Shown piece after piece: positions 1 through 64,000 of a stretch of 64,000 bases of DNA. The position numbers and the translations under genes are program-made. Location of the stretch: the NCBI GenBank assembly GCA_044344795.1, contig JBIJCF010000002.1, positions 15,562 through 79,561 on the forward strand, written 5' to 3'. The notes beneath the pieces were generated by a model. That model worked only from the letters and a program-made list of their open reading frames with translations, had not been told where the DNA came from and made no database searches. Position 1 is the first letter of the stretch. Each line of letters opens with the position of its first letter. This DNA is from Bacteroidia bacterium. Its GTDB lineage: Bacteria; Bacteroidota; Bacteroidia; Palsa-965.

Positions 1-951
1 TCCGTTAAGCACCTGCATGCGGAAGTTGCGGTAGCGCGGACTAAACCAAATGTCTTTTAACGTAAAGTTGTTTAACTGGCCCAAACGGTGGTGTGCGTCT
101 TTATCGAAACAGCAGGGCACCACGCCTCCGTCCCACGTAATGACGCAGCTGTGCCACATGCGCCAGCAATGGTCTTCCAATTGGTTTTTTAATACCCAAC
201 GCCCTTCTGCATTACGCGTATAACGGGCGTATTTGTCGTTATTGGGAATGAGCACATTGCCGTTTTCAAAATCGTACACTTGTGCGGTTTTTAAATGTAC
301 TTCGTCCACGCCCAATTCATGCGCCATAAGCTGTACATCCTTTACCTGGTGCTCGTTGTACGAGGTTACTAAAAACTGAAACACCACGTGGGGCGTTTTC
401 GATTTTAATTGTTTTTTCCAGTGCAGGATGTTGCGCGTGCCTTCCAGCACTTTGTCGAGTTTACCGCCGATGCGATAAGCCTGATAGGTTTCCTGTGTGG
501 TGCCGTCAATGGAAATGATGAGTCGGTCGAGCCCGGATTGCACGGTAGCACGTGCTTTGTCGCTATCCAGATAATGCGCGTTGGTAGATGTGGAAGTGAG
601 GATTTTTTTACGATGAGCGTAATGCACCATTTCCAGCAAATTCGGATTGAGATATGGTTCGCCCTGAAAATAAAAGTTGAGGTACATGAGGTGCGGCGCA
701 AATTGATCTAACAGCTCATGAAATTTCTCGCGTTGCAGCATGCCTGTGGGTCGCGAAAACGAACGTAATCCGCTAGGACATTCGGGACAGCGCAGGTTGC
801 AGGATGTGGTGGGTTCTATGCTTAACGCAAACGGTAGTCCCCATTGTTCGGGCTTCTTGGTGCGACGTGCATACCAAAATGACGCGTACACTTTACCGGC
901 ATTCCACAATCGTGAAGGAGAAAGCGTTCGTACAACAGACCATGCGCGCAT
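1..951 (-). CDS. Radical SAM protein with a Cys-rich (SPASM/twitch-like) C-terminal region. Its C-terminus runs off the window start, so it is absent from the ORF track.
   Basis: My own minus-strand translation from the ATG at 951-949 gives MRAWSVVRTLSPSRLWNAGKVYASFWYARRTKKPEQWGLPFALSIEPTTSCNLRCPECPSG. This contains the CxxxCxxC radical-SAM 4Fe-4S motif and was verified codon by codon. Further on are ...CWRMWHSCVITWDGGVVPCCFDKD. Track ORFs 405..701, 409..711 and 740..958 lie inside this gene in other frames. Confidence 0.6.
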   Translation of the reverse strand, partial: MRAWSVVRTLSPSRLWNAGKVYASFWYARRTKKPEQWGLPFALSIEPTTSCNLRCPECPSGLRSFSRPTGMLQREKFHELLDQFAPHLMYLNFYFQGEPYLNPNLLEMVHYAHRKKILTSTSTNAHYLDSDKARATVQSGLDRLIISIDGTTQETYQAYRIGGKLDKVLEGTRNILHWKKQLKSKTPHVVFQFLVTSYNEHQVKDVQLMAHELGVDEVHLKTAQVYDFENGNVLIPNNDKYARYTRNAEGRWVLKNQLEDHCWRMWHSCVITWDGGVVPCCFDKDAHHRLGQLNNFTLKDIWFSPRYRNFRMQVLNG

Positions 952-990
952 GTGGTAAAGTTAAGCGTAACAAGGCGGTTTATCCTAAAC

Positions 991-1026
991 AAAAACGGCA
1001 TCCCGTTGAGGATGCCGTTTTTGTTA
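991..1026 (-). terminator. Rho-independent terminator hairpin (aacggcatcc / ggatgccgtt) flanked by T/A runs, bidirectional in appearance. It sits downstream of the 1068..4412 gene.
   Basis: A GC-rich perfect inverted repeat with a 7-nt loop, followed by a TTTTTG run on both strands. Confidence 0.55.
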
Positions 1027-1067
1027 TAATGATTTCCAAAGTTAGAACTTTGGAAATCATTACTGAA

Positions 1068-4000
1068 TTACTTCTGAACGTTCACACGCAAAGTGTGTTG
1101 TTCATTAGCGCTTGTTACACGGATGATGTACAAGCCGGAAGCCTGAGTCTCTAAAGAGATCTGCTTTGTGAATCCTGTCTGCACGTTGTTTTCGTTAGCA
1201 GCATACACTACTCGGCCTTGCATATCCACCATTTCGATAATAACGTCTCCTACGTTAGCATTGATTGCTAAAGTGAATACGCCGTTATTCGGGTTTGGAT
1301 AAACATTTACACCTTCAGCTAAAGTGTTTTCAGCAACACCTACGCATGCATCAACAGTTACCGTAACTGTTGCAGAACCGCTACAGCCGTTAGCATCAGT
1401 GAAGTTGTAGGTTAATGTCTGAGCACCTGCACCAACAGAAGGATCGAAGTTAGCTCCTGTTACACCCGGACCTGACCAAGCACCGCCTGCAGGAGCACCT
1501 GTCAATGTAACGTCAGCATCATCCACGCACACGGTAGATGCAGAAGCAGTACCTGTTACAGTTGGAAGAGTGTTGATGGTTACGTTAACGGTATCAGTAC
1601 CAACGCAACCGTTAGCGTCTGTAACAGCAACATAGTAAGTTCCTGAAGTAGAAGCAACCAAAGTTTGGCTGGTTGAATTATCACTCCATACGAAAGAAGA
1701 CCCCTGGTTTTGCGCATCCAACGTTACTGTTCCGCCGCACTGCGTCGAATCAGCACCTAAAGCAACAGTTGGGTTGCTGTTAATCGTAACGTTGATAGTA
1801 TCAGAATTCATACAGCCGTTAGTATTAGTAACCATTACAGAGTATGTGCCTGATGCAGCAACTGTCAATGTTTGAGCAGTTGTGCTGTCGTTCCACATAA
1901 ACATTGCACCAGAATTTTGAGCATCTAATATTACTGTACCCTCACACTGCGACACATCACTACCTAATGAAACTGTAGGTAATGCGTTTACGTTGACTGT
2001 TACAGTTGCTGTATTTACGCACCCGTTTACATCGGTTCCTGTTACAGTATAAGTGGTAGAAGTGTTCGGTGCAACAGTTTCTGTTGCTGCACTGCCACCC
2101 GAACTCCAAGCGTATGTAGTCGCACCTGAAGCCATCAGCGTATCAGATCCGCCATCGCAGATAGTCGCCATCATTGCTGATGCAGTAACAGCAGGTAAAG
2201 CATTTACGTTAACTGTTACTGTTGCGGTGTTTACGCAACCGTTTGCATCGGTTCCTGTTACGGTATATGTAGTAGTGGTGTTTGGCGTAACAGTTTCAGT
2301 TGCAGCAGTTCCGCCTGAACTCCATGCATAGGTAGAGGCTCCTCCAGCAGTTAAAGTCTCAGTGGCACCGTCGCAAATTACACCTGCCGCTGCGGTAGCG
2401 GTAACTGTAGGCAATGGATTTACGTTTACAGAGACAGTGGCGGTGTTTGCACATCCATTGGCATCTGTACCGGTTACTGTGTATGTAGTATTTGTGGTTG
2501 GAGACACAGTTTCAGTTGATCCGTTTCCGCCCGAACTCCATGCATAAGTTGAGGCTCCACCTGCAGTTAAGGTTTCAGTCGCTCCGCTACAGATCGTGCC
2601 AGCTGCCGCTGAGGCAGTAACAGTTGGTAATGAATTAACAGTAAGCGCAATAGTTGCAGTGTTTACACATCCGTTTGCGCTAGTACCTGTTACAGTGTAT
2701 GTAGTAGAAGATGTTGGAGTTACAGTAACGTTCGAACCCGACAAGTTGCCCGGATTCCAAACGTATGTACTTGCACCACCACCGGTTAATGTAGTTGAAC
2801 CGCCAATACATATTGCTGTGTTAGCAGCTGCCGCACTAACAGTTGGTAATGGATTAACCGTAACAGCAACAGTTGACGTACCTGTACATCCATTCGCTCC
2901 CGTACCTGTAACTGTATACGTGGTAGAAGTAGTCGGAGAAACAGTAACACTTGATCCGGATAAGTTACCCGGATTCCAAACATAGCTTGTTCCGCCGGTG
3001 GCGTTTAAGGTAGTTGAGCCGCCAACACAGAATGAAGCATTGGTAGCAGCAGCAGTAATGGTTGGTGCTGGGTTTACAACTACCGAAGTTGTAGCTGTTT
3101 TGGAGCATCCTGTTGCTGCATCTGTGCCGGTAACAGTATATGTGGTAGTAGTAGTCGGATTAACCGTAACGGAAGCTCCGTTCAAATTGCCCGGATTCCA
3201 ATTATAAGTTGACGAGCCACTTCCTGTTAAAGTAACAGGCTGTCCCGCACATACCGAAGTAGGAGTTGCACTTGCAGACGGCGTCGGAACAGAGGTTTGG
3301 CTTATGGTAAGCGTAAATGCGCTGGCCGATGAAAATCCGGTAACCAAAATACGATAGGTAACACCCGGTTGAGAGCACCACTGCACAGACGCAGATGAAG
3401 AAAACGAGCAAAGCGGACCGCCGTCATCATTACCTGTTACACAAGTCAATGCTCCGCATGTTCCTGTATAAACAAAGATTTTGGAGTCCCAACTAGTAGC
3501 ACAAAGATCTGCACCTAAACGATTCCCATTACCTACAACGGTATACCAAACCCCCGGCTGGGAATAAGTTGTAATACAAGTAGGTGGCGCAGGAGATTCA
3601 ACAGTGGCATTTACAGTTGTTCCTGAAGTGGTACTTGGAATAGACAACGCCTGAGCGTTGCTGCACAAGTCGTTGGCTGGTGCAGCAGGCGGCGGCGGCG
3701 GGGTGCAGGAATTAAGCGCCATAGTAATATTACGACAGTTTGTATTAGTTCCGCAGGAAGAATTGGCAGCGGTATGCACATAGTATGTTCCTGCAGCAGT
3801 CGAATACCAGTTAAGTGGCGTATTTCCCGCTGCCACAACCGGACCGGAAGGAGTACCTTGACGTATAGTGAGATAATCGGAGGGAACTGTCGATGTTGCG
3901 GTATAGCCAGTAAATGCAGCCGTACTAGACATGGTAGCATACTCGCCAGCAAAAGCGCAAGAAGCTAGTGTCACAGGCGTAGATGTTGTTGGAGCATTAC

Positions 4001-4412
4001 CACTGCCATAAGCGCTAAACATGTTACATGCTGAACTCGCCAACAAAGTAATATCTCTGCACGCGTTGGCCGTACCGCAAAGGCAGTTTGCGCTAACGTG
4101 AATGTAGTAGGTAGTTGTCGTAGGCGCCGTAAACGAAACAGCTCCAACGCCCATAGCTACTACGGTACCGCCCGGACTCCCCGAACGGATAGTCATGAAA
4201 TCTGTAGTTACGGTACTTGTTACCCGATATACAGTACCGGCGTTAAGACCATTCCAAGTTCCATACTCACCGGCATACTGACAGAAGATGGTACCTCCAA
4301 CACTGGCACTGCTGTAGGGGATAGTGTTGTTACACTGGGCATTACCTTCCGATAACCCCAATGACACCAGCAACCCGAAGACGGTTGCAAGTTTTGCATA
4401 AATGTGCTTCAT
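1068..4412 (-). CDS. Large secreted cell-surface protein built of tandem Ig-like/adhesin repeats, with a T9SS type-A C-terminal sorting domain
   Basis: N-terminal signal peptide MKHIYAKLATVFGLLVSLGLSEGNAQ. There are about eight tandem repeats of roughly 75 aa (NPLPTVTATAAAGVICDGATETLTAGGASTYAWSSGG...TYTVTGTDANGCVNTATVTVNVN). The C-terminus YPNPNNGVFTLAINAN...GLYIIRVTSANEQHTLRVNVQK is a typical Por-secretion CTD. Composition is T/S/G/N-rich. Confidence 0.8.
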   Translation of the reverse strand: MKHIYAKLATVFGLLVSLGLSEGNAQCNNTIPYSSASVGGTIFCQYAGEYGTWNGLNAGTVYRVTSTVTTDFMTIRSGSPGGTVVAMGVGAVSFTAPTTTTYYIHVSANCLCGTANACRDITLLASSACNMFSAYGSGNAPTTSTPVTLASCAFAGEYATMSSTAAFTGYTATSTVPSDYLTIRQGTPSGPVVAAGNTPLNWYSTAAGTYYVHTAANSSCGTNTNCRNITMALNSCTPPPPPAAPANDLCSNAQALSIPSTTSGTTVNATVESPAPPTCITTYSQPGVWYTVVGNGNRLGADLCATSWDSKIFVYTGTCGALTCVTGNDDGGPLCSFSSSASVQWCSQPGVTYRILVTGFSSASAFTLTISQTSVPTPSASATPTSVCAGQPVTLTGSGSSTYNWNPGNLNGASVTVNPTTTTTYTVTGTDAATGCSKTATTSVVVNPAPTITAAATNASFCVGGSTTLNATGGTSYVWNPGNLSGSSVTVSPTTSTTYTVTGTGANGCTGTSTVAVTVNPLPTVSAAAANTAICIGGSTTLTGGGASTYVWNPGNLSGSNVTVTPTSSTTYTVTGTSANGCVNTATIALTVNSLPTVTASAAAGTICSGATETLTAGGASTYAWSSGGNGSTETVSPTTNTTYTVTGTDANGCANTATVSVNVNPLPTVTATAAAGVICDGATETLTAGGASTYAWSSGGTAATETVTPNTTTTYTVTGTDANGCVNTATVTVNVNALPAVTASAMMATICDGGSDTLMASGATTYAWSSGGSAATETVAPNTSTTYTVTGTDVNGCVNTATVTVNVNALPTVSLGSDVSQCEGTVILDAQNSGAMFMWNDSTTAQTLTVAASGTYSVMVTNTNGCMNSDTINVTINSNPTVALGADSTQCGGTVTLDAQNQGSSFVWSDNSTSQTLVASTSGTYYVAVTDANGCVGTDTVNVTINTLPTVTGTASASTVCVDDADVTLTGAPAGGAWSGPGVTGANFDPSVGAGAQTLTYNFTDANGCSGSATVTVTVDACVGVAENTLAEGVNVYPNPNNGVFTLAINANVGDVIIEMVDMQGRVVYAANENNVQTGFTKQISLETQASGLYIIRVTSANEQHTLRVNVQK
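1350..3250. repeat. Intragenic tandem DNA repeats of about 225 bp encoding the 75-aa modules, with central copies near-identical
   Basis: Repeated protein modules. The plus-strand antisense ORFs 2053..3207 all carry the same VPVTVYVV motif, which reflects the DNA periodicity. Confidence 0.7.
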
Positions 4413-4617
4413 AAGATTAAGTTTGTATTAGTTTGCAGTTACTAAACTAAGAAAATACTTACGAGATCACAATTTTGATAAAAAAATAATAATTACTTGG
4501 CTTTAGGTATTAAGGAAACAGTGTGCAGATACACTAGTTGTGGGTTGTCAGGTTATCGCGAATTCTATTAATATACCTACTTTTACCTGGTCTTTTCAAT
4601 CCTAGTATCTCAAACTT

Positions 4618-7032
4618 ATGTGGGCGAAGCTTTCGCATTTTATTTTACGCTATAAAATTTCCATCCTGGTTGTTACGCTGGCGCTTACCTCATTTATGGG
4701 TTGGCAGGCGTACACGAAGTTAGAGTTGTCGTACACGTATGCGCGTGTGTTGCCTAAAGATGATCCGATGTATTTGGCATACGAAGAGTTCAAGGCGCGT
4801 TATGGTGAAGACGGCAACGTTATGGTGATTGCGTATCAGGATCTGGGAATATTTAAGTTGAAACAATATCAGGCTTGGTATGACTTGACGGAATCTATTC
4901 GCAAAATAGATGGCGTGCAAGACGTAATGTCCACAGCGCGATTATACAATATGGAGCGCAATGATGATTCGCTTCGTTTTGATATTCGACAGGTAGTGCA
5001 ACAGCGCCCTAATACACAGGAAGAAGTGGACAGCTTGAAGGAACAAATCGATCGCTTGCCGTTTTACGACGGAATGCTGATTAATAAAAAGTCGTCTGTT
5101 ACGCTGATGGCTATCACATTCAAGCAAAAAGATCTGAACAGTAAAAAGCGCCTCGATATTGTTAAAGCTGTTCGTGAGAACACGGAAAAATTTGAAAAGA
5201 CGACAGGCGTTACGGCACATTATAGTGGTATGCCTTGGATACGTTCTGAGTATATGCGCAAAATAGGAGGAGAAACAGCGTTCTTTTTGTTTTTATCATT
5301 GGGTGTAACTGCAGTAATTCTGTTCATCTTCTTCCGGTATTTCAATGCAGTATTTTTCTCGTTGGTTGTAGTTGTTGTCGGACTTATTTGGTCGTTGGGA
5401 ACGATAGGTTTGTTGGGTTATAAGATTACGGTATTAACCGGTTTAATTCCATCATTGATTGTCATTATCGGTATTCCGAATTGTATTTTCCTCATCAATA
5501 AATATCAGGAGGAACTTTCCCGACATGGCAACAAAACCAAAGCCTTATCGCGTATGGTGCAGAAGGTTGGTTTGTCGAATTTGTTGGCGAACGTTACCAC
5601 GGCTATCGGGTTTGGAGTGTTCTATTTTACTAATAGTTCTTTGTTGGTAGAATTTGGTGTTACTGCGGCCATTAATGTACTTACGACATATGTGATCGCT
5701 ATCGTCTTAACACCGATCATCTTCTACTATTTGCCGGCTCCTAAGGCGAAACAAATGAATCACCTGAGTGGCAAGCGTGTCAATAAAATTATCGATTACA
5801 TCGATCATCTCGTTCACAACAAGCGGAAACAAATTTATATTGGCATAGCAGTTGCTACGCTGATTTCTTTAATTGGATTTAAGTTTATCAGTGTTGTAGG
5901 ATATGTAGTTGATGATTTACCGAAAGATGAACCTGTTTATGTGGATTTGAAGTTTATGGAAAAACACTTCAATGGTATTTTGCCTTTTGAAGTAGCCATT
6001 GATACGAAAAAGAAAAACGGATTATTTGAGAATGACGGTGACGTGTTGTATCGAATCGATTCTTTGCAACGCATCATCATGTCAAAGCCGGGCTTCTCGA
6101 AACCGTTATCCATTGTTGAAGCGTTGAAGTTTTCATATCAAGCGTACAAAGACGGACGTCCTAAAGCATATCGTTTACCTTCGAACGGCGCTGATTTAAA
6201 AGCATTGGCCGATTACAGCAAGACTGTTAGTGGGCAGCAGCAGAAGCTGAACAACTTTATTGATTCTACACGTCAATATACACGCGTTAGTTTTCAGATG
6301 GCGGACGTTGGTTCGGACAGTGCGAAAAAAATTGTAGCACAAATTCAGCCGTTGGTTGATTCATTGTTTCCACCAAGTCAATATAAAGTTGATATGACCG
6401 GACACTCGCTCATGTTCTTACGTTCGTTCGATTACTTGTTACATCACTTGTTCGTGAGTTTGTTGATCGCAATTGTGTTGATCTTACTCATCGGAATGGT
6501 GTTGTTCCGTTCAGTGGCGATTATTGTTTTGTCTAAGCTGCCGTGCTTAATTCCACTCGTAATGACAGCAGGTATTATGGGTTTCATGGGTGTGCCGTTT
6601 AAATCAAGTACGATTTTGATTTTCTCCATCGCATTCGGTATTGCTTCCGATGGTACGATTTACATTTTAACGGAATATCGCAATCAATTACGCAAATTAT
6701 CAGCAGCACAAAAGCATAAGGCGGTTTCGTTTGCTATCCGTGAAACAGCATTGAGTATGATTTACACGAACGTAATCTTGTTCTTTGGTTTCGCCATCTT
6801 CGTGCTTTCCGGTTTTGGCGGCACAGTGGCATTAGGTGTTTTATTGTCAATTACATTAATTGTTTCATTAGCTACCAACTTGATTTTGTTGCCTTGTATT
6901 TTGTTGTCGCTGGAGCGTCGCAATGCGCACAAGGCGATGGTTAAGGAGCCGTTAATTGATATTTACGACGAAGAAGAAGATGTAGATCCGGACAAGCTGG
7001 TTATTCATTCCGATCAACACAATCAACACTAA
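4618..7032 (+). CDS. MMPL/RND-superfamily exporter (HpnN/MmpL-like, sterol-sensing-domain-type membrane transporter)
   Basis: 804 aa. Two bundles of about six TM helices, each preceded by a large periplasmic loop (for example VILFIFFRYFNAVFFSLVVVVVGLIWSLGTIGLLGYKITVLTGLIPSLIVIIGIPNCIFL), which is typical RND/MMPL topology. Confidence 0.6.
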   Translation: MWAKLSHFILRYKISILVVTLALTSFMGWQAYTKLELSYTYARVLPKDDPMYLAYEEFKARYGEDGNVMVIAYQDLGIFKLKQYQAWYDLTESIRKIDGVQDVMSTARLYNMERNDDSLRFDIRQVVQQRPNTQEEVDSLKEQIDRLPFYDGMLINKKSSVTLMAITFKQKDLNSKKRLDIVKAVRENTEKFEKTTGVTAHYSGMPWIRSEYMRKIGGETAFFLFLSLGVTAVILFIFFRYFNAVFFSLVVVVVGLIWSLGTIGLLGYKITVLTGLIPSLIVIIGIPNCIFLINKYQEELSRHGNKTKALSRMVQKVGLSNLLANVTTAIGFGVFYFTNSSLLVEFGVTAAINVLTTYVIAIVLTPIIFYYLPAPKAKQMNHLSGKRVNKIIDYIDHLVHNKRKQIYIGIAVATLISLIGFKFISVVGYVVDDLPKDEPVYVDLKFMEKHFNGILPFEVAIDTKKKNGLFENDGDVLYRIDSLQRIIMSKPGFSKPLSIVEALKFSYQAYKDGRPKAYRLPSNGADLKALADYSKTVSGQQQKLNNFIDSTRQYTRVSFQMADVGSDSAKKIVAQIQPLVDSLFPPSQYKVDMTGHSLMFLRSFDYLLHHLFVSLLIAIVLILLIGMVLFRSVAIIVLSKLPCLIPLVMTAGIMGFMGVPFKSSTILIFSIAFGIASDGTIYILTEYRNQLRKLSAAQKHKAVSFAIRETALSMIYTNVILFFGFAIFVLSGFGGTVALGVLLSITLIVSLATNLILLPCILLSLERRNAHKAMVKEPLIDIYDEEEDVDPDKLVIHSDQHNQH

Positions 7033-7035
7033 TCC

Positions 7036-7917
7036 ATGAAAGGTATTATTCTCGCCGGTGGATCCGGCACACGTTTGCATCCTTTGACGCTTGCAGTGAG
7101 TAAGCAATTGATGCCGGTTTTTGATAAACCCATGATTTATTATCCGTTAAGCACATTGATGCTTTCGGGTATTAAAGAAATTTTAATTATTTCTACTCCT
7201 GTTGATTTGCCATTATTTGAAAAATTACTAGGAACAGGAGAACAATTGGGCATACGTTTTCATTACGCTGTGCAACCGGAACCGAAAGGATTAGCTCAGG
7301 CATTTACGATCGGCTCAGACTTTGTCGGTGCTGATCATGCCGCTTTGATTTTGGGTGATAATATTTTCCACGGCTCTAATTTGTCCAAAACACTAGCCAC
7401 TGCTCGTGAACGCGTTGAGCAGAATGGCGGCGGTATGGTGTTCGCTTACCACGTCAACGATCCGGAACGATACGGTGTTGTTGAATTTGACACGAACGGC
7501 AAGGCGATCACAATAGAAGAGAAGCCGGTGAAACCGAAATCGAATTTTGCAGTGCCGGGAATTTATTATTACGACAACAGCGTAATTGAATTGGCACACA
7601 ATCTTAAACCAAGTCCTCGTGGCGAACTGGAAATCACAGATATCAATCGAATCTACCTTGAGCGCGGAAAGTTAGAGGTGAGTATTTTAAATCGAGGTAC
7701 AGCATGGTTAGATACCGGAACGCATGAATCGTTATTACAGGCGTCCAACTATGTTTCTATCATTGAAGAGCGTCAAGGACTTAAAGTGGGTTGCATCGAA
7801 GAGGTGGCGTACCGAATGGGATTCATTGATGCGAATCAACTGCGCAAGTTAGCCGAGCCTTTAATGAAAAGCGGTTATGGTAAATATCTTTTGTCTTTGT
7901 TATATTCACAGACATGA
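7036..7917 (+). CDS. rfbA: Glucose-1-phosphate thymidylyltransferase
   Basis: N-terminus [46 protein letters not shown] is the canonical RmlA motif. 293 aa. Starts 4 bp after the MMPL stop. Confidence 0.85.
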
Positions 7918-8858
7918 AACCAATCCGAAAGATTCTGATTACGGGTGGTGCCGGCTTTATTGGCAGCTCTCTTGCCGAAAGGCTCTCGGAGAAGGCCGAA
8001 TACAGAATCACATTGGTGGATAATTTACTGACCGGAACATTGTTGCACGTGCCGGAAGGGAAACATAATAATATCCAATTTATAAAATGCGATGTTAATT
8101 CGTTTAAGGATATTTCGGAAGTTTTTTATTCTACCCGGTTTGACTGGGTGTTTCATTATGCTGCGGTCGTTGGAGTACAGCGAACACTCGATAATCCTGT
8201 GATGGTGTTGGATGATTTAACCGGTATCGCAAATATTTTAAACCTGAGCAAAAATTCCGGAGTGGAGCGAGTGTTCTACTCGAGTTCCTCCGAAGTATAC
8301 GGTGAACCTGTTGAATTGCCGCAAAACGAAGACACTACACCACTCAATTCCCGCTTGCCATATGGAATTGTGAAGAATGTAGGCGAAGCATTTCTGAAGT
8401 CGTATCGTAAAGAATTCGGTTTACCATTTACTATTTTTAGATTCTTCAATACATACGGTCCAAAGCAAAGCAGAGATTTTGTCGTTTCCAAATTCATGAG
8501 TTGTGCATTAAAGAATGAGCCGATTATAATTTACGGAGACGGTTCTCAAAGTCGTACCTTCTGTTACGTAGATGATAACGTTGATGCCTGTATTCGTATT
8601 GCGGAGGATAGCATGTACATTGACGATATTGTAAATATCGGAAGTGATAGAGAAATTTCTATTTTACAATTAGCTCAACTGGTTAAATCGGTGTGCAATT
8701 CGAAATCAGAAATTGTCCACGCGCCTGCATTACCGGAAGGAGATATGACCCGACGTATGCCTGATGTATCCAAAATGCGTCAAGCCTTGCAAAATGAGCC
8801 GATTTCGCTTGAAGATGGGCTGAAGAAAATTTTATCCGACACTAGTTTTATCTTATAA
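7914..8858 (+). CDS. NAD-dependent NDP-sugar epimerase/dehydratase (SDR family, UDP-glucuronate decarboxylase-like)
   Basis: Rossmann motif [22 protein letters not shown] and a catalytic YxxxK (YGIVK). 314 aa. Overlaps the rfbA stop by 4 bp (ATGA). Confidence 0.7.
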
Positions 8859-8865
8859 GTCGCTT

Positions 8866-9840
8866 GTGAATAGTTTGCAATTGCAATTAATTGAAGAAGG
8901 AATTAAAACGTTTACGAACGATTTACCTGAAACTCCTGCACATTTATACGATCCTATTCGCTACACCATGAATCTCGGTGGAAAGCGGATGCGACCGGTA
9001 TTAGTTCTTTCCGGAGCTTCCTTATTCACTGATGATCTTCAACCGGCTTTACCGGCTGCAGTTGGCATTGAGTTGTTTCACAACTTTACATTGTTGCACG
9101 ACGATATCATGGATCTTGCACCATTGCGCCGCGGACAGCCAACTGTATATCAAAAGTGGAATTCCAATATTGCAATTCTCAGCGGTGATGCCATGTTTGC
9201 GGAGTCGTTGCGCTTGATGGCGAAATCACCACACAACGCATTGCCTCGTATTTTGGAGTCGTTTACAAAAGCAGCGCGGGAGGTTTGTGAAGGACAACAA
9301 ATGGATATGGACTTTGAGCAACAAGCTCGTGTTACGATTCCGGAATACATCCGAATGATTGAATTAAAGACTGCGGTATTGTTAGCAGCTTCATTGGAAA
9401 TAGGCGCATACTGTGGTGGAGCTTATTCAACAGATGCACATAAGTTGTACGAATTTGGTCGAAACATAGGAATCGCATTTCAGCTGCAAGATGACATCTT
9501 GGATGTGTATGGTGATCCGGAAAAATTCGGAAAGCAGGTGGGAGGAGATATTGTGTCAAACAAGAAAACTTATTTATTGATCTCTACATTGCAACAAGCC
9601 GATGGATATCTGAAGGAAGAATTGTTGAACTGGTTGCAGGCAGGGGCGGATCAATCTGTTGAGAAAGTGAATAGTGTAAAGGATATTTATAACCGATTAC
9701 ACATTCGTGAGCAGGCAGAAGCAGAAATGAAAAAGTATTACGATGTTGCGATTCAGTCGCTGCTTAGTGTAGGTGCAGATGAACAGAAGTTAGCCGGAAT
9801 TCGTGCATTTGCCGATGCTCTGATGGTTAGAGAACAGTAA
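8866..9840 (+). CDS. Polyprenyl (geranylgeranyl / longer-chain) diphosphate synthase
   Basis: First Asp-rich motif LLHDDIMD and second Asp-rich motif FQLQDDILD. 324 aa. Confidence 0.8.
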   Translation: MNSLQLQLIEEGIKTFTNDLPETPAHLYDPIRYTMNLGGKRMRPVLVLSGASLFTDDLQPALPAAVGIELFHNFTLLHDDIMDLAPLRRGQPTVYQKWNSNIAILSGDAMFAESLRLMAKSPHNALPRILESFTKAAREVCEGQQMDMDFEQQARVTIPEYIRMIELKTAVLLAASLEIGAYCGGAYSTDAHKLYEFGRNIGIAFQLQDDILDVYGDPEKFGKQVGGDIVSNKKTYLLISTLQQADGYLKEELLNWLQAGADQSVEKVNSVKDIYNRLHIREQAEAEMKKYYDVAIQSLLSVGADEQKLAGIRAFADALMVREQ

Positions 9841-9856
9841 TTGGTTATATTTAACT

Positions 9857-10978
9857 ATGCGTGCAAGTGTAGTTGTCTTCTTTCTGTTTTTAAGTAGTGT
9901 GTTGTTCTCACAGCAACATGATTCGGTACCTGATTCTACTCAGCGTAAAGGTTTTATTTATCGCATGTTTTTTGATACTACAGCACACAGTGGTTTATTT
10001 GCTATTCCCTTATTGTATTATACTCCTGATACTCGTTGGGCGTATGGCGCAATGGGCGTCTATTATTTTCATGTAGGCGGACCGAGCGCGCGTTTGTCGT
10101 ATGCGAAGCTTTTGATCGATTACACGCAAAACAAGCAACTTGACGTGTGGTCGTCTTGGAATATTTTTTTGAAGGAGGAAAGTTGGCTCATTAAAGGAGA
10201 AGCACGCTATAGAAATTTTCCTGATCGTTTTTATGGAATAGGAAATCAAACCACATCCGAAATGGTGGAACGGTATACGTACGATCTGCTCAGCATGAAA
10301 ATTTTGGGATTGAAGCGTATTCGCAAAGGAATGTTTGCCGGTGCAGATTATCAGGTGCTGTATATGTATAAGATGAAAGTAGCTGAAGGGGGAATTCTGG
10401 ATACAGCAGGAATTACGGGTGTTGGAGGAGGATTGAATTCCGGTTTTGGTTTGGTGTTTGTCTCAGATCAACGCGATAATGTTGTTAATGCAAGAACCGG
10501 TTATTTCTTCGAAGTATCTTCCTACTATTATCGTCCGGTATTCGGAAGTGATTTTAATTATACCACCTTGAACATGACTTTCAATAAATATATTCCTGTT
10601 TATAAAAGTAATGTCGTTGCGTTCAACTCGGTGGTGAATCTGAATTTTGGTAATCCAACGTTCATAACGATGTCGCAAGCAGGTGGTGATGATATCCTGC
10701 GTGGTTACGCGAAGAATAGATTTCGTGATCACAATTTTGTTGGTGCTCAAACAGAATATCGTTTCAAAATTTGGAAACGTTTTGGTGGAACCGTATTCGC
10801 AGGTGCAGGTGATGTGTTTAGAGATCGGAAGGATGTTTCCTGGAATACGGTGAAATATTCGTACGGCGCCGGATTGCGTTATATGGTGAATCGCAAGGAA
10901 CGACTCAACATACGTTTAGATTACGGCATTGGCAGAGGTAATAGCAGTTTTTATATTATGATTACGGAGGCATTTTAG
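9857..10978 (+). CDS. Outer-membrane beta-barrel protein (Omp85/surface-antigen-like C-terminal barrel without POTRA domains)
   Basis: Signal peptide MRASVVVFFLFLSSVLFSQQ, alternating aromatic amphipathic strands and a C-terminal ...GRGNSSFYIMITEAF ending in Phe. It lies 16 bp after the polyprenyl synthase gene. Confidence 0.4.
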   Translation: MRASVVVFFLFLSSVLFSQQHDSVPDSTQRKGFIYRMFFDTTAHSGLFAIPLLYYTPDTRWAYGAMGVYYFHVGGPSARLSYAKLLIDYTQNKQLDVWSSWNIFLKEESWLIKGEARYRNFPDRFYGIGNQTTSEMVERYTYDLLSMKILGLKRIRKGMFAGADYQVLYMYKMKVAEGGILDTAGITGVGGGLNSGFGLVFVSDQRDNVVNARTGYFFEVSSYYYRPVFGSDFNYTTLNMTFNKYIPVYKSNVVAFNSVVNLNFGNPTFITMSQAGGDDILRGYAKNRFRDHNFVGAQTEYRFKIWKRFGGTVFAGAGDVFRDRKDVSWNTVKYSYGAGLRYMVNRKERLNIRLDYGIGRGNSSFYIMITEAF

Positions 10979-11012
10979 CGCACGCGCAGCCGATTGTCGG
11001 CTAATGTTTACC

Positions 11013-12950
11013 TCAGTTAGTCATAAATTCCCATGCGCTGCGGTAGCCGTTTATCTCCTCGGCGTAATCCAGAAACGACTTGTAGAACGAATGCGCACCC
11101 AGTGTCGCACTGTCGCCGATAACAATTAGTTTTCGTTTTGCACGAGTTAGGGCTACGTTCATTCTTCGAGTATCCGATAAAAATCCAATTTCATTCCTAT
11201 CGTTACTTCGTGTCATGGAAATGCACATAATGTCACGCTCTTGTCCCTGGAATCCGTCTACAGTGCGGATGCTGAAATGATGTCGCGACTCGGAAACCCA
11301 ACTTTGCTCGTGAAGTAATGTTTGTAATTTTTCGGTTTGTTGTTTGTACGGTGCTATGATACCAATGCGCAATGGTTCGTCGGGACGATGATCATATTGT
11401 TGCAGCACATTTCCTAAGTGCCTAATCAGTAAGCGCGCTTCTTCTTCATTTTCGTAACTCAGTGTTTCGGGATGTTGATGCTCTTCATAGCCGGTTCCTG
11501 CGGTGTCAATAAATTCGAGCGGACGAATCAACAAATCATCAGCTTCGTCAAAGCTCAACAGATTATCTTTCACATCAACATAAGCCGAAAGTTCGTTGTT
11601 GTAAAACATGCGATTGCTGAAACCCATTATCTTTTCGTGCATGCGGTATTGCACGTTAAGCATCACTGCAACATTGGGGTGCGAGCGAATAACGCGTTCA
11701 AACAACGTGTATTTTAATCCGCCGTCTTCTGCACGTTTCGACTTAACAGTTGGAGGAAGTTGCAAATGATCTCCTGCAAAAACTACACGCTCACTTCTGA
11801 TAATCGGGATCCACGTCATGGGTTCCAATGCTTGTGCAGCTTCATCAATAAAACAGGTTTTAAAGCGTAAGTCGCGCATGAGTCGGCCTGCAGCAACTAC
11901 CGGCGTACACGCAATAACTTGTGCTTTTTCGAAACTATCCCACAAGATATAATCTTCTAACGCAGTCGCATCTTTCTGCAATTGCCGTGCTTCCTGATAC
12001 AACAAGTGTCGCTGTTCACGTTCGGCATGACCAAAGTTGCGTTTGTACTTTTTCGCCATGCTAAAGAATTCTTCAGCACGTTTTCGAAACTGTTTTAATT
12101 CTTTAAAGGATTCGTGATTGGCCATGCGCGCATCCAGCGTGTTTTGCAACACTTCTTCTGAAACACGCGCCGGATTTCCCAAACGTAAAACGTTGATGCC
12201 TTGTTGGACTAGTTTTTCAGTAAGTAAATCGACGGCCACATTACTCGGACTGCAAACGAGTACTTGTTTTTCATGCATTAGTGTATGCATGATGGCGCGA
12301 ATTAAGGTTGTAGTTTTTCCGGTTCCCGGAGGCCCATGAATAACTGCAACATCTTGTGCAGCCGTAATAAGATTAACTGCATTTTGTTGTGAACGATTTA
12401 ATCCGGACATGCCGGGAACTTCGGCTACACGACCAAACGAAGGAGCAGAGACGCCATAAAGGACATCGCGCAGCTGAGCCAATCTGCTGTTTTCTGCTAC
12501 TGCGACTTTGCCTAAAGCAAATTTCATTTCCCGATATCCGGCTTCATCAAATAATAAATTGATACCGATTTTACCACGTTCTATCCAACCCGGAAGTTCA
12601 TCAGTATTAAACGCAATGCGCATTTTGTTGCCATGCACATGTTTAATGGTGCCTTGAATTTTCCACTGCTCACTATTATAGTCTCCGCTATTGGAAAAAA
12701 TCTCGATTACTTTCCCGTTGGAAAATTGATGCAGTTCATTTTGTCCTTGTGTGCGTTCAAACTCGGCGGTAACATAATCGCCAACACCAAATTCTTCAGA
12801 AGTTACATGAACCGGATACCAGGTTACGCCATTTTTTCTGCGTGCTGCAATGCTGTATCGTTCGAATTGCTCGAGGTATTGTCGTAAATCTTCTTCCCGC
12901 TCAATCTCCAATAATGACTGCAACTGCAGCAGTTGATCTTTTACCTTCAT
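11013..12950 (-). CDS. Superfamily-1 helicase of the Upf1/DNA2/IGHMBP2-like family (AAA_11/AAA_12)
   Basis: Walker A GPPGTGKTTT, N-terminal beta-barrel domain, 645 aa. Resembles the putative-DNA-helicase family widespread in Bacteroidota. Confidence 0.7.
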   Translation of the reverse strand: MKVKDQLLQLQSLLEIEREEDLRQYLEQFERYSIAARRKNGVTWYPVHVTSEEFGVGDYVTAEFERTQGQNELHQFSNGKVIEIFSNSGDYNSEQWKIQGTIKHVHGNKMRIAFNTDELPGWIERGKIGINLLFDEAGYREMKFALGKVAVAENSRLAQLRDVLYGVSAPSFGRVAEVPGMSGLNRSQQNAVNLITAAQDVAVIHGPPGTGKTTTLIRAIMHTLMHEKQVLVCSPSNVAVDLLTEKLVQQGINVLRLGNPARVSEEVLQNTLDARMANHESFKELKQFRKRAEEFFSMAKKYKRNFGHAEREQRHLLYQEARQLQKDATALEDYILWDSFEKAQVIACTPVVAAGRLMRDLRFKTCFIDEAAQALEPMTWIPIIRSERVVFAGDHLQLPPTVKSKRAEDGGLKYTLFERVIRSHPNVAVMLNVQYRMHEKIMGFSNRMFYNNELSAYVDVKDNLLSFDEADDLLIRPLEFIDTAGTGYEEHQHPETLSYENEEEARLLIRHLGNVLQQYDHRPDEPLRIGIIAPYKQQTEKLQTLLHEQSWVSESRHHFSIRTVDGFQGQERDIMCISMTRSNDRNEIGFLSDTRRMNVALTRAKRKLIVIGDSATLGAHSFYKSFLDYAEEINGYRSAWEFMTN

Positions 12951-13936
12951 TTTTTGCCTTTAACTGCAATGCGGTGAATGTCGATATAAACAGGCAAGTG
13001 ATCACTGTATCCGCCAATGTAACGAGAGCCGGCCCACGTACGTTTCGGTGATGGTCCGTCGCCTTTGTACACTTCTGCAAACAAGCGATCCTGCTTAAAA
13101 ATGTATGCAGTTCCACATTTTAATGTTGTTCCTCCGTTAAGCGTTTGGCTCACCAGGATTTGATCCAATACTGATTTTTCCTTTTTGTAATAATGTGTTC
13201 CATCGCCCGAATTTTTAATGGAATCCATTTTATTCTGAAGCGACACCACTGTTTTGAGCGAAGCATCCGTTGGCTCATCGTTGAAATCACCTAATGCAAT
13301 AATTCGAGATCCGGCATTAATGGCTTTAAGACTATCACAAAGGCGTTGTAGTGTTTTTGCCGCGAGTAATCTTTTCGGTCCGCTTTCTTGTTCTCCGCCG
13401 CGACGTGATGGCCAATGATTAACCATTACAAAAAGCGTATCTGTTTTTCCAAGAATACCTCTTACCAAAAGTATATCGCGTGTCGGATACGCGGTGTCTG
13501 CCCATCCTGCAACCGGCACTGTATAAGATGTGAGCACGCGAAAATCTTTTTTCTTATAAATCAACGCCACATCAATGCCACGTTTATCGCGGGAGTTGTG
13601 ATGCACAATTCCATACTTCTGTTTTTTCAATTTTGTTTTGGTGGTTAAATCTTCCAACACTTTTCTGTTTTCAACTTCAGCCATTCCTAATATTGAAGGT
13701 CCTTTTCCGGCATTCATGTCCAAAATAACATCAGCAAGGTTGTTCAGTTTGGTCACATACCGCGCGGAAGTCCACGCATTTTTCGCACCCGGCAAAAATT
13801 CTTCGTCATTAATCGCAGGATCATTAATAGTGTCGTACAGATTCTCCACATTCCAAAAAGCTATGCGGTAGTGTTGCGCCTGAAGCGGCGAAAGTTGCAA
13901 TAAGACAAGTGCTAATAGGAAAAGAGGGAAACGCAT
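12947..13936 (-). CDS. Secreted endonuclease/exonuclease/phosphatase (EEP)-family protein
   Basis: Signal peptide MRFPLFLLALVLLQLSPLQAQ and EEP signatures (AFWNVENL, LGDFNDEP, SDHLPV). Its stop overlaps the helicase start by 4 bp. Confidence 0.6.
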   Translation of the reverse strand: MRFPLFLLALVLLQLSPLQAQHYRIAFWNVENLYDTINDPAINDEEFLPGAKNAWTSARYVTKLNNLADVILDMNAGKGPSILGMAEVENRKVLEDLTTKTKLKKQKYGIVHHNSRDKRGIDVALIYKKKDFRVLTSYTVPVAGWADTAYPTRDILLVRGILGKTDTLFVMVNHWPSRRGGEQESGPKRLLAAKTLQRLCDSLKAINAGSRIIALGDFNDEPTDASLKTVVSLQNKMDSIKNSGDGTHYYKKEKSVLDQILVSQTLNGGTTLKCGTAYIFKQDRLFAEVYKGDGPSPKRTWAGSRYIGGYSDHLPVYIDIHRIAVKGKK

Positions 13937-14090
13937 AATCAGTTATTTAGCGACGAATATGTGGTTAATGTTGACGAATTAGTATTGGATTAATTTTCAG
14001 CACAGCCGTTGGAAAACCTGTTGACAAGATAACTACGTAATTCCTTGGTAATGTGAAGTGTAGTGCTATATTTGGTTAATTGAACGTAAA

Positions 14091-14684
14091 ATGATGAAGC
14101 AAATATCTGCATTAATTTTAGCGTTTGTCCTGCAAGTTACGGCAAATGCGCAAAGCAACTCCACTGATATTGCAATGACCGGCTTTAACGCTGTTCCAAC
14201 AAATAATCATGTTGTGGTTTCATGGACGCCTGTTATGTCTGGAGTGATTTCTTACGAAGTAGAAAAATCTAAGAATGGATCGGAGTACGCTGTTGTAAGT
14301 AAAGTTGAGCCCGGTACAGTTGCTGTTGACTTTGTAGAAACTGATTTTCAGCCGTATGAAGGAATGTCTTACTATCGTTTAAAGTGTACAACCGAAGAAG
14401 GATTTACCTATTATTCGAATACTGTTCCTGTTAAATACACGAATGGTGTTGCGGTAAGTCCGGCGCCTCAAACCGTTAACAAGGTTGATCAAAATCCTGA
14501 CAAGACAGCCATCGTCGTTGTACGTAATGCTGCCGGCGAAGAATATTACTCGAAGGTTGAAGTTCAGAATTCCGGAGATCCGTTGGAGGTTAAAGATTTG
14601 GAGCAACGTTTAACTTCGGGCACTTACATAATAGTAAGTTGTTCGGAACAGAGCTACTTCTGTAAGCAGATGCTGGTAAAATAA
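14091..14684 (+). CDS. Hypothetical secreted protein, FN3-like
   Basis: Signal peptide MMKQISALILAFVLQVTANAQ and an FN3-like segment (VVVSWTPVMSGVISYEVEKSKNGSEY...YYRLKCTTEEG). Confidence 0.5.
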   Translation: MMKQISALILAFVLQVTANAQSNSTDIAMTGFNAVPTNNHVVVSWTPVMSGVISYEVEKSKNGSEYAVVSKVEPGTVAVDFVETDFQPYEGMSYYRLKCTTEEGFTYYSNTVPVKYTNGVAVSPAPQTVNKVDQNPDKTAIVVVRNAAGEEYYSKVEVQNSGDPLEVKDLEQRLTSGTYIIVSCSEQSYFCKQMLVK

Positions 14685-14705
14685 ATAGCCGCGATTAAGA
14701 TTTTC

Positions 14706-14738
14706 AGGCTCGTAGTTTTACGGGCCTTTTTTATTTTA
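14706..14738 (+). terminator. Putative rho-independent terminator
   Basis: Hairpin ggctcgta/tacgggcc with one mismatch, followed by TTTTTTATTTT. Confidence 0.45.
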
Positions 14739-14765
14739 GAAACACCAATTAATACGCTTCGTGTT

Positions 14766-15158
14766 ATGCGATATCGACTTATTTCCGCGCTATTATTCCT
14801 AATAGTCATTAATCTTAAGGCTCAACATCCCCGAAATTTTTCGGGCCGATGGTCCGGACAGTTGACGATTTTCGGTGCGCAGGGTAAGACAACAGCATTG
14901 TCCATGCAATTGAATGTGAGTAGTAAAGACAGTGCAGGCGTGTATTCATGGCAATTAGTTTATGGAGACAGTAGGAAAGATATCCGTGCTTATGAAATAG
15001 TTCCCGTTGATACACTCGTAGGTAAATGGAATGTGGATGAAAAGAATGGAATTGTTATCGCGGGAATATTCAGAGGAAATAATTTTATTACCTCGTTCGA
15101 AATTCAAGGCACACGAATTACTATTTTATTCTTTGCAAGAAGATGCGCTGGTTGTTGA
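14766..15158 (+). CDS. Hypothetical secreted protein, possibly frameshifted (see findings)
   Basis: Signal peptide MRYRLISALLFLIVINLKAQ. ORF 15031..15276 in the +1 frame continues it plausibly. Confidence 0.4.
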   Translation: MRYRLISALLFLIVINLKAQHPRNFSGRWSGQLTIFGAQGKTTALSMQLNVSSKDSAGVYSWQLVYGDSRKDIRAYEIVPVDTLVGKWNVDEKNGIVIAGIFRGNNFITSFEIQGTRITILFFARRCAGC

Positions 15159-15344
15159 AGTAATTGCAGGAACAAGCTCCGGAATAATGACGAGCGGTAA
15201 AGGCTCAGAGGATATTCCCACTGTAACAAGTTACGGTGTGAGTAGTTATCAAAGGGCGGTATTATCTCGGAAATGAATTATACACGTGACTAGGTTTTGT
15301 GTGCTCATATTGCCTAATTTGCCTGAACTAAAACCCGCTTCACC

Positions 15345-15965
15345 ATGACCTACATCAAAACCGATATTCCTCAGCCCGGAATTGTTGAATTGTTATTTTA
15401 CAAATCATCTACAGGAAGTGCCTTGTCTAATCTTGCGCATACCTTATTGTTAGGGCCGTCAACTTTAACTTCCGGTGAACGTGAACTTATTGCAGCTCAC
15501 GTTTCACGATTGAACAACTGCGAGTTTTGTCATGAATCTCATGCTGCGGCAGCAACGACACATCTTGGTGACAATGGTAAAGCTATAGCTTGTTTGCGAG
15601 AAGACATTGAAACTATGCCGGTCAGTAATAAACTGAAAGCGCTTTTACATATCGCAACTCGTGTGCAACAAAGCGGCAGAAATGTTTCTCCGGATCTAAT
15701 TGAAAATGCCCGCAAATTCGGAGCTTCCGACGAATGTATTCATGATGCCATATTGGTTGCTGCCGCATTTTGCATGTACAATCGTTACGTAGATGGTATG
15801 AATACTATGTTGCCGGAAAGTAAGGACGAGTATATTGACATGGGCAAACGTATGAGTAAGGGTTATAAATATCCGCCGGCAATTATCCGTTGGTTTGTCA
15901 AGAATGTCATGCGAAAGAATCCTGTGAAACTAAAGCCAAGAAGCGAAAAGCCTTTCGCAGAATAA
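15345..15965 (+). CDS. Carboxymuconolactone decarboxylase / AhpD-like family protein
   Basis: CEFCHESH motif (CxxCH of the AhpD-like fold). 206 aa. Confidence 0.5.
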   Translation: MTYIKTDIPQPGIVELLFYKSSTGSALSNLAHTLLLGPSTLTSGERELIAAHVSRLNNCEFCHESHAAAATTHLGDNGKAIACLREDIETMPVSNKLKALLHIATRVQQSGRNVSPDLIENARKFGASDECIHDAILVAAAFCMYNRYVDGMNTMLPESKDEYIDMGKRMSKGYKYPPAIIRWFVKNVMRKNPVKLKPRSEKPFAE

Positions 15966-15967
15966 AA

Positions 15968-17680
15968 TTAGAAATTGTAACCGGCATTAACCATTACAGT
16001 TAATTCTGACGTTGTTCGGGTAGCATTCGTAGCAGCAAGTCGATTAACGTAATTCGCACTGACGCTGAATGAAGGTGTTCCGTACTTTTTATTTTTCAGC
16101 TTGGGATTGATGGCGCACGTGAAGCGATGATTCATTAAGTGTGACTGCAGCTCATTCAATACAAGTGAACGATTGTACGTTGAGGCTAACGATATTCGCG
16201 TAATTTCCAATGTTTTCTGTGCTTGTAATCCCGGGCCAAGTTGCATCGTGGACACGAGATTATTCGCTGTTACTGACGCGTTACTCATTACACTAATGCT
16301 CCATTTTTGAGGCGCATTGGCAATAGTCCAGGAAATATTGGCATTAGCCATGTGTGTTCCGGGAAGTGCGACACCACTTTGCGGCTGACCTGTTTGTTGA
16401 TACATCAAGGAACCGGAGATACTGTTTTTCCATGTTTTCTTTCCAAACGATTTTAGGATCATCAATTGTCCTTGTTGTGCAAGCTGATAAAAGTCCAGTG
16501 TATCGGCCGGTGTTGGAACCCAAAACGGATCTGTGATCGGACGTCGATTGGTGTATGCCGTGAAGTTTGAATACGATGCTGTTGCTGAAAATCCTTTCAC
16601 TGTTTGAAAAGCCGCATTAACGGATCCTACCCAACGAAACGAAGTAGCTGCTTGTAAGCCATCCAAATTGTTGCGCTGTCTTCCAACGTTGCTTTGTATG
16701 TTGAGTTTTCCTTTTAATAAGCGTACTGAAGGTTGAATCGTTATGTTTTGCAAATCATTATTAAAAAAGTACGCACCTAATGACTGATAATCGGGATCTA
16801 CGTGTTCGTACTGTAATTTCAAGGAGAATACTTTATCCGCATATCCGAATGCAAATTTCCTTGCTTGCTTAAATGTGGTTGTGCTTCTGGTGGTCAACAT
16901 CCATTTTTGCCAGCCTGTGAAGTCAGTGGTTTCCTCTTTCGAAAAAATATTTCGCGTTAATCCGCTCATCGCAGCATCGATGTCCAACTGAAATTTCTTA
17001 AAGAACTTAATAGTGGACTGTATAGATGCTGCTGTGTTCTCCATAGGGGCTAGAAAGGACGCAGCAGGGAAGATCAGAAGCGATGTCGCATCATCGTACG
17101 CATGAAAGTAGGTTGCGGATAAACTCACTTGTTCACTTCTGAATCCGATTTTTCCTGCTAATCCCATTCTTTGGAAAGATGCCGACTCGTTCGCCAATGA
17201 TGATGAATCGAATGCCACAGATTTTTTCAAACGTCCGTACATCGCGGCAAACTCCATATTTTTCGGAGTCAGTTCAATTGCTCCTCCGGCGAAAACATGA
17301 CCGGCCAATGTAAATGGTGAATAGTTTACCGAAGTAATCCCAAAATGTCCTTTGGCCCACTTGTATGTGGGATGTACGCTTTGCATATTGAAAGGCTGCG
17401 TATAACTCGCTTGATTATTAGTGTACGAGAAGGTGAATGGCAAACTCAGATCCAAAATATTCACGGCAACATTTCCATTAAAGTACCAGGCAAATGGATA
17501 TCTACGCGCATCGAATCCTTGCGCATCGTAAAAAATGGAATTCAGTTGTAGCCCACCACCAATAGTTACCATGTCTTTCTTGCCGATCTTCTCCAGATTT
17601 TGAGCAAATCCGTTTAACGTAGATAGTAACGCTGTTAACGTCAGGCATAGGCACAATTTATGTAAGCAACGCTTCATCAT
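15968..17680 (-). CDS. Hypothetical outer-membrane beta-barrel protein (570 aa)
   Basis: Signal peptide MMKRCLHKLCLCLTLTALLSTLNGFAQ, amphipathic beta-strand pattern throughout and a C-terminal ...NAGYNF. Overlaps the stop of the upstream cargo gene by 4 bp. Confidence 0.5.
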   Translation of the reverse strand: MMKRCLHKLCLCLTLTALLSTLNGFAQNLEKIGKKDMVTIGGGLQLNSIFYDAQGFDARRYPFAWYFNGNVAVNILDLSLPFTFSYTNNQASYTQPFNMQSVHPTYKWAKGHFGITSVNYSPFTLAGHVFAGGAIELTPKNMEFAAMYGRLKKSVAFDSSSLANESASFQRMGLAGKIGFRSEQVSLSATYFHAYDDATSLLIFPAASFLAPMENTAASIQSTIKFFKKFQLDIDAAMSGLTRNIFSKEETTDFTGWQKWMLTTRSTTTFKQARKFAFGYADKVFSLKLQYEHVDPDYQSLGAYFFNNDLQNITIQPSVRLLKGKLNIQSNVGRQRNNLDGLQAATSFRWVGSVNAAFQTVKGFSATASYSNFTAYTNRRPITDPFWVPTPADTLDFYQLAQQGQLMILKSFGKKTWKNSISGSLMYQQTGQPQSGVALPGTHMANANISWTIANAPQKWSISVMSNASVTANNLVSTMQLGPGLQAQKTLEITRISLASTYNRSLVLNELQSHLMNHRFTCAINPKLKNKKYGTPSFSVSANYVNRLAATNATRTTSELTVMVNAGYNF

Positions 17681-20600
17681 TGTGTCACGACAATAATGAG
17701 TTCTGCAGCATCAAATTCTGCGATAACACGAACTACATATGAACCGGGAATGGGATTCGGAATAGCCACAGGGCCGCTCCAGGTATCAGTTTCAGCCACA
17801 GGAATTCTAATACGTTCATTACCGGAAGCATCGTGCACTGTAATTACGAAATGTTGTTTGGCATGAAGGGAAACGCTCAGGTTAAATTGACCATTATTCG
17901 GATTGGGATATACAATCATCGTATCAATTCCCAAATTGTTCCAATAATCGGCATACGTGGAATCAATCGCGCCAAAGCAAACTGATTTAGTAAGTGTTAA
18001 TTCGCAAGTGCCATACCAGATGTGCATCGTGGCATTGAAGCAGCCGGTGTCTTGTGCAATAATGTAAGGTGCATTCGGTGTTCCTCCCACTATGGAAAAG
18101 GTATTCGGGAAGTCCCATGAAACCGAATCAGGACGCGGATTCGAGATGTCTACAAATACCAATGTGTCATTTAATTGTGCTTGTGTTGACACGATGAAGT
18201 TGGCTGCAGGAAGTAAACTGTTCGAATCAATGTCAGCTTGCAATGTATGAGTACAGCCTAACGAATCGCGCACGATAAATGAATACGATCCGAATGGCAA
18301 TCCTGAAAAGATACCGTTGTTCTGCCAGGTTAATCCGTTATCAATTGATATTTCGTATGGTGGAACACTTCCATACGGATAGACTTGTATCTCGCCGCCT
18401 GCACTGTTCGGGTCGCACGGTTGGAAAGATAATGTAGAATCACTAATCGGCGAAGCCGGTGTAACCAGCACAGAATCTGTTCCGATGCAACCTGCATTAT
18501 CCGTAACAACAGTTGTAAAGTATAAGGTGTCATTTGGATAAACAGTTACAGGACTTCCATTACCTCCGTTATTGTTCCATGTAATTTGAAACGGTGGTGT
18601 TCCGCCAATCGGTGCGGATTGCAGCACTGCACCGGACGCATGACAGATTACGGTGTCGTTGGATGTCGTCAATAAGAGTTGGGGTAAATAGGTGACGAAT
18701 ACGGAATCCGTTCGTGAACATCCGTTCAAGGAATCAGTAACCAGAACGTAATGCCATCCGGTATCTGCGGTTGTTATTTGAAAGCCGAAGTAGGTTCCTG
18801 ATGGTGTGGTCCAATTACAAGTTGCAGACTGCGTAAGCGAAGCAAATTGAAGCGTAACACTATCGCTACTGCAAGTGATTGTCGGATTGGATGTAATAGG
18901 ATTGAGATGCGGCGGTGTGAACCAAGGTTCAATAATGGCGAAGTTGGAATTGTTTACACATCCGTTAATCATATTCGTCACAATGAGCTGGTATGCACCT
19001 ACAGTGTTTACGTTAGCAGGATTTCCCAAATTAGTTTGTGCGGTGTCTTGCCAGAATAGCGTTGTTCCTGTTGTTGCGGAAGAGCCGGTTAATAATGTAT
19101 TCGGCTGTGCGCAGGTAAGCGTGTCGTTACTTACAGTGAAAGTCGCAGATGGAAGTACACGATTTTCATCAACGAATAGTGTATCGAATGCCGAGCATCC
19201 GTTTCTGCGAGAGGTTATTTGCAATAAATAATTATCACTAATAACAGCATATACAGGATTGGTGAACGACGACAATGAAGGACTCGTCCATGAGATAGAG
19301 TCATTCGGATATAGTCCTGACGCATCAAGTACCACTGTATCTACAATACACGTTAAATCAGGAATGGAGGTCCAAGTCTGAATTACGGGAGGTATCGTAT
19401 CTGCTATAATTGCGGCGCTGTCTGTATTCTTACAACCATTGGGCGCTGTTACCAGCAGTATGTACGTTCCCGTAATGCCTGATGTTATCGTATCTGCGCC
19501 GGAACTTGCAGGTCCTGACCAACTGTACGTTACACCCGGCGTTAAACTACTTCCGCGCAAGGTTGCCGTTGGCTGGTTGCACGTTGTAGAATCTGATACG
19601 CCCGCATCTGCATCCGGTTTGGGTAATACGGTTATAGTGTAGGATCGAGCAGATAAAGACACAATACCGCATCCGGAAACTCCACGTACTTGCACAGCAA
19701 ATGTTCCCGTTGTAGAATTAGGAACTGCAATTTCAACTGACGGTCCATTCGGTATTAACGTAGCTGCATTGCTTGGAATACAAATCCAGTTGTAAGAGTA
19801 ATAAGAAGCAGAAGGTGCGATTTGCAGAAATCCGGTATCTCCCTGACAGATCGTGTTTGTGGGGAAAATAAAATTATTCGGCTGTTGTTGAGGACGCAGG
19901 CAATAACTGAACAAACGAACAGATGTGCTGGAAGTATTAATGTTGCCATGTTGTGTAAAGCGTTCGGCCTCGAACAAATATCCGTTCATTACCATCAAAC
20001 CATTGTTGATATACGAGTTCATCGCGGTTTGATTGCTGTTGTATATTTTAATCGTTTGTAAAGCTGCGCCACGAAAAAAACATTTATATAATCGATGACC
20101 CGGATTTAATCTGGAATTGCCATCAAACGTAGCCAATAACAAAGTGTCCCGATGCAACTCAATTTCCACTCGAATATTGGGCATCTCGAATGGAACGTTC
20201 AACGAAAAAGCAACATGACGTTTATAATAGTTGATCGTATTCACAACGACAAAATTCTCCGCTGTTTGCTGATTGGTGGACATGTAAAAGGAACCGACAA
20301 CATACGCAGTGTCACCACGTACTACAAAGTCTGTGAAATAATGATCCGGCAACGGATCGGTTTGTATGATGATTTGTGAACTTCCACTTGTTGTGTTGAT
20401 TTTGTAGATGCGTGATTGAGGTAGCGTAGTGGACGCAGTTCGCGCGAAAATTTGATTCGTGCCGGGAAGTAGTTGCCGAATCACTCCGTTAACTGCGGAC
20501 GTTAATGTGGTTACAGATCCTGCAAATGTTAGTTGCGCGAGATTACTTCGTGCCGTAGATTGAATAGTTGTAAATCGTCCTCCTGCATACAAGAAGTTGT

Positions 20601-21069
20601 TATGAATGAGCAGGGAGAATATCGTGTCGTTAGCGGAGCCTGTTCCGGTACTCAGCATATTGATCAGATTGCCTGTGGAAGCACGCACTGCTGCAATATT
20701 CCTTCTATTCACTCCGTTAATTTGATCAAAACGTCCTCCGATATAAATGGTGTCGCCGTATCGTGCCACCGCATGTACTTCACCTCCGGCATTTACTGCA
20801 ACAGTCCAAGGCAATAGAGCTCCTGTATTTGCAGTAATTGCTGCCAGTCCTTCGCGCATTTGTGATCCTGCAGCACTAAATTTTCCGCCAACGTAAATAG
20901 TATTATGCGTAGAGTCGCCGTACAGCGCTCGCAGGTTGGTCGTATTTACATTTTGTGCAGGGCAAATTCCGCTATTGCATTCCAACAAAGGAAACACAAC
21001 GCCTGACGGAGTTTGTCCGTAGCTAAAACTGCTAATAACCAGCAATAGTGCAAGAATGAATGTCCGCAT
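17677..21069 (-). CDS. Large secreted protein with an N-terminal beta-propeller-like repeat region and a T9SS type-A C-terminal domain
   Basis: Signal peptide MRTFILALLLVISSFSYGQ. Repeats of the form YVGGKF.../IYIGGRF.../LYAGGRF. The C-terminus VYPNPNNGQFNLSVS...GSYVVRVIAEF is a T9SS CTD. 1130 aa. Confidence 0.75.
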   Translation of the reverse strand: MRTFILALLLVISSFSYGQTPSGVVFPLLECNSGICPAQNVNTTNLRALYGDSTHNTIYVGGKFSAAGSQMREGLAAITANTGALLPWTVAVNAGGEVHAVARYGDTIYIGGRFDQINGVNRRNIAAVRASTGNLINMLSTGTGSANDTIFSLLIHNNFLYAGGRFTTIQSTARSNLAQLTFAGSVTTLTSAVNGVIRQLLPGTNQIFARTASTTLPQSRIYKINTTSGSSQIIIQTDPLPDHYFTDFVVRGDTAYVVGSFYMSTNQQTAENFVVVNTINYYKRHVAFSLNVPFEMPNIRVEIELHRDTLLLATFDGNSRLNPGHRLYKCFFRGAALQTIKIYNSNQTAMNSYINNGLMVMNGYLFEAERFTQHGNINTSSTSVRLFSYCLRPQQQPNNFIFPTNTICQGDTGFLQIAPSASYYSYNWICIPSNAATLIPNGPSVEIAVPNSTTGTFAVQVRGVSGCGIVSLSARSYTITVLPKPDADAGVSDSTTCNQPTATLRGSSLTPGVTYSWSGPASSGADTITSGITGTYILLVTAPNGCKNTDSAAIIADTIPPVIQTWTSIPDLTCIVDTVVLDASGLYPNDSISWTSPSLSSFTNPVYAVISDNYLLQITSRRNGCSAFDTLFVDENRVLPSATFTVSNDTLTCAQPNTLLTGSSATTGTTLFWQDTAQTNLGNPANVNTVGAYQLIVTNMINGCVNNSNFAIIEPWFTPPHLNPITSNPTITCSSDSVTLQFASLTQSATCNWTTPSGTYFGFQITTADTGWHYVLVTDSLNGCSRTDSVFVTYLPQLLLTTSNDTVICHASGAVLQSAPIGGTPPFQITWNNNGGNGSPVTVYPNDTLYFTTVVTDNAGCIGTDSVLVTPASPISDSTLSFQPCDPNSAGGEIQVYPYGSVPPYEISIDNGLTWQNNGIFSGLPFGSYSFIVRDSLGCTHTLQADIDSNSLLPAANFIVSTQAQLNDTLVFVDISNPRPDSVSWDFPNTFSIVGGTPNAPYIIAQDTGCFNATMHIWYGTCELTLTKSVCFGAIDSTYADYWNNLGIDTMIVYPNPNNGQFNLSVSLHAKQHFVITVHDASGNERIRIPVAETDTWSGPVAIPNPIPGSYVVRVIAEFDAAELIIVVTQ

Positions 21070-21140
21070 AAAAGAATGCGGAAGTTAGAAAAACCGTGTG
21101 GCAGGATTCGGTAACAAACGGTTAACTTCGGTTTTACGAA

Positions 21141-21761
21141 TTATTCCATAAAACCTTTTCCTTTCAGGATTTTCGGGATGCATTTTTCAATTCTCGCTTC
21201 GCGTGTAGCACTTTGTTTCGCCTGACCAATGTGCAAATAGTAACCGCGTTTTCTTCCGGGAGTTAAGGCTTCGAATGCAGCTTTCAATGTGGGGTCGCTG
21301 TTTAATTTGCGCTCCAATTCTTCTGGTATTTCGTATTCTTCAATAGGTTTGAAATGCACTTTAGTTCCCAAATTCTCTAGTTCTATAGCTTCAAAAAGAT
21401 AAGCGCGGATATCATCTTCCAGTCTGATTATTTCGTTGATATCGGTAAACTTGAATTGTCGTGTAGCTTGCGAGTCTACACCGGGCTGTATCAGCAGTTT
21501 CTTTTCATCACGAAGTAACGCGCCTTTAAAAAAACTCAGTGAGCAAAATTCTTTGAATGCTCCAATAATTACTACATTTTTCTTGTTGTGCGTGTAGCAG
21601 GCAGCGCCCCATTTCAATTCTTCACTGAGGTCACACGAGTTGACAATATCGCGCAGTAACGCCATTTCCGGACGCCAGCGATTGACTTTACACTGCGGTG
21701 TTGCCATCAATTCGCATCGTCCACAACCTTGGTTAAAATAAATGTCAACTTTCGGGTTCAT
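21141..21761 (-). CDS. YdeI/OmpD-associated (DUF1801-like) family protein
   Basis: C-terminal motif AFEALTPGRKRGYYLHIGQAKQSATREARIEKCI resembles the OmdA family. 206 aa. Confidence 0.4.
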   Translation of the reverse strand: MNPKVDIYFNQGCGRCELMATPQCKVNRWRPEMALLRDIVNSCDLSEELKWGAACYTHNKKNVVIIGAFKEFCSLSFFKGALLRDEKKLLIQPGVDSQATRQFKFTDINEIIRLEDDIRAYLFEAIELENLGTKVHFKPIEEYEIPEELERKLNSDPTLKAAFEALTPGRKRGYYLHIGQAKQSATREARIEKCIPKILKGKGFME

Positions 21762-22052
21762 GGTTGTTGCAAAATTGTTTTCAGTTTATGCCATTCAATT
21801 TGAAGTCTTTTGAAAAATATCATCGTGATATTAAATGTTGCAAACCAAATTTACAAAATGTAAGCACCTAACTTGAATGTTGAATTTTGTATGATATAAT
21901 GAGGAGCGCATCTGTTTAGCTTCAAAATATCCGGTCTCCCGCTTTCGCGCTTTCACTTGCGTTTCGCACTCAATCGGGGCTAGCAAATTCCGACAACGCA
22001 TTACAACTTCGGGCGTACGTTGTAGCTCAATGATGTGGCTTGAGGTTAGTGG

Positions 22053-22087
22053 AAATAAAAAATCCCGTCATGCAACGGGACTTTTTA
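22053..22087 (-). terminator. Rho-independent terminator downstream of frr
   Basis: Hairpin tcccgt-catgca-acggga with an A-run on one side and a T-run on the other. Confidence 0.6.
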
Positions 22088-22107
22088 GTTGATATATCAA
22101 TGAGTAG

Positions 22108-22671
22108 TTAAACTGTCATGATTTCTTTTTCTTTAGCTTCCAGGTGTTTATCTACCTTTGCGCTGTAAGTATCTGTTAACGTTTGTACTTTCGCTTCAGC
22201 TTCTTTCCCTTCATCCTCAGGAAGTCCGGCCTTGATCAATTTTTTGATTTCTTCGTTTGCATCACGGCGCGCATTACGCACACTCACCTTGGCGTGTTCG
22301 CCCTCTTCTTTCGATTTCTTGACCAATTGTTTACGACGTTCTTCCGTCATCGGAGGAATAGAACAAATGATTACCGTTCCGTTATTGCTTGGTGTGAAGC
22401 CCAAATTCGCCGCAAGAATTGCGCGCATCAACGGATCGAGCATTGATTTTTCCCATGGTTGAATGGAAATGGTGCGAGCATCAGGAGTGTTAACATTGGC
22501 AACCTGACTGAGTGGAGTCATGGAGCCGTAATAATCAACCAAAACACCTTCAACCATTGAAGCACTCGCACGACCGCCACGAATTTTGGTCAATTCCACT
22601 TCCAAGTGGTTTACAGCATCGGACATCGACTCTTCCGTGGTATCTAAAATCAATTGAACTTCTTCATTCAT
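22108..22671 (-). CDS. frr: Ribosome recycling factor
   Basis: 187 aa. Conserved RRF sequence (EVELTKIRGGRASASMVEG..., VRNARRDANE). Confidence 0.9.
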   Translation of the reverse strand: MNEEVQLILDTTEESMSDAVNHLEVELTKIRGGRASASMVEGVLVDYYGSMTPLSQVANVNTPDARTISIQPWEKSMLDPLMRAILAANLGFTPSNNGTVIICSIPPMTEERRKQLVKKSKEEGEHAKVSVRNARRDANEEIKKLIKAGLPEDEGKEAEAKVQTLTDTYSAKVDKHLEAKEKEIMTV

Positions 22672-22714
22672 AATAAAACGTTTTACGGTTTTAAAGTTAA
22701 CAAATAGCAGCAGG

Positions 22715-23425
22715 TTATTTCAATTCCACAATTGTTCCAACAGCCTCTCCGTTTACTACGCGTAACAAATTGCCCTTTGCATTCATATCAAATACGATGA
22801 TGGGCAAATTGTTTTCTTTACACAGTGTAAAAGCAGTTAAATCCATTACGTTCAGATTTTTCTCATACGCTTCATCGAACGTAATTCGCTCGTACTTCGT
22901 TGCTGTTTTATCTTTCTCCGGATCGGCCGTGTATATGCCATCTACGCGAGTTCCTTTAAGTACAACATTAGCTTCAATTTCAACCGCGCGTAATGTTGCA
23001 GCAGTATCAGTGGTGAAATACGGATTACCTGTGCCGGCACCAAATATTACAACACGGCTTTTTTCAAGGTGGCGTACGGCACGTCTGCGAATAAACGGTT
23101 CGCTGATTTGGCGCATTTCAATTGCAGACTGCAGTCGTGTAGGAACTCCTGCTTTCTCTAAAGCAGATTGCAACGCAAGGCTGTTAATCATTGTTGCCAA
23201 CATGCCCATATAGTCTCCTTGCACACGATCGATGCCGCCTTTTTCCGCTTGTATACCACGGAAAATATTTCCACCACCAATAACAATTGCAACCTGTGCG
23301 CCGGCATCAACAATCGTTTTTATTTCCGCTGCGTATTGTGTAAGCAGATCGTTGTCAATGCCATACTGTTTCGATCCCATAAGCGCTTCACCGCTTAACT
23401 TCAATAGAACTCTTTTGTACTTCAT
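22715..23425 (-). CDS. pyrH: UMP kinase
   Basis: [17 protein letters not shown]... and the amino-acid-kinase fold. 236 aa. Confidence 0.9.
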
Positions 23426-23442
23426 GCCGTTGGTATTTGGTC

Positions 23443-23469
23443 AAAAAAAATCCCTCCGAATGGGAGGGA
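23443..23469 (-). terminator. Terminator or attenuator hairpin between tsf and pyrH
   Basis: tccctcc-gaatg-ggaggga, with TTTTTTTT on the minus strand. Confidence 0.5.
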
Positions 23470-23488
23470 TAAATTATGTAATAATTAA

Positions 23489-24310
23489 TTATCCGAGAGC
23501 GATACGCTTGAAGCCGGTGATTTTAGCTTCTTTGTCTGCATCTGCAAGATATTGAGCGACTGTTTTCTTTCCGTCTTTAATGAACTCTTGGTTAACCAAA
23601 GTAGATTCTTTGTAGAATTTGTTGATTTTGCCCTGAGCGATCTTCTCTACCATATCTTCAGGCTTACCTTCAGCACGAATTAGTTCGCGGGCGATTTCCA
23701 ACTCACGGTTCAATATTTCCTGATCAACATCGTCTTTATCAACCGCTACAGGAGCCATTGCAGCAACCTGCATAGCAATATCCTTAGCAACGTTTTCAGG
23801 AACTACTTTTGAAAAACCAACGATGCAAGCCAATTTGTTGCCGGGGTGGTTATATGCGATAACCATTCCTGCCTCGTGTTGCTCGTAACCGGACAATTCG
23901 ATCTTCTCACCGATCTTGCCAACCATTTCGATAACCTTTTCACCGATTGAGACACCTTCGTATGGCAATGCTACCAAAGCAGCTAAATCAGACGGTTTGT
24001 TGTTCAACGCAATCTCAGCAAATGCATTAGCTGTCTTATCAAAATCTTCGTTTTTAGCAACGAAATCAGTTTCGCAGTTCAGAACAGTTACAATTCCACG
24101 TGTTCCGTTTGATTTAGCAATAACTAGACCTTCTTTAGCATCACGTTCGCTACGGTTAGCGGCAACTTTTTGACCTTTCTTACGCAGAATGTCAACAGCT
24201 GCTTCGAAATCACCATTAGCTTCGGTCAACGCTTTTTTGCAATCCATCATACCGGCACCTGTCATGGTGCGCAGTTTATTTACATCTGAAGCAGTGATAG
24301 TAACTGACAT
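23489..24310 (-). CDS. tsf: Elongation factor Ts
   Basis: N-terminal UBA-like segment LRTMTGAGMMDCKKALTEANGDFEAAVDILRKKG. 273 aa. Confidence 0.9.
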   Translation of the reverse strand: MSVTITASDVNKLRTMTGAGMMDCKKALTEANGDFEAAVDILRKKGQKVAANRSERDAKEGLVIAKSNGTRGIVTVLNCETDFVAKNEDFDKTANAFAEIALNNKPSDLAALVALPYEGVSIGEKVIEMVGKIGEKIELSGYEQHEAGMVIAYNHPGNKLACIVGFSKVVPENVAKDIAMQVAAMAPVAVDKDDVDQEILNRELEIARELIRAEGKPEDMVEKIAQGKINKFYKESTLVNQEFIKDGKKTVAQYLADADKEAKITGFKRIALG

Positions 24311-24344
24311 GATAATGTTGTGTTCGAATTAATACTAAAATCTA

Positions 24345-25211
24345 TTAAGCGCGACTTGGTCTGCGAGCTCCGCCTTTAGAAGCAGGGCCTTTGGAAGCAG
24401 GACCTTTAGAGGCCGGACGCTTTTTGCGCTCACCGCCATCTTCAGCGTCAACGTCAAACTTGCTCTTGCGAACTCCGTCTTCGTTGAATTCTTCGCCGTC
24501 CTCTTCACCTTTATCTTTATCATTCTTGCGCTCTTCCAAACCTTCAGCAATCGCTTGATTCACGATATCTATGATCAACTTCACAGAAGTAGAAGCGTCG
24601 TCGTTAGCAGGAATTGCATAATCAACTTCGTTTGGATTCGAGTTGGTATCAACAATAGCAAACGTTGGGATACCCAGGCGATGCGCTTCCGCAACAGCGA
24701 TATGTTCTTTAACGATATCAACGATAAACAATGCAGCCGGCAAACGATTAAGATCGGCAATAGATCCTAATTGATGCTCCAACTTTGCACGCTCACGAGA
24801 CAACATTAACTTTTCTTTCTTGGAAAGGTTGTCGAAAGTGCCGTCAACAGCCATTTTGTCGATTGACGCCATTTTGCGAACTGCCTTACGGATAGTTGCA
24901 AAGTTGGTCAACATTCCACCGGGCCAACGTTCAGTAACGTAAGGCATATTCACCTTCTTAACTGATTCAGCAACGATATCTTTTGCCTGCTTTTTAGTAG
25001 CAACGAACAAAATTTTCTTGCCTGAGCGAGCGATAGCCTTCAATGCGTTGCACGCATCGTCCAACTTCACAACAGTTTTGTTCAGGTCAATGATGTGGAT
25101 ACCGTTCTTCTCAGTGAAGATATACGGAGCCATTGCAGGATTCCACTTGCGTTTCAGGTGGCCAAAATGTGCACCTGCTTCTAGTAATTCGTTGAACGAT
25201 GTTCTTGACAT
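24345..25211 (-). CDS. rpsB: 30S ribosomal protein S2 with a charged C-terminal extension
   Basis: [13 protein letters not shown], and the tail ...[25 protein letters not shown]. Confidence 0.9.
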
Positions 25212-25243
25212 GTACTTCGACGCTATAAATTGAATAATCTGGA

Positions 25244-25630
25244 TTAACGTTTGCTGAACTGGAAGCGACGACGTGCTTTACGACGACCGAACTTCTTACG
25301 TTCAACCATTCTTGGATCGCGAGTCATGAGACCTTCTGCGCGTAATTTGGCCTTAAGTTGCTCATCGTTGTCAACCAATGCACGAGCAATGCCCAAACGG
25401 ATTGCTTCCGCCTGGCCATTCATTCCGCCACCGCTAACATTGATGGTAACATCGTACTGACCGAGTGTATCGGTAGTAGCAAATGCCTGCAACACTTTAT
25501 TTTGTAATACTTCTGTGGAGAAGTAGTTTTTTAAATCACGGTTGTTGATGATTACGTTACCGTTGCCACGCTCCATGTAAACTCGAGCTACAGCGGTTTT
25601 ACGACGGCCGATTGTATTCGTAACTTCCAT
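25244..25630 (-). CDS. rpsI: 30S ribosomal protein S9
   Basis: C-terminus ...[14 protein letters not shown]. 128 aa. Confidence 0.9.
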
Positions 25631-26094
25631 TATTGACGTTCTTTAACTGTGTTCAAATCTACTGTTGCAGGATTCTGTGCTTCGTGCTTATGTTCAGTAC
25701 CCGCATAAACGAATACATTACGACGCAGACGATCACCCAACTTTGTTTTCGGTAACATACGCCCGATAGCCAATTCTAATACCTTTTCAGGCTTAGTAGC
25801 CAGAAGTTCGCGAGGAGTAGCAAAACGCTGGCCGCCCGGATAGCCCGTGTGCCGCGTGTACACCTTGTCGTTCAGCTTGCTTCCAGTGAAGCGCACCTTA
25901 TCGGCGTTGATGATAATTACGTTATCTCCACAATCAACGTGCGGAGTGTAATTGGTTTTGTGCTTACCTCTAACAAGGTATGCAACTTTAGATGCTAAGC
26001 GACCGACTGTTTCGTTCTCGGCGTCAACCAGCAACCAATTTTTCTGTACCGTAGCTTTGTTAGCTGAAACGGTTTTGTAGGATAAAGTATCCAC
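25630..26094 (-). CDS. rplM: 50S ribosomal protein L13
   Basis: Conserved L13 N-terminus (KTVSANKATVQKNWLLVDAENETVGRLAS). 154 aa. Confidence 0.9.
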   Translation of the reverse strand: MDTLSYKTVSANKATVQKNWLLVDAENETVGRLASKVAYLVRGKHKTNYTPHVDCGDNVIIINADKVRFTGSKLNDKVYTRHTGYPGGQRFATPRELLATKPEKVLELAIGRMLPKTKLGDRLRRNVFVYAGTEHKHEAQNPATVDLNTVKERQ

Positions 26095-26439
26095 GAGCCT
26101 TATAATTGAATAGTTCTACTAATGCAGATTGTCCCTTCTAACGGGGGTGCGAAGATAAGCAGAAAATTACTTCCACCAAATTTATCGACAAATAAATTGT
26201 GCAAAAGATGTTTGGGAAAGGAAGGTGCATTGGGAAATTGGTGTAAGGCGGGGTGTAAATGATTGAAAAACAACAAAATGGATCTGTGGCGCTATTTGGC
26301 AAATGTATAGTATTTTCTCGGTTTGTTTGTGGATTGTATCGACCAATGATGTGTTAGAAGGAGTAAGGGTGGGTATTTGTTGCCGTAATACGCTGAAGGT
26401 TTTTAAAAACTTCAACGTATATGAAGAATTGGCAGTGCT

Positions 26440-26693
26440 TAATTGACTAGATAATTATTATTAAGTAATCTATCGCCAAAAGAAGTGTTTAGATCCATTC
26501 GGAATCTTGTCCAGCCGAACATTTGTCCATTCCATCGGGAAGTAGCGTTTGTCGTTGCAAGGTAAATCTGTTTGATAATTGCGTATTCAGAACTGATCGC
26601 TCCTTTCGTTTTGTTGGCTTTGCGCACCATGCGATGATAGCTTTCAATCGGATTGGTTGTGTAAATAATCTTGCGGAAGGTTCTGCGGGTAAT
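26440..26693 (-). mobile_element. Remnant (C-terminal ~80 codons) of an IS256-family transposase gene
   Basis: Minus-strand translation ...TRRTFRKIIYTTNPIESYHRMVRKANKTKGAISSEYAIIKQIYLATTNATSRWNGQMFGWTRFRMDLNTSFGDRL matches the conserved IS256 C-terminal block (IYTTNAIES..RK..K.RG.F......K.IYLA...SKKW..P...W......F...FGDRL). An in-frame stop lies just upstream, so the transposase is truncated. Confidence 0.7.
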
Positions 26694-26838
26694 TTAAAGA
26701 AGTGAGTTAACCTGTCTCAGTTTCTTTTGCAGCTTTTAAAAACTGCAGCTGAAGGAAGAAATGGAAATAAGGCAAAAGCAGAAGAGCCGCATATTCAAAT
26801 AATGAAACGCGGCTCTTGATGTTAAAACGAATATACAG

Positions 26839-28026
26839 TTACTTGATAACGCCCAGTTGTTTTCCTATTTTTTCGAAAGCGGTGATTGCCTTGTCCAGAT
26901 GCTCCTGTTCATGTGCCGCACTGAGTTGCACTCGAATTCGTGCTTGTTCTTTTGGAACTACCGGATAGAAGAATCCGATCACATAAATGTCTTCTTCTAA
27001 TAGTCGTGCAGCAAACTCTTGCGCCAATTTTGCGTCGTATAGCATCACAGGTACAATTGCGGAATCACCTTTTTTGTATTCCAATCCAATACGATCCATG
27101 CCGGCTTTGAAATACTTGACATTATTCTCAAGTTTATCGCGCAATGCCGTGGTTTCACTTAACATATCAAACACCGCAATCGAAGCACCAACTATTGCAG
27201 GAGCCAAGCTGTTGGAGAATAAATACGGACGTGAACGTTGACGTAACATTTCGATAATTTCCTTTTTGCCTGTTGTAAATCCGCCCATTGCACCACCAAG
27301 AGCTTTTCCTAATGTGCCGGTGATGATATCTACCCGACCCATGGCATTTGCTGCTTCAACACTTCCTCTTCCTGTTTTACCGATAAATCCTGTAGCGTGC
27401 GATTCATCAACCATCACCAGCGCATTGTACTTATCTGCCAGATCACAAATTTTATCAATTGGTGCAACGAAACCATCCATGGAGAAGACGCCGTCTGTTA
27501 CGATGATTTTGAAACGCGCACCCTCTGCGGCTTTTAACTGCGCCTCCAAATCATTCATGTCGCAGTTTTTATAACGAAAACGTTTGGCCTTGCACAAGCG
27601 AACACCGTCAATAATAGAGGCGTGATTCAACTCATCTGAAATGATTGCATCTTCTTCTCCGAAAAGAGGCTCGAATACACCGCCGTTGGCATCAAAACAC
27701 GCCGCATAAAGTATGGTATCTTCTGTGCCATGAAAAGTTGCAATTTTCTCCTCCAGCGTTTTGTGAATGTCTTGTGTCCCGCAAATAAAACGAACAGAGG
27801 ACATGCCGTACCCATGTTGGTCTAATGTTGCATGGGCAGCTTGTATTACTCTTGGATGAGATGACAAACCAAGATAGTTGTTCGCACAAAAGATAATTAC
27901 ATCTTTGCCGTTTACTTTCACAACAGCATCTTGTGCTGTTGTAATGACACGTTCTCTTTTGAACAAACCGGCTTCTTCAATTGACTGAAGTTCACGTTGC
28001 AGAAATTCGCGGAAATTACCGTACAT
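26839..28026 (-). CDS. kbl: Glycine C-acetyltransferase (2-amino-3-ketobutyrate CoA ligase)
   Basis: Near-colinear with E. coli Kbl ([40 protein letters not shown]). Start taken at the internal Met MYGNFREFL; the track ORF extends to 28083. Confidence 0.85.
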
Positions 28027-28149
28027 AAATTGTGGTATAATTTGAATGAATAGAGCGACAAATTTAGGCATAAACCTACTCATTGTCCTGCAATATTTAT
28101 TGTTTGTCTTAGCGGGTAAACAACTAAATTCGAACCAAATTCAAATTTC

Positions 28150-29310
28150 ATGCAGAAGAAAATTATGCTCCTCGGTTCCGGGGAATTGGGAAAAGAGTTT
28201 GTTATTGCGGCTAAACGATTGGGACATTACGTAATTGCTGTTGACTCCTACGATAACGCTCCGGCACAGCAAGTGGCGGACACCCGGGAAGTTATTAATA
28301 TGTTGGACGGTGACGCACTGGATGCAATTGTAGCAAAACACAATCCTGATTTTATCGTTCCGGAAATTGAAGCGATAAGAACAGAACGTTTTTATAGTTA
28401 CGAGTCGCAAGGAGTTACGGTTGTTCCCAGTGCGAAGGCCGCAAATTTTACCATGAATAGAAAAGCTATTCGTGATCTCGCTGCTAAGGATCTGAAGTTG
28501 CGAACTGCAAAATTTGAATATGCTACCACAATAGAAGCTTTTTCAAATGCTATACATCGAATAGGAATTCCTTGTGTGGTGAAACCATTGATGTCATCAT
28601 CGGGCAAAGGACAATCAGTTGTTCGCTCCGAAAGCGAAATAGAGAAAGCATGGAAGTATGCAATTGAAGGCTCGCGCGGTGATGTGTTGGAAGTAATTAT
28701 TGAAGAATTTATTCCGTTCGATTCAGAGATAACGTTATTAACGATCACTCAAAAGAACGGAGAAACTTTGTTTTGTCCTCCAATCGGACATCGTCAGGAG
28801 CGAGGTGATTACCAGGAAAGTTGGATGCCACATCCTATGAAAGAGGAGGATATTCTTGAGGCACAGCGCATGGCTGCCGAAGTAACTAAAGCACTTGGCG
28901 GACAAGGAATTTGGGGCGTGGAGTTTTTCTTGACAAAGAATGGCGTTTATTTTTCAGAGCTTTCACCACGACCACATGATACCGGAATGGTGACACTTGC
29001 GCCTGCATTGCCCTTGAACGAATTCGAATTACATCTTCGCGCAATTTTGGGTTTACCTATTCCGGAGTTGAAATTGCAAAACACCGCTGCAAGTGCGGTT
29101 GTTTTAGCTTCTGCAGAAGGAACTCCCAAGGTGCAAGGCGTAGAAAAAGCATTGCAAAAAAATAATGTAGACGTGAAGGTGTTTGGAAAACCTACAGCCC
29201 GACCTTATCGCAGAATGGCTGTGGCGTTGGCTTGGGCAAAAGATAATGCTGAGCTAAAAGAAGTTGTTGATCGCGCAAAAGAAGTAGCTTCGTGCATTTC
29301 TCTACACTAG
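28150..29310 (+). CDS. purT: Formate-dependent phosphoribosylglycinamide formyltransferase
   Basis: ATP-grasp protein with [11 protein letters not shown]. 386 aa. Characteristic PurT. Confidence 0.85.
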
Positions 29311-30407
29311 GCACTGCGATACATTTTGCCGGGTAATGATTTAACGGCGCCTTGGATTTCTAATTGCAGCAAGATGGTCGAAATTTTTCCAAGACTCCAT
29401 CCTAAACTGTGCGTGAGTTCATCAATGTGCACGTTGGCATTGTCCCGCAATAAATGGAGTATGGAGAGTTCATCTTCTGTATGCACAGCTTGAAGTTGAC
29501 TCACTTTTTTTGCCGCCTTTCCTGTCGAACTCCAGTCCATGGCATGCAACAAATCGGCTGCAGATTCAATCAGCGCAGCTTTGTGTGTTTTGATTAAGTG
29601 ATTACATCCGGAAGAATATTTTCTTCCTACAGCGCCCGGAAATGTAAACACATCACGGTTGTAATTCGACGCATATTCGGCTGTAATCATTGATCCTCCG
29701 CTAATGCCAGACTCTACAACTAAAACAGCATGGCACATTCCCGCAACAATTCTGTTTCGCATCGGAAAGTGCTCTTTGTCGGCCCGTATTCCACTCGGAT
29801 ACTCTGTGTATAGCGCACCGACGGCTGTCATCTTTTTTGCCAAATTTCGATGTGCTGCCGGATACATGGTGTCTAATCCGTGACCAAGAACCCCAATCGT
29901 GGGTAAGTTAAATTCAAGTGCAAGTTCATGTGCCTCGGCATCAACACCGTGCGCCAGCCCGCTAACAATAATGACATTGATGTTTTCAATATCTTCAATA
30001 AAACGTCGCAGTAATTTTTTGCCATAATCAGTAATTTTTCTGGTGCCGATTATAGCAATCAACTTTTGATCGTCCATGCGGCAATGGCCTTGTGAATACA
30101 ACAGCGCTGGACTATCGTAACATTGCTTGAGCAAAGAAGGATAATCCGGGTCCGTAAAGAAATGTGCGTGTACATGGTGCTTTTCCATAAACGCAAGTTC
30201 TTTTTCAGCTTGAGTCAACGCGTGATCGCGATTCATTTTACTGCTGATCATTTTCCCGATTCCCGGTATCTTTTGAAGATTACGAACCTTCTCTGAAAAA
30301 ACAGCCTCAGGACTTCCAATATGGGAGATTAATTTCTTGGTAAGAATTGGTCCGATGGACGGAATTCGGGTTACAGCGATTTTATACAGGGTTTCGTCGG
30401 AACTCAT
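29307..30407 (-). CDS. dprA: DNA-processing protein DprA/Smf
   Basis: [15 protein letters not shown] and the Rossmann-like DprA domain. 366 aa. Confidence 0.8.
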
Positions 30408-30488
30408 ATTGTACGTACAATTCTTTTCAATTACATTGCAAATTCAAAAACAAAAAATAACATCAATAGCAGTTCAAATTTAGAGGAT

Positions 30489-32819
30489 ATGCAATTTTCG
30501 ACTCGAATTGTTTTAGGTTTTTTACTGGTAACTGTTGGCGGATTACAGCTATGGGGTCAACAAGCATTTGTACGCGGAAATGTGAAGGACAGTGCCACCG
30601 CAGAACCGTTGATTGGAGTTGTCGTAACATCCAATGTTGGGGTCGGCGCCGTGACCGATGTGACGGGAAATTTTGTGTGTAAAGTTTCATTTCCAGTTAC
30701 TATAAACGGCACAACATATAGTGACAGTGCAGATGTAACGCTGAACGTTTCATACACGGGATACATTTCTAAAACAGCAGTAGTTAATGTAAAAAAGGGA
30801 GGTGCTGTCCCGGTTCAGGTAATACTATCATCCTCTTCGCGAGAACTTGGAACCGTTGTAGTATCTGCTGGTCGATATGAGCAGAAAATAGGCGAGGTGC
30901 CCGTTTCTATGGAAGTGATAAAGCCTCGTTTGATTGAAAACAAGAATACCACGAACATGGAAACGATCATTGATCAAACGCCCGGTGTCAACGTAACAGA
31001 TGGACAGGCGAACATACGTGGCGGAAGCGGCTATAGTTTTGGTGCCGGTTCGCGCGTGTTGATGGTGGTTGATGACATGCCTATGCTTTCAGGTGATGCA
31101 GGTGATGTGAAATGGAATTATTTGCCGGTTGAAAACGTTTCTCAGGTAGAAGTCCTCAAAGGTGCTTCATCAGCGTTGTTTGGTTCATCAGCGTTAAATG
31201 GGATCATTCATTTCAGAACTGCATATCCGGGACCCAAACCACAAACTACTATTACCATGTTCTCCGGCTTGTATGATAATCCGCGTAGACCTGAATTGCG
31301 TTGGTGGGGGAATACCAGTCCTGCGTCCAATGGAATTAACTTTGCGCATTCCAGGCAGATTGGTAATCTGGATTTAACTATTGGAGGACATTTGTTTGAC
31401 GATGACGGATATCGTTATCTGGAAACAGAACAACGTCAACGCATGAATATCAATACACGTTATCGATTTCAGCGTATTCCCGGATTAAGTGCAGGTGTTA
31501 ATGTAAACGGAATGCGAACAACAGGTGGTTTGTTTATACTTTGGTATAATGATACATTGGCTTACACTCCTGCCGATTCCTCTATTCAACTGTTCAAGAA
31601 TCATCGATACAACATCGATCCTTATGTTTCATATTACGGGCCGAAGGGGCATCGACATAATTTAAGAACACGTGTTTTTGTTACGGATAATAAAAATGAT
31701 AAAGCACAAGGTTCATTAGCAAAGCTATGGTACGGTGAATATCAATATCAGTTTAAATTTAAAAACACGCTCACCGTTACTAGCGGAATTGTGGGAACGT
31801 TTACAACCGTTGATGCGGAGATTTATGGAAAGCGCGATGCAAATAACGTTTCCGGTTATGCGCAATTCGATTATAAGTTTTTTGAAAAACTCTTTGTAAC
31901 TGTTGGCGTTCGTGGCGAATACTTCCGAGTAGATACAGCGAAGTCAAGATATAGTTTGGCAATGGGTTCTGATACATTGACGTTGCCATTCCGTCCTGTA
32001 GGCAGAATTGGTGTGAGTTATCAGGCCGCAGAGGCAACGTATTTAAGAGCTTCATACGGACAAGGTTATCGTTTCCCTTCAGTAGCAGAGAAGTATATCA
32101 GAACATCAGCCAGCGGATTGGAAATTTATCCGAATTTTCAATTACAACCTGAGTATGGACAATCCGCAGAAGTAGGCGTGAAGCAAGGCGTGCGTGTTGC
32201 TAATTGGAAAGGTTATGCCGACGTTTCTGTGTTCTGGATGGAATATTCCGATATGATGGAATTTTCTTTCGGTCAGTGGGGAACACCATTTGTAGATCCA
32301 TTGTTTGGCTTAGGTTTTAAATCGGTGAACGTGGGTAAAACAAGGACAACCGGTGTTGACTTCTCATTAATGGGGCAAGGAGAAATCGGTAAGGTGGACA
32401 TTATTGTTTTGGGTGGTTATACCTACATGAATCCGGTATCGCTAAGTTTTGATCCTGCAGTGGATACACTATATGCTACCTCGGACGAAAATATTTTAAA
32501 GTATCGTTACAGACATTTGGCAAAATTTGATTCTGAAGCATCTTATCAGAAATATTCCTTGGGAGCAAGTATGCGTTATAACAGCTTCATGGAGAACATT
32601 GATCAGTTCTTTGTGTCGGCTTTGCCCGGAATAGGAGCATATCGCGCTAAGTTCAATACAGGAGATATTGTGTTTGATGCACGTTTCATTTATCGAATTA
32701 ACGACAAAGCGCGTGTAGCATTTATCTGCAACAATATTTTCAATCGTGAATATTCATCACGCCCTGCTGACGTGCAACCTCCAAGAAATTTCGTGATTCA
32801 GGTTCAGGTGAAATTCTAA
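30489..32819 (+). CDS. TonB-dependent receptor with an N-terminal carboxypeptidase-regulatory-like domain
   Basis: Signal peptide, plug plus 22-strand barrel pattern, and a C-terminal ...VIQVQVKF. 776 aa. Confidence 0.8.
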   Translation: MQFSTRIVLGFLLVTVGGLQLWGQQAFVRGNVKDSATAEPLIGVVVTSNVGVGAVTDVTGNFVCKVSFPVTINGTTYSDSADVTLNVSYTGYISKTAVVNVKKGGAVPVQVILSSSSRELGTVVVSAGRYEQKIGEVPVSMEVIKPRLIENKNTTNMETIIDQTPGVNVTDGQANIRGGSGYSFGAGSRVLMVVDDMPMLSGDAGDVKWNYLPVENVSQVEVLKGASSALFGSSALNGIIHFRTAYPGPKPQTTITMFSGLYDNPRRPELRWWGNTSPASNGINFAHSRQIGNLDLTIGGHLFDDDGYRYLETEQRQRMNINTRYRFQRIPGLSAGVNVNGMRTTGGLFILWYNDTLAYTPADSSIQLFKNHRYNIDPYVSYYGPKGHRHNLRTRVFVTDNKNDKAQGSLAKLWYGEYQYQFKFKNTLTVTSGIVGTFTTVDAEIYGKRDANNVSGYAQFDYKFFEKLFVTVGVRGEYFRVDTAKSRYSLAMGSDTLTLPFRPVGRIGVSYQAAEATYLRASYGQGYRFPSVAEKYIRTSASGLEIYPNFQLQPEYGQSAEVGVKQGVRVANWKGYADVSVFWMEYSDMMEFSFGQWGTPFVDPLFGLGFKSVNVGKTRTTGVDFSLMGQGEIGKVDIIVLGGYTYMNPVSLSFDPAVDTLYATSDENILKYRYRHLAKFDSEASYQKYSLGASMRYNSFMENIDQFFVSALPGIGAYRAKFNTGDIVFDARFIYRINDKARVAFICNNIFNREYSSRPADVQPPRNFVIQVQVKF

Positions 32820-32965
32820 AATTGCAGGACGACTATTTCTGCAACGCATCAATTGTACCTTTTCGGGAAGTTCTCGTTATGCTACCGGTAACGAAGGAAA
32901 CTACAGGTTACCGGAGAGGAAGAACCGCATCTCTCCAAGGGTGTCGCTAAGTGAAGCGGCACCCT

Positions 32966-34483
32966 TTAAATTAACGCCTGTCCCGTCATTACGTCTGGCT
33001 GATGAAGCTGTAGTAACTTTAGTACAGTTGGTGCAACATCGGCCAATCGTCCATGGTGTACGCGAGTTACATCTGGATCAATCACAATAATCGGAACAGG
33101 ATTTGTCGTGTGCGCCGTATGTGGTGATCCATCTTCGTTGATCATTAAATCTGCATTACCGTGATCGGCAATGATGACAAACGAATAACCGTGTTGCATA
33201 CCACACTCTACAACTTGTTGTAAACAATTGTCAACGGTCTCAACTGCTTTTACCACCGCATCAAACACGCCGGTGTGTCCAACCATATCCGTATTGGCAA
33301 AGTTGATACATATAAAATCGGCAGATGCTTTTTGTAATTCAGGAACAATAGCAGCGGTGAGTTCTCTCGCGCTCATTTCCGGCTGTAAGTCGTACGTCGC
33401 AACTTTGGGTGATGGAATCAAAATGCGTCGCTCGCCTTCAAATGTTTGTTCTCGTCCACCTGAAAAAAAGAAGGTGACGTGCGGATATTTTTCTGTTTCT
33501 GCAATTCGAATCTGCGACTTGCCTGCGCGTGCCATCAATTCTCCCAAGGTCAACTCCAAATCATCTTTTCCATAAATCACTTTCACATCCTTAAAAGAAC
33601 TGTCATAATTGGTAATGGTAACATAATGCAATGGAATGGTATGCATATTCTGCTCATGAAAGTCCCGCTGCGTGAGTACTTCAGTTATTTCGCGACAACG
33701 ATCTGTTCTGAAGTTGAAACAGATAACCGCATCGCCTTCTTGCAACGTTGCCATTGGTTGCCCCTTAGCATTCGTTAAAATAATTGGAGTGATGAATTCG
33801 TCTGTTACGCCGCTATGGTAAGACGTTTTAACAGCAGCAAGAGCATCGTTGGTTTTTGTGCCAACACCGTTTACTAACGCGTCATAAGCAACTTTAATCC
33901 GCTCCCAGCGCTTGTCTCTGTCCATAGCGTAGTAACGTCCGGTAATGCTGGCAAGTTGAGTTTTTGTATCAACCGTTTTTTGTATCAGTTTTTCAAGATA
34001 TTGGTAGCCGCCGGTTGGTGCAGTGTCGCGACCGTCAGTAAAGGCATGTACGTACACCTTATCCAATTGGTGCGCTGAAAAGATATCTAGCAAATGATGC
34101 AAGTGATCTTGTGAAGAATGCACACCACCATCAGAAACCAAACCCATCACATGCAATGATTTACCGGTTCGCTTTACATAAGTGATCGTGTCAAGTAGCA
34201 CCGGATGCGAATCAATTTTTCGCTCACGACACTCCATATTAATTTTAACGAGATCCTGATACACCACGCGTCCTGCGCCGATGTTTAAGTGACCTACCTC
34301 TGAATTTCCCATTTGACCTGAAGGAAGACCTACATCTTCTCCGGATGTCAGCAGCGTAGCGTTAGGATATTTACTTTGCAGCAGATTGAAAAACGGTGTG
34401 TTCGCCATCGCAATGGCATTGGTGTGATCATTTTTACCAAGTCCCCATCCGTCCAAAATGATAAGCGCTACTTTTTTACTCAT
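32966..34483 (-). CDS. gpmI: 2,3-bisphosphoglycerate-independent phosphoglycerate mutase
   Basis: ALIILDGWGLG...NSEVGHLNIGAGR. 505 aa. Confidence 0.9.
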   Translation of the reverse strand: MSKKVALIILDGWGLGKNDHTNAIAMANTPFFNLLQSKYPNATLLTSGEDVGLPSGQMGNSEVGHLNIGAGRVVYQDLVKINMECRERKIDSHPVLLDTITYVKRTGKSLHVMGLVSDGGVHSSQDHLHHLLDIFSAHQLDKVYVHAFTDGRDTAPTGGYQYLEKLIQKTVDTKTQLASITGRYYAMDRDKRWERIKVAYDALVNGVGTKTNDALAAVKTSYHSGVTDEFITPIILTNAKGQPMATLQEGDAVICFNFRTDRCREITEVLTQRDFHEQNMHTIPLHYVTITNYDSSFKDVKVIYGKDDLELTLGELMARAGKSQIRIAETEKYPHVTFFFSGGREQTFEGERRILIPSPKVATYDLQPEMSARELTAAIVPELQKASADFICINFANTDMVGHTGVFDAVVKAVETVDNCLQQVVECGMQHGYSFVIIADHGNADLMINEDGSPHTAHTTNPVPIIVIDPDVTRVHHGRLADVAPTVLKLLQLHQPDVMTGQALI

Positions 34484-34486
34484 GAT

Positions 34487-35488
34487 TTAATTATGCTTTG
34501 GAAGTGTAATAGTAAATGTTGTTCCTTGTTTTGGCGCATTGCCTACTGCGATTTTCCACCCGTGCGCTTCCACCAGTTCTTTCACAATATATAGCCCAAG
34601 CCCTGTGCCTTTGCTGCTGCGGGTTTCTTCGTTACCGATACGATAAAATCGCTCAAATATTTTTTCTCGCTCAGCGACCGGAATTCCTTTGCCTTCATCT
34701 GCAATTACAATTCTAATGTGCTCTGAACTTGTAATTGTATCTAATCTGATGATGCTGTTCGCCGGGGCATATTTGGCTGCGTTTTCCAATAGATTGGTAA
34801 TAATGGAATGAAAGGCAAGTCGATCTGCTGCTATTAAGATTGTCTTAGCAAATTGTGTGTGAAGTTGATGATTTCGACACGAACCTTTTTGTAAGGAATC
34901 TGTGATAGATTGTAGTTCTGTATTTATATCGAATGATTCTTTCTGAAGTGTGTAGGAGTGATTGTCAATACGCGCGGTAACCAGTATGTTTTCTACCAAA
35001 CTATGCAAGCGCTTGGTGTCGTCAAGTGCCCCGGATAATATAGCATGTTGCTGATCTGCGGAAAGGCTGCGGTGCTGAATAGTTTCAAGCTGCAATTGAA
35101 TAGATGCCAGGGGAGATTTTAATTCATGTGTTACAGATAGCAGGAAGTTATTTTGTTTTCTATTGATTTCAGACTCCTTGATAAAAGCATTCCGTGTACG
35201 TGCGATCCCGAGAATTAGCAATACAAGAAAGACAGATCCTTCACCGAAAATCATGAGCCATTGCTTGTGCAATTTTTTATTGAGCACTTCACTTTCCTGA
35301 ATCAATCGAGCTTCAGAGGATGAAGTGTTGGCAGCAACAAGTTCGGTTTGAAGTGTAGTTACCTCATTGTTAAGCTTAATGAGCAAGTATGTCCACCAGG
35401 AGAACTGAATCAATACATAAGCCACAAGAATGTAAAAAAGTAATAACGGCTTAGTAGTTTTGTTAAATGACATTTGACAAAGGTACAA
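34487..35488 (-). CDS. Sensor histidine kinase (membrane-anchored, HisKA + HATPase_c); no adjacent response regulator
   Basis: H-box HELKSPLASI and G-box GTGLGLYIVK, with an N-terminal TM segment. The N-terminal Met is probably MSFNKT. Confidence 0.8.
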   Translation of the reverse strand: MYLCQMSFNKTTKPLLLFYILVAYVLIQFSWWTYLLIKLNNEVTTLQTELVAANTSSSEARLIQESEVLNKKLHKQWLMIFGEGSVFLVLLILGIARTRNAFIKESEINRKQNNFLLSVTHELKSPLASIQLQLETIQHRSLSADQQHAILSGALDDTKRLHSLVENILVTARIDNHSYTLQKESFDINTELQSITDSLQKGSCRNHQLHTQFAKTILIAADRLAFHSIITNLLENAAKYAPANSIIRLDTITSSEHIRIVIADEGKGIPVAEREKIFERFYRIGNEETRSSKGTGLGLYIVKELVEAHGWKIAVGNAPKQGTTFTITLPKHN

Positions 35489-35524
35489 AAAGCGAGAGCC
35501 CCGGTTGTGGAACCGAGGCTCTCA
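35487..35524 (-). terminator. Rho-independent terminator after the 149-aa gene
   Basis: Hairpin gagagcc...ggctctc followed by a T-run on the minus strand. Confidence 0.5.
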
Positions 35525-35567
35525 GGAGGTGAGATAGGAACAAACCCATGAAAACTATACCCGCCTC

Positions 35568-36017
35568 CTATTTCGTCACATTCCTCTTATAATCTCTTGT
35601 GAGCGATTCCTCTATGACAGGAAGATCATTTAGCAATACCTGATAATTTGCATCAATAGCTTTTATGAGTTCTTTATTCTTGGACGCATTTGTAGTATCG
35701 GTATGCAGTAACTTCATTTTGTGAGCTTTCACAATCTCTTTATGCTTTTTCAAAAGTTCTTGCTGAGCAGTTATTTTAGGCATTACATCAGAACCTGCAG
35801 TTACGCCCATTTCTTTGCCGTATTGCTCCACATTAGCCAAGTGTATGGTCTCTGCTTCCGTAATTTGTTGTTCATACAATTGAATTGCTCTACGAAGTTC
35901 TGTTGCAGTGCCAGCTTCATATTTTGCACGGCTTTCGTGGCAGCCGGAGTATACAATTCCAAAGACTGCCAGAACACCGGCAAGAATGGGGAGGATGTTT
36001 TTGATGAGTGTATTCAT
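35568..36017 (-). CDS. Hypothetical membrane-anchored or periplasmic protein
   Basis: N-terminal hydrophobic anchor followed by a helical charged region. 149 aa. Confidence 0.4.
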   Translation of the reverse strand: MNTLIKNILPILAGVLAVFGIVYSGCHESRAKYEAGTATELRRAIQLYEQQITEAETIHLANVEQYGKEMGVTAGSDVMPKITAQQELLKKHKEIVKAHKMKLLHTDTTNASKNKELIKAIDANYQVLLNDLPVIEESLTRDYKRNVTK

Positions 36018-36252
36018 GGCTTTTAGTGAAGCAAAAGTAATGCATCAAAATCGCGATGAACAAAGAATTAGACGACTGCACTCATGAATCGGATGGAATC
36101 ACTCAAACGGGCGATAAGATAAACATCATGCTTTGTAATGCGCTCAATACCTTTATTGGTAAGGGTTTCAGCGATGAAGTCCGAAGATAAAATTAGTCCA
36201 CAAAAAGAGGAGTTTCGTGGAAGAAAAGCACATGTTCCTCGAGAAATTGATT

Positions 36253-37335
36253 CTAGAAACGATAAAACCAAGTGCACATTGGGAACGGAAACGATTGCGA
36301 GTCATCATCGTTAAACACGGAAACTCCGGACAAAGCAATCTGAAAAGCCTTGCGGTCTGTGGTTTGAAAGCGCATACCTGGCATTACAAAAAGTGCAATG
36401 GATTTTATGGGCTTGCGTTCAACAATAACCTCATAGATACCCGGAGTATTGGTGTTGAAATCGGGTTCGCGAATTACATTGGTTGAAGTGGTGGTAGTAT
36501 TGTAAGAAAACACTCCTATCATGGAATCAAACACAAAACTTGCTTTAGCACTAATTTTAGAAATTCCTGCAATTGAAAAGATGGGACCTTTATAGAATGG
36601 ACTAATTCGTTCTACCATAGGAATCGGGAATGGAATAGATCCCGGATAGTAATAATTGAAGCTTGTGCTATCTACGTAGGTGCCTTCCACGTATTGGAAT
36701 TGTTTTCCTCCTCCTGTTGCGTAAGCGTATCCTGCAGAAAACGTAATGTTTTGCATTCGATTTCCTAAGGTCACGTTGGCAAAATGTAAGCCTCCATAAC
36801 CTCGGAACTGATTCAAATACCCCGAAGTTCCAAGTAATGTACCGACACTAAAATTCAATTTTTCATTCTTCGTAGGAATTGAATATTTCATAGCTAATAC
36901 CAACGGGCTGGCTAACCATGTTGCCATTAGTCCAATCGAAAACCTGTTGTTCACCGCAAAATGAATTTCGGGTCCGTATAGGTTAATTAGCCCATAGTCT
37001 TCGCCTTTCACAATAGGAAGTGCGTTGGTTGTGAAACAATATCGAGTAGTAAACGGCCCGGAATTTTTATATTCTCCATGAACAATTTGCTTTTTATCTT
37101 CCACTTTTTCCATACTTCTGATATCAGATTTCTGGATGTAGATTTTACCGAGTTTCTCGGTTTGAAGCAGTACTTCCCGACCGTCATCACTAAGAATCAC
37201 ACCTATGTATTCCTTCCCGTCATGTTTGGTAATGACATACAGCTGCGTAGAATCGGTATTGGTTTGTGCCTGCAGAATAGATGTTGTTGTGCCGGCAATG
37301 AGCAGCAGAAGAGAGAGAAGTACCTTTTGTAACAT
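36253..37335 (-). CDS. Hypothetical secreted protein, possibly an outer-membrane protein
   Basis: Signal peptide MLQKVLLSLLLLIAGTTTSILQAQ. Beta-rich, ends ...WFYRF. Confidence 0.4.
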   Translation of the reverse strand: MLQKVLLSLLLLIAGTTTSILQAQTNTDSTQLYVITKHDGKEYIGVILSDDGREVLLQTEKLGKIYIQKSDIRSMEKVEDKKQIVHGEYKNSGPFTTRYCFTTNALPIVKGEDYGLINLYGPEIHFAVNNRFSIGLMATWLASPLVLAMKYSIPTKNEKLNFSVGTLLGTSGYLNQFRGYGGLHFANVTLGNRMQNITFSAGYAYATGGGKQFQYVEGTYVDSTSFNYYYPGSIPFPIPMVERISPFYKGPIFSIAGISKISAKASFVFDSMIGVFSYNTTTTSTNVIREPDFNTNTPGIYEVIVERKPIKSIALFVMPGMRFQTTDRKAFQIALSGVSVFNDDDSQSFPFPMCTWFYRF

Positions 37336-37552
37336 TGTTGGTTCGGGGTTAAAATGTAGGACGTTTCAAATTTGTCACTAATTATTAATGGCGGTATTGG
37401 TAACAAATTTAAGGTAATGATCAATTCGTTTCGAGTTGTCGTAAGCGTTATCGATTCTTTTCAACAATATATCAAAGTTATATAATTGTACACGAGACGT
37501 TCGATAAGCGCTGAAGCGCACCCCAACTTCAACACAAGTTTCGCTTGGTACT

Positions 37553-37637
37553 ACAAAAAAAGCCCCATTATTGTGAGGCTTTCGTATCGTGGGAGCAACA
37601 GGATTCGTCCCGATGCTTCGGGACTGTGACCCTCTGC
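37553..37637 (-). repeat. Degenerate direct repeat of the tRNA-Val 3' half (anticodon-stem 3' strand to the 3' end) plus the downstream terminator. The T-arm is interrupted by a ~17-nt hairpin insertion.
   Basis: It aligns with 38041..38112: acaaaaaaagccccattattgtgaggctttcgtatcgtgggagcaacaggattcg vs acaaaaaagccccactatcgtgaggctttcgtatcgtgggagcaacaggattcg, then tgtgaccctctgc is shared. Confidence 0.7.
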
Positions 37638-37725
37638 GTTTGAATAATGATCATACTTTGCCGAAGTATTGTGTATTGGTTGATAACGTTGCGATTAAAT
37701 TATTTGCTTAGGATAGGAGCAATTA

Positions 37726-38001
37726 TCAGCGGAACTTATCCGTGAGCCATCCATGATCATCAATTAATCGTTCTATAAAGTGTCTGGATTTCATCTTTTT
37801 AATGAATCGCTCGGCATTTCTCGCATGAATTCGGTTCGGGAATTCCAACGCAAGTTTCATTTCCCAATCGATAGCTTTTGAAGTATAGGACTTGGCAAAG
37901 AATTGTGTGTTGTGTTGCTTCAATCTTTCCATCACCGAGGCACATTCGCCTACATAAAAGCGATCTAGTTTGCTGCTGGAAATAATGTAAACAAAATGCA
38001 T
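37726..38001 (-). CDS. GIY-YIG nuclease family protein (small, stand-alone)
   Basis: MHFVYIISSSKLDRFYVGECASVMERLKQHN... is the GIY-YIG motif in the form YII/YVG. Start taken at the internal ATG; the track ORF runs into the tRNA. Confidence 0.65.
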   Translation of the reverse strand: MHFVYIISSSKLDRFYVGECASVMERLKQHNTQFFAKSYTSKAIDWEMKLALEFPNRIHARNAERFIKKMKSRHFIERLIDDHGWLTDKFR

Positions 38002-38040
38002 GATTGTTTTTGTTCTGCAATGGACTATGGTAATCTCAAA

Positions 38041-38070
38041 ACAAAAAAGCCCCACTATCGTGAGGCTTTC
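38041..38070 (-). terminator. Rho-independent terminator immediately 3' of tRNA-Val
   Basis: Minus strand reads aaagcctcacgatagtggggcttttttgt. Confidence 0.6.
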
Positions 38071-38076
38071 GTATCG

Positions 38077-38151
38077 TGGGAGCAACAGGATTCGAACCTG
38101 TGACCCTCTGCTTGTAAGGCAGATGCTCTGAACCAGCTGAGCTATGCTCCC
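38077..38151 (-). tRNA. tRNA-Val (anticodon TAC)
   Basis: A 75-nt cloverleaf folded by hand. Acceptor stem gggagca/tgctccc, D-arm gctc..gagc, anticodon stem tctgc/gcaga with loop cTTACaa, and T-arm acagg-ttcgaat-cctgt. No encoded CCA. Confidence 0.85.
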
Positions 38152-38177
38152 AGAACCTAATTAGGTTAAACGGGCTG

Positions 38178-38207
38178 CAAATATATGTGCAATGTTGGTT
38201 TCTGCAA
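38178..38207 (-). promoter_or_regulatory. Putative Bacteroidota sigma-A promoter for the tRNA (TTG-N19-TATATTTG)
   Basis: Minus strand reads ttgcagaaaccaacattgcacaTATATTTG, matching the -33 TTG / -7 TAnnTTTG consensus with 19-nt spacing, about 27 nt upstream of the tRNA 5' end. Confidence 0.4.
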
Positions 38208-38225
38208 AAAAAATGAGAAAAAAAA

Positions 38226-39521
38226 TCAAATTGCCTCTGCAACTACGAAGGTGCTGCCTCCAATATAAACCACATCTTGTGCTGTTGCCGCTGCTTTTGC
38301 GGCCTGTACCGCTTTCTTAACGGAAGGGAAAATCGCCCCTTGTAATCCGGCAGTTTGCGCGTGCTGTTGCAAGTCCGAAGCTTCCATCGCCCTCGGTAAG
38401 TTGGCCTTGCAGAAATAGTAAGTCGCTTTTTTGGGCAACAATTCCAATACCTTACTCGGGTCCTTATCATTTACGACACCCAAAACAATGTGCAACTTTA
38501 GATTTGACGTGTGTTTAAGCTGCTTCACAATTTCGCGAATTCCTCCTTCATTGTGCCCGGTGTCTGCAATTACCAATGGCGATTTGGCTAAAACTTCCCA
38601 ACGTCCGCGAAGTCCGGTCAGCCCGACAACATTGCGCAAACCACTCAATATGGCGTTATCGCTTATGGCATAGCCTAATTCGCGTAACGTGAATATCGCG
38701 TGCAATACGGTGCCATAATTTTTTCGCTGGTAACTTCCTGTCAAACCACCGCGTACGTTTTTTTGCCAAAGTTTACCGTGATCATAAACGGTGAATTTTA
38801 TTTGGGGCGGAAAGTCATTTGTAGGTAGCATTGTCGTAATCCGAACATGTTCATCAGCAAATGAAATGTTAGTCTTCAGTTTTCGTGCGACCGATGTAAA
38901 CACCGATTTAATCTCCTCTTGAGTTTCTCCAATAATGACGGGTACTCCAGATTTAATGATGCCGGCTTTTTCTCCTGCAATTTTTTGTATCGTATTTCCC
39001 AGCAGATTCATGTGATCGTAACTGATGTTCGTGATCACGCTGAGCTCGGGGTGAACAACATTCGTAGAATCTAATCGTCCTCCCAAGCCCGTTTCAATTA
39101 TTGCTATATCAACGTTTTGCGTTGCGAAATAATCGAATGCCAACCCAACGGTCCATTCGAAAAAAGACAGATCCAATTTTTCGAATTTCTTACGGTGATC
39201 TTGCACAAAAGTCGTTACCGCAAGTCGGGGAATCATTTTCCCATTTATTCGAATGCGTTCGCGAAAGTCTTTGAGATGCGGCGAAGTATACAGCCCTGTC
39301 TTGTACCCCGCGGCTTGAAAAATTGCCGCTAACAAATGCGAAGTTGATCCTTTGCCATTAGTGCCGGCAATATGTATGCTTCTGAATTTATGTTCCGGAT
39401 TACCAAGCGACTTACACAAGGCGATGGTATTGGTCAAATCTGCTTTGTAGGCTGCAGGGCCAATGCGCTGAAACATTGGTAATCTGCTATACAAATAATC
39501 GAGGGTTTGTTTGTACGTCAC
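38226..39521 (-). CDS. folC: Bifunctional folylpolyglutamate synthase / dihydrofolate synthase
   Basis: IHIAGTNGKGST (Mur-ligase P-loop). 431 aa. Confidence 0.85.
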   Translation of the reverse strand: MTYKQTLDYLYSRLPMFQRIGPAAYKADLTNTIALCKSLGNPEHKFRSIHIAGTNGKGSTSHLLAAIFQAAGYKTGLYTSPHLKDFRERIRINGKMIPRLAVTTFVQDHRKKFEKLDLSFFEWTVGLAFDYFATQNVDIAIIETGLGGRLDSTNVVHPELSVITNISYDHMNLLGNTIQKIAGEKAGIIKSGVPVIIGETQEEIKSVFTSVARKLKTNISFADEHVRITTMLPTNDFPPQIKFTVYDHGKLWQKNVRGGLTGSYQRKNYGTVLHAIFTLRELGYAISDNAILSGLRNVVGLTGLRGRWEVLAKSPLVIADTGHNEGGIREIVKQLKHTSNLKLHIVLGVVNDKDPSKVLELLPKKATYYFCKANLPRAMEASDLQQHAQTAGLQGAIFPSVKKAVQAAKAAATAQDVVYIGGSTFVVAEAI

Positions 39522-40339
39522 TTCAACGTGAAGTTGATGTCGATAGATAAAATGATAAGATCAGCGCAGGTGTTGTTGGCGCTGAACTTGATCTTGTAAG
39601 CCGATTGTGTCGCAGTTGAACGCAATACAGAATTTAACGTAGTTGTTCCTTGCGGGTTGACTTCTGCCTTCTTTACATTTCCACTTCTGTCTACATATAC
39701 ATTCACCACAACTTTACCTTCTTCTTGAGTCGGATTCAAGATGTCCGGTTTCGATAAAATACTGCGATAACAAGTAGCATTGCCACCACCGGGCCCGCCG
39801 TCTCCTTTGTCACCTCCGTCATTCGGGCCTACACCATCTCCTTTACCGTCTCCTAATCCTCCGGTATACGGACTTCCTTTGCCTTCACCTCCAACTTTAA
39901 TGGAAGCACTTCCTTTATTTTTTTTCCAGTCTTCCATGGCAGCTAAAACATCCGGAGAAAGCGCGTCGTCCCCGTTCGGTTGTGTGCCCGTGTTGGTTGC
40001 TGGATTTGCCGGATCATTGGAGGTCATGGATCCTTGTTGTGGCGGATTGGTTGCTGTGTTAGTAGTTGGATTGTTGTCGTCCGGTTGTCCGGGATCTCCG
40101 GTGTTTCCCTGGGAGCCGCCGCCTTCAACTGCTGCATCGCCTCCAAATCCTTCGTACAATCCGATTTCCAATTCTACTGCTTCCGGATCGGGTGGAATAG
40201 GAGGTAAAGGAGTAACAATTTGTATGAGCCACAAAATCAGAAATAAGATAACGCCCACAGCAATTGCTGTTAACGCGCCAAAAAGTCGCGCGTTACGTTC
40301 GTTTTTCCTTTCCGGAATGGTTATGGCAAACGTGCTCAT
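39518..40339 (-). CDS. TonB-family energy transducer (putative) with a Pro/Gly/Asp-rich spacer
   Basis: N-terminal TM anchor, PPIPPDPE-rich and GDG-rich linker, C-terminal TonB-like domain. It is the third gene of the exbB-exbD-tonB arrangement. Confidence 0.5.
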   Translation of the reverse strand: MSTFAITIPERKNERNARLFGALTAIAVGVILFLILWLIQIVTPLPPIPPDPEAVELEIGLYEGFGGDAAVEGGGSQGNTGDPGQPDDNNPTTNTATNPPQQGSMTSNDPANPATNTGTQPNGDDALSPDVLAAMEDWKKNKGSASIKVGGEGKGSPYTGGLGDGKGDGVGPNDGGDKGDGGPGGGNATCYRSILSKPDILNPTQEEGKVVVNVYVDRSGNVKKAEVNPQGTTTLNSVLRSTATQSAYKIKFSANNTCADLIILSIDINFTLK

Positions 40340-40734
40340 TGTTGTTTTTGTACGGATAATACCATGTCGAGTTTCAAATCATTACCGATTTGCATGACAT
40401 CAGCAAGATCTTGAACGGTTAACGATTTATCGAGTTGAAGAATAATTTTAGATGTATTCTTCGCTTTGGTTTCTCCCTGCAACACGGGAGCTAACATATC
40501 GAATGGAACTTTATTGTTGTTCACGTAATAATCGTGGTTTGCATCAACTGCCAGAGTTACCTTGCCGCTATTCAGTGTAGATGGACTTTTAGAGCTGGGT
40601 AAACTCAACTTAATAACGTTCGGATTAACCAGGGTAGAAAGAATGATGAAAAACAACAACAGGAAAAACATGATGTCGTTCAACGATTCCGTGAACACCT
40701 CCGCACTTTCTTTATGTCTTCCGCGAAGTTTCAT
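40336..40734 (-). CDS. exbD: Biopolymer transport protein ExbD/TolR
   Basis: Single N-terminal TM segment (IMFFLLLFFIILS) and the ExbD fold. 132 aa. Confidence 0.8.
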   Translation of the reverse strand: MKLRGRHKESAEVFTESLNDIMFFLLLFFIILSTLVNPNVIKLSLPSSKSPSTLNSGKVTLAVDANHDYYVNNNKVPFDMLAPVLQGETKAKNTSKIILQLDKSLTVQDLADVMQIGNDLKLDMVLSVQKQQ

Positions 40735-40736
40735 GT

Positions 40737-41474
40737 TTATTTTTCAGGTTCGTTAATCAAATCTAAAAACTCCAGACTCGCACGTTCTACTTTACCTGCA
40801 ATACCGTCAACACTGGAGTTTAACAAATGGTAGAACAGGAAGGAGATGACACCGATAATCAGACCGGCTCCCGATGAAACCATCTTCTGATATAAACCAC
40901 CGGAAATTGTTTTAATACTAATATCCCCGCTCAAAGAAATGTCGTAGAAAATGGTAACAACCCCGGCAATAGTTCCGATGAAACCTAGCATCGGAGCAAT
41001 GCGTGCAATTAGCGATAAGTAATGTAGGTTCTTTTCTACACGTGCAATTTCAACGCGTCCATGTGTTTCCATGGCTTCCGATACTTCACGTGTTGGTTTG
41101 CCTAGACGAGAAATTCCTTTTTCGATAGTGCGTGATACCGGAGAATTTACCGATTTGCAATATTCTCTGGCAGTGTCAATTTTACCATTGAGGATGTAGT
41201 CTTTTACATTGTGCATCAAATTCGCATCCGTCTTTCTCGCTTTCGAAATAATGATCAAACGCTCGATAGCGAAATAAATGGCTAACAACAAAAAGATGAA
41301 CAATGGAATCATTACCCATCCGCCTTTCAAGACGAGGCTTAACGGAGAAATAACTTCCTGTGCATTTGTGGCAGCAGCTGTAACAGCGCCCGATGCAGAA
41401 GTAATGCCGGTGTTCGCGACGGTTCCGTTCGAGTCGGCGGCTGCACCTGCTTGCAATAAAATACCTAATAACAT
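40737..41474 (-). CDS. exbB: MotA/TolQ/ExbB proton-channel protein
   Basis: 3-TM topology with the conserved ExbB C-terminal TM pair. 245 aa. Confidence 0.8.
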   Translation of the reverse strand: MLLGILLQAGAAADSNGTVANTGITSASGAVTAAATNAQEVISPLSLVLKGGWVMIPLFIFLLLAIYFAIERLIIISKARKTDANLMHNVKDYILNGKIDTAREYCKSVNSPVSRTIEKGISRLGKPTREVSEAMETHGRVEIARVEKNLHYLSLIARIAPMLGFIGTIAGVVTIFYDISLSGDISIKTISGGLYQKMVSSGAGLIIGVISFLFYHLLNSSVDGIAGKVERASLEFLDLINEPEK

Positions 41475-41526
41475 ATCGGTAGTATTTGATAGTATAACGA
41501 CAAACTATCCTCGAAAGTATCTGAAA

Positions 41527-41591
41527 TAAAAAGGCCTGTCTGCCAACACTAAGTTCTGTTATCAACAGTCAAGTGTTTATTGCAGACAGGC
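41527..41591 (-). terminator. Putative terminator with a long loop, after the second tonB
   Basis: 10-bp stem gcctgtctgc/gcagacaggc followed by CTTTTTATTT on the minus strand. The large ~38-nt loop has its own inner stem. Confidence 0.35.
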
Positions 41592-41624
41592 ACGGAGGCA
41601 AGAACCGCTTAATTTTTCAGGTTG

Positions 41625-42425
41625 TTATTTGCGTAATTTAAAAGTGATGGGTTTGCGATATAAATATTCAACGGCTTCTCCTCCATCTTTCGCCGGCTTC
41701 CACGCCGGCATTTGTTTCATGACACGAAGGGCTTCGCGGTTTAGTTCCGGATGTGCACCTTTTGCCACTTTTACATCACGATAGTTGCCTTTGGTGTCAA
41801 CGATAAACTCAATCCACACCGTTCCCTCCAAACCAACTTCCTTGCACATGGTCGGATATTTCAGGCTCTTAACCAAAAATGGATCCAGCTCATCGTTGGT
41901 TGGAGGTGTGTCGCTATAACTAACTAAGCGTGGTTTCAATTCGGCCGTGTCGGCCGGAGGACATTCCAAACAAGTACCTGTTCCTGTTCCTGATGTTCCC
42001 GTTCCTCCTTCATTACCGTTGGTCGATTTTCCCGCGTCGGAATTGGTAATGGTAGTGGTTACCTGTTGATTTGTGATTTGCGGCGTAGTGAGATCTTTCA
42101 TGTCCACCGGTCCTTTCGGCGTTGTGGCCATATCACGCACAGGCTTAGTTTTAGGTTGCTCAATTTTAGGTTGCTCAATGTTGCCTACAGGTGGAATTTC
42201 CGGAGGAAATTGTGTGCTGTAATCTTCCGCCGGAAAAAAGTCTCTTGTAGCATTTAATTTGGAGTAAGCCCAAATTCCTGCTGTAAAAATGAACACGCTA
42301 GTGAATACCGCAATGATTACTCTTCTGCCGTATTGTTTGCGCAGCTGGTAGGCTCCATACGATTTGTGCCTGTTCTCGAAAACGAGATCGTTGAATGAAT
42401 CCGAAAGGACGAAGCGATTGTCCAT
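41625..42425 (-). CDS. tonB: Energy transducer TonB
   Basis: N-terminus ...HKSYGAYQLRKQYGRRVIIAVFTSV (anchor), Pro-rich spacer, C-terminal TonB domain (...AKGAHPELNREALRVMKQMPAWKPAKDGGEAVEY). Confidence 0.75.
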   Translation of the reverse strand: MDNRFVLSDSFNDLVFENRHKSYGAYQLRKQYGRRVIIAVFTSVFIFTAGIWAYSKLNATRDFFPAEDYSTQFPPEIPPVGNIEQPKIEQPKTKPVRDMATTPKGPVDMKDLTTPQITNQQVTTTITNSDAGKSTNGNEGGTGTSGTGTGTCLECPPADTAELKPRLVSYSDTPPTNDELDPFLVKSLKYPTMCKEVGLEGTVWIEFIVDTKGNYRDVKVAKGAHPELNREALRVMKQMPAWKPAKDGGEAVEYLYRKPITFKLRK

Positions 42426-42675
42426 GTCTTTGGTGTTTTAAGTTTGACATTTTTTTCTCCCGATCAAAACAGTCGTAATGCAACTATTTATCGGGGTCGC
42501 TCAAGTCCGGGGAATGTTACTGCACGCGTTCAGTATATCAGGATGCGGATGAGAGTAGACGTTGTACCATACGTTGCGTTATTTGGTTCTTCTACGCAAT
42601 GGTACGCCTGTGGTTACGCGAACACAACCCGCAATTGATAAGTGGAACAGCAATAACAATAAGTGGAATGAAGTG

Positions 42676-43788
42676 TTACTGTTTCTCTAAATGAACAGTA
42701 GTTGTAGGGAATGCAAAACTTACACCATGTCGATGCATGATCTCCATAATTTTGAAATTCACTTCTTCGCGAACCTGTAAATTGTTGGAGAAGTCTATGA
42801 GTTTAATGAAGTACATTAGTTGAATGTCAATAGAAGAAGCACTAAAGTTGAACAAACTCACACGACCTTCTTCTTGTACAAGATCTTCCCGTGAATCGAT
42901 ATAACTGCGCAAATCGTCCATGACGGATTTGATTTTTTCCGGAGGAGTTGAATACGTTACCCCTATAGTGGTGATAACACGACGTGAATTGCGTTTACTC
43001 ACATTGTAAATTTCGTTCTCCACCATTTTTCGGTTGGGGACGGTAATATAGGTGCTGTCTTCTGCACGAATACGCGTGCTGCGAAAACCAATACGATCGA
43101 TCGTGCCCACTTGATTATTAGGTAGTAGAATATTCTCGCCAACAGAAAACGGTTTATCGAGGAAAACTGTGAAACTTCCAATGAGATTTTCTAAACTCTC
43201 TTTTGCTGCTAATGCTACTGCAATACCACCAATTCCCAAACCTGCAATCAACGAGGCAACATTCATGTCGAAGATGCTGCCCAGCATTATGAAAATGGCT
43301 AGAATAACAATGATGACTTTAATCGCTTCACGCAAAAAGGGAACTAATTGATCGTCTGCAGTAGATTCGGTTTTAGAAGCACGATGCAACAAGATTAAAC
43401 CAAAGAAATCTGTGATGCGCAGCAACAACCAGGTAATGGCAATACCAATCATCAACGCCACCAGTTTGGAGCTGATCATGGCTACGCCGAATTCTTCTTT
43501 GGGTGCTAACTTCCACGCGGCAGGCCACTGCAGATAGTTTTCCGCAATGGACAACGCAATTAAAAACAACAGCAAATTCCAAGGCTTGCGTACCAGGTCA
43601 AATAATTTCTGGAAACCGATTTCCTCTTTTTCCTTGCGTTGAAAAAAACGAAACAAAAGCTTTGTAAGTCCTTTTGCAATTAGCGTGCGAACCAGAAGTG
43701 CGAATAATACAATCAACGCGAAGGTTACCCAATCCTGCACGGTATTGGGCGCAATAAAAACTTTCGATGCGATTGATTTAATATCCAT
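42676..43788 (-). CDS. Small-conductance mechanosensitive channel (MscS family)
   Basis: TM3 plus beta-domain signature ...GSFTVFLDKPFSVGENILLPNNQVGTIDRIGFRSTRIRAEDSTYITVPN. 370 aa. Confidence 0.8.
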   Translation of the reverse strand: MDIKSIASKVFIAPNTVQDWVTFALIVLFALLVRTLIAKGLTKLLFRFFQRKEKEEIGFQKLFDLVRKPWNLLLFLIALSIAENYLQWPAAWKLAPKEEFGVAMISSKLVALMIGIAITWLLLRITDFFGLILLHRASKTESTADDQLVPFLREAIKVIIVILAIFIMLGSIFDMNVASLIAGLGIGGIAVALAAKESLENLIGSFTVFLDKPFSVGENILLPNNQVGTIDRIGFRSTRIRAEDSTYITVPNRKMVENEIYNVSKRNSRRVITTIGVTYSTPPEKIKSVMDDLRSYIDSREDLVQEEGRVSLFNFSASSIDIQLMYFIKLIDFSNNLQVREEVNFKIMEIMHRHGVSFAFPTTTVHLEKQ

Positions 43789-43790
43789 GG

Positions 43791-45041
43791 TTATAACAAT
43801 GATTTTAATGCGCGTGTAAATGCCGCTTTAGCAATATGTGACTTATCGGAATGCTCGGCACGTGTAGCTTGTAATGCCTTTTTAATCGTCTCCGAAACAT
43901 CACTAAAAATAGCTTCATCGTTAACAACGGCATTGTCTTGCATGAGATATGCGAACACACGTGCCATCCCGCAATTCGCTATGAAGTCCGGAATGATGCT
44001 GACTTTCTCATCAGCAAACTCTCCGGTTGGTCCGAAGAAAATTTCAGGATCTGCAAACGGAACATTCGCACCGCATGAAATAACTTCAAGTCCGTTATTG
44101 ATCATAGTTTGTAACTGCTCTTTGGTTACCAAACGTGACGCAGCTGCAGGAATAAATATTTCCGCACCACAAGACCATACTTGCTGCTGTATTTCCTCTG
44201 ACGGCAATATATTCGCAGCAATTAACTGATTACCTTTTTTATTGATGAACAATTCACGCACTGCAGGGAAATCAAATCCTGCGGTGTTGATGAGTCCGCC
44301 GTTACGGTCAATAATTCCGGTAATCTTTACACCATCCTGAGCCAGATAATATGCCGCTGCCGCCGCCACATTTCCCCACCCCTGGATGATCGCACGCTTA
44401 CCCGCAAGTTCTCCGCCCCAAAGGCTGTAATAGTGTTTCACAGCTTCCGCAACTCCGTAGCCTGTGATCATATCAGCAACTGTAAATCCTTCGCCGGGAA
44501 CAAAACGGCTATCGATCACTTTTTTAATCACACCGGCACGCAGTTGTTCTATGCGTTTTGCTTTACCTGCCGCCATCGCTCCGAAATGTCCGTTTACAAC
44601 TCCTTCTTGCGGATGCAAAAGCCCTAACTCTTCTGTAACGGGAATCACTTCATGAATTTCATCCACATTCAAGTCGCCGCCGGTGCCATAATAATTTTTC
44701 AGCAACGGCATTACTGCCTTGAACCAGCGCTGCAGCACGCCTGCTTTACGCGGATCTGCAGGGTCGAAGTTAATTCCGGATTTTGCTCCTCCGATCGGTG
44801 GACCTGCTACGGTAAACTTCACTTCCATCGTTTTGGCCAACGATTCCACTTCACGTTTATCCAACCCTTTGCGCATACGTGTTCCGCCACCTGCTGCACC
44901 GCCGCGAAGAGAATTGATAACTACCCATCCTTCTGCCTCCGTTTCGGCATCTTTCCATTCAAATACAATTTCGGGGCGCTTGTTTTCGTACTGGTGAAGT
45001 AGGTCTTTCATATCGGTTTTTTCTAAGCGGTAAAAGTACAA
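43791..45041 (-). CDS. Glu/Leu/Phe/Val-family amino-acid dehydrogenase (glutamate dehydrogenase-like)
   Basis: GGAKSGINFDP active-site region and a Rossmann GWGNVAAAAA. The start may be the internal MKDLL. Confidence 0.75.
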   Translation of the reverse strand: MYFYRLEKTDMKDLLHQYENKRPEIVFEWKDAETEAEGWVVINSLRGGAAGGGTRMRKGLDKREVESLAKTMEVKFTVAGPPIGGAKSGINFDPADPRKAGVLQRWFKAVMPLLKNYYGTGGDLNVDEIHEVIPVTEELGLLHPQEGVVNGHFGAMAAGKAKRIEQLRAGVIKKVIDSRFVPGEGFTVADMITGYGVAEAVKHYYSLWGGELAGKRAIIQGWGNVAAAAAYYLAQDGVKITGIIDRNGGLINTAGFDFPAVRELFINKKGNQLIAANILPSEEIQQQVWSCGAEIFIPAAASRLVTKEQLQTMINNGLEVISCGANVPFADPEIFFGPTGEFADEKVSIIPDFIANCGMARVFAYLMQDNAVVNDEAIFSDVSETIKKALQATRAEHSDKSHIAKAAFTRALKSLL

Positions 45042-45158
45042 ATTGATTGGTGAAGAAATGGTTGCTAAAAATCATTTGCAGATTCGATAAATTCTGTAAA
45101 ATTGTCCCCACAAAAGTTCGGAACAAACTCTTGTCATTCACATCTGCAACTGCAAAAG

Positions 45159-45443
45159 ATGAAAAAACAAGTTAAATCAACAAAGTCCGCAGCCGTTAAA
45201 CCTACGGCTCCTGCGAAGAAAGGAAAGACTTCCGGAAAGAAACGGAACGATGAAGAATTGGATGATGAAGATCTTCCTGAAGAATCAGAAGACGATGATG
45301 ACATCGTTGATGATTTCGAAAACGCGGATGATGATGATTCGTCAAGCAAAGATGATGATCCGGATATTGAAGGAGATGTGAAGTTTGATGACTTCGATTT
45401 AGACGACGACGATGATGAGTTTTATGACGACGATCGTTTCTAG
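45159..45443 (+). CDS. Hypothetical small protein with a Lys-rich N-terminus and an extreme Asp/Glu-rich C-terminal tail
   Basis: MKKQVKSTKSAAVKPTAPAKKGKTSGKKR... followed by more than 50 residues that are mostly D/E. The track ORF starts at 45102. Confidence 0.45.
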   Translation: MKKQVKSTKSAAVKPTAPAKKGKTSGKKRNDEELDDEDLPEESEDDDDIVDDFENADDDDSSSKDDDPDIEGDVKFDDFDLDDDDDEFYDDDRF

Positions 45444-45454
45444 AGATATTTTAA

Positions 45455-45478
45455 AGACTGCTGCGGCAGTCTTTTTTT
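45455..45478 (+). terminator. Rho-independent terminator
   Basis: agactgc-tgcg-gcagtct followed by TTTTTTT. Confidence 0.7.
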
Positions 45479-46526
45479 ATGCAAGATAAATTGCTCCTCC
45501 TATAGAATCTTTGCTGGCGCCGGTCACACTTTTTAAGGTATTAATTCGATTGTTTATGCGTAGCCAACCGAGATATGCAAAGATCAACGCTTCCTTAAAA
45601 CATACAATTTGATCGGTAGGTATTTCTACTTTACACCGTGTTTGCTCGCGAATACGCTGCATTAGAAATGTGTTGAATGCTCCACCGCCGGCAACAATCA
45701 CGCTTTTACGACCATTAACAGCCTGTGCAATTTGAAACGCAGCATGCTCTGTGCAGGTGCGCAACAAATCGGCAGTAGGCAATGTTTCCAGCAACAAGTG
45801 TCGAATCTCTTGTTCTACCCATTCTCGCCCCAACGATTTCGGAAACTTCATTTTGTAAAAATCAAGATTGTTTAATTGCGCGAGAAGTGCAGGAATGACA
45901 ACTCCACTTTGCGCAATGGCTCCACCTGCATCATAACTCATATGAAGTCGTGATGACAATGCGTTCAATATGTAGTTCGCAGGACAAATATCTCCTGCAA
46001 CACGAATTCCGTTTTCCTCAAAGGAAATATTAGCGAACCCGCCAATGTTCAGGCAAGCATCGTAGTTGCCAAAAAGTAACTGATCACCAATCGGAACTAA
46101 TGGCGCGCCTTGTCCACCCAAGGCAACATCTAAGGAGCGAAAATCACAAATAGCCGGTAGTCCGCAAGCCGCAGCAATCGCCGATCCGTGACCAATTTGT
46201 AAAGTATATCCGTTTTTAGGAGCGTGAAATATAGTGTGACCGTGCGAAGCAACGGCAGTTACAGTTTTATCTTTTAAATGCTGATCAATAAATCGGGCAA
46301 CATGTTCTCCAATAAGTCTTCCGTAAACTCTATCGATCTCTGTTAAACGAACGCCGCTGCATGTTTCAGCTTCTTTTAAAAGTGCGATCGTTGCATCATC
46401 ATAAGCAATAGTTTCTGCCTTAATAATTTCAAAGGAGGTATCGGAAGCGAATGTGCATGCACAAATGTCTAGCCCGTCTAAGGAAGTGCCGGACATAACT
46501 CCAATTAAGACGTTGGATTGAGCCAT
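45477..46526 (-). CDS. anmK: Anhydro-N-acetylmuramic acid kinase
   Basis: GVMSGTSLDGLD N-terminal motif. 349 aa. Confidence 0.85.
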   Translation of the reverse strand: MAQSNVLIGVMSGTSLDGLDICACTFASDTSFEIIKAETIAYDDATIALLKEAETCSGVRLTEIDRVYGRLIGEHVARFIDQHLKDKTVTAVASHGHTIFHAPKNGYTLQIGHGSAIAAACGLPAICDFRSLDVALGGQGAPLVPIGDQLLFGNYDACLNIGGFANISFEENGIRVAGDICPANYILNALSSRLHMSYDAGGAIAQSGVVIPALLAQLNNLDFYKMKFPKSLGREWVEQEIRHLLLETLPTADLLRTCTEHAAFQIAQAVNGRKSVIVAGGGAFNTFLMQRIREQTRCKVEIPTDQIVCFKEALIFAYLGWLRINNRINTLKSVTGASKDSIGGAIYLA

Positions 46527-46648
46527 GGTTAAAGGTGCAATTATTTCATCGAATTACGGTCTAAAATTAAGCACCGGAAAGAACCTCATTAGGGTGTTTC
46601 GGTTATATTTGTCAGCTATTTAAGTTTAACATTTAATACCGTAATACC

Positions 46649-47788
46649 ATGCATTTCGACTTGACAGAAGAACATTTGATGATTCAAAAAGCTGCACGTG
46701 ATTTTGCGCAGAATGAATTAAAGCCGGGAGTGATTGAGCGCGATGAGCATCAAAAGTTCCCTACAGAGTATGTAAAGAAAATGGGAGAGCTAGGATTCCT
46801 CGGAATGATGGTAGATCCTAAGTACGGCGGCGGGGGAATGGACACAATTTCCTACGTGTTGGCGATGGAAGAAATTTCCAAAGTTGATGCGTCTTGTTCC
46901 GTGATCATGTCGGTGAACAACTCATTGGTTTGTTGGGGACTTGAGCAGTTCGGAACAGAAGAGCAAAAGCAAAAGTATTTGGTGCCATTGGCAAAAGGAG
47001 AAATCATTGGTGCATTCTGTTTATCAGAACCTGAAGCAGGATCCGATGCCACTTCTCAACGCACTACTGCGATTGACAAAGGTGATCACTACTTGTTGAA
47101 CGGTACTAAGAATTGGATTACCAATGGTAATAGTGCTTCCGTTTATTTGGTTATTGCACAGACGGATATTGATAAAGGACACAAAGGAATCAACGCGTTT
47201 ATTGTGGAGAAGGACATGCCCGGATTTGAAGTTGGACCTAAGGAAAACAAAATGGGTATCCGCGCTTCCGACACACACTCATTAATGTTTACGGATGTTA
47301 AAGTGCCAAAAGAAAATCGCATCGGTGAAGATGGTTTCGGATTTAAGTTCGCTATGAAGACATTAACCGGAGGTCGCATCGGTATTGCATCTCAGGCATT
47401 GGGTATTGCTTCAGGTGCTTACGAATTGGCCTTAGCATATTCCAAGGAACGTAAAGCTTTCGGTAAACTAATTCATCAGCATCAGGCTATTGCATTTAAG
47501 TTGGCTGATATGGCTACCGAAATTGAAGCTGCGCGTTTGTTGTGTTTGAAAGCTGCTTGGCAGAAGGACAACGGTCATGATTACACCATCACTAGTGCGA
47601 TGGCTAAGTTGTATGCCTCACGCGTTGCAATGTGGGTAACTACTGAAGCCGTACAGGTTCATGGCGGTTACGGTTTCGTAAAAGAATACCATGTAGAGCG
47701 ATTGATGCGCGATGCAAAAATCACACAGATTTACGAAGGAACTAGCGAGGTACAAAAGATTGTAATCTCTCGTGGTGTATTAGGTTAA
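46649..47788 (+). CDS. Acyl-CoA dehydrogenase (short/branched-chain type)
   Basis: Conserved ACAD segments (GGRIGIASQALGIA, YEGTSEVQ). 379 aa. Confidence 0.85.
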   Translation: MHFDLTEEHLMIQKAARDFAQNELKPGVIERDEHQKFPTEYVKKMGELGFLGMMVDPKYGGGGMDTISYVLAMEEISKVDASCSVIMSVNNSLVCWGLEQFGTEEQKQKYLVPLAKGEIIGAFCLSEPEAGSDATSQRTTAIDKGDHYLLNGTKNWITNGNSASVYLVIAQTDIDKGHKGINAFIVEKDMPGFEVGPKENKMGIRASDTHSLMFTDVKVPKENRIGEDGFGFKFAMKTLTGGRIGIASQALGIASGAYELALAYSKERKAFGKLIHQHQAIAFKLADMATEIEAARLLCLKAAWQKDNGHDYTITSAMAKLYASRVAMWVTTEAVQVHGGYGFVKEYHVERLMRDAKITQIYEGTSEVQKIVISRGVLG

Positions 47789-47808
47789 GAACACGGTTCA
47801 ATATAAGT

Positions 47809-47846
47809 AAAGGCGATCATCATAGAGATGATCGCCTTTTGTTTTG
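47809..47846. terminator. Bidirectional rho-independent terminator between the acyl-CoA dehydrogenase gene and murF
   Basis: aaggcgatcatc...gatgatcgcctt followed by TTTGTTTTG. Confidence 0.65.
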
Positions 47847-47858
47847 TAACATGTTCTA

Positions 47859-49169
47859 TTACTTCAACGCTTCGGCAATGATTTCCATTTTTACACCGCG
47901 TGAACCTTTGATGAGAATTAATGCGTCTTGAGGTGCCAGTTTAGAAATGTATTCTTTGGCAGCGGTTGAATTGCTTAGTTTCACAGCTGATGGATGTTGC
48001 ACTTTTGCAAAATGGTCTCCGACAAAAATAATTTGTGTATTAGGCAACTTTTGCGTCAGGTAGTCGGCAATTTTTTGATGTTCTTGCGCTGATTGATCCC
48101 CGAGTTCAAACATATCACCAAGCAAAGCAATTTTATTTGCTGCCGGCATGATGGATAAGTTATCTATGGCAGCAACCATGCTGGAAGGATTCGCGTTGTA
48201 GCAATCCACAATTACTTTGTTGCTACCTATAGCTTCCAGTTGCGAACGCTGATTAGACGGAACGTAAGTTGCTATAGCTTCTTCGATTTCATTCATATCA
48301 ACACTCAAATGCATTCCAACAGCAGTAGCAGCCAACATATTGTTTAGGTTGTATGCACCAATCATTTGAGTCTTTACCTCGCGTCGTTCCATATTTCTCC
48401 AACTCCACGAATAGGTGACCGTGGGCGTTGCACCGATTAATGTGCCATGAACTTCCGCATTTTCGTTTTGCCCATAGGTATGAACGTGCGCGTAATTCAT
48501 GTAATCGGATAAACGAACATCATCATTCAGAATGAACAATGTTTTGTTGTTGTTCATCAGATGACGAAATAGTTCTGTTTTCCCTTTAAGCACGCCTTCC
48601 TCACCGCCAAAGCCTTCCAAATGCGCCAAACCGATATTGGTGATTAATCCATAATCGGGGAGGGCAAGTTCACACAGTTCTTGTATTTCACCTTGATGAT
48701 TGGCGCCCATTTCAATCACCGCAATTTCATGGTTGTTGTTTAAGCGCAACAATGTTAATGGCACACCAATATGATTGTTCAAATTGCCGATAGTAGCGAG
48801 TGTATTATATTGTCTGCTTAATACACGTGCCAGTAATTCTTTCGTGGAAGTTTTTCCGTTGCTTCCGGTTAAGGCAACTACACGCAATCCATGTTCGCCT
48901 AAAGTTTGACGATGTAATCGCGCTATCTGTTGTAATGCTTTCAAAACATCATCGACGAGTAGACAATTAGCATTGTGATCCTCTCGCGATTCATCAACAA
49001 CTGCAAACGCTGCTCCTTTTGATAATGCATCCGACGCAAAGTCATTTCCGTTAAAATTCGCCCCTTTCAATGCAAAGAATATGCATCCTTGAGAAATCGT
49101 GCGCGTGTCGGTGGAAACTTCCGGATGCTGGAGGAAGATGTCGTAAAGTTGTTCTATAGAAGTTTTCAT
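47859..49169 (-). CDS. murF: UDP-N-acetylmuramoyl-tripeptide--D-alanyl-D-alanine ligase
   Basis: TGSNGKTSTKE P-loop; Mur ligase family. Start taken at MKTSIEQLYDIF; the track ORF runs to 49187. Confidence 0.85.
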   Translation of the reverse strand: MKTSIEQLYDIFLQHPEVSTDTRTISQGCIFFALKGANFNGNDFASDALSKGAAFAVVDESREDHNANCLLVDDVLKALQQIARLHRQTLGEHGLRVVALTGSNGKTSTKELLARVLSRQYNTLATIGNLNNHIGVPLTLLRLNNNHEIAVIEMGANHQGEIQELCELALPDYGLITNIGLAHLEGFGGEEGVLKGKTELFRHLMNNNKTLFILNDDVRLSDYMNYAHVHTYGQNENAEVHGTLIGATPTVTYSWSWRNMERREVKTQMIGAYNLNNMLAATAVGMHLSVDMNEIEEAIATYVPSNQRSQLEAIGSNKVIVDCYNANPSSMVAAIDNLSIMPAANKIALLGDMFELGDQSAQEHQKIADYLTQKLPNTQIIFVGDHFAKVQHPSAVKLSNSTAAKEYISKLAPQDALILIKGSRGVKMEIIAEALK

Positions 49170-49230
49170 AAAAAAGAAACGCTCCAAGTTACGAATAACG
49201 AGGAGCGTTTAATTTGTTTGATATCAAGAG

Positions 49231-50760
49231 TTATCGACCGCCGAGACCTTGAGGCGAACCTACACGATCCATAGCACAACGGAATCCAATAAATGCGGTT
49301 GCTTGTTGTTGATCCAGGAATCGTCGTGTTCCGGGAACCATCCAATATGCCCTGTCTTTCCACGAACCACCTTTATACACACGGGCCTTATCATTCACTA
49401 ATGAAGTGATACCGTATTCGTACATCAGTTTGTTCGCGCTAACTGCACTTGGGTCGCCATAGTATACAGAAGACAATCCGTCACCGTCACGGTAGTTGAT
49501 GTTGTCTGCGTACTTATAGTTACGACGCTTGTCCAACTTATCTTCTTTGTAAGAAAGATCTACATTACGATAGCGAATAGCTCCGGGGATACTTACGATG
49601 TTAGAATCTTTATCGTAACGAACAGAGTCTTCAACATAAATCAAAGTTGGATCTGTTGGATCTTTCATTTGAGTTCCGAAAACATTACCACGGAAAGGAC
49701 GGAAATCGTCATCATCAGTTAATGAAAGCGGACGATATACATCCATTACCCATTCTGATACGTTACCTGCCATGTTATACAAACCGTAATCGTTAGGCCA
49801 GTATGAATAAACAGGAGCCGTGATATCCGCAGCGTCATTCAACAAACCTGCAGTACCCATGTTATCACCGTTTGAACGCTTGTAGTTCGCCAACATCTGA
49901 CCAATATAACGCTCGTCAGGGTTACGAACAGCATGACCGTTCCAAGGATACAAACGGCGATCTGTAATACGTTCACCGATTGTGTTTCCGATCAATCCGA
50001 ATGCTGCGTATTCCCATTCAGCTTCGGTTGGGAGACGATACTTCGGAAGTAGGATTCCATCTTCCATACGAACCATACGCTCTTCAGCGCCGGTTGGGTT
50101 CAAGTTTGGTACGTTTTGTACAACGTTACCAACGTATGGGTTATTCGCTTTAACACCCGCCAAGTAGTGGTCGGTACTAAATGCATTTTCGTTTACCAGA
50201 TCAGGAGCCCAATCCAGAACTCCTTCACGAATCAAGATAAACTCGTTTACGCGGTCACTTCTCCAGCTCGCGAAGTTAGACGCCTGCAGCCAATTGATAC
50301 CAACTACCGGATAATCGCGGTAAGAAGGGTGACGCAAATAATACAATACGTAAGGCTCATTGTACGCCAATTTTTCGCGCCATACCAAAGTGTCAGGCAG
50401 AGCTTGCGTAAAAATTTCCGGATAATCCGGCCCGTACACACGGCTGGTCCAATACAAGAATTCTAAATAATCCAGGTTCCGTACTTCTGTTTCGTCCATA
50501 TAGAATGAAGAAACAGTAACACGACGAGGCACGTTGTTCCAGTCGTAATTTACGTCCTGTTCCACACGTCCCATGGTGAATGTACCGCCTTCCACAAGAA
50601 CAAGTCCCGGTCCTGTTTCTTGTCCTTCGTATGGCATTACTTCGAAACCGCCGTTATTAGGATCGTTGTAATTCCAGCCCGTCACATTCGAACGCTCTTT
50701 TTGACAGGACACCATCAAGGTGAGGCCTGCGAGCATTAATGGCAAGGTTAGTTTATTCAT
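49231..50760 (-). CDS. gldJ: Gliding-motility lipoprotein GldJ (formylglycine-generating-enzyme/SUMF1-like fold)
   Basis: Lipoprotein signal MNKLTLPLMLAGLTLMVSC and an FGE-sulfatase-like domain. Sits next to murF, matching the gldJ-porU-porV neighbourhood of Flavobacterium johnsoniae. Confidence 0.7.
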   Translation of the reverse strand: MNKLTLPLMLAGLTLMVSCQKERSNVTGWNYNDPNNGGFEVMPYEGQETGPGLVLVEGGTFTMGRVEQDVNYDWNNVPRRVTVSSFYMDETEVRNLDYLEFLYWTSRVYGPDYPEIFTQALPDTLVWREKLAYNEPYVLYYLRHPSYRDYPVVGINWLQASNFASWRSDRVNEFILIREGVLDWAPDLVNENAFSTDHYLAGVKANNPYVGNVVQNVPNLNPTGAEERMVRMEDGILLPKYRLPTEAEWEYAAFGLIGNTIGERITDRRLYPWNGHAVRNPDERYIGQMLANYKRSNGDNMGTAGLLNDAADITAPVYSYWPNDYGLYNMAGNVSEWVMDVYRPLSLTDDDDFRPFRGNVFGTQMKDPTDPTLIYVEDSVRYDKDSNIVSIPGAIRYRNVDLSYKEDKLDKRRNYKYADNINYRDGDGLSSVYYGDPSAVSANKLMYEYGITSLVNDKARVYKGGSWKDRAYWMVPGTRRFLDQQQATAFIGFRCAMDRVGSPQGLGGR

Positions 50761-50840
50761 GTTTTAGTAGTTTTCGTAGTTTCCCTTTTGATTATATAAC
50801 GTTGATTTTCCCTTTAATTACATGTATGCCCGAATTTTTT

Positions 50841-51794
50841 TTAGAAAGACGGACAAGAAACAGTTCTAAACTTCTTTTTCTTCGGCTTACATTCAAACTG
50901 CATCTGGAAAGAAAGTTCGTGAGAACCCGCGGTAGCATTGGTTAATTTCGATACGGTAACATCGTAACTATATCCAAACTTGAACAAATCCTGCTGGAAT
51001 CCGAGCAACAGAATAAATGAATCCTGGTTACGATACCACATCCCACCAACCAACGGACCTTTGCTGAAGTAGATACCTAAATTGAGTTGCTGGAAATCTT
51101 GCTGCTTTTGAAATAATACGTTTGGTGAAATAGAAGTTTCACTGTAACGACCACCAATCGGAATAACTGCACCTGCGTGACCTGTATATTTCATTGGTAA
51201 TTTAGATGGTCCAAGAAATCCTTCATCCGGCTCAGTAATGTGATGCACAGCGGCACCAAAGAAATAACGACGGCTGTAACCCAACAAGCCTGCAGAGAAA
51301 TCTACGTTAGTTTTGCTGGTGGCATTTGGAACTTCGTTAGTGTTGTAAATAAATCCACGACGCGGGTCAATCATATCACCGAAATTCAATTTACTCCAAT
51401 CAACAGATTTTTGCGCGTAAGTAGCTTGTAAGCCTACTTTCATCGAGAATTCGCGTGTGATATTAAGCTGATAGGAATAAATACCACTGATATTGGTGGT
51501 GTTAATCGTAGCCATACCTGCGCGGTCGTTGGTAAACAAGAAGCCAACACCCCCGGAAATAGCGTCGATGTGCTGGTCGTAAGACGCACTGTAGGTAACG
51601 AACGTCCCCGTGATGCCGGGCCACTGGTTACGGTAGTTCAAGCAAATGCGCGGACAGCGGGCTGTCCCGGCAAATGCCGGATTCAAATACAATGGGTTTG
51701 CATAGAACTGAGTAAACTCAGGATCCTGTGCATAAAGATCGCCCAAGCCGGCACCGGCCAGCATTCCAAGGGCAACAATCACGCGTTTCAGCAT
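50841..51794 (-). CDS. Type IX secretion system membrane protein of the PorP/SprF family
   Basis: PorP/SprF hallmarks (QDPEFTQFYANPLYLNPAFAG, ...). 317 aa. Confidence 0.8.
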   Translation of the reverse strand: MLKRVIVALGMLAGAGLGDLYAQDPEFTQFYANPLYLNPAFAGTARCPRICLNYRNQWPGITGTFVTYSASYDQHIDAISGGVGFLFTNDRAGMATINTTNISGIYSYQLNITREFSMKVGLQATYAQKSVDWSKLNFGDMIDPRRGFIYNTNEVPNATSKTNVDFSAGLLGYSRRYFFGAAVHHITEPDEGFLGPSKLPMKYTGHAGAVIPIGGRYSETSISPNVLFQKQQDFQQLNLGIYFSKGPLVGGMWYRNQDSFILLLGFQQDLFKFGYSYDVTVSKLTNATAGSHELSFQMQFECKPKKKKFRTVSCPSF

Positions 51795-52045
51795 AAATGG
51801 GTGCTGTTAGGTGTAAGACACAATTATACGACATTATGACGAAACAGTTGCAAAAAGTTGCTTTTTTTCAACAGTCACGCAATAATTTATGTTTGCCATC
51901 GTTCTATTCCGGCACACTAAATTTAGTTAGTCGGAAAGAACATTTATACAAATATCTTAGTTTTCAATGAACTATGCAAACCTTTTCAGGTTTGATATAC
52001 TTACATAGGTTGTAAATGTTAACTTTAACGACAAGAGCGGTTATC

Positions 52046-55000
52046 ATGAAATTAAAGAAGTTGACACTATTGTTGGTGGGTATCGGCTTGATGTTTAATC
52101 AAGTGTCTGATGCTCAGCAAATTGTGCGTGAAAATAAAGGGCGTTTCCCGCGGCACGAACTCCGTTGGTCGGAGCTAACTGCAACTCAGTTTACAGAAAC
52201 GGAAGTGCGACACTTTTTGTCGTTTGACGGTGCGTTATACGACCCTGATAAAGAGTTTTTACCCTATTATTTTCATCGGGAGCAACTTCCTGCCGGCATG
52301 AATTCCGGTTCTGCGCAGTTGTTAAACCCATCATATGCGCCCGCAACGGCAGCAGAAATTCAGGTTATTAACAATTTCGGTCGGTCATTTCTTACTACAG
52401 ATGCAGAGGTGGTTACTCGAATTGATGTTGAACGTAAAGTTCCACACATTGCGGTGATGATTTATCCGTTGCGCATAAATACGGCTACCGGACAAATTGA
52501 AAAACTGGTTTCGTTCGATCTTCAGATTCAAGCAAGCTATTCCGCTGAGCGTAATTTACGCAGCCGTTCCTATGCCACAACTTCTGTGCTGGCTTCAGGA
52601 TCGTGGTTTAAAATCGGTGTTACGAATACCGGAATTCATCGCATCAACAAAACTTTAATGACCTCGCTCGGTGTCGATATCGATAATATTGATCCGCGCA
52701 ACATTCGTATTTACGGAAACGGACAAGGACAACTGCCATTTAGTAATAATGCACCTCACTACGATGATCTTCACGAATATGCAATCATGGTGCAAGGTGA
52801 ATCTGACGGTGTATTTGATGCGAATGATGCAGTTTTATTTTATGGTGTTTCACCCAATACATGGAAATACAATTCGATAGATTCAACATTCGCGCATCAG
52901 GTTCATAATTATTCAGATACTACTTATTACTTCTTAAATGTTGATTTAGGGCCTGGAAAAAGAATTGCAGCGCAAGCATCCAGTTCATTGCCGTCAACAC
53001 ATACCGTCAATACGTTCAATGACTATCAATATCACGAAAGCGATTCCAAGAATTTGATCAAGTCGGGACGTGAATGGTACGGCGAAGAGTTTAATATTAT
53101 CAATACCTATTCTTTCTCGTTTACCTTCCCGAATATCGTTTCCACATCACGCGTAAATGTTAAAGTGGATATGGTTTCAAGGTACGAGACTGTGCACAAT
53201 TATACCGTAACCGCGCAAAACACCAATCAGGTTATATCAGTTAATGGTGCGCAAACGCAGTGTTATTATTGTTGTTACGCGTTAGCAGGGAAAGCTGATT
53301 TTGATTTTCTGCCTTCAGGCCCTGTGGTGTCTGTAAATGTGGCGCGACAGTTGAATACGTCGCCTGCTCCACTGGGTTATTTGAACTGGATAGAGGTTAA
53401 CGTGCGTCGTCAGTTGAGAATGAGTGGTAATCAGATGAGCTTCCGCGATGTGGAATCAGTTGGTGTCGGGAATGTGGGGCAGTTTACCTTGTCCGGTGTT
53501 TCTCCAAATGTTGTAGTATGGGATGTAACGGATTTGGAAAATGTGTTTTTGCAGCAAGGGACTTTATCCGGGAACGATTTTTCTTGGACACAGCAGACGG
53601 ACTCTTTGCGCGAATACATTGCCTTTGACGGATCGTCGTATTTTACTCCTGTTGCTCATGGAGCAGTGAGTAATCAGAATTTGCATGCTATGGAGCCTGC
53701 AGAGTTCATTATCATTACTCATCCTTCATTTATGGTGCAGGCGCAGGAGTTGGCGTTACTGCACGAAGAACATGATAGTCTGACATATTTGATTGTTACA
53801 CCGCAGCAGATTTACAATGAATTTTCTGCAGGTGCGCAGGACGTTACTGCAATTCGCGATTTCATTCGCATGCTGTATGAGCGCGCAGACAGCCCCGATG
53901 AAATGCCTCGTTATGTTTTGTTATTTGGCGATGGATCGTATGATAACAAGCGTCGTCTTCCGAATAACACCAATATGATCCCAACATTCCAAAACAGAAA
54001 CTCATTATGTTTTACAGAGTCGTACGTGGCAGATGAGTTTTATTGTTTGCTGGATGATTCCGGAGAATGGGATACGGGCAGTGATATTGGCGCTATGGAT
54101 GTAAGCATTGGAAGATTCCCGGTAAGTTCTGTTTCAGAAGCGCAGAACATGGTGAACAAGGTACGTCAATACATTACAAAAACACCCCCGAACACTTCAC
54201 CTGCTGGATGTCTTGCGGATGGATGCAACAAAGGGGGAGAGTGGCAAAGCTGGATTACGTTTATCGGTGATGATGAGGATTCCAATATTCACATGAGTCA
54301 ATCCGATCAATTGGCGGCTATAGTGGACACCGCTTATCATGCATACAACATCGAGAAAATTTATTTGGATGCTTACCAGCAGGAACAAACCCCAGGCGGA
54401 GAACGTTATCCGCAGGTGAATGAAGCCTTTGATAAGCGCATGGAGAAAGGCTGTTTGATCCTGAATTACACAGGTCATGGAGGAGAAGTTGGATTAGCCC
54501 ATGAGCGCATTTTAGAAGTCGGGCAGATTAATGCGTGGGACAACAAGTGCAACATGCCATTGTTTGTAACTGCTACTTGCGAGTTTAGCCGATTTGATGA
54601 TCCGGGACGCGTATCTGCGGGTGAGTATGTGTTGTTGAATCCGAACGGTGGAGGAATTGGATTATTGACTACTGTACGATTGGTTTATTCAACTCCTAAT
54701 TTCATTTTGAATCGCAACTTTTATTTTGTTGTATTCGAGCCTGAAAACGGCGAGCAAGCGCACATTGGAGATATCTATCGCAAAACAAAAGTGTTGAGCG
54801 GTTATAGTACCAACAACAGAAACTTTACATTGCTGGGCGATCCAGCATTGAAGTTGAATTATCCGACGTATACTGTTGCCACAACGCATATTAATAACGT
54901 TCCTGTAAGCTCCAATGCAGATACGATTCGTGCCTTGAGCAGAGTAACGATTAAAGGCATGGTTACGGATTCGTTGGGTAATAAAATCAATAATTACAAT

Positions 55001-55948
55001 GGCGTTCTTTATCCTACGGTTTTTGATAAAGTAAGCACGGTTACTACTTTGCAGAATGATCCGCCGATATCAGCATTTACATTTAAAACACAACGTAATG
55101 TCATTTACAAAGGCAAGGTAAATGTTGTGAATGGTGACTTCGAATTTACGTTTGTTGTTCCGCGCGATATACAGTTTCAGTTCGGAGCAGGTCGTATTAG
55201 TTACTTCGCTGAAAACGGTGTTTCCGATGCATCCGGTGCTTATGAAAATATTGTAGTTGGTGGTTCTGATCCGAATGCGACTGCAGACGGAACAGGTCCT
55301 CAGGTGCGCTTGTTTTTGAACGATTCGAATTTCGTGGCCGGAGGAATGACCGATGCTTCTCCGAAATTATTTGCGATGATTTTTGACAGCAGTGGAGTAA
55401 ACACTGTTGGTAATGGTATTGGGCACGATATTCTTGCCGTGTTGGATGAAGAAACGGATAATGCTGTTGTGCTGAATGATTACTACCAGGCCAACTTGAA
55501 CAGTTATCAGAGTGGGACTATATTATATCCGTACAACAAATTGTCAGAAGGGCCGCATACATTATCGTTGAAAGTTTGGGATGTCTACAACAATTCATCC
55601 ACTGCTAAAACAGATTTTGTGGTGAGCAGTTCTGCAACATTGGCATTAGCGCATGTGTTGAATTATCCGAATCCGTTTACGACCAATACCGCGTTTTATT
55701 TCGAACATAATCAGGCATGTTCTGAGTTTAATGTCACCATTCAGGTGTTTACCGTAAGTGGCAAATTGGTAAAAACGATTAATGAGCCCGTACATACTAC
55801 AGGCTATCGTTCTCCGGGAATTACGTGGGACGGTCGTGATGATTATGGTGATCCGATTGGTCGCGGAACATACATCTATAAGGTGTTTGTGCGCAGTGCC
55901 GATGGACAAACTGCCGAACAGTACGAAAAGCTCGTGATACTTAATTAA
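52046..55948 (+). CDS. porU: T9SS C-terminal signal peptidase / sortase PorU (gingipain-like C25 peptidase fold)
   Basis: About 1300 aa. Signal peptide MKLKKLTLLLVGIGLMFNQVSDAQ, its own T9SS CTD at the C-terminus (VLNYPNPFTTNTAFYFEHN...YIYKVFVRS) and a PorU-PorV gene pair. Confidence 0.8.
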   Translation: MKLKKLTLLLVGIGLMFNQVSDAQQIVRENKGRFPRHELRWSELTATQFTETEVRHFLSFDGALYDPDKEFLPYYFHREQLPAGMNSGSAQLLNPSYAPATAAEIQVINNFGRSFLTTDAEVVTRIDVERKVPHIAVMIYPLRINTATGQIEKLVSFDLQIQASYSAERNLRSRSYATTSVLASGSWFKIGVTNTGIHRINKTLMTSLGVDIDNIDPRNIRIYGNGQGQLPFSNNAPHYDDLHEYAIMVQGESDGVFDANDAVLFYGVSPNTWKYNSIDSTFAHQVHNYSDTTYYFLNVDLGPGKRIAAQASSSLPSTHTVNTFNDYQYHESDSKNLIKSGREWYGEEFNIINTYSFSFTFPNIVSTSRVNVKVDMVSRYETVHNYTVTAQNTNQVISVNGAQTQCYYCCYALAGKADFDFLPSGPVVSVNVARQLNTSPAPLGYLNWIEVNVRRQLRMSGNQMSFRDVESVGVGNVGQFTLSGVSPNVVVWDVTDLENVFLQQGTLSGNDFSWTQQTDSLREYIAFDGSSYFTPVAHGAVSNQNLHAMEPAEFIIITHPSFMVQAQELALLHEEHDSLTYLIVTPQQIYNEFSAGAQDVTAIRDFIRMLYERADSPDEMPRYVLLFGDGSYDNKRRLPNNTNMIPTFQNRNSLCFTESYVADEFYCLLDDSGEWDTGSDIGAMDVSIGRFPVSSVSEAQNMVNKVRQYITKTPPNTSPAGCLADGCNKGGEWQSWITFIGDDEDSNIHMSQSDQLAAIVDTAYHAYNIEKIYLDAYQQEQTPGGERYPQVNEAFDKRMEKGCLILNYTGHGGEVGLAHERILEVGQINAWDNKCNMPLFVTATCEFSRFDDPGRVSAGEYVLLNPNGGGIGLLTTVRLVYSTPNFILNRNFYFVVFEPENGEQAHIGDIYRKTKVLSGYSTNNRNFTLLGDPALKLNYPTYTVATTHINNVPVSSNADTIRALSRVTIKGMVTDSLGNKINNYNGVLYPTVFDKVSTVTTLQNDPPISAFTFKTQRNVIYKGKVNVVNGDFEFTFVVPRDIQFQFGAGRISYFAENGVSDASGAYENIVVGGSDPNATADGTGPQVRLFLNDSNFVAGGMTDASPKLFAMIFDSSGVNTVGNGIGHDILAVLDEETDNAVVLNDYYQANLNSYQSGTILYPYNKLSEGPHTLSLKVWDVYNNSSTAKTDFVVSSSATLALAHVLNYPNPFTTNTAFYFEHNQACSEFNVTIQVFTVSGKLVKTINEPVHTTGYRSPGITWDGRDDYGDPIGRGTYIYKVFVRSADGQTAEQYEKLVILN

Positions 55949-55998
55949 TAGATTTCAGCATTTTAATACATTTGTTTCCTTTCAAAATCGCTCAGACA

Positions 55999-57234
55999 AT
56001 GAATACTAGAACCAATACATTACTCATCGGTAGTTTGTTAGCAGCAAGTGCAAGTTCTTTGACTGCACAAGTTAATTTGACTACGGATGAATTGTTGGGA
56101 CAAATCAACACCATTACAACTGCAGTTCCGTTTCTGATGATTTCTCCGGATTCCAGAAGTGGCGGAATGGGCGAAACCGGTGTTGCTACAACTCCAGATG
56201 TAAATTCTATACATTGGAATGCGGCGAAGTTGGCATTTGCATCGAAGAAAACCGGTTTTGGTATTTCGTACACGCCGTGGTTGCGCGCTTTAGTTCCGGA
56301 TATTAATCTAGCGTATGTTTCGTTTTATACACAGCCTAATAAAGAGTCTGCTTTCGGAATGTCCATGCGTTATTTTTCTTTAGGTAACATAACGTTTACG
56401 GACGTTGTTGGAAATACCATCGGACAGTTCCGCCCCAACGAATTTGCTTTGGATGGCGCGTATTCCCGTAAGTTGGGTCGTCGTTTCTCAGCAGGGATGT
56501 CTGCACGAATTGTACGTTCTAACTTGACCAACGGAATCACTGTTCAAGGTCAGGATACACGTCCTGGAACTGCATTCGCGGTGGATCTGAGCGGCTATTA
56601 TTTCAACGATGACATTAAGGTTAGCGGCAAGAAAGCGATTTTCATGAGCGGTATTGCTATCACAAACATCGGTAACAAAATTTCTTACAGCACTTCTATT
56701 AATCGCGATTTTATTCCGATCAATATGCGCTTGGGAAGTGGTTTACAAGTTAAAGCAGACGATTACAACAAAATCGGATTCCAGCTCGAGTTCAATAAGT
56801 TGTTGGTTCCAACACCTCCGGTTTATCTTCTGGATTCTGTTAACGGAGGTCCGGTTATTGGTCCTGATGGGAATTATGTAATTCTCGCCGGTCGCGATCC
56901 GGATCGTTCAGTTCCTGCAGGTATGATAGGATCTTTCTATGATGCGCCTTCCGGATTTAAAGAGGAATTGCGTGAGATCAATATCAACTTTGGAACAGAG
57001 TATTGGTACAACGATCAGTTTGCGGTGCGTGCAGGATATTTTTATGAGCACCCGACGAAAGGAAATCGTCAGTTCTTTACGTTGGGAGCAGGTATTAAGT
57101 ACAACGTATTCGGATTGGATTTTGCGTATTTGATCCCAACAAATGGTCAACGCAGTCCGTTGCAAAATACGCTGCGTTTCACCATGACTTTTGACTTCGA
57201 CGCATTCAAATCTCAAAATGAAGGCGATAAATAA
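55999..57234 (+). CDS. porV: T9SS outer-membrane shuttle protein PorV (LptO), FadL-like barrel
   Basis: Signal peptide plus ...PFLMISPDSRSGGMGETGVATTPDVNSIHWN, characteristic of PorV, immediately after porU. Confidence 0.8.
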   Translation: MNTRTNTLLIGSLLAASASSLTAQVNLTTDELLGQINTITTAVPFLMISPDSRSGGMGETGVATTPDVNSIHWNAAKLAFASKKTGFGISYTPWLRALVPDINLAYVSFYTQPNKESAFGMSMRYFSLGNITFTDVVGNTIGQFRPNEFALDGAYSRKLGRRFSAGMSARIVRSNLTNGITVQGQDTRPGTAFAVDLSGYYFNDDIKVSGKKAIFMSGIAITNIGNKISYSTSINRDFIPINMRLGSGLQVKADDYNKIGFQLEFNKLLVPTPPVYLLDSVNGGPVIGPDGNYVILAGRDPDRSVPAGMIGSFYDAPSGFKEELREININFGTEYWYNDQFAVRAGYFYEHPTKGNRQFFTLGAGIKYNVFGLDFAYLIPTNGQRSPLQNTLRFTMTFDFDAFKSQNEGDK

Positions 57235-57300
57235 TTTGAAATAAAACATAACATGAAATGCTGGTCGAAAATTGACCGGCATTTTTTATACCTGAAAATT

Positions 57301-57786
57301 ATGATACCCAATATTCGCGTAGGATTCGGTTTTGATGTCCACCAATTGAAGGAAGGACGTCCGATGATTCTTGGTGGTGTGCACATTGAGCATGATAAGG
57401 GATGCGATGGACATTCGGATGCGGATGTTTTATTACATGCGATTTGTGATGCGCTATTAGGTGCAGCAGGAATGCGCGACATTGGTTTTCATTTTCCCAA
57501 TACATCAGCGGAATTTAAAAATGCGGACAGTAAGAATTTATTGAAACATGTGGTGCAATTGATTCGCGAGAAGGGATGGCAAGTAATCAATGTGGACGCT
57601 ACTTTAACATTGGAAGCACCGAAAATAAATCCGCATATTGGAGCGATGATTAAAATAATTGCTCCAATCCTTGAAGTTGATGAAGATCGGGTGGCGATAA
57701 AAGCCACCACAAACGAGAAGATGGGTTATGTGGGAAGCGGCCAAGGTGCGAATGCTTACGCCGTTGCGTTGATCGGAAAACCTTAA
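57301..57786 (+). CDS. ispF: 2-C-methyl-D-erythritol 2,4-cyclodiphosphate synthase
   Basis: IRVGFGFDVHQL...HSDADVLLHAI. 161 aa from the internal start. Confidence 0.9.
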   Translation: MIPNIRVGFGFDVHQLKEGRPMILGGVHIEHDKGCDGHSDADVLLHAICDALLGAAGMRDIGFHFPNTSAEFKNADSKNLLKHVVQLIREKGWQVINVDATLTLEAPKINPHIGAMIKIIAPILEVDEDRVAIKATTNEKMGYVGSGQGANAYAVALIGKP

Positions 57787-58463
57787 TCGATATTGATGGT
57801 GTATTCTACACCAATGATATAAAGTGTCTCCGGATCACTGATATTCCATTCTTTCTGATAGAGACCATAAAACCCGATCTGGTGCATTTTATTGATTGAA
57901 TAATCTACTCCACCTATAAATCGTGTTCGGTCGAAGCCTTTGTGATAAGCCACACGTGGATCGTGAATAAGCCAGCGCATTTCAGTGCCGATGTATGGAG
58001 AGAAAAGCTCATTTAGTTTGAATGAACATTTGAATAAATTTCTCCAATACGATTCCGGGACATAACCAAATTGTGCTGCGTAACCATATCCTCGCCATTC
58101 ATATTGCAAACGACTGCGGTATGCAATGATGAACCGTCCCGGTTTTAATCGTGCGATAACATCTGCATACACGCGATGACGAATACCCCAAAAGCCATCT
58201 TCCTTGTGTTTGTTTATGATACGGTAGGTGCCTGCAACACGAAAGTTCTTGTTGAATTTATACGTTAATCCAACGTTGGTGTAGAATAGATTCACGGTTG
58301 TCAGATTATCTCGTACCCGGAATTCCTGATCAAAATTGAATACTAACTTGTCGCCAATATCCTTATTTACGCTAAATGTGGTCCACAAGCCGAGATCGCT
58401 GCGTTGTGCATACAGCGAGGATGTAACTGTCAATACTACTAACAACCGGCGTAAATGGAGCAT
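57783..58463 (-). CDS. DUF2490-like predicted outer-membrane beta-barrel protein
   Basis: Signal peptide MLHLRRLLVVLTVTSSLYAQ. Aromatic-rich amphipathic strands. 226 aa. Confidence 0.5.
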   Translation of the reverse strand: MLHLRRLLVVLTVTSSLYAQRSDLGLWTTFSVNKDIGDKLVFNFDQEFRVRDNLTTVNLFYTNVGLTYKFNKNFRVAGTYRIINKHKEDGFWGIRHRVYADVIARLKPGRFIIAYRSRLQYEWRGYGYAAQFGYVPESYWRNLFKCSFKLNELFSPYIGTEMRWLIHDPRVAYHKGFDRTRFIGGVDYSINKMHQIGFYGLYQKEWNISDPETLYIIGVEYTINID

Positions 58464-58467
58464 ACAA

Positions 58468-59241
58468 TTACTTTTGATAATAGTAAACTTTAATAATCGC
58501 CGAATCCTTCAGGTAGTCCACTTTACCAACACTTGCTTTGTGCACGTTCAGACCGGTACGCTTTCTCAGATCTTCCAACAATGCTTCGTATTGTTCGGGT
58601 TTTATAAGATCGATATTATCATATTGGATGGTTTGAACAAATTCGGTTTTCATTAAAATATTTCCATCCAAAAAGAATGCGGCGACCACGATAAATCCAT
58701 TGATTATAGCTAATTCCAAAATACTTCCACGAATTACGGAACTGATTAAGCCGAGCGCAATTACGGTAAACAAATACGTCATATCTCGCGCAGAAATGTC
58801 TTCTGTACGATAACGCAGAAGTGAAAAAACTGCAAAAAGTCCGAACGCGGCGCCCGTTGAGAAGCTGGACTTGGTATTAAGCAAGAACGATATAGCGAAA
58901 ATGGTAATATTAAACATGAAGAACGTGAAGAAGTAGTCGCGTCTTCTATATACGGGAAAATAGATTAAGCGAATGAGCACAAACATGGCAAACAAATTGA
59001 GGCCGAGCCGTGCAAAAAACGCCGCATTAAAGCGATCAAGAGCGGTAGTGAAAAACGAAACTTCCGGTTCTTCTTTGTCCTTGTCTTTCTTTTTCTTCTT
59101 CTTTTCTTCTTCAGTGTCTTGCTCCGTATGATTGACATTCTCACTTAAGGGATTGTCCGTTTGAGCATGAAGCGCAGGAGAAGGTGCGAGCGCAATGAAT
59201 AACCAAAATAGAATATGTAATGATCTAACTAGCATGGGCAA
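58468..59241 (-). CDS. DUF4956-like integral membrane protein
   Basis: K/E-rich segment followed by four TM helices and a C-terminal soluble domain. 257 aa. Confidence 0.5.
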   Translation of the reverse strand: MPMLVRSLHILFWLFIALAPSPALHAQTDNPLSENVNHTEQDTEEEKKKKKKDKDKEEPEVSFFTTALDRFNAAFFARLGLNLFAMFVLIRLIYFPVYRRRDYFFTFFMFNITIFAISFLLNTKSSFSTGAAFGLFAVFSLLRYRTEDISARDMTYLFTVIALGLISSVIRGSILELAIINGFIVVAAFFLDGNILMKTEFVQTIQYDNIDLIKPEQYEALLEDLRKRTGLNVHKASVGKVDYLKDSAIIKVYYYQK

Positions 59242-59983
59242 TTTTATCTACAGTTTTTAAATCTTGTTTGAAGTTATTTATTTTAATATCGGAGTGTAAT
59301 TTACTCATGGCCATCACAAATTTGCTCATGCCAAAAGGTTTAATACGCCGGTTCTGCAATGCTTTGCGAAACGGTGTTTGATTGCGACTATCGAGTTTGG
59401 CTTCAATGATTACCAGTCCGCAGAACTCATGTGCATCCTTCCCATCACGCACCACGAGATTAGTGTCAATGGTAAGACGTTCTTTGCCTGATTTATTCAC
59501 GAGCGTAATTCGGTCGTATTCAATGACCAGTGCGGGAGATAATTCATTCGGATGTAAGTGCGTTTCTTTTTCCAGAAAAGTGGTGGTGGCATCATTAAAA
59601 ATATCGTCACCGGATTTTATTTTAATTCGCTGTTTCAAAGTTCGTCCCTTGTTGCTCTTCTTCTTTATTTCAAAAAATGCAAGATTGGAGTCGACATATT
59701 TTCGAATACGAATTTTGAATCGTGGTACTTTGCCCTGATGATGTTGCTTGTACATCAAATGTTCGGGAGTGTCGAGGTAAGTGGTTTCGTAATGCGCAAC
59801 ACGATTGCCGTTGATGTCCAGAACTTGATAATCAGATAATACTTCTTCAAGAATGGGCAACAATTGATCTTCATGGATATTGTACTTCACGTCAATGCGA
59901 TCCAGCAGTTTTACGTTATCCATTTCAGATAAACTTACCGGTTCGAATTTTGCCAACACTTTTTGAAGAGCCGCTTTATCCAT
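59225..59983 (-). CDS. VTC-domain (CYTH-like triphosphate-tunnel, polyphosphate-polymerase-domain) protein
   Basis: MDKAALQKVLAKFEPVSL...RIDVKYNIHEDQLL...TTYLDTPEHLMYKQHHQGKVPRFKIRIRKY, the pattern of bacterial VTC-domain proteins. 252 aa. Confidence 0.55.
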   Translation of the reverse strand: MDKAALQKVLAKFEPVSLSEMDNVKLLDRIDVKYNIHEDQLLPILEEVLSDYQVLDINGNRVAHYETTYLDTPEHLMYKQHHQGKVPRFKIRIRKYVDSNLAFFEIKKKSNKGRTLKQRIKIKSGDDIFNDATTTFLEKETHLHPNELSPALVIEYDRITLVNKSGKERLTIDTNLVVRDGKDAHEFCGLVIIEAKLDSRNQTPFRKALQNRRIKPFGMSKFVMAMSKLHSDIKINNFKQDLKTVDKIAHAS

Positions 59984-59985
59984 AA

Positions 59986-60567
59986 TTAGGAGTAGGTGTA
60001 TTTAATCACTTTAAGCAACGTGTCGTTTGAACCGTAAATTTTCTTTTCGGTTTTTAATCCTTTGGCATTATACGTGTAAACCTCTTTGCGAATAATTTTG
60101 CCGGAAGCATCCATGGTTAGTTCCATCAACTTTTCGCCTTTACCATTATAGGTAAAGGTAGTACGTTGAATAATGTTCCCGGCTTGATCGTATTGGGTTT
60201 CTTCAGTTTTGTCACCGTTGCTATTGTGTTTCCAGGTGGTGCGGGAATATTTCGGGTCTTCGGAATTCTCCTTCGGCGATTTATTGTTTTCTACAATTTC
60301 TTCTGATTTTTCTTTTCCCGCGTATTTGGTGCGTACACGTTTACGAGTAGATCCGTCTTTGTTGTAATCTACTTCTTCGACGACATTACCATCTTTATCA
60401 AATGCCTTGTAAGACGATTTATAAGTTGCGGTTTCCTTGCCGTTTTCAAACAGGGTGGTGGTTTCAGTAGTAGATTTGATTTTATATTCTTTCGCTTGTT
60501 TACGCGACTGCGCCTCGACTTTCGTCGAGAACAACAGGATTATAATGAACAACAACGTTTGCTTCAT
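59986..60567 (-). CDS. Hypothetical secreted protein with short internal repeats
   Basis: Signal peptide MKQTLLFIIILLFSTKVEAQ and repeated ...YNKDG.../...YNGKGEK... units. 193 aa. Confidence 0.4.
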   Translation of the reverse strand: MKQTLLFIIILLFSTKVEAQSRKQAKEYKIKSTTETTTLFENGKETATYKSSYKAFDKDGNVVEEVDYNKDGSTRKRVRTKYAGKEKSEEIVENNKSPKENSEDPKYSRTTWKHNSNGDKTEETQYDQAGNIIQRTTFTYNGKGEKLMELTMDASGKIIRKEVYTYNAKGLKTEKKIYGSNDTLLKVIKYTYS

Positions 60568-60572
60568 GCCGC

Positions 60573-60989
60573 TTATTTCTTAATTTCAATAACTGGTGCT
60601 TCCGCTTCTTGTTTCTTGGAGCTGATTTCAACGGTAACGGAAACTGCTTCTCGTTCTGCAGGTGTACAAACGGTGGAATACGCATAAATCGTGTACTTGC
60701 CGGGACGCAGGTAACGAAACCAATACGTGCCGTCCGGACCTGTGCGAATGCGATCGCCGTAGGAAGGATCGTCACCATAAACGATATACACTTCTTCATC
60801 CGGTGCCCAAAATTCACCGGATAATGTATTACAATTGTTTACGTATCGTTTCGCGTAAATTTTGCCTGTAATACTGGCGCTTCCTCCTTCTCCGGGGCCG
60901 CTGCTGCAGGAAATAGCAATGAGTAAAACAAAGGCGACTAGTGTTGCAAATTTTCGTTTCATGGTGAAGCGCGATGGTGTAGTAATCAT
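60573..60989 (-). CDS. Hypothetical lipoprotein with a carboxypeptidase-regulatory-like beta-sandwich
   Basis: Lipobox ...LLIAISCSSG, then ITGKIYAK...GKYTIYAYS. The start is probably MKRKFATL. Confidence 0.4.
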   Translation of the reverse strand: MITTPSRFTMKRKFATLVAFVLLIAISCSSGPGEGGSASITGKIYAKRYVNNCNTLSGEFWAPDEEVYIVYGDDPSYGDRIRTGPDGTYWFRYLRPGKYTIYAYSTVCTPAEREAVSVTVEISSKKQEAEAPVIEIKK

Positions 60990-61037
60990 AAATGTGATTA
61001 TAAGGGCGGAAAGATAATTGTTGCTGGATGAATGTTG

Positions 61038-62573
61038 CTAATGTGTTACGATAATTTTAAGTGCTTGCCGCTGAGAGGTAGTTATGAACTCGACGAAGTA
61101 TATACCATTAGGCCAAGTGCTGCACGACACTGAAGTAACTCCGCGAACATTTTCTTGTGAAGCGACCCATTGTCCTTGTATATTAAATACACGGTAACTG
61201 TATCGTTCAGTACCTGCCGGAGTGATGTTGAAATAATCGTTCGCAGGATTTGGGGCTTGGTTAAACGTCGTGATGTTTGATGAATTATCCGGAACAGACA
61301 ACCAGCAGCCAAAGGCGCTTAATTGATTCATTAACGCATTTCGACGTGCAGTGATAAACGATTTTAGTCCCGGCATTGTTATTCCTCCGTTGGGGCCGGG
61401 CAATGTGATAGCCATTGTGATGTTGTCTTCGAAGTTTTGGTTCGTATAAAACTTGTGTGTATCAGCATACACATAAGGTCGAATAACATTTGCAATACTA
61501 TCAATCATAGGATCCATGAAATCATTAGAGAAATCATTGCTCAGCATTACGCATAAAGCATTGATATAATCCTGATGATGCACGCTGTTGTTAAACATGT
61601 TATTCAATAAGGGTCTATTAGCCGGTTGATTGAGGTAGTTGTAGGGAATGGTTTGGATGGTGTTTGCATTCATGTTCATTTGAAAGTTTCCGAATGCTTC
61701 ATTCACATCCCAAACAATCCATCGGAAAATGTCGGCATCTTCATCGTGATAGATGTAATAATTATGACCACTGCCGGTGTACGAATCGAGGTTGGAGAAT
61801 ATGTTAGAGAATGCAGCTGCTTTAAGAACGCTCCAGGTATCAAATACTGTCGGTAAAGAATCCTGAAAATTGGCGGATGGTGTGTTGTTAATGACATCAA
61901 TTGTATGCACCAAGTCACTCCAGTCATTGGTTTGCGTACGGTCTAATTCATATTTGTTATAATATAATGAAGGAGATGAGCCAAGCCATCTTAAATCTCC
62001 CGAAGGATCACCTTTGAATAGATTGCCATCGTTATTGTTGAAACGTTGTGTAAGAAATTTTGCGTTCACTTCTTCCACTAAAGTGTACAATCCCCAATAT
62101 GAACTATTGATGTACACACGTGCATACGTGCATCGTGGTGCCAATATTCCCTGACGTCTGCAAAAATCCAGCGCTAATTTTTCACGCATGAACGTAGGAT
62201 CCTTGAAGCAGTTGTTCAGATTGATTTTCTTGATGCCATCATAGCTTAAAGTGGAATCAAATTCGTTGAAATCAATTTTAAACGATTTCTTGTCGGACGG
62301 ATTGTTGTAGGAAGAATTGCCTTTGAACTTTGCTCCTACATCGTCCATTACACGACCATTCAGTACCAACTGACATACCGTGTAGTAATCATTGGTATAG
62401 CCATCCTCCAAAGTATCCCAGTAAGAAGGTTGAGTAAAGTTCAGATGAATTTCGTGTACGGTTGATACGTTCCATAAACTGTCTCCATCCTGATGAGTTT
62501 GAGCGGTGATGTTGCTTCCGAAGAGAACCAACAAAGCGAGGGAAAAATGTTTCATAATGTCGAGACGTTGCAA
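61038..62573 (-). CDS. CotH-family (atypical kinase fold) protein with a T9SS C-terminal sorting domain
   Basis: CotH-like core (FKIDFNEFD...INLNNCFKDPTFMREKLALDFCRRQGILAPR...). C-terminus ...SYRVFNIQGQWVASQ...GIYFVEFITTSQRQALKIIVTH. Signal peptide present. Confidence 0.55.
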   Translation of the reverse strand: MQRLDIMKHFSLALLVLFGSNITAQTHQDGDSLWNVSTVHEIHLNFTQPSYWDTLEDGYTNDYYTVCQLVLNGRVMDDVGAKFKGNSSYNNPSDKKSFKIDFNEFDSTLSYDGIKKINLNNCFKDPTFMREKLALDFCRRQGILAPRCTYARVYINSSYWGLYTLVEEVNAKFLTQRFNNNDGNLFKGDPSGDLRWLGSSPSLYYNKYELDRTQTNDWSDLVHTIDVINNTPSANFQDSLPTVFDTWSVLKAAAFSNIFSNLDSYTGSGHNYYIYHDEDADIFRWIVWDVNEAFGNFQMNMNANTIQTIPYNYLNQPANRPLLNNMFNNSVHHQDYINALCVMLSNDFSNDFMDPMIDSIANVIRPYVYADTHKFYTNQNFEDNITMAITLPGPNGGITMPGLKSFITARRNALMNQLSAFGCWLSVPDNSSNITTFNQAPNPANDYFNITPAGTERYSYRVFNIQGQWVASQENVRGVTSVSCSTWPNGIYFVEFITTSQRQALKIIVTH

Positions 62574-62710
62574 TCCTCACGAAAGTTTAATTCATGGTTT
62601 CGAAAAGATTAATGGAAAGTTAACAGAATTCGGGAAGCCGTGAAATGATTTCAAAGGACAAAAGACCTTTGAGCGAATAAATTGTAAACAAATGAGCTAC
62701 CTTTAACGTA

Positions 62711-63202
62711 ATGGGAAAGCAATTTGAAATTATTACGAAAGTTTTGGAATACGACAGCGACGTTGAATTAGAGTCCGTTGATCGCAACTTATTGAAACAA
62801 GCACGGAATGCTACTTCAAATGCTTATGCGCCGTATTCGAATTTCCGCGTGGGTGCTGCAGTGTTGCTGAGCAATGGCGTGGTAGTTGGTGGCAATAATC
62901 AGGAGAATGTGGCGTATCCGTCGGGTTTATGTGCTGAACGTGTGGCCATTTATTCTGCGGGCGCAGTATACCCGGAAGCTTCAGTTGTAGCAGTTGCGGT
63001 TAGTAGCAGGTCGGATAAATTTGAAGTGAATAAACCGATGTCGCCGTGCGGTGCTTGTCGCCAGGCTATGGCGGAATACGAGCAACGATCAGGACAACCA
63101 ATTCGTATAATTTTAGGAGCGCACACAGGGCCTGTACAAGTGATAGAAAGTGTGAAATCGTTGCTGCCGTTAATATTTGAAGCCCCCGAACTCAAAGAAT
63201 AG
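62711..63202 (+). CDS. cdd: Cytidine deaminase
   Basis: Zinc-binding CAER...PCGACRQ. 163 aa. Confidence 0.85.
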   Translation: MGKQFEIITKVLEYDSDVELESVDRNLLKQARNATSNAYAPYSNFRVGAAVLLSNGVVVGGNNQENVAYPSGLCAERVAIYSAGAVYPEASVVAVAVSSRSDKFEVNKPMSPCGACRQAMAEYEQRSGQPIRIILGAHTGPVQVIESVKSLLPLIFEAPELKE

Positions 63203-63303
63203 TATTGAACTTGCTGGAATACAGGGATTTGTAATACTGCATTGAACTTGCTCCCCGATTAAAAACTATTAACTTTGTCCACTTATCATTTTACCTAAAA
63301 GGT

Positions 63304-64000
63304 ATGGCGACTAAAACACAAAAGACAGCTTCAAAATCGAAGACCGCATTTAGCAAAGAACAGTATCTGTATTGGTACGAGTTGATGCTGAAAATGCGTC
63401 GTGTAGAAGAGAAATGCGGGGAGTTATATATCCAGCAAAAAATTCGTGGCTTCTGTCACTTGTACATCGGGCAGGAAGCTCTTGTTGCAGGTGCGGAATC
63501 GGCAACAACAAAGGAGGATCGTGTCATCACTGCTTATCGTGATCACGCACATCCAATCGGGCGTGGTATGCATCCGAAATACATGATTGCCGAATTGATG
63601 GCGAAGTCAACCGGATGCTCCAAAGGCAAAGGCGGTTCCATGCACATCTTTTCAAAAGAATTTAATTTCTTCGGAGGTCATGGTATTGTTGGCGGACAAA
63701 TTCCGTTGGGCGCAGGTATTGCGTTTGCAGATCAATACAACGGCAATCAGCGTGTAACCTTGTGTTACATGGGTGATGGCGCTGTGCGTCAGGGCGCGTT
63801 ACACGAAACCTTTAACATGGCGATGTTGTGGAAGTTGCCGGTAATTTTCATTATCGAGAACAACAACTATGCGATGGGAACATCTGTAGAGCGTACGTCG
63901 AATGTGCATGATTTATACAAGATTGGTGCAGGTTACGATATGCCATCATATCAGGTAGACGGCATGAGTTGCGAAACGGTTCATGAAGCCATTGCAGCAG
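63304..64000 (+). CDS. pdhA: Pyruvate dehydrogenase E1 component alpha subunit (3' end beyond the window)
   Basis: My own translation: MATKTQKTASKSK...IRGFCHLYIGQEA...TGCSKGKGGSMH...YMGDGAVRQGALHE is the TPP-binding E1-alpha signature. Confidence 0.8.
   Translation, partial: MATKTQKTASKSKTAFSKEQYLYWYELMLKMRRVEEKCGELYIQQKIRGFCHLYIGQEALVAGAESATTKEDRVITAYRDHAHPIGRGMHPKYMIAELMAKSTGCSKGKGGSMHIFSKEFNFFGGHGIVGGQIPLGAGIAFADQYNGNQRVTLCYMGDGAVRQGALHETFNMAMLWKLPVIFIIENNNYAMGTSVERTSNVHDLYKIGAGYDMPSYQVDGMSCETVHEAIAA

Follow-up and report, generated by a model that had tools for sequence, protein, structure and literature searches.

A conserved four-gene operon of Bacteroidota with hints of a link between an MMPL-type transporter and isoprenoid supply

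Mycobacterial MmpL3, MmpL4 and MmpL5, which export lipids or siderophores, share their loci with the genes that synthesise what they carry. The characterised HAE3 members of the RND transporters carry isoprenoids, namely hopanoids in the case of HpnN and monoterpenes in that of AmeD (PMC6394551). HpnN is encoded beside the genes for its isoprenoid substrate and needs neither a fused periplasmic adaptor nor an outer-membrane channel; the genes of AmeABCD, a HAE3 RND system for monoterpene efflux in Castellaniella defragrans, come with one for an outer-membrane protein (PMC6394551). In actinobacteria, the carotenoid operon crtE-mmpL(cg0722)-crtBIYeYfEb, with epi and crtX nearby, leads to decaprenoxanthin glucosides, i.e. 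a glycosylated isoprenoid, the role of mmpL being putative (PMC5401885; PMC7432914; PMC9861118). Bacteroidetes also make C20 geranylgeranylglyceryl ether lipids of unknown function with an archaeal-type GGGPS (PMC7888582).

The locus described here belongs to Bacteroidia bacterium (Palsa-965; GCA_044344795.1) and was analysed within a 64-kb window, the whole stretch of DNA considered (contig JBIJCF010000002.1, positions 15,562-79,561, forward strand). Its features, in window coordinates, are the following:

4413-4617, plus strand: divergent intergenic region of 205 nt located 5' of the MMPL gene, putative promoter region
4618-7032, plus strand: predicted MMPL/HAE3-like RND inner-membrane lipid transporter, 804 aa, opening the conserved block
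7036-7917, plus strand: rfbA/rmlA, glucose-1-phosphate thymidylyltransferase, 293 aa (TIGR01207)
7914-8858, plus strand: extended SDR NDP-sugar enzyme, UDP-glucuronate-decarboxylase/4,6-dehydratase-like, 314 aa (Pfam Epimerase)
8866-9840, plus strand: short-chain trans-prenyl diphosphate synthase (PPS), archaeal type-I GGPP/FPP synthase-like, 324 aa, GTG start
9857-10978, plus strand: POTRA-less Omp85-superfamily outer-membrane barrel, 373 aa, adjacent to the conserved block and outside it

The five genes are separated, in order, by 3 nt, a 4-nt ATGA overlap joining the rfbA stop to the SDR start, 7 nt, and 16 nt, and a convergent helicase gene lies 34 nt downstream of the cluster. Being long and having strong family matches, the five ORFs are real genes rather than chance ORFs. 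The initial annotation had described five packed plus-strand genes with gaps of 4, -4, 8 and 16, which describe identical junctions under a slightly different count (3/-4/7/16); ORF coordinates and spacers were confirmed, and its domain assignments hold in Pfam and NCBIfam profile searches of each protein. The sole long non-coding gap of the cluster, 4413-4617, carries a single copy of the Bacteroidota-type -7-like motif TAAGTTTG at 4418; over the entire window the plus strand has 24 such motifs, none of them close to an internal junction. It matched no RNA family in Rfam, and is likely to act as the promoter region of the operon.

Conservation was assessed by comparing 80 MMPL-anchored genome loci, 70 of which had enough downstream sequence to be informative. 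The intact order MMPL, RfbA, SDR, and PPS occurred in 22 of the informative loci, with partial forms in others (MMPL-RfbA-PPS, 8/70; MMPL-PPS, 10/70; MMPL-SDR-PPS, 1/70), so that a PPS gene lay downstream of the MMPL gene in 41/70, and the MMPL gene had no adjacent partner in 27/70. Any other neighbouring family recurred in at most 10 of the 80 loci. Gene order was constant, gaps often ranged from -4 to +10 nt (as at six of the loci), and, in the midpoint-rooted MMPL tree, the full block was found on either side of the root. When loci were sampled by the SDR instead, whose orthologues are 63-72% identical, 3/3 carried the same block with unrelated flanks. Where several taxonomic orders share one gene order with stop and start codons that overlap, functional coupling is the usual explanation. 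Judged by this synteny, MMPL-rfbA-SDR-PPS is a real and ancient four-gene operon kept across several Bacteroidota orders, whose genes are presumably co-transcribed; of the five genes for which co-conservation had been asked, these four are retained in order and the barrel gene is not. The link between MMPL and PPS was lost in Flavobacteriaceae and Cytophagales loci and kept in a mostly anaerobic Marinilabiliales clade. In one Cytophagaceae clade devoid of the PPS link, ispD immediately precedes the MMPL gene, with a spacing of -4 or +3 nt, which provides an independent isoprenoid link.

Several core genes recur around the block, including tsf-pyrH-frr, sucAB, atpD, asnS-rpoN, and lpxC/lpxA. 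A few lineages have barrel-like (DUF5686) or AsmA-family genes upstream of MMPL.

The first protein of the block belongs to the RND superfamily, within the MMPL/COG1033 branch. It matched PF03176 in two stretches (130 bits vs a cut-off of 20.5; 1.2e-37), together with sterol-sensing and Patched families in Pfam, and its top NCBIfam match was HAE3 TIGR00921, at 233 bits and thus below the cut-off of 351.9. Assignment to HpnN was rejected (TIGR03480, 123.6 vs 751.85; NF052374, 52.4 vs 1100), as were the BstA and actII types, whose NCBIfam scores fell far under the cut-offs. The AlphaFold model (pLDDT 73) shows helices and strands arranged as twelve TM helices, with one periplasmic domain following TM1 and another following TM7. 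Its Foldseek matches include the lipid-moving RNDs MmpL3/4/5, HpnN, and NPC1, with full-length matches to MmpL5/4/3 at TM 0.68-0.73 and to HpnN at TM 0.66, in agreement with the MMPL/HpnN-like exporter initially proposed. More than 6000 homologues were found, the best 120 being 56-99% identical and all from Bacteroidota sources. TM10 bears the invariant S677-D678-G-T680-x-Y682, while TM4 has an invariant N288 within GIPNCIF, where Asp is usual in many RNDs, suggesting that the proton-coupling mechanism is not canonical. Literature searches yielded neither a substrate nor experimental data for this MMPL clade; an exporter family with a known, unrelated substrate, which would have spoken against the initial annotation, was likewise not encountered.

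The PPS matched polyprenyl_synt PF00348 (252 bits; 6e-75) and carries both Asp-rich motifs, LFHNFTLLH-DDIMD and DDILD, with a bulky aromatic residue, Phe, at -5 of the first, a feature shared by 38/40 orthologues. The best PDB match was 6kd7 (253 bits), a bacterial GGPP synthase (PMC10762340). IspB-type long-chain models in NCBIfam scored much lower, and no equivalog cut-off was reached (GGPP_syn, 239 vs 500; IdsA, 240 vs 468). Based on these motifs, the enzyme is predicted to be a short-chain (C15/C20), archaeal-type GGPP/FPP synthase; the polyprenyl diphosphate synthase of the initial annotation is thus retained as to its Asp-rich motifs, but not as a dedicated maker of long polyprenyl chains.

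Between these two genes, rfbA is immediately 3' of the MMPL gene in 33/80 loci, at 64-72% identity, and its product is identified as RmlA by TIGR01207 (468.4 bits, over the equivalog cut-off of 360.65). The SDR matched PF01370 Epimerase (182 bits; 1.6e-53) and fell under the NCBIfam cut-offs for RmlB (146 vs 365), GalE (134 vs 262), and RmlD (43 vs 224). The nearest solved structures were 8vr2 and human UXS 4m55/2b69 (approximately 164-169 bits), UXS being the closest, and the protein has a GxxGxxG NAD site, S/T-x-E, and YxxxK (YGIVK), with SSSEVYG and YxxxK kept in orthologues. Motifs and structures together suggest a UDP-glucuronate decarboxylase (UXS)-like enzyme acting on dTDP-glucose or UDP-GlcA. 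Profile searches detected no rmlB, rmlC, or rmlD in the block or in the 64-kb window; such genes could lie elsewhere in the genome, with rfbA feeding an ordinary rhamnose pathway. No glycosyltransferase or phosphoglycosyl transferase that could join an NDP-sugar to a lipid was found in the block, the 64-kb window, or the recurrent neighbours, hence nothing present would join the sugar to a prenyl chain. GT9 and GT2 genes occur sporadically, some kilobases away and in some loci only. The existence of MMPL-RfbA-PPS and MMPL-PPS variants indicates that MMPL and PPS can stay paired without the sugar genes.

Taken together, the operon connects an orphan, uncharacterised transporter family with isoprenoid supply, and hints at a transporter moving an isoprenoid-derived lipid. 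We tentatively favour, at somewhat less than even confidence, a four-gene operon built around an MMPL transporter of an isoprenoid-derived envelope lipid, for which the PPS makes the precursor. This reading draws on the locus counts, the conserved order and gaps, the presence of the block on both sides of the root, the sampling by SDR, the ispD link, the lipid-RND fold, the isoprenoid-carrying HAE3 members, and the crtE-mmpL operons. The MMPL protein would be a HAE3/MmpL-like RND transporter, putatively proton-driven, most likely taking a hydrophobic envelope lipid of isoprenoid origin out of the inner membrane and passing it to the periplasmic side. The PPS would provide that lipid's C15/C20 prenyl diphosphate building block. 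RmlA and the translationally coupled SDR would generate dTDP-glucose and a derivative oxidised at position 4, which would be a 6-deoxy or decarboxylated sugar. Such a sugar may either decorate the same lipid, via a glycosyltransferase encoded elsewhere, or feed a separate, co-regulated envelope glycan. The 27/70 partnerless MMPL loci count against this reading, as do the Asn in TM4 and the lack of any glycosyltransferase, carotenoid, or lipid-tailoring gene in the block. A more specific version, in which the transporter is the missing exporter of an orphan GGPP-derived lipid, such as the C20 geranylgeranylglyceryl ether lipids or a dTDP-sugar-decorated derivative, is unlikely. If that version were true, MMPL-rfbA-SDR-PPS would be central to an isoprenoid (glyco)lipid pathway of the Bacteroidota envelope that had so far gone unrecognised.

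The PPS probably supplies FPP/GGPP to the cell in general, and its linkage could therefore reflect co-regulated envelope housekeeping instead of a shared product. According to this alternative, which is slightly less probable than the export reading, the genes have no common product and are co-transcribed or merely adjacent, all serving envelope growth: the PPS would feed undecaprenyl phosphate and menaquinone, RmlA and the SDR would provide sugars for LPS or protein glycans, and MMPL would move an unrelated lipid. The core-genome surroundings fit this explanation, together with the resemblance of the PPS to a general short-chain enzyme, an RmlA that its equivalog cut-off identifies as the ordinary enzyme of the rhamnose pathway, the loss of sugar genes in many lineages, the solitary MMPL genes, and the absence of a coupling enzyme. 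It is harder to reconcile with an adjacency that outlasts the decay of all other synteny and that, in one clade, is taken over by another isoprenoid gene, ispD, nor does it sit well with the functional coupling usually denoted by conserved order and overlapping codons.

Many Bacteroidota carry carotenoid pigments, which speaks for a carotenoid-handling module like the actinobacterial crtE-mmpL, with the PPS as CrtE and MMPL relocating carotenoids, possibly glycosylated, in the envelope. Such a module would also agree with 6kd7 as the nearest solved structure (PMC10762340) and with the crtE-mmpL precedents (PMC5401885; PMC9861118). However, crtB, crtI, crtY, and crtZ were found in neither the block, the 64-kb window, nor the recurrent neighbours, and the distribution of the MMPL-PPS link, lost in Flavobacteriaceae and Cytophagales and kept in mostly anaerobic Marinilabiliales, makes this explanation quite improbable.

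The fifth gene encodes an Omp85 protein (PF01103, 56 bits vs 24; 6e-15) with an N-terminal signal peptide. Its model (pLDDT 80) has 16 strands and best matches the TamA/BamA barrels; the first strand follows the signal peptide after only about 25 residues, and assignment to BamA or TamA proper was rejected because the N-terminal POTRA domains are lacking. The family comprises 736 matches of about 370 aa. The gene was present in 0/86 related loci, homologues stood in contexts unrelated to the block in 4/4 cases sampled, and in two relatives the convergent helicase gene directly follows PPS with no barrel gene in between. A TamB/AsmA partner was not found within the 64-kb window. By its distribution, the barrel gene is a lineage-specific local neighbour outside the conserved operon. 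To our knowledge, Omp85 barrels are protein insertases or translocases, not lipid channels.

Given this distribution and function of the barrel, the missing glycosyltransferase, and the variants lacking sugar genes, it is very improbable that a single glycosylated polyprenyl or isoprenoid lipid is the joint product of the five genes and leaves through MMPL at the inner and the barrel at the outer membrane. This had been initially proposed and is supported by the tight packing on one strand and the juxtaposed sugar-activating and prenyl-forming enzymes. The DUF5686 or AsmA-family genes 5' of MMPL in a few lineages would also fit it, as would actinobacterial glycosylated-carotenoid loci in which crtE and mmpL occur with crtX and an NDP-sugar epimerase (PMC5401885). 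Four-gene co-conservation survives from that proposal, whereas the barrel partnership, the sugar-lipid joining enzyme, and the long polyprenyl chain do not; the accompanying claim that no pathway of this composition had been described is qualified by the partly similar actinobacterial set.

Compared with known systems, the fifth protein resembles the POTRA-less ('noNterm') Omp85 barrels related to TamA/BamA in its 16-strand barrel, and differs from BamA and TamA themselves in its missing POTRA domains. As with AmeABCD, the HAE3-like RND transporter is encoded together with an outer-membrane protein, but the barrel is not conserved and the AmeD partners (conserved periplasmic proteins of the DUF1329 and COG4447 families, plus an outer-membrane protein of the DUF1302 family) have no counterpart here. 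MmpL3/4/5, the best structural matches of the transporter, share only about 15% identity with it, which lacks an MmpS partner, a C-terminal cytoplasmic domain, and a coiled-coil insert, and has Asn in place of their TM4 Asp-Tyr pair. The actinobacterial crt operon differs in phylum, RND branch (HAE2-type MmpL), gene order, the presence of crtB, crtI, and crtX, and its regulator CrtR, which has no equivalent here, yet in both cases a GGPP synthase-type gene adjoins an MMPL-family RND gene, and some of those loci include an NDP-sugar epimerase. From HpnN of Rhodopseudomonas palustris and Burkholderia, the transporter is separated by 14% identity to the solved structures and by scores far below the HpnN model cut-offs. 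Squalene-hopene cyclase and hpn genes (shc, hpnCDE, hpnH) were absent among window ORFs of at least 150 aa, a recurrent radical SAM neighbour was rejected as HpnH (36.7 vs 225), and the partners are instead RmlA, a UXS-like SDR, and a C15/C20 prenyl synthase. The two nevertheless have in common the COG1033/HAE3-like RND architecture and fold, an operation, putative here, without fused periplasmic adaptor or outer-membrane channel, an SDR annotated as 'sugar epimerase' in hopanoid clusters (HpnA model), and a position adjoining genes for an isoprenoid, or here putatively isoprenoid-derived, substrate.

Five plus-strand open reading frames are present where the initial annotation had placed a five-gene cluster, and that observation is confirmed by strong family matches for all five products. 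Each gene was called from an open reading frame and a family match:

4618-7032, plus strand: MMPL transporter gene (gene 1)
7036-7917, plus strand: rfbA (gene 2)
7914-8858, plus strand: SDR, a UXS-like NDP-sugar enzyme gene (gene 3)
8866-9840, plus strand: PPS, a short-chain prenyl diphosphate synthase gene with a GTG start (gene 4)
9857-10978, plus strand: barrel, an Omp85-type outer-membrane protein gene (gene 5)

Successive junctions measure 3 nt, -4 nt (an ATGA overlap), 7 nt and 16 nt. A divergent intergenic region of 205 nt precedes the cluster, and 34 nt beyond its end lies a helicase gene in convergent orientation. The overlap of the SDR start with the rfbA stop suggests that these two genes are translationally coupled. 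An Rfam search of positions 4300-11100 returned no riboswitch or leader RNA match at E <= 1, and scans for sigma-70 promoters and terminators were uninformative, their match counts being close to shuffle expectation and Bacteroidota promoters lying outside the coverage of the models. Within the 34 nt that separate the barrel gene from the convergent helicase gene, a short inverted repeat at 10988-11002 (AGCCGA-TTG-TCGGCT) may terminate transcription from both sides.

Conservation was assessed in 80 MMPL-anchored loci, obtained via an MMPL homologue alignment from one-genome-per-species Bacteroidota assemblies and spanning Flavobacteriales, Marinilabiliales/Bacteroidales, Cytophagales, Sphingobacteriales and unclassified Bacteroidia. 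All ORFs of these loci were clustered to find recurrent neighbour families, and only three recurred widely, namely PPS (40 loci), RfbA (32) and SDR (28), every remaining family occurring in at most 10 of the 80. Filtering by identity and position left 70 informative loci: MMPL-RfbA-SDR-PPS was found in 22, MMPL-PPS in 10, MMPL-RfbA-PPS in eight and MMPL-SDR-PPS in one, while two carried sugar gene(s) without PPS and 27 had no partner. Gene order was invariable across loci, with gaps often between -4 and +10 nt. When the MMPL proteins were placed on a neighbour-joining tree, loci with all four genes fell to either side of the midpoint root, MMPL-PPS characterised a Marinilabiliales clade, and linkage was lost in Cytophagales, Flavobacteriaceae and one clade of uncultured lineages. 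Cultured carriers of the MMPL-PPS form include Marinifilum fragile JCM 15579 (L074) and Geofilum sp. (L068). Independent sampling from the SDR side recovered the same four genes on three of three contigs with wholly different flanks. On this comparative evidence of co-conservation, tree distribution and SDR-side sampling, the four-gene block is an old, selectively maintained unit, and the variants MMPL-RfbA-PPS and MMPL-PPS indicate that the sugar genes are dispensable for the MMPL-PPS pairing.

The first product belongs to the MMPL/COG1033 branch of RND transporters: Pfam MMPL matches at 1.2e-37, and there are sterol-sensing and Patched matches as well. Its top NCBIfam model is HAE3, at 233 bits, under the cut-off of 351.9; membership of HpnN, BstA and actII was rejected, the scores falling far under the curated cut-offs. 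Its AlphaFold model (pLDDT 73) superposes over the full length on MmpL5/4/3 with TM scores of 0.68-0.73 and on HpnN with 0.66, at about 15% identity. Among aligned homologues, D678 in TM10 is invariant, as is an Asn in TM4 at the position usually occupied by Asp. More than 6000 homologues were retrieved, the best 120 being 56-99% identical, and no function was found reported in the literature for this Bacteroidota family.

The second gene product passes the RmlA equivalog threshold (468 against 360.65). The third is an extended SDR with conserved SSSEVYG and YxxxK motifs, its nearest solved structures being UDP-glucuronate decarboxylases; identity as RmlB, RmlD or GalE was excluded by curated cut-offs. 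PPS possesses both Asp-rich motifs, with Phe at position -5 of the first (LFHNFTLLH-DDIMD), a signature of short-chain C15/C20 prenyl synthases. Its top solved relative is 6kd7 (253 bits), a bacterial GGPP synthase (PMC10762340), and long-chain IspB-type models scored much lower.

A link to isoprenoid synthesis also appears in a Cytophagaceae clade that has no PPS linkage, where the gene immediately preceding MMPL is ispD (Pfam 1.5e-47), at a junction of -4 or +3 nt (locus L073, 8099-8746; L080, 9345-9995; L053, 8348-9007, with meaB inserted between the two genes). Judged by gene order, this adjacency ties the MMPL gene to isoprenoid synthesis a second time, independently of PPS. In four loci of different lineages, an outer-membrane-like DUF5686 protein is encoded ahead of MMPL (L058, 8619-9899; L072, 8544-9809; L083, 2076-4499; L057, 3684-6029); these proteins are mutually homologous (E = 4e-43), some with a CarboxypepD_reg domain, and BLASTP detected no relation between them and the window barrel. 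In a single locus (L005, 7119-9944), an AsmA-family, lipid-bridge-like gene precedes the MMPL gene by 56 nt in the same orientation. These DUF5686 and AsmA cases are too few to build on.

The window itself is ordinary core chromosome, with ribosomal protein genes, tsf-pyrH-frr, mur ligases, T9SS genes and ispF. The following features surround the cluster:

7-942, minus strand: radical SAM/SPASM gene, extending past the window start, 57% identical to recurrent neighbour cluster c7
1068-4412, minus strand: secreted protein of 1114 aa with Ig-like CHU_C-associated domains and a T9SS C-terminal sorting domain
11013-13936, minus strand: IGHMBP2-family SF1 helicase gene overlapping an endonuclease/exonuclease/phosphatase-family gene
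22108-25211, minus strand: rpsB-tsf-pyrH-frr
57783-62573, minus strand: DUF2490, DUF4956, VTC-domain, a 193-aa unannotated ORF and CotH kinase with a T9SS sorting tail

In eight related loci, the c7 radical SAM gene adjoins the MMPL-PPS block, divergent upstream or convergent downstream; searches with this family gave generic radical SAM and SPASM matches only. In the window, the T9SS cargo gene separates it from the MMPL gene, and this cargo gene is not kept at that position in relatives. The helicase gene lies downstream of the block in the close relatives L001-L003, accompanied by the nuclease gene in L001 and L003. In L003, L036, L047, L058 and L072, all or part of tsf-pyrH-frr precedes the MMPL gene by no more than a few genes, which suggests a larger ancestral neighbourhood, rearranged in the window. 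The DUF2490-CotH cluster adjoins ispF (57253-57786) and porU/porV (52016-57234).

The best-supported reading, which we hold tentatively, is that MMPL-rfbA-SDR-PPS forms a conserved operon whose RND protein would move an envelope lipid derived from isoprenoids, with the C15/C20 diphosphate product of PPS as its building block. The sugar made by the dTDP branch may be attached to this lipid by a transferase whose gene lies elsewhere, or it may go into a separate glycan. The chief alternative, a housekeeping envelope operon whose genes are co-regulated but share no product, is possible, if somewhat doubtful; in its favour are the core-genome context of the block, the general character of PPS and RmlA, and how often the linkage has been lost. 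A carotenoid-specific version of the pathway is possible but improbable, crt genes being absent. No glycosyltransferase, rmlB/C/D or crt genes were found among window ORFs of at least 150 aa; the block and its recurrent neighbours lack them too, and neither these nor the rest of the 64-kb window contain a phosphoglycosyl transferase.

The barrel protein has a signal peptide and a predicted 16-strand Omp85-type structure (pLDDT 80) without POTRA domains, nearest to the TamA and BamA barrels. Its family (736 matches of about 370 aa, POTRA-less) is widespread and annotated as 'BamA/TamA family'. By tblastn, the gene was found in none of 86 related loci, including L001 and L003, where the convergent helicase gene directly follows PPS, and four of four homologues on long contigs had four unrelated sets of neighbours, none including MMPL or PPS. 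The barrel was consequently rejected as a conserved block partner and is, by its distribution, a lineage-specific neighbour; the five-gene unit proposed initially holds for MMPL, rfbA, SDR and PPS, and the suggested outer-membrane role of the barrel in the pathway is not borne out. With this gene missing from relatives and no glycosyltransferase in the block or window, the complete five-gene glyco-isoprenoid export route is very unlikely. A 96%-identical barrel relative and a 91%-identical SDR homologue each lie on a 20,660-bp contig, suggesting that the adjacency holds only at short evolutionary range. Where the window has the barrel, mainly Flavobacteriales-type loci carry a gene of about 125 aa (recurrent cluster c5; e.g. 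L062, 15184-15561, plus eight other loci), directly after PPS in seven (gaps -1 to +19 nt, 313 nt in L044) and one gene further downstream in L040 and L067; it had no Pfam or NCBIfam match.

Bacteroidota are among the dominant phyla of gut, soil and ocean, and to our knowledge little is understood of how their unusual envelope lipids are brought to the outer membrane. The gene-order link between MMPL and prenyl synthesis, kept across orders and replaced by ispD in one clade, provides a concrete substrate hypothesis and a way to probe a large family of orphan transporters experimentally, the evidence being comparative only. If the substrate is an isoprenoid lipid, HAE3-type RNDs would become a general export family for such lipids, covering hopanoids, monoterpenes and the present clade.

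Of the HAE3 transporters, only HpnN, which carries hopanoids, and AmeD, which pumps monoterpenes, are reported as characterised (PMC6394551). In actinobacterial carotenoid loci, an mmpL gene adjoins crtE, in some cases with an NDP-sugar epimerase and the glycosyltransferase crtX (PMC5401885, PMC7432914, PMC9861118). In Bacteroidetes, C20 ether lipids arise through an archaeal-type GGGPS (PMC7888582); a search near the block with an approximate B. subtilis PcrB sequence, a weak test, gave no GGGPS/PcrB match. Searches combining MMPL/HAE3, Bacteroidetes and polyprenyl, or rfbA and polyprenyl synthetase, found no relevant paper on the clade. The arrangement in which an RND lipid exporter is encoded beside isoprenoid biosynthesis genes is already known from HpnN and crtE-mmpL. 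The Bacteroidota clade falls short of HpnN membership, and its partner genes are different ones.

Follow-up and report, generated by a model that had tools for sequence, protein, structure and literature searches.

A GIY-YIG nuclease gene, a short palindrome and a partial tRNA copy form a recurrent tRNA-linked cassette in Bacteroidota

Introduction

The closest known system to the locus described here is the Ssn family (SsnA of Neisseria meningitidis; CDD cd10448), whose members are GIY-YIG nucleases of a single domain that act on ssDNA and are encoded by genes with hairpin repeats on their flanks (Chenal et al., Nat Commun 2025, PMC11893778). SsnA is 94 aa in length, and its NTS reads TCCCG CGMAVG CGGGA (PMC11893778). 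A second relevant enzyme is SegB, a free-standing GIY-YIG homing endonuclease encoded in the tRNA cluster of phages T4/T6, which drives the recombination-dependent tandem amplification of tRNA-segB (PMC13096335). Neither tRNA genes nor Bacteroidota are mentioned in the main text of the Ssn paper (PMC11893778), and the literature searched, from which the Ssn and SegB papers surfaced, yielded no description of tRNA-linked GIY-YIG cassettes.

A preliminary description of the window analysed here (the whole 64-kb stretch of contig JBIJCF010000002.1) had noted a small GIY-YIG nuclease gene lying between an intact tRNA-Val gene and a second, partial copy of the same tRNA. Direct repeats of the 3' portion of a tRNA are the classical attL/attR signature, and the arrangement had been read either as a heavily decayed integrase island or as a compact, nuclease-driven homing-type cassette directed at the tRNA 3' flank. 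Here we compare this locus with its relatives in Bacteroidota and with the systems described above.

Results

The features of the locus are given below in the order in which they are met on the minus strand (positions are those of the 64-kb window).

38208-38180, minus strand: promoter-like site upstream of tRNA-Val, containing the Bacteroidota-type promoter motif TATATTTG
38076..38151, minus strand: intact tRNA-Val(TAC) gene (ARAGORN; Rfam RF00005, 76.2 bits, E=3.9e-16)
38043..38111, minus strand: repeat copy 1, comprising tRNA positions 41-76, 3' flank and terminator 1 (repeat search; terminator scan)
38070-38045, minus strand: terminator 1, a terminator-like hairpin followed by a T-run (terminator scan)
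38002..38042, minus strand: 41-nt leader from terminator 1 to the ATG, A-rich ahead of the start codon
37726..38001, minus strand: single-domain GIY-YIG nuclease gene, 91 aa plus stop (Pfam PF01541)
37638..37725, minus strand: 88-nt spacer from the stop codon to the partial tRNA copy, 56% identical to the spacer of homologous locus L026
37624..37637, minus strand: pseudo-tRNA fragment A, tRNA positions 41-54, 14/14 identical to the tRNA (38098-38111)
37608..37623, no strand assigned: 16-nt palindrome TCCCGAAGCATCGGGA (given as read on the minus strand), replacing GTT of the T-loop in the second tRNA copy
37556..37607, minus strand: pseudo-tRNA fragment B (tRNA positions 58-76), 3' flank and terminator 2, 52 nt at 96% identity to copy 1
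37583-37558, minus strand: terminator 2, a stem-loop followed by a T-run (terminator scan)

The intact tRNA-Val(TAC) gene and its terminator, both reported previously, were recovered by ARAGORN, Rfam and a terminator scan. No further tRNA or GIY-YIG gene was found in the 64-kb window, and an Rfam scan of positions 36000-40000 at a permissive E-value recovered the tRNA alone; weak matches to Phe_leader and Chlorobi-1 were dismissed as terminator look-alikes. The direct repeat of the tRNA 3' half and terminator likewise held. Its larger part (37556-37607 against 38043-38094) spans 52 nt at 96% identity, to which fragment A (the anticodon stem 3' strand, variable loop and T-stem 5' strand) adds 14 of 14 identical positions, with a start-to-start spacing of 487 nt. 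As this match has E=1.7e-19 within the window (blastn-short), a chance origin was ruled out. The second tRNA copy had been termed degenerate, which proved incorrect: every tRNA-derived stretch of it matches tRNA-Val at 100% identity, with the palindrome as the sole interruption. The hairpin inserted in the T-arm is genuine (16 nt in place of GTT), but its nature as a conserved family signature, described below, had been overlooked.

The 487-bp segment between the repeats contains no coding ORF other than the GIY-YIG gene, in keeping with the earlier account. Scans for sigma-70 promoters are uninformative for Bacteroidota, and the TAnnTTTG motif was instead judged by eye; its absence from the 41-nt leader upon inspection of the sequence suggests that the tRNA promoter probably drives the nuclease gene as well, by read-through. 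The resulting transcript would probably terminate at terminator 2.

The 91-aa protein specified by this gene passed a profile search with Pfam GIY-YIG PF01541 (E=5.7e-9; 36.6 bits against a cutoff of 22.6), in line with its original assignment. Its putative catalytic residues (Y5, Y16, G18, R26 and E64) are all intact and were invariant in alignments of 18 and of 31 homologs, which are mostly 91-96 aa in length; also kept is the family motif ERFIKKMKSRxFIE, within which FIKKMKS is invariant across the family. In an AlphaFold2 model (pLDDT 93.4) the entire chain is predicted to form one GIY-YIG fold, with UPF0213 BH0048, Slx1 and the I-TevI catalytic domain as its best PDB structure matches (Foldseek), and a profile match to PDB 1zg2 (BH0048) was obtained at E=4.8e-6. 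Profile and predicted structure both place the protein in the GIY-YIG nuclease superfamily. The catalytic fold takes up all 91 aa (Pfam, AlphaFold2 model), leaving no separate DNA-binding domain. NCBIfam grpIintron_endo scored just 18.7 bits against a cutoff of 56, PADLOC and NCBIfam scans returned no meaningful family, and the HUH (Y1) transposase family gave no match. The best sequence and structure matches, stand-alone GIY-YIG proteins of the UPF0213/YhbQ type (PDB 1zg2 BH0048 and 1ywl EF2693) and the Slx1 domain, share a similar size and a conserved C-terminal E..IK..K helix with the present protein, but the invariant FIKKMKS motif is peculiar to the family described here. To our knowledge, no link of UPF0213, YhbQ or Slx1 proteins to tRNA genes or to a palindrome has been reported.

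The Bacteroidota branch to which this protein belongs comprises at least 1,395 clusters of proteins, none annotated as more than 'GIY-YIG nuclease family protein'. In 32 of the 32 homologous loci with sufficient flanking sequence, a tRNA in the same orientation lies at the head or the tail of the array, and the host tRNAs belong to at least six species (Phe, Leu, Arg-TCT, Arg-CCT, Val and Cys). The ATG usually lies 44-126 nt beyond the tRNA; a single gap of 1.4 kb (L005) is accounted for by an inserted IS3-family element. In nearly all loci for which downstream sequence exists, we found a partial copy of the local tRNA (90-100% identity, six tRNA species) split by a palindrome of the form YCCCGA-N4-TCGGGR. 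Thus other copies of the gene beside tRNAs with the same kind of repeat, which the preliminary description had suggested seeking, are abundant. The architecture, 0.38-0.49 kb in size, recurs in more than 30 loci, in which the GIY-YIG gene again stands alone between the repeats and neither an integrase nor any other recombinase accompanies it. The extent of the repeats varies: in L026 they run through the terminator into the nuclease gene, and in two lineages they instead cover the tRNA 5' part and promoter, giving mirrored forms. The cassette was not matched in 72,556 plasmids (tblastn) or in the viral contigs of IMG/VR (profile scan), and is therefore not evidently plasmid- or phage-borne. 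The nuclease gene, tRNA copy and palindrome travel together, in the orientation of the tRNA, and the window holds a single such unit of a module that is widespread in Bacteroidota.

The palindrome is the signature element of this family. When the outer G-C pair is included it forms, in the window, an 18-nt hairpin (37607-37624) with a 7-bp stem, in agreement with ssDNA folding prediction. Its core CCCGA-N4-TCGGG has a single match in the 64 kb of the window, and 100 shuffles produced none. It adjoins the GIY-YIG gene in 25 of 30 loci, with 53 matches in 224 kb of GIY-bearing sequence versus four loose ones in 83 kb of other loci, and its outer pair shows compensatory T-A/C-G changes. Placement varies from locus to locus, including the T-loop, the anticodon arm, the terminator loop and even the loop of another palindrome, and up to three palindromes may be found per copy. 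In L025 the palindrome is also present in dispersed intergenic clusters. We considered the possibility that an unrelated REP had landed here by accident, and rejected it because of the strict co-occurrence of palindrome and cassette across families and tRNA species.

The window was compared with L026, the two representing separate tRNA-Val lineages. The nuclease gene has a dN/dS of 0.09, and the palindrome is identical at 18/18 positions within a pseudo-tRNA that is 95% identical overall; by comparison, the spacer is saturated at the identity listed above, and the leader is only 67% identical. As judged from these alignments, the nuclease gene and palindrome are shown to be under purifying selection and the spacer between them is not, its evolution appearing neutral. 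With a dS (1.57) on a par with the genes on either side, the Val cassette looks to have been vertically inherited at its locus. The tRNA-Val itself is 100% identical in the window, L026, L031 and L046. In a second host setting, the coaX-tRNA-Phe position, the cassette is syntenic across Flavobacteriaceae genera.

Tandem arrays were present in seven loci (L004, L009, L013, L016, L023, L024 and L049), and related Flavobacterium genomes carry one to four near-identical units. At the coaX-tRNA-Phe-MFS locus we observed arrays of every size from n=1 to n=4, among them one in a complete chromosome, and over 285 nt their units differ at just 0-2 positions. A 4-unit array is carried by Flavobacterium chromosome AP027043.1. 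Pseudogenised copies are frequent, and the decayed copies in arrays are the distal ones. The repeat of L026 measures 183 nt at 100% identity with a period of 483, and L029 is a 483-nt cycle. L049 additionally bears, next to its occupied tRNA-Phe, an identical tRNA-Phe that is intact and unoccupied and has its terminator; two intact nuclease genes lie 0.2 kb upstream of it.

Presence/absence polymorphism at a defined site among close relatives was seen twice (window/L031 and L028/L046), providing the empty sites that the preliminary description had proposed to look for. L031, whose neighbouring proteins are ∼96% identical to those of the window, is a clean empty site in which a lone terminator leads straight into the sequence that follows the second copy in the window. 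As the Val cassette appears old at this locus (dS 1.57 to L026), L031 may just as likely represent a precise deletion between the repeats. In the second pair, whose flanks are 98.5% identical, the difference between L028 and L046 is exactly one 483-nt unit, missing from L046. The cassette of L028 is 99.8% identical to that of L026 whilst its flank reaches just 91.3%; this, the sole signal of recent lateral transfer, comes from one 1.2-kb, 6x-coverage metagenome contig of sample ERZ17175165 and may reflect a chimera formed via a 57-nt shared repeat. Half-palindromes are found in L046 and L028, and in L006 the truncation falls where the palindrome would be; comparison of such loci showed several deletion end-points to lie at or within the palindrome.

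Comparison with described systems

The Ssn family and the present system both consist of a single-domain protein (∼91-96 aa here) without an extra DNA-binding domain, specified by a gene that is accompanied by short hairpin-forming inverted repeats; these are two-sided in the tandem arrays, comparable to NTS-ssnA-NTS. The palindrome core TCCCG-N6-CGGGA has the 5-bp arm and the spacing of the NTS, and also fits the inner part of dRS3 (TCCC-N8-GGGA). The published SRM pattern HGTCWY..RNCYNB, when run on all loci, matched at none of the palindromes and gave two irrelevant matches, in the terminators of L013. The palindromes here are shorter (14-18 nt versus 20-50 nt) and lack the constant 5' flank; in addition, unlike in the Ssn system, the gene is set in a tandemly amplified partial tRNA duplication, and in the window the palindrome is confined to the cassette.

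SegB resembles the present system in that a GIY-YIG gene lies among or behind tRNA genes, in a segment that amplifies via short tRNA-nuclease homology (PMC13096335). It differs in being a larger phage enzyme that cuts dsDNA, in the absence of both a palindrome and a hairpin-disrupted pseudo-tRNA, and in that its amplification is selected as an anti-defence measure, with functional tRNAs in the units; the IMG/VR phage contigs scanned, moreover, gave no match to the family described here. With REP/BIME elements and their RAYTs (Y1 HUH), and with IS200/IS605, the cassette shares a small nuclease gene tied to multiplying, clustered short palindromic hairpins that, as ssDNA, are the likely substrate. 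The dependence on tRNA genes is foreign to REP elements, however, and the nuclease here is a hydrolytic GIY-YIG rather than HUH enzyme; as it would lack covalent strand-transfer activity, any mobility must rely on host recombination. Finally, integrative elements that target tRNAs are also bracketed by tRNA 3' direct repeats and also preserve a functional tRNA, but the cassette has no integrase, is only 0.38-0.49 kb long, has repeats that continue through the terminator and a distal repeat interrupted by the palindrome in nearly all loci, and exists in mirrored versions with tRNA 5' duplications.

Discussion

We consider the locus to be, more probably than not, a promoterless cassette of nuclease and palindrome, either minimally selfish or semi-domesticated, which depends upon its tRNA both for expression and for recombination homology. 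By analogy with Ssn and the NTS hairpins, the nuclease would recognise the palindrome as an ssDNA hairpin and cut beside it, and the resulting breaks would be repaired from the neighbouring tRNA copy. Repair by gene conversion would keep the repeats identical to the tRNA, unequal exchange would allow arrays to expand and contract, and break repair could also lead to the precise excision of units. An excised unit that re-integrates, or incoming DNA that undergoes homologous exchange, might then put a unit behind the same tRNA in other strains, the only viable arrangement being one that leaves an intact tRNA. The palindrome would, at the same time, break repeat-to-repeat homology and so slow the loss of units.

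Several points temper this explanation. The Val cassette and its flanks have similar dS, and the position of the Phe cassette at coaX-tRNA-Phe is syntenic across Flavobacteriaceae; most of the data could therefore be accounted for by long-term residence, in which units are duplicated and deleted only locally, with no need of mobility between genomes. Furthermore, the cassette model gives no account of the first arrival at a new tRNA species, nor of a constant palindrome sitting in different loops. Nevertheless, recurrence beside at least six tRNA species, together with tandem multiplication and clean loss, makes the unit look like an undescribed minimal selfish DNA element. We tentatively raise the possibility that it constitutes an undescribed class of minimal mobile element, in which a 0.4-0.5-kb unit made up of an Ssn-like ssDNA nuclease gene, the 16-nt palindrome cognate to it and a stretch of sequence taken from a tRNA gene, with neither a promoter nor a recombinase of its own, is expressed by read-through and spread by nuclease-triggered host recombination. 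Such an element might be excised as a small circle, be amplified in tandem, and reach the same tRNA in other cells through allelic exchange or by re-integrating in the Campbell manner; the palindrome would serve as nuclease handle and homology breaker, and would land preferentially in the single-stranded loops of DNA stem-loops.

It seems unlikely that the cassette is instead a domesticated host function, namely a housekeeping or defence-related nuclease with a palindrome-bearing copy that acts at the regulatory or RNA level (as mRNA 3'-end stabiliser, nuclease operator or decoy for tRNA-integrating elements), the arrays being incidental products of unequal crossing-over. The low dN/dS (0.09) and conserved palindrome speak of strong selection, the coaX-tRNA-Phe position is kept across Flavobacteriaceae genera, the dS of the Val cassette resembles that of its flanks, and none was found in the phage contigs or plasmids searched, all as might be expected of a resident gene; domestication has in fact been proposed for NTS-ssnA-NTS by the Ssn authors (PMC11893778). 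A gene of this kind, however, would hardly be lost cleanly and without replacement in close relatives (L031, L046), vary from one to four copies among related strains with frequent pseudogenisation, or change its host tRNA species between lineages. A role as RNA or operator, moreover, leaves palindromes that are three to a copy, within terminator loops or nested in one another unaccounted for, and the Rfam scan of 36000-40000, in which only the tRNA was matched, lends it no support.

A classical free-standing homing endonuclease, which would cut the empty site as dsDNA and have the occupied allele copied in by break repair, is a rather improbable explanation; the compact nuclease cassette of the preliminary description, tied to the tRNA 3' flank, is nonetheless borne out in part by the profile match, the empty sites and the further copies beside tRNAs. 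In this scheme the cassette would bring a replacement tRNA 3' end and displace the original one downstream as the partial copy. Mobile endonuclease ORFs that bring a replacement 3' end for their host gene are known from fungal mitochondria, and the architecture here resembles them; the catalytic domain is of the type found in the Seg and I-Tev enzymes of phages, close relatives include both occupied and empty alleles whose boundaries coincide exactly with the repeat, and the L028 cassette is 99.8% identical to that of L026 in a ∼91% identical background. Empty-site homing nonetheless fits poorly, because the protein (91 aa in the window, 91-96 aa in the family) is a bare catalytic domain without a DNA-binding domain, the Val cassette appears old, and L049 retains its unoccupied, identical tRNA-Phe within 0.2 kb of two intact nuclease genes. 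An intact tRNA and terminator stand beside the gene in every occupied genome and so cannot alone be the target; the displaced copy, rather than being a diverging relic, has been maintained long-term at 100% identity to the local tRNA; and the conserved palindrome would be left without a role. Lastly, the relic of an integrase-mediated island or prophage in the tRNA-Val 3' end that has lost nearly all of its content, although consistent with a real direct repeat of the tRNA 3' portion, is highly improbable and effectively refuted by a 487-bp content of one nuclease gene with no recombinase gene or fragment, by recurrence at more than 30 independent loci of equal size and content and likewise free of integrase, by a second copy that is conserved, by repeats that pass the terminator, enter the nuclease gene (L026) or cover the tRNA 5' part and promoter, as is atypical of att sites, and by the tandem amplification of units.

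Thousands of single-domain GIY-YIG proteins are known, and it is only since 2025 that the Ssn work has linked such proteins to hairpin repeats and ssDNA cleavage. The cassette family described here, being a unit that amplifies, decays and is cleanly lost, offers a natural system in which to test whether Ssn-type nucleases are selfish, to study how such small proteins find their sites, and to test whether nuclease-induced recombination shapes tRNA loci. It also supplies many natural nuclease/hairpin pairs for ssDNA tools, and explains the recurrent assembly breaks and pseudo-tRNA fragments found beside the tRNA genes of Bacteroidota.

Architecture of the tRNA-Val cassette

All features of the tRNA-Val locus lie on the minus strand of the window, in the following order.

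Features of the tRNA-Val locus
38076-38151, minus: tRNA-Val(TAC)
38070-38045, minus: intrinsic-terminator-like hairpin after tRNA-Val
41 nt, minus: leader before the ORF
38001-37726, minus: GIY-YIG ORF, 91 codons (Pfam GIY-YIG)
88 nt, minus: spacer between the ORF and the second tRNA copy
37637-37624, minus: first part of the second copy, from tRNA position 41 onward (14/14 bases identical)
37623-37608, minus: 16 bases, TCCCGAAGCATCGGGA, replacing GTT of the T-loop in the second copy
37607-37556, minus: last part of the second copy, 52 bases (96 % identity)

The second copy runs from tRNA position 41 through the 3′ flank and terminator, a direct repeat far beyond chance within the window (E = 1.7e-19), and the ORF clears the Pfam GIY-YIG gathering score (E = 5.7e-9). 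The arrangement given in the preliminary description, namely a tRNA-Val with its terminator, a partial second copy and a GIY-YIG ORF, was thereby confirmed. An AlphaFold2 model of the 91-codon product (pLDDT 93.4) matches the UPF0213, Slx1 and I-TevI catalytic domains, and the catalytic residues Y5, Y16, G18, R26 and E64, as well as the motif FIKKMKS, are invariant among aligned homologues. Compared with L026, a relative syntenic at this locus, the nuclease gene has a dN/dS of 0.09 and a dS of 1.57, the latter falling inside the 0.65-1.58 spanned by flanking genes. Judged from sequence, the parts of the cassette are functional rather than debris. A Bacteroidota -7 motif without mismatch, TATATTTG, lies in the tRNA-Val promoter region (38180-38208, minus strand). 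Between the window and L026, the intergenic DNA separating folC from the tRNA is 97 % identical, far above other non-coding DNA here. L051 represents a third lineage with the cassette at tRNA-Val(TAC) (protein P0003, 56 % identity). Its nuclease ORF (1157-1474) has lost the stop codon, and the reading frame continues for 14 codons into the pseudo-tRNA and a slightly degenerate palindrome (TCCAGAGACTTCGGGA).

Recurrence beside tRNA genes

Homologues of the window protein were collected at 25 loci from species-representative genomes, and further loci were added from metagenome and genome contigs. A co-oriented tRNA accompanied the nuclease gene or array in 32/32 loci with enough upstream sequence, generally at its head, whilst two lineages carry the tRNA at the tail instead. 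The sole apparent exception is L005, in which an IS3-family insertion sequence (1650-2944; orfA 128 aa, orfB 300 aa) separates tRNA-Phe from the gene. Host tRNAs were Phe-GAA, Leu-TAA, Arg-TCT, Arg-CCT, Val-TAC and Cys-GCA, with Phe-GAA used by most Flavobacteriaceae, in which the coaX-tRNA-Phe locus is syntenic. Where sequence beyond the gene was available, a partial copy of the local tRNA almost always begins ∼5-100 nt after the gene; it is usually 95-100 % identical to that tRNA and broken by the palindrome seen in the window, YCCCGA-N4-TCGGGR. Two loci (L050 and L052) are mirrored: the nuclease gene has a palindrome-disrupted 5′ tRNA copy with its promoter on the upstream side and the intact tRNA downstream. 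All loci, mirrored or not, retain a single intact tRNA copy. By sequence comparison, the window cassette is thus one instance of a general architecture.

Conservation and placement of the palindrome

The palindrome core occurs once in the 64 kb window and in none of 100 shuffles. Between the window and L026 the spacer is 56 % and the leader 67 % identical, compared with 95 % for the 82-nt pseudo-tRNA with its palindrome and 18/18 bases for the palindrome itself; together with the 14/14 bases shared with the tRNA, this marks a maintained element and not the degenerate duplicate initially described. Gene conversion templated by the tRNA can account for the identity of the parts derived from it, but cannot preserve the palindrome, which must therefore be under selection. 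Across loci, changes of its outer pair are compensatory (T-A to C-G).

In Val, Phe and Cys copies the palindrome takes the place of part of the T-loop; elsewhere it replaces sequence in the anticodon arm (Arg-TCT, Arg-CCT and Leu copies), at the T-stem/acceptor junction (Leu copies) or in the terminator loop of the duplicate (L001, L009 and L019). As many as three occur per tRNA copy in L018, and in L052 one sits within the loop of another (2500-2545, CCCCGA[TCCCGAAGTTTCGGGA]CGGGG, inside a third partial tRNA-Cys copy). In L022 (3249-3265), the copy of tRNA-Arg(TCT) has arms TCCCGA/TCGGGA around a 7-nt loop, TTCTTAA, similar to the native anticodon loop (CTTCTAA), as though replacement had affected the stem alone. 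In L025, a Flavobacterium-like MAG, the palindrome is also found away from the nuclease gene (370-700 and 2220-2300) as part of a composite intergenic repeat of two or three hairpins (...GGGATCACCTTTTTGTCCCGACGCTTCGGGACGCCTGCCAAATCCAATGGTCGGAG...), with at least two copies within 2 kb, which suggests REP/BIME-like spread in some genomes.

Tandem arrays, empty sites and probable age

Tandem arrays are common (L004, L009, L013, L016, L023, L024 and L049), with proximal copies 96-98 % identical and distal copies diverged or truncated. At the coaX-tRNA-Phe-MFS locus, related Flavobacterium genomes, one complete chromosome among them, carry 1, 2, 3 or 4 units of 381 nt each that differ by 0-2 nt of 285. 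At the Val locus, L026 holds 1.38 units (a 183-nt repeat at 100 % identity, period 483), and L030 (1-597), from a different sample, 1.24 units with two palindromes. The 624-nt MEGAHIT contig L029 (k141; 1-624) is a permuted complete unit (483 + 141) whose 141-nt ends are identical, and therefore represents a cycle in the assembly graph; this would correspond either to two or more full tandem units or to a 483-nt free circle. In L049, 0.2 kb downstream of the two-unit array, a second intact tRNA-Phe (4527-4600) comes with a terminator and a duplicated promoter region of its own and no cassette.

The relative L031, whose FolC and 360-aa neighbour share 95.6 % and 96.1 % identity with those of the window (94 % and 89 % for the flanking DNA), passes from tRNA-Val and one terminator directly into the sequence found after the second terminator of the window, which therefore holds exactly one extra 487-nt unit. 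As L026 and L051 both have the Val cassette, with its palindrome in the same place, and dS agrees with the flanks, the cassette is probably old at this locus. L031 would most simply reflect precise loss through recombination between the repeats, a never-occupied site being possible. L046 and L028, whose flanks are 98.5 % identical, differ by precisely one 483-nt unit, absent from L046, where an older remnant starting inside the palindrome persists. L028 and L026 differ at 1 of 573 nt in the cassette (99.8 % identity) but share only 91.3 % identity in the downstream flank; either the unit moved laterally into an L046-like background in recent times, or L028 is a chimera assembled through a shared repeat of 57 nt.

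Alternative explanations and known systems

A domesticated host function is possible, given the strong constraint and syntenic conservation, but leaves unaccounted for the clean losses, the copy-number variation and pseudogenised copies, and the multiple and nested palindromes. Classical dsDNA homing is weakened: the protein is missing a DNA-binding domain, an unoccupied identical tRNA-Phe persists beside the two intact nuclease genes of L049, and the palindrome is left without a role. A heavily decayed integrase island is excluded, there being no recombinase, a uniform micro-architecture across loci and repeats that reach beyond the tRNA. The preliminary interpretation, a decayed island or a compact nuclease cassette targeting the tRNA flank, thus stood in part: the island did not survive, whilst the profile match, the clean empty site and the copies beside other tRNAs favour the cassette.

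Among characterised systems the closest is the Ssn family, whose members consist of one GIY-YIG domain (94 aa), bind a hairpin repeat (NTS/SRM) exclusively in single-stranded DNA and cleave immediately upstream of that repeat; their genes are typically repeat-flanked, and NTS-ssnA-NTS has been termed IS-like (PMC11893778). The cassette palindrome, TCCCG-N6-CGGGA, has the 5-bp arm and spacing of the NTS core (TCCCG CGMAVG CGGGA), although the full published SRM pattern has no match at cassette palindromes and the main text of that paper mentions neither tRNA nor Bacteroidota. Just 5′ of the window palindrome (37624-37632; minus strand GGGTCACAG), the variable-loop/T-stem segment places GTCA 3 nt upstream, whereas the conserved, functionally required GTCA of Neisseria NTS lies 1 nt upstream of the hairpin; Phe cassettes have no equivalent, and the likeness may be coincidence. 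In phage, the GIY-YIG nuclease SegB, encoded next to tRNA genes, causes the tRNA-segB segment to amplify in tandem in a recombination-dependent manner (PMC13096335), which offers a further precedent.

Proposed mechanism

By analogy with Ssn and SegB, the palindrome would be the site of nuclease action, most likely when extruded as a hairpin in single-stranded DNA, and the adjacent tRNA copy would serve as template for repairing the breaks. Such repair could make the repeats evolve in concert, generate arrays through unequal exchange and leave empty sites through precise excision, with only products retaining one intact tRNA surviving. In the window, the stretch from the tRNA terminator to the ATG carries no Bacteroidota promoter motif; the tRNA-to-ATG gap is usually short (44-126 nt across loci) and co-orientation is universal. 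Transcription starting at the tRNA promoter therefore probably reads through into the gene, whose mirrored version would be transcribed directly from the duplicated tRNA promoter. Searches of the full-text literature, palindrome sequences included, returned no description of tRNA-linked GIY-YIG cassettes, and the family, of at least 1,395 protein clusters at 90 % identity, bears generic annotation only. We classify the cassette as a putative hairpin-associated single-domain GIY-YIG nuclease embedded in, and recombining with, a tRNA gene.

Follow-up and report, generated by a model that had tools for sequence, protein, structure and literature searches.

Introduction

The polyphosphate (polyP) of bacteria is at present ascribed to PPK1 and PPK2, and recent reviews describe PPK as the 'prokaryote-type' and VTC as the 'eukaryote-type' polyP enzyme. 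In the eukaryotic VTC complex a cytoplasmic-face enzyme of the PF09359 family is paired with a membrane protein (PMC9911596). Yeast VTC has been inactivated by mutating R264, R266 and E426 (PMC9911596), and the inactive Vtc2 lacks an equivalent of the catalytic Lys-458 (PMC4641920). VTC-domain genes have already been noticed in bacteria, where cotH-'polyphosphate polymerase'-DUF4956(-DUF4832) accessory genes stand beside Gram-positive pel operons (10.1101/768473, Whitfield et al.; 10.1101/2024.04.20.589940); the cotH-VTC-DUF4956 core is thus not new. The Clostridium perfringens virulence locus NELoc-2 carries the same genes. The DUF2490 family is classified as a putative porin, TCDB 1.B.81, with function not established (PMC4827864), and according to a 2026 preprint many DUF2490 barrels enclose a buried network of charged residues joined by salt bridges.

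We analyzed a locus from a Bacteroidia bacterium in which these elements are combined. An initial annotation had held that a VTC-DUF4956-DUF2490 triad has no experimentally assigned function, and the searchable literature indeed yielded no functional study of bacterial VTC, DUF4956, DUF2490 or BT3497-99.

Results

The operon in the window (the whole stretch of DNA that was analyzed, 64,000 nucleotides) comprises six co-oriented genes, listed here by coordinate.

57783-58463, minus strand: DUF2490 outer-membrane β-barrel gene, 226 aa, last in the operon
58468-59241, minus strand: DUF4956 inner-membrane protein gene, 257 aa from TTG, 255 aa from ATG at 59235
59225-59983, minus strand: VTC-domain protein gene, 252 aa
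59986-60567, minus strand: rep193, gene for an exported basic repeat protein
60573-60989, minus strand: lip138, gene for a small lipoprotein, likely start ATG at 60962 (MKRKF...SC)
61038-62573, minus strand: CotH-family atypical kinase gene, likely start ATG at 62555, first in the operon

The last three genes of the operon were found exactly where the initial annotation had placed three minus-strand open reading frames, and the 4 nt between DUF4956 and DUF2490 agree with the 4-bp gap that it reported. Its 17-bp overlap between VTC and DUF4956 holds for the TTG start, but DUF4956 more likely begins with the ATG at 59235; this start still overlaps the stop codon of VTC, and the overlap shrinks to 11 nt. 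The three genes had been described as an operon by themselves; the co-oriented operon is real, but three further genes belong to it upstream, separated by gaps of only 2 nt (rep193/VTC), 5 nt (lip138/rep193) and 48 nt (CotH/lip138). The trio is the 3' half of a six-gene, tightly spaced, translationally coupled envelope operon with the order CotH(T9SS)-lip138-rep193-VTC-DUF4956-DUF2490. Export signals were identified on all operon proteins except VTC, from models and sequence including orthologues, and five of the six proteins are accordingly predicted to be exported or membrane-embedded. A scan for sigma-70 promoters and intrinsic terminators, which is uninformative for Bacteroidota promoters, gave no excess of sites over shuffled sequence, and no site fell between the genes.

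The operon had also been placed directly beside porU/porV. These genes are nearby, but a convergent ispF gene intervenes, and PorU/PorV adjacency was rejected as a functional linkage, being present in just 22 of the 59 loci with enough flank. This adjacency is a lineage-restricted synteny, and the real T9SS connection of the operon is the predicted sorting tail on CotH.

Profile searches placed the VTC, DUF4956 and DUF2490 proteins in the families first proposed for them, all far above the Pfam gathering thresholds. The VTC protein matched PF09359 over model positions 2-235 of 235 (E = 1.2e-32, 113.8 bits, cut-off 23), and no CYTH match was obtained at E≤0.01 in the Pfam search. Single-sequence PDB searches with VTC, DUF4956 and DUF2490 gave nothing useful. 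Since a VTC profile reached only Vtc2 in the PDB (E = 0.013), the true Vtc4 sequence was taken from the PDB and compared by hhalign. The resulting alignment to yeast Vtc4 residues 193-482, weak by itself (E = 1.2e-3, probability 20%), paired K33 with K200, R92/R94 with R264/R266, K107 with K281, R158 with R361, R169 with R373, E194 with E426 and S220/K221 with S457/K458. Equivalents of the metal-ligand Glu (E426) and of the basic tunnel residues (K200, R264, R266, K281, R361, R373) are therefore present, and the catalytic and tunnel columns were invariant in 35 sequences and again in 143 orthologues. The equivalent of the catalytic Lys-458, a position at which the inactive Vtc2 has Ile, was kept in 143/143 sequences. 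The suggested homology to Vtc4 was thus borne out by the family match and by the retention of every catalytic and tunnel residue. The VTC domain is the sole content of the 252 aa, which include no hydrophobic segment, and a signal-like N-terminus occurred in only 2/136 orthologues. We therefore predict a stand-alone cytoplasmic triphosphate-tunnel enzyme, probably a Vtc4-type polyphosphate polymerase.

Compared to the eukaryotic VTC complex, the bacterial system has the same catalytic family and fold, with all catalytic and tunnel residues, and likewise pairs a cytoplasmic-face enzyme with a membrane protein; by analogy, synthesis and translocation may be coupled here as they are there. The bacterial enzyme differs in having neither an SPX sensor nor fused DUF202-type TM helices. 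No homology to the Vtc1 channel subunit was detectable in its partner DUF4956, and the bacterial system extends beyond the inner membrane, with periplasmic proteins, a barrel in the outer membrane and a secreted kinase. A further difference lies in β-strand 1, which reads R-x-D-x-K, with the Asp kept in 136/138 sequences where Vtc4 has Thr198. This Asp preserves some of the acidic patch that characterises hydrolytic triphosphate tunnel metalloenzymes (TTMs).

The DUF4956 protein matched PF16316 over its full length (E = 3.1e-51, 173.9 bits, cut-off 30.6, model positions 1-169 of 169), and clustering at 50% identity leaves about 1,840 representatives that matched DUF4956 at E≤1e-3. The orthologue alignment has a near-invariant core, STGAAFGLFAVFSLLRYRTEDISARDMTYLF. 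The protein had been taken for a plain 4-TM protein. The AF2 model, a monomer of moderate confidence (pLDDT 69), departs from that description: a signal-like helix, corresponding to a signal peptide (A|Q), is followed by a disordered charged tract of acidic and poly-Lys character, five helices and a C-terminal β-α-β-β domain that is ACT-like, the resemblance to ACT being only weak. The monomer model showed no pore and had no significant relative by fold, and no relationship to the eukaryotic VTC channel (Vtc1/Vtc4 TM regions) was detectable by sequence or by fold. The poly-Lys tract was considered as a universal polyP-binding element and rejected, as it is confined to a sublineage (36/94 DUF2490-type loci, 0/43 Porin_O_P-type loci).

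The DUF2490 protein matched PF10677 (E = 7.1e-26, 91.5 bits, cut-off 29.8). In agreement with the signal-peptide β-barrel first annotated here, its model consists of a signal helix and an all-β barrel of about 11-12 strands (pLDDT 90). The lumen of the modelled barrel is lined by arginines, with lumen-facing residues inferred from strand alternation, and the closest folds are the KdgM/NanC polyanion porins, 12-stranded channels for acidic oligosaccharides. By sequence the protein did not fall into the KdgM/NanC family, and the Pfam search gave no PF07396 (Porin_O_P) match for the barrel in the window. The buried charge network described in DUF2490 barrels means that the lumen could be occluded rather than an open channel.

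The order CotH-lip-rep-VTC-DUF4956-DUF2490 is conserved across Bacteroidota and recurs across 80 genome loci. VTC adjoins DUF4956 in 78/80 of these loci and DUF2490 directly follows DUF4956 in 73/80, which substantiates the co-conservation expected of the three genes. Gene order and strand were kept in 160 independent loci from several phyla. The spacing is tight throughout, with a median of -11 nt from VTC stop to DUF4956 start and -1 to -4 nt from DUF4956 to the barrel. On this pattern DUF4956 is, as far as gene order can tell, the obligate, translationally coupled partner of VTC across phyla. The system occurs in Bacteroidota including gut Bacteroides (BT3498-99), Proteobacteria, Deinococcota, Firmicutes and Actinobacteria, with Bacteroides, Runella, Dyadobacter, Flectobacillus and Pseudoalteromonas among the cultured carriers; monoderms and Deinococcus have cotH-VTC-DUF4956 without a barrel. 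Predicted DUF4956-DUF2490 and DUF4956-CotH fusion proteins also exist. They were set aside as evidence because gene overlaps of 1-4 nt allow frameshift or read-through artefacts.

Among metagenomic loci, an outer-membrane barrel followed DUF4956 in 58/64. In 42 of these 64 loci, from other diderms, the gene directly after DUF4956 encodes a PF07396 phosphate-selective porin of the OprP/OprO type; all ten that were checked were confirmed by Pfam (10/10), and one was homologous to OprP (E = 3.5e-35) and OprO (E = 2.9e-30). These porins share with DUF2490 the identical slot with overlapping codons, the outer-membrane barrel and a lumen rich in basic residues. They differ in that OprP and OprO are 16-strand trimeric uptake porins, whereas DUF2490 is a small barrel of ~12 strands outside PF07396. 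Judged by family membership, the porin in the barrel slot is independent evidence that a phosphate species would cross the outer membrane. It gives no direction of transport, since porins are bidirectional and the characterised OprP/OprO are uptake porins induced by phosphate starvation.

The CotH gene product matched CotH (PF08757, E = 1.9e-66), Por_Secre_tail (PF18962, E = 1.5e-11) and TIGR04183 (E = 6.6e-11), and aligned to Bacillus cereus CotH 5jd9 (E = 1.7e-20). A signal peptide at the N-terminus and a T9SS sorting domain at the C-terminus qualify it as type A T9SS cargo. The active-site Asp of 'NLDSY' was present in 56/57 and that of 'WDVN' in 54/57 ungapped orthologues; by alignment offset their probable counterparts in B. 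subtilis are D228 and D251. Of the 62 loci whose upstream flank extends for 4 kb or more, 41 have a CotH gene there in the same orientation. In some orthologues the tail is of the CHU_C or Por_Secre_tail kind, and the Cytophagales CotH proteins that were checked have no detectable tail.

Between CotH and VTC, lip138 encodes an Ig/prealbumin-like β-sandwich domain with a weak CarboxypepD_reg match (E = 8e-6) and a lipobox Cys that was invariant in 63 sequences. The rep193 protein is lysine-rich (30 K + 7 R vs 28 D/E), with YD/MORN-like β-hairpin repeats and a signal peptide ending A|Q, and Q20 is invariant; among its orthologues (n = 49) net charge was positive in 82%, with a median of +6. PDB profile searches with both proteins gave no informative relative. 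Where there is room upstream, lip138 was found in 57/69 and rep193 in 55/69 loci. Both are absent from Porin_O_P-type loci (0/47 each), and lip138 was present in 70/94 DUF2490-type loci.

Discussion

We hypothesize that polyP is synthesised in the cytoplasm, carried over the inner membrane by DUF4956 and passed through the barrel, with a functional tie to the secreted CotH, and we put the probability of this reading at roughly one half. The VTC protein would polymerise inorganic polyP, in the manner of Vtc4, from the γ-phosphate of ATP or another NTP. DUF4956 would dock VTC through its cytoplasmic ACT-like domain and conduct the nascent chain over the inner membrane, as a functional analogue, not a homologue, of the Vtc1/Vtc4 channel. 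Rep193 and lip138 would handle the polymer in the periplasm, the arginine-lined DUF2490 barrel would give passage over the outer membrane to the polymer or to short phosphate species that come from it, and the T9SS-secreted CotH kinase would be the surface-acting member of this pathway. Polymerase activity, the direction of transport, physical coupling of VTC to DUF4956, the substrate of the barrel and the role of CotH are all what we infer from the locus. Synthesis-coupled export of polyP over both membranes was already suggested by the initial annotation. That idea is strengthened by the catalytic residues, by the co-conservation and coupling, by the arginine-lined barrel and by its replacement with OprP/OprO-type porins, but outward direction and polyP as the product are still presumed. 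The phosphate-related genes that adjoin the VTC-DUF4956 pair in other lineages, the barrel-free loci of monoderms and the predicted compartments of the proteins likewise speak for this reading.

By analogy, the layout resembles the synthase-dependent secretion of Pel, alginate, cellulose and PNAG, with polymerisation at the cytoplasmic face, passage of the inner membrane, periplasmic handlers and a dedicated outer-membrane barrel. Here, however, the polymer would be inorganic, and no component is homologous. The Gram-positive pel accessory genes have in common with the operon a secreted CotH-like kinase, a VTC-domain protein and DUF4956; they differ in belonging to monoderms, in being attached to an exopolysaccharide operon, and in lacking an outer-membrane barrel, the lipoprotein, the basic repeat protein and a T9SS tail. 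PPK1 and PPK2 share the predicted product, polyP from a nucleoside triphosphate, but their fold and mechanism are unrelated and their products stay cytoplasmic.

The same parts could work inwards. If the operon served phosphate scavenging, pyrophosphate (PPi) or polyP would enter via the barrel, DUF4956 would carry it inward and the VTC tunnel would hydrolyse or use it. The phosphate-starvation-induced uptake by characterised Porin_O_P members fits such a role, as does the position of the VTC-DUF4956 pair in other lineages beside PiT, phytase-like esterases, acid phosphatase and phnDCE; many TTM enzymes are, moreover, tripolyphosphatases or polyphosphatases (PMC4641920), and the Asp at the Vtc4 T198 position is conserved. 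Even so we regard scavenging as unlikely. The protein matched the VTC model and not CYTH (E≤0.01), and the polymerase-specific Lys-458 equivalent is kept with the basic tunnel residues in all 143 sequences. In AtTTM3, mutation of the corresponding lysine barely alters hydrolysis (PMC4641920), and its strict conservation here therefore argues for polymerase chemistry. The operon also includes no genes for a binding protein or an energising ATPase, and the secreted CotH and the link to Pel exopolysaccharide in monoderms fit an outward function better.

A second alternative lets polyP reach the periplasm and keeps it there, as a depot like the yeast vacuole or acidocalcisome. PolyP would stay bound to rep193, the barrel would exchange only orthophosphate, pyrophosphate or counter-ions, and CotH would be mechanistically uncoupled. 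The periplasm is topologically equal to the vacuole lumen that receives VTC-made polyP (PMC9911596; PMC4641920), rep193 is exported and basic, and long chains may not fit through a 12-strand barrel or the narrow pore of the OprP type. The charge network reported inside DUF2490 barrels also fits this view. This joint proposal nevertheless appears quite unlikely to us, because monoderms keep cotH-VTC-DUF4956 and have no periplasmic compartment, many lineages conserve CotH with these genes and in their orientation, and neither rep193 nor lip138 occurs in the Porin_O_P-type loci.

It is improbable that polyP synthesis is purely cytoplasmic, with DUF4956 as an anchor or ACT-like ligand-sensing regulator that translocates nothing, and with the barrel and secreted proteins forming a separate, co-regulated envelope function. 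Such a location has been suggested for S. intermedius polyP (10.1101/2024.04.20.589940), ACT-like domains are usually regulatory, weak as the resemblance in DUF4956 is, and the monomer model is poreless. Against this stand the barrel that follows DUF4956 with overlapping stop and start in most metagenomic and genome loci, the phosphate selectivity of one of the two barrel types, and the predicted export or membrane location of all proteins but VTC. Chance neighbours or mis-called ORFs, for which nothing speaks but the general caution that not every ORF is a gene, are effectively refuted by the strong Pfam scores, the order and strand kept in 160 loci and the residues invariant across orthologues.

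We also put forward, tentatively and as a proposal that is probably wrong, that the operon serves ATP-independent phosphorylation outside the cell: polyP from the Vtc4-like enzyme would be threaded through DUF4956 and the phosphate-selective barrel and used by CotH at the surface. PolyP may be either the phosphoryl donor of CotH or a polymer that CotH attaches to surface proteins or polysaccharides. If true, this would solve how a kinase works outside the bacterium without ATP, and would explain why CotH, VTC and DUF4956 occur together in monoderms and diderms, with a pore in diderms only.

Should the preferred reading, export of cytoplasmically made polyP, be correct, a widespread, PPK-independent, Vtc4-like system connected to components of both membranes would constitute a second bacterial route to polyP, and the first dedicated to placing it outside the cytoplasm. 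It would bear on the phosphorus cycle and the extracellular polyP of aquatic and gut communities, on the chemistry of the biofilm matrix via the Pel link, on virulence loci such as C. perfringens NELoc-2, and on the unexplained role of secreted CotH kinases.

Gene content and extent of the operon

Profile searches and ORF calling in the window gave six co-oriented genes:

61038-62573, minus strand: CotH-family kinase, 505-511 aa, with signal peptide and T9SS C-terminal sorting domain (CotH E=1.9e-66, Por_Secre_tail E=1.5e-11)
60573-60989, minus strand: lip138, small lipoprotein with an invariant lipobox Cys
59986-60567, minus strand: rep193, exported lysine-rich repeat protein, 193 aa
59225-59983, minus strand: VTC, predicted polyphosphate (polyP) polymerase (Pfam VTC E=1.2e-32, entire 235-position model)
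58468-59241, minus strand: DUF4956, inner-membrane protein (E=3.1e-51)
57783-58463, minus strand: DUF2490, outer-membrane barrel (E=7.1e-26)

The initial annotation had proposed an operon of the last three genes. All three were recovered at precisely the coordinates it gave, and the profile matches bear out its family assignments. Their co-orientation stands, but the unit is larger, as three further co-oriented genes lie upstream (gaps of 2, 5 and 48 nt). VTC and DUF4956 overlap by 17 nt, as originally described, with the TTG start of DUF4956, and by 11 nt if DUF4956 begins at the likelier ATG (59235); the 4-nt gap between DUF4956 and DUF2490 was likewise reproduced. No terminator-like sites were found between the genes in a scan of the window operon. 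Convergent ispF (plus strand, ending at 57786) and DUF2490 (ending at 57783) have overlapping stop codons, leaving no room for an intergenic terminator. The sole Rfam/ARAGORN match over the 64-kb window was a tRNA-Val(TAC) at 38076-38151 (minus strand). Beyond ispF lie:

55972-57234, plus strand: PorV
52016-55948, plus strand: PorU, C25 peptidase
50841-51794, minus strand: PorP/SprF
49231-50760, minus strand: GldJ-like FGE-sulfatase-family protein

This T9SS/gliding cluster (49231-57234) adjoins the operon; porU and porV, noted earlier as directly beside the trio, are close by but set apart from it by ispF. The synteny, including ispF and cdd, was found again only in nearer relatives. PorV was present in 22 of 59 loci with enough flank, and because it co-occurs only in nearer relatives the neighbourhood is lineage synteny; the genuine tie of the operon to the T9SS is the sorting tail of CotH. 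Another T9SS cargo is probably encoded at 17677-21069 (minus strand), where a 1130-aa protein carries an Ig_7 (CHU_C-associated) domain.

Conservation across Bacteroidota

With a DUF4956 alignment we retrieved 80 genome loci, mostly from Bacteroidota, and labelled their ORFs by iterated profiles. The closest were uncultured Flavobacteriales MAGs (94-95% identity). The trio was conserved as a neighbourhood: VTC was found in 78/80 loci and DUF2490 immediately 3' of DUF4956 in 73/80. Upstream, lip138 and rep193 were present in 57 and 55, respectively, of the 69 loci with enough flank, and a same-strand CotH gene in 41 of the 62 with at least 4 kb. The genes are translationally coupled, stop/start codon overlap being the rule (median VTC to DUF4956 -11 nt; DUF4956 to barrel -1 to -4 nt). 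The linkage of VTC to DUF4956/DUF2490 survives rearrangement in six Bacteroidota loci (L033, L035, L037, L042, L052, L053), where VTC, instead of preceding DUF4956, follows DUF2490 in opposite orientation.

CotH paralogues were frequently two or three per locus, in many cases in tandem. Such tandems and variants of the CotH slot are illustrated by L046 (4718-8056), L059 (2244-5099) and L081 (6303-6797), and some paralogues are large and combine several domains (Lamin-tail, CHB_HEX_C, Fn3-associated, and CHU_C or Por_Secre_tail). In public gene calls, DUF4956 is joined in a single ORF with DUF2490 in three cluster representatives and with CotH in one (P0318, P0374, P0379, P0344). These could be genuine, with the partner's signal peptide as an extra TM segment, or frameshift/read-through artefacts, since the genes usually overlap by 1-4 nt. 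BT3498-BT3499 of B. thetaiotaomicron, a cultured and genetically tractable carrier of the module, are DUF4956 and DUF2490 orthologues; they showed a -7.6 fold change that was not significant (p=0.175) in an iron-limitation transcriptome (PMC10434189). Pseudoalteromonas, Runella and Dyadobacter also include tractable carriers.

The VTC enzyme

As PDB sequence searches with VTC gave weak matches, the bacterial family was aligned by hhalign to the tunnel domain of Vtc4, the yeast catalytic subunit (8i6v_E residues 193-482), yielding 204 columns at E=1.2e-3. The window residues (Vtc4 equivalents in brackets) were:

K33 (K200)
R92, R94 (R264, R266)
K107 (K281)
Y156, R158 (Y359, R361)
R169 (R373)
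E194 (E426)
S220, K221 (S457, K458)

All positions except Y359 were invariant both in 35 homologues and in the 143 VTC ORFs of two independent sets of loci that cover several phyla; the Y359 equivalent was Tyr in 127/143. The substitution set R264A/R266A/E426N inactivates yeast VTC (PMC9911596), and K458 is described as the catalytic lysine of Vtc4, of little importance in hydrolases of the triphosphate tunnel (TTM) type (PMC4641920). In Vtc2, a paralogue without activity, K458 is replaced by Ile. From these residues we infer polymerase activity. Bacterial beta-strand 1 reads R-x-D-x-K with a conserved Asp, whereas Vtc4 has Thr198; this Asp retains part of the acidic ExExK patch of hydrolytic TTMs. 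The window protein has no SPX domain, TM segment or export signal, and is predicted to be a stand-alone cytoplasmic enzyme.

The membrane partners

Of the operon's proteins, DUF4956 was the best conserved (~60-70% identity across Bacteroidota), with an almost invariant core in the alignment, STGAAFGLFAVFSLLRYRTEDISARDMTYLF, and an LRYRT motif whose Arg is invariant; its FGLFA...R...TY.F skeleton was also invariant in Proteobacteria and Deinococcus. The AF2 model (pLDDT 69) comprises a signal-like helix ending A|Q, which we take to be the Bacteroidota signal-peptidase 'Q-rule', a disordered acidic/poly-Lys tract, five helices and a C-terminal beta-alpha-beta-beta domain. A cleaved signal peptide and the strong positive charge of the YRRRD loop that follows the first helix imply an N-out, C-in topology, in which the ACT-like domain would face the cytoplasm, next to VTC. 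The low-complexity tract EEEKKKKKKDKDKEE (residues ~26-64 of DUF4956, 58468-59235) is probably periplasmic, because it follows the predicted cleavage site and precedes the first TM helix. Outside Bacteroidota, DUF4956 has neither the signal peptide nor the poly-Lys extension; the tract was confined to one Bacteroidota sublineage (36/94 DUF2490-type loci) and was rejected as a core feature.

The DUF2490 model (pLDDT 90) shows a signal peptide followed by a barrel of 11-12 strands. Strand alternation puts 15 of the mature protein's 17 arginines on the polar, lumen-facing side, 11 of these 15 being at least 90% conserved, and the lumen face carried a net charge of +4 to +8 in 37/37 aligned sequences. 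The lumen may be partly occluded, since a 2026 preprint reports a salt-bridged, buried two-cation/two-anion/Tyr network in 238 DUF2490 models. TCDB lists DUF2490 as a putative porin of unknown function.

Barrel replacement and other lineages

On a Pseudoalteromonas chromid, a gene for a PF07396 phosphate-selective porin (Porin_O_P) starts 2 nt 3' of DUF4956. An alignment built from distant DUF4956 proteins and used to scan metagenomes gave 80 further loci, 64 with room downstream of DUF4956. Directly downstream stood Porin_O_P in 42, DUF2490 in 16 and neither in 6; PF07396 was confirmed in 10/10 diverse examples checked (E 6e-15 to 4e-66). Two unrelated outer-membrane barrels thus alternate in one slot, and one of them belongs to a phosphate-selective family, which independently points to passage of a phosphate species through the outer membrane. 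One operon-linked Porin_O_P has homologues in OprP (E=3.5e-35) and OprO (E=2.9e-30) of P. aeruginosa, characterised phosphate- and pyrophosphate-specific channels. The usual order of Porin_O_P-type loci was (CotH or lamin-tail-domain protein)-VTC-DUF4956-porin. In loci of the Pseudoalteromonas type the place of CotH is filled by a small lamin-tail-domain protein, and in the Pseudoalteromonas plasmid record itself VTC has shrunk to a 104-aa C-terminal remnant. Other arrangements were:

Nitratireductor: DUF4956-VTC-PiT-phytase-like esterase
Aminobacter, Shinella: DUF4956-VTC-phytase-like esterase
Deinococcus QL22: acid phosphatase and phnDCE next to the VTC/DUF4956 pair
Deinococcus taeanensis: CotH-VTC-DUF4956, no barrel

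The neighbours in all but the last of these point to phosphate. In alphaproteobacterial chromids (L082, L085, L086, L087) DUF4956 precedes VTC with a 23-nt overlap, a phytase-like esterase follows, and an ECF sigma/anti-sigma pair and an S8 peptidase lie upstream, with no CotH.

Gram-positive pel operons carry cotH-'polyP polymerase'-DUF4956 and no barrel (bioRxiv 10.1101/768473). Across all these contexts the module core is VTC and DUF4956, with CotH a frequent partner and the barrel added in diderms. Neither rep193 nor lip138 occurred in Porin_O_P-type loci (0/47); both are Bacteroidota-specific additions.

Two high-GC non-Bacteroidota MAGs (L039, 6235-12004, and L041) have VTC-DUF4956 with no barrel, flanked by saccharopine-dehydrogenase-like and Orn/DAP-decarboxylase genes and ArgJ. 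Such a dehydrogenase/decarboxylase pair typically marks the carboxyspermidine route to polyamines, which are counter-ions of polyP in nature; the association may be due to chance.

Proposed pathway and its alternatives

In the most likely reading, to which we give a probability of about one half, cytoplasmic VTC would make polyP from NTP and pass the chain to DUF4956, which would carry it over the inner membrane; the barrel would be the outer-membrane passage for polyP or phosphate species derived from it, and secreted CotH would act at the surface in the same pathway. The analysis establishes the genes present, their families, conserved residues, predicted compartments, coupled translation and the exchange of barrels; polymerase activity, the direction of transport, physical coupling and the part played by CotH are inferences. 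For yeast VTC in proteoliposomes, polyP has been shown to be shielded from external exopolyphosphatase until detergent is added. Both active-site Asp positions of CotH are conserved and are the likely equivalents of B. subtilis CotH D228 and D251, which are needed for kinase activity, so that the window protein looks catalytically competent. Exported polyP might serve this secreted kinase as phosphoryl donor or as substrate, which we consider unlikely.

The same barrels and neighbours could instead serve import or scavenging of exogenous PPi or polyP: OprP and OprO function in uptake and phosphate-acquisition genes are neighbours, but the polymerase-type lysine is strictly conserved and the CotH and Pel associations also speak against it, and we consider import unlikely. 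Storage of polyP in the periplasm, comparable to that in the yeast vacuole, seems quite improbable. Purely cytoplasmic synthesis, with DUF4956 merely an anchor or regulator, is very unlikely.

These proteins already bear the NCBI name 'polyphosphate polymerase domain-containing', and the cotH-VTC-DUF4956 trio has been noticed before (bioRxiv 10.1101/768473; 10.1101/2024.04.20.589940). The searchable literature gave no functional test, in keeping with the initial statement that no function had been assigned experimentally; nor did it describe the six-gene module of Bacteroidota or mention that DUF2490 and Porin_O_P alternate. Reviews continue to treat VTC as eukaryote-specific. We class the module as a putative case of VTC-type synthesis coupled to membrane passage, as in the eukaryotic complex, but rebuilt in bacteria with unrelated membrane parts.
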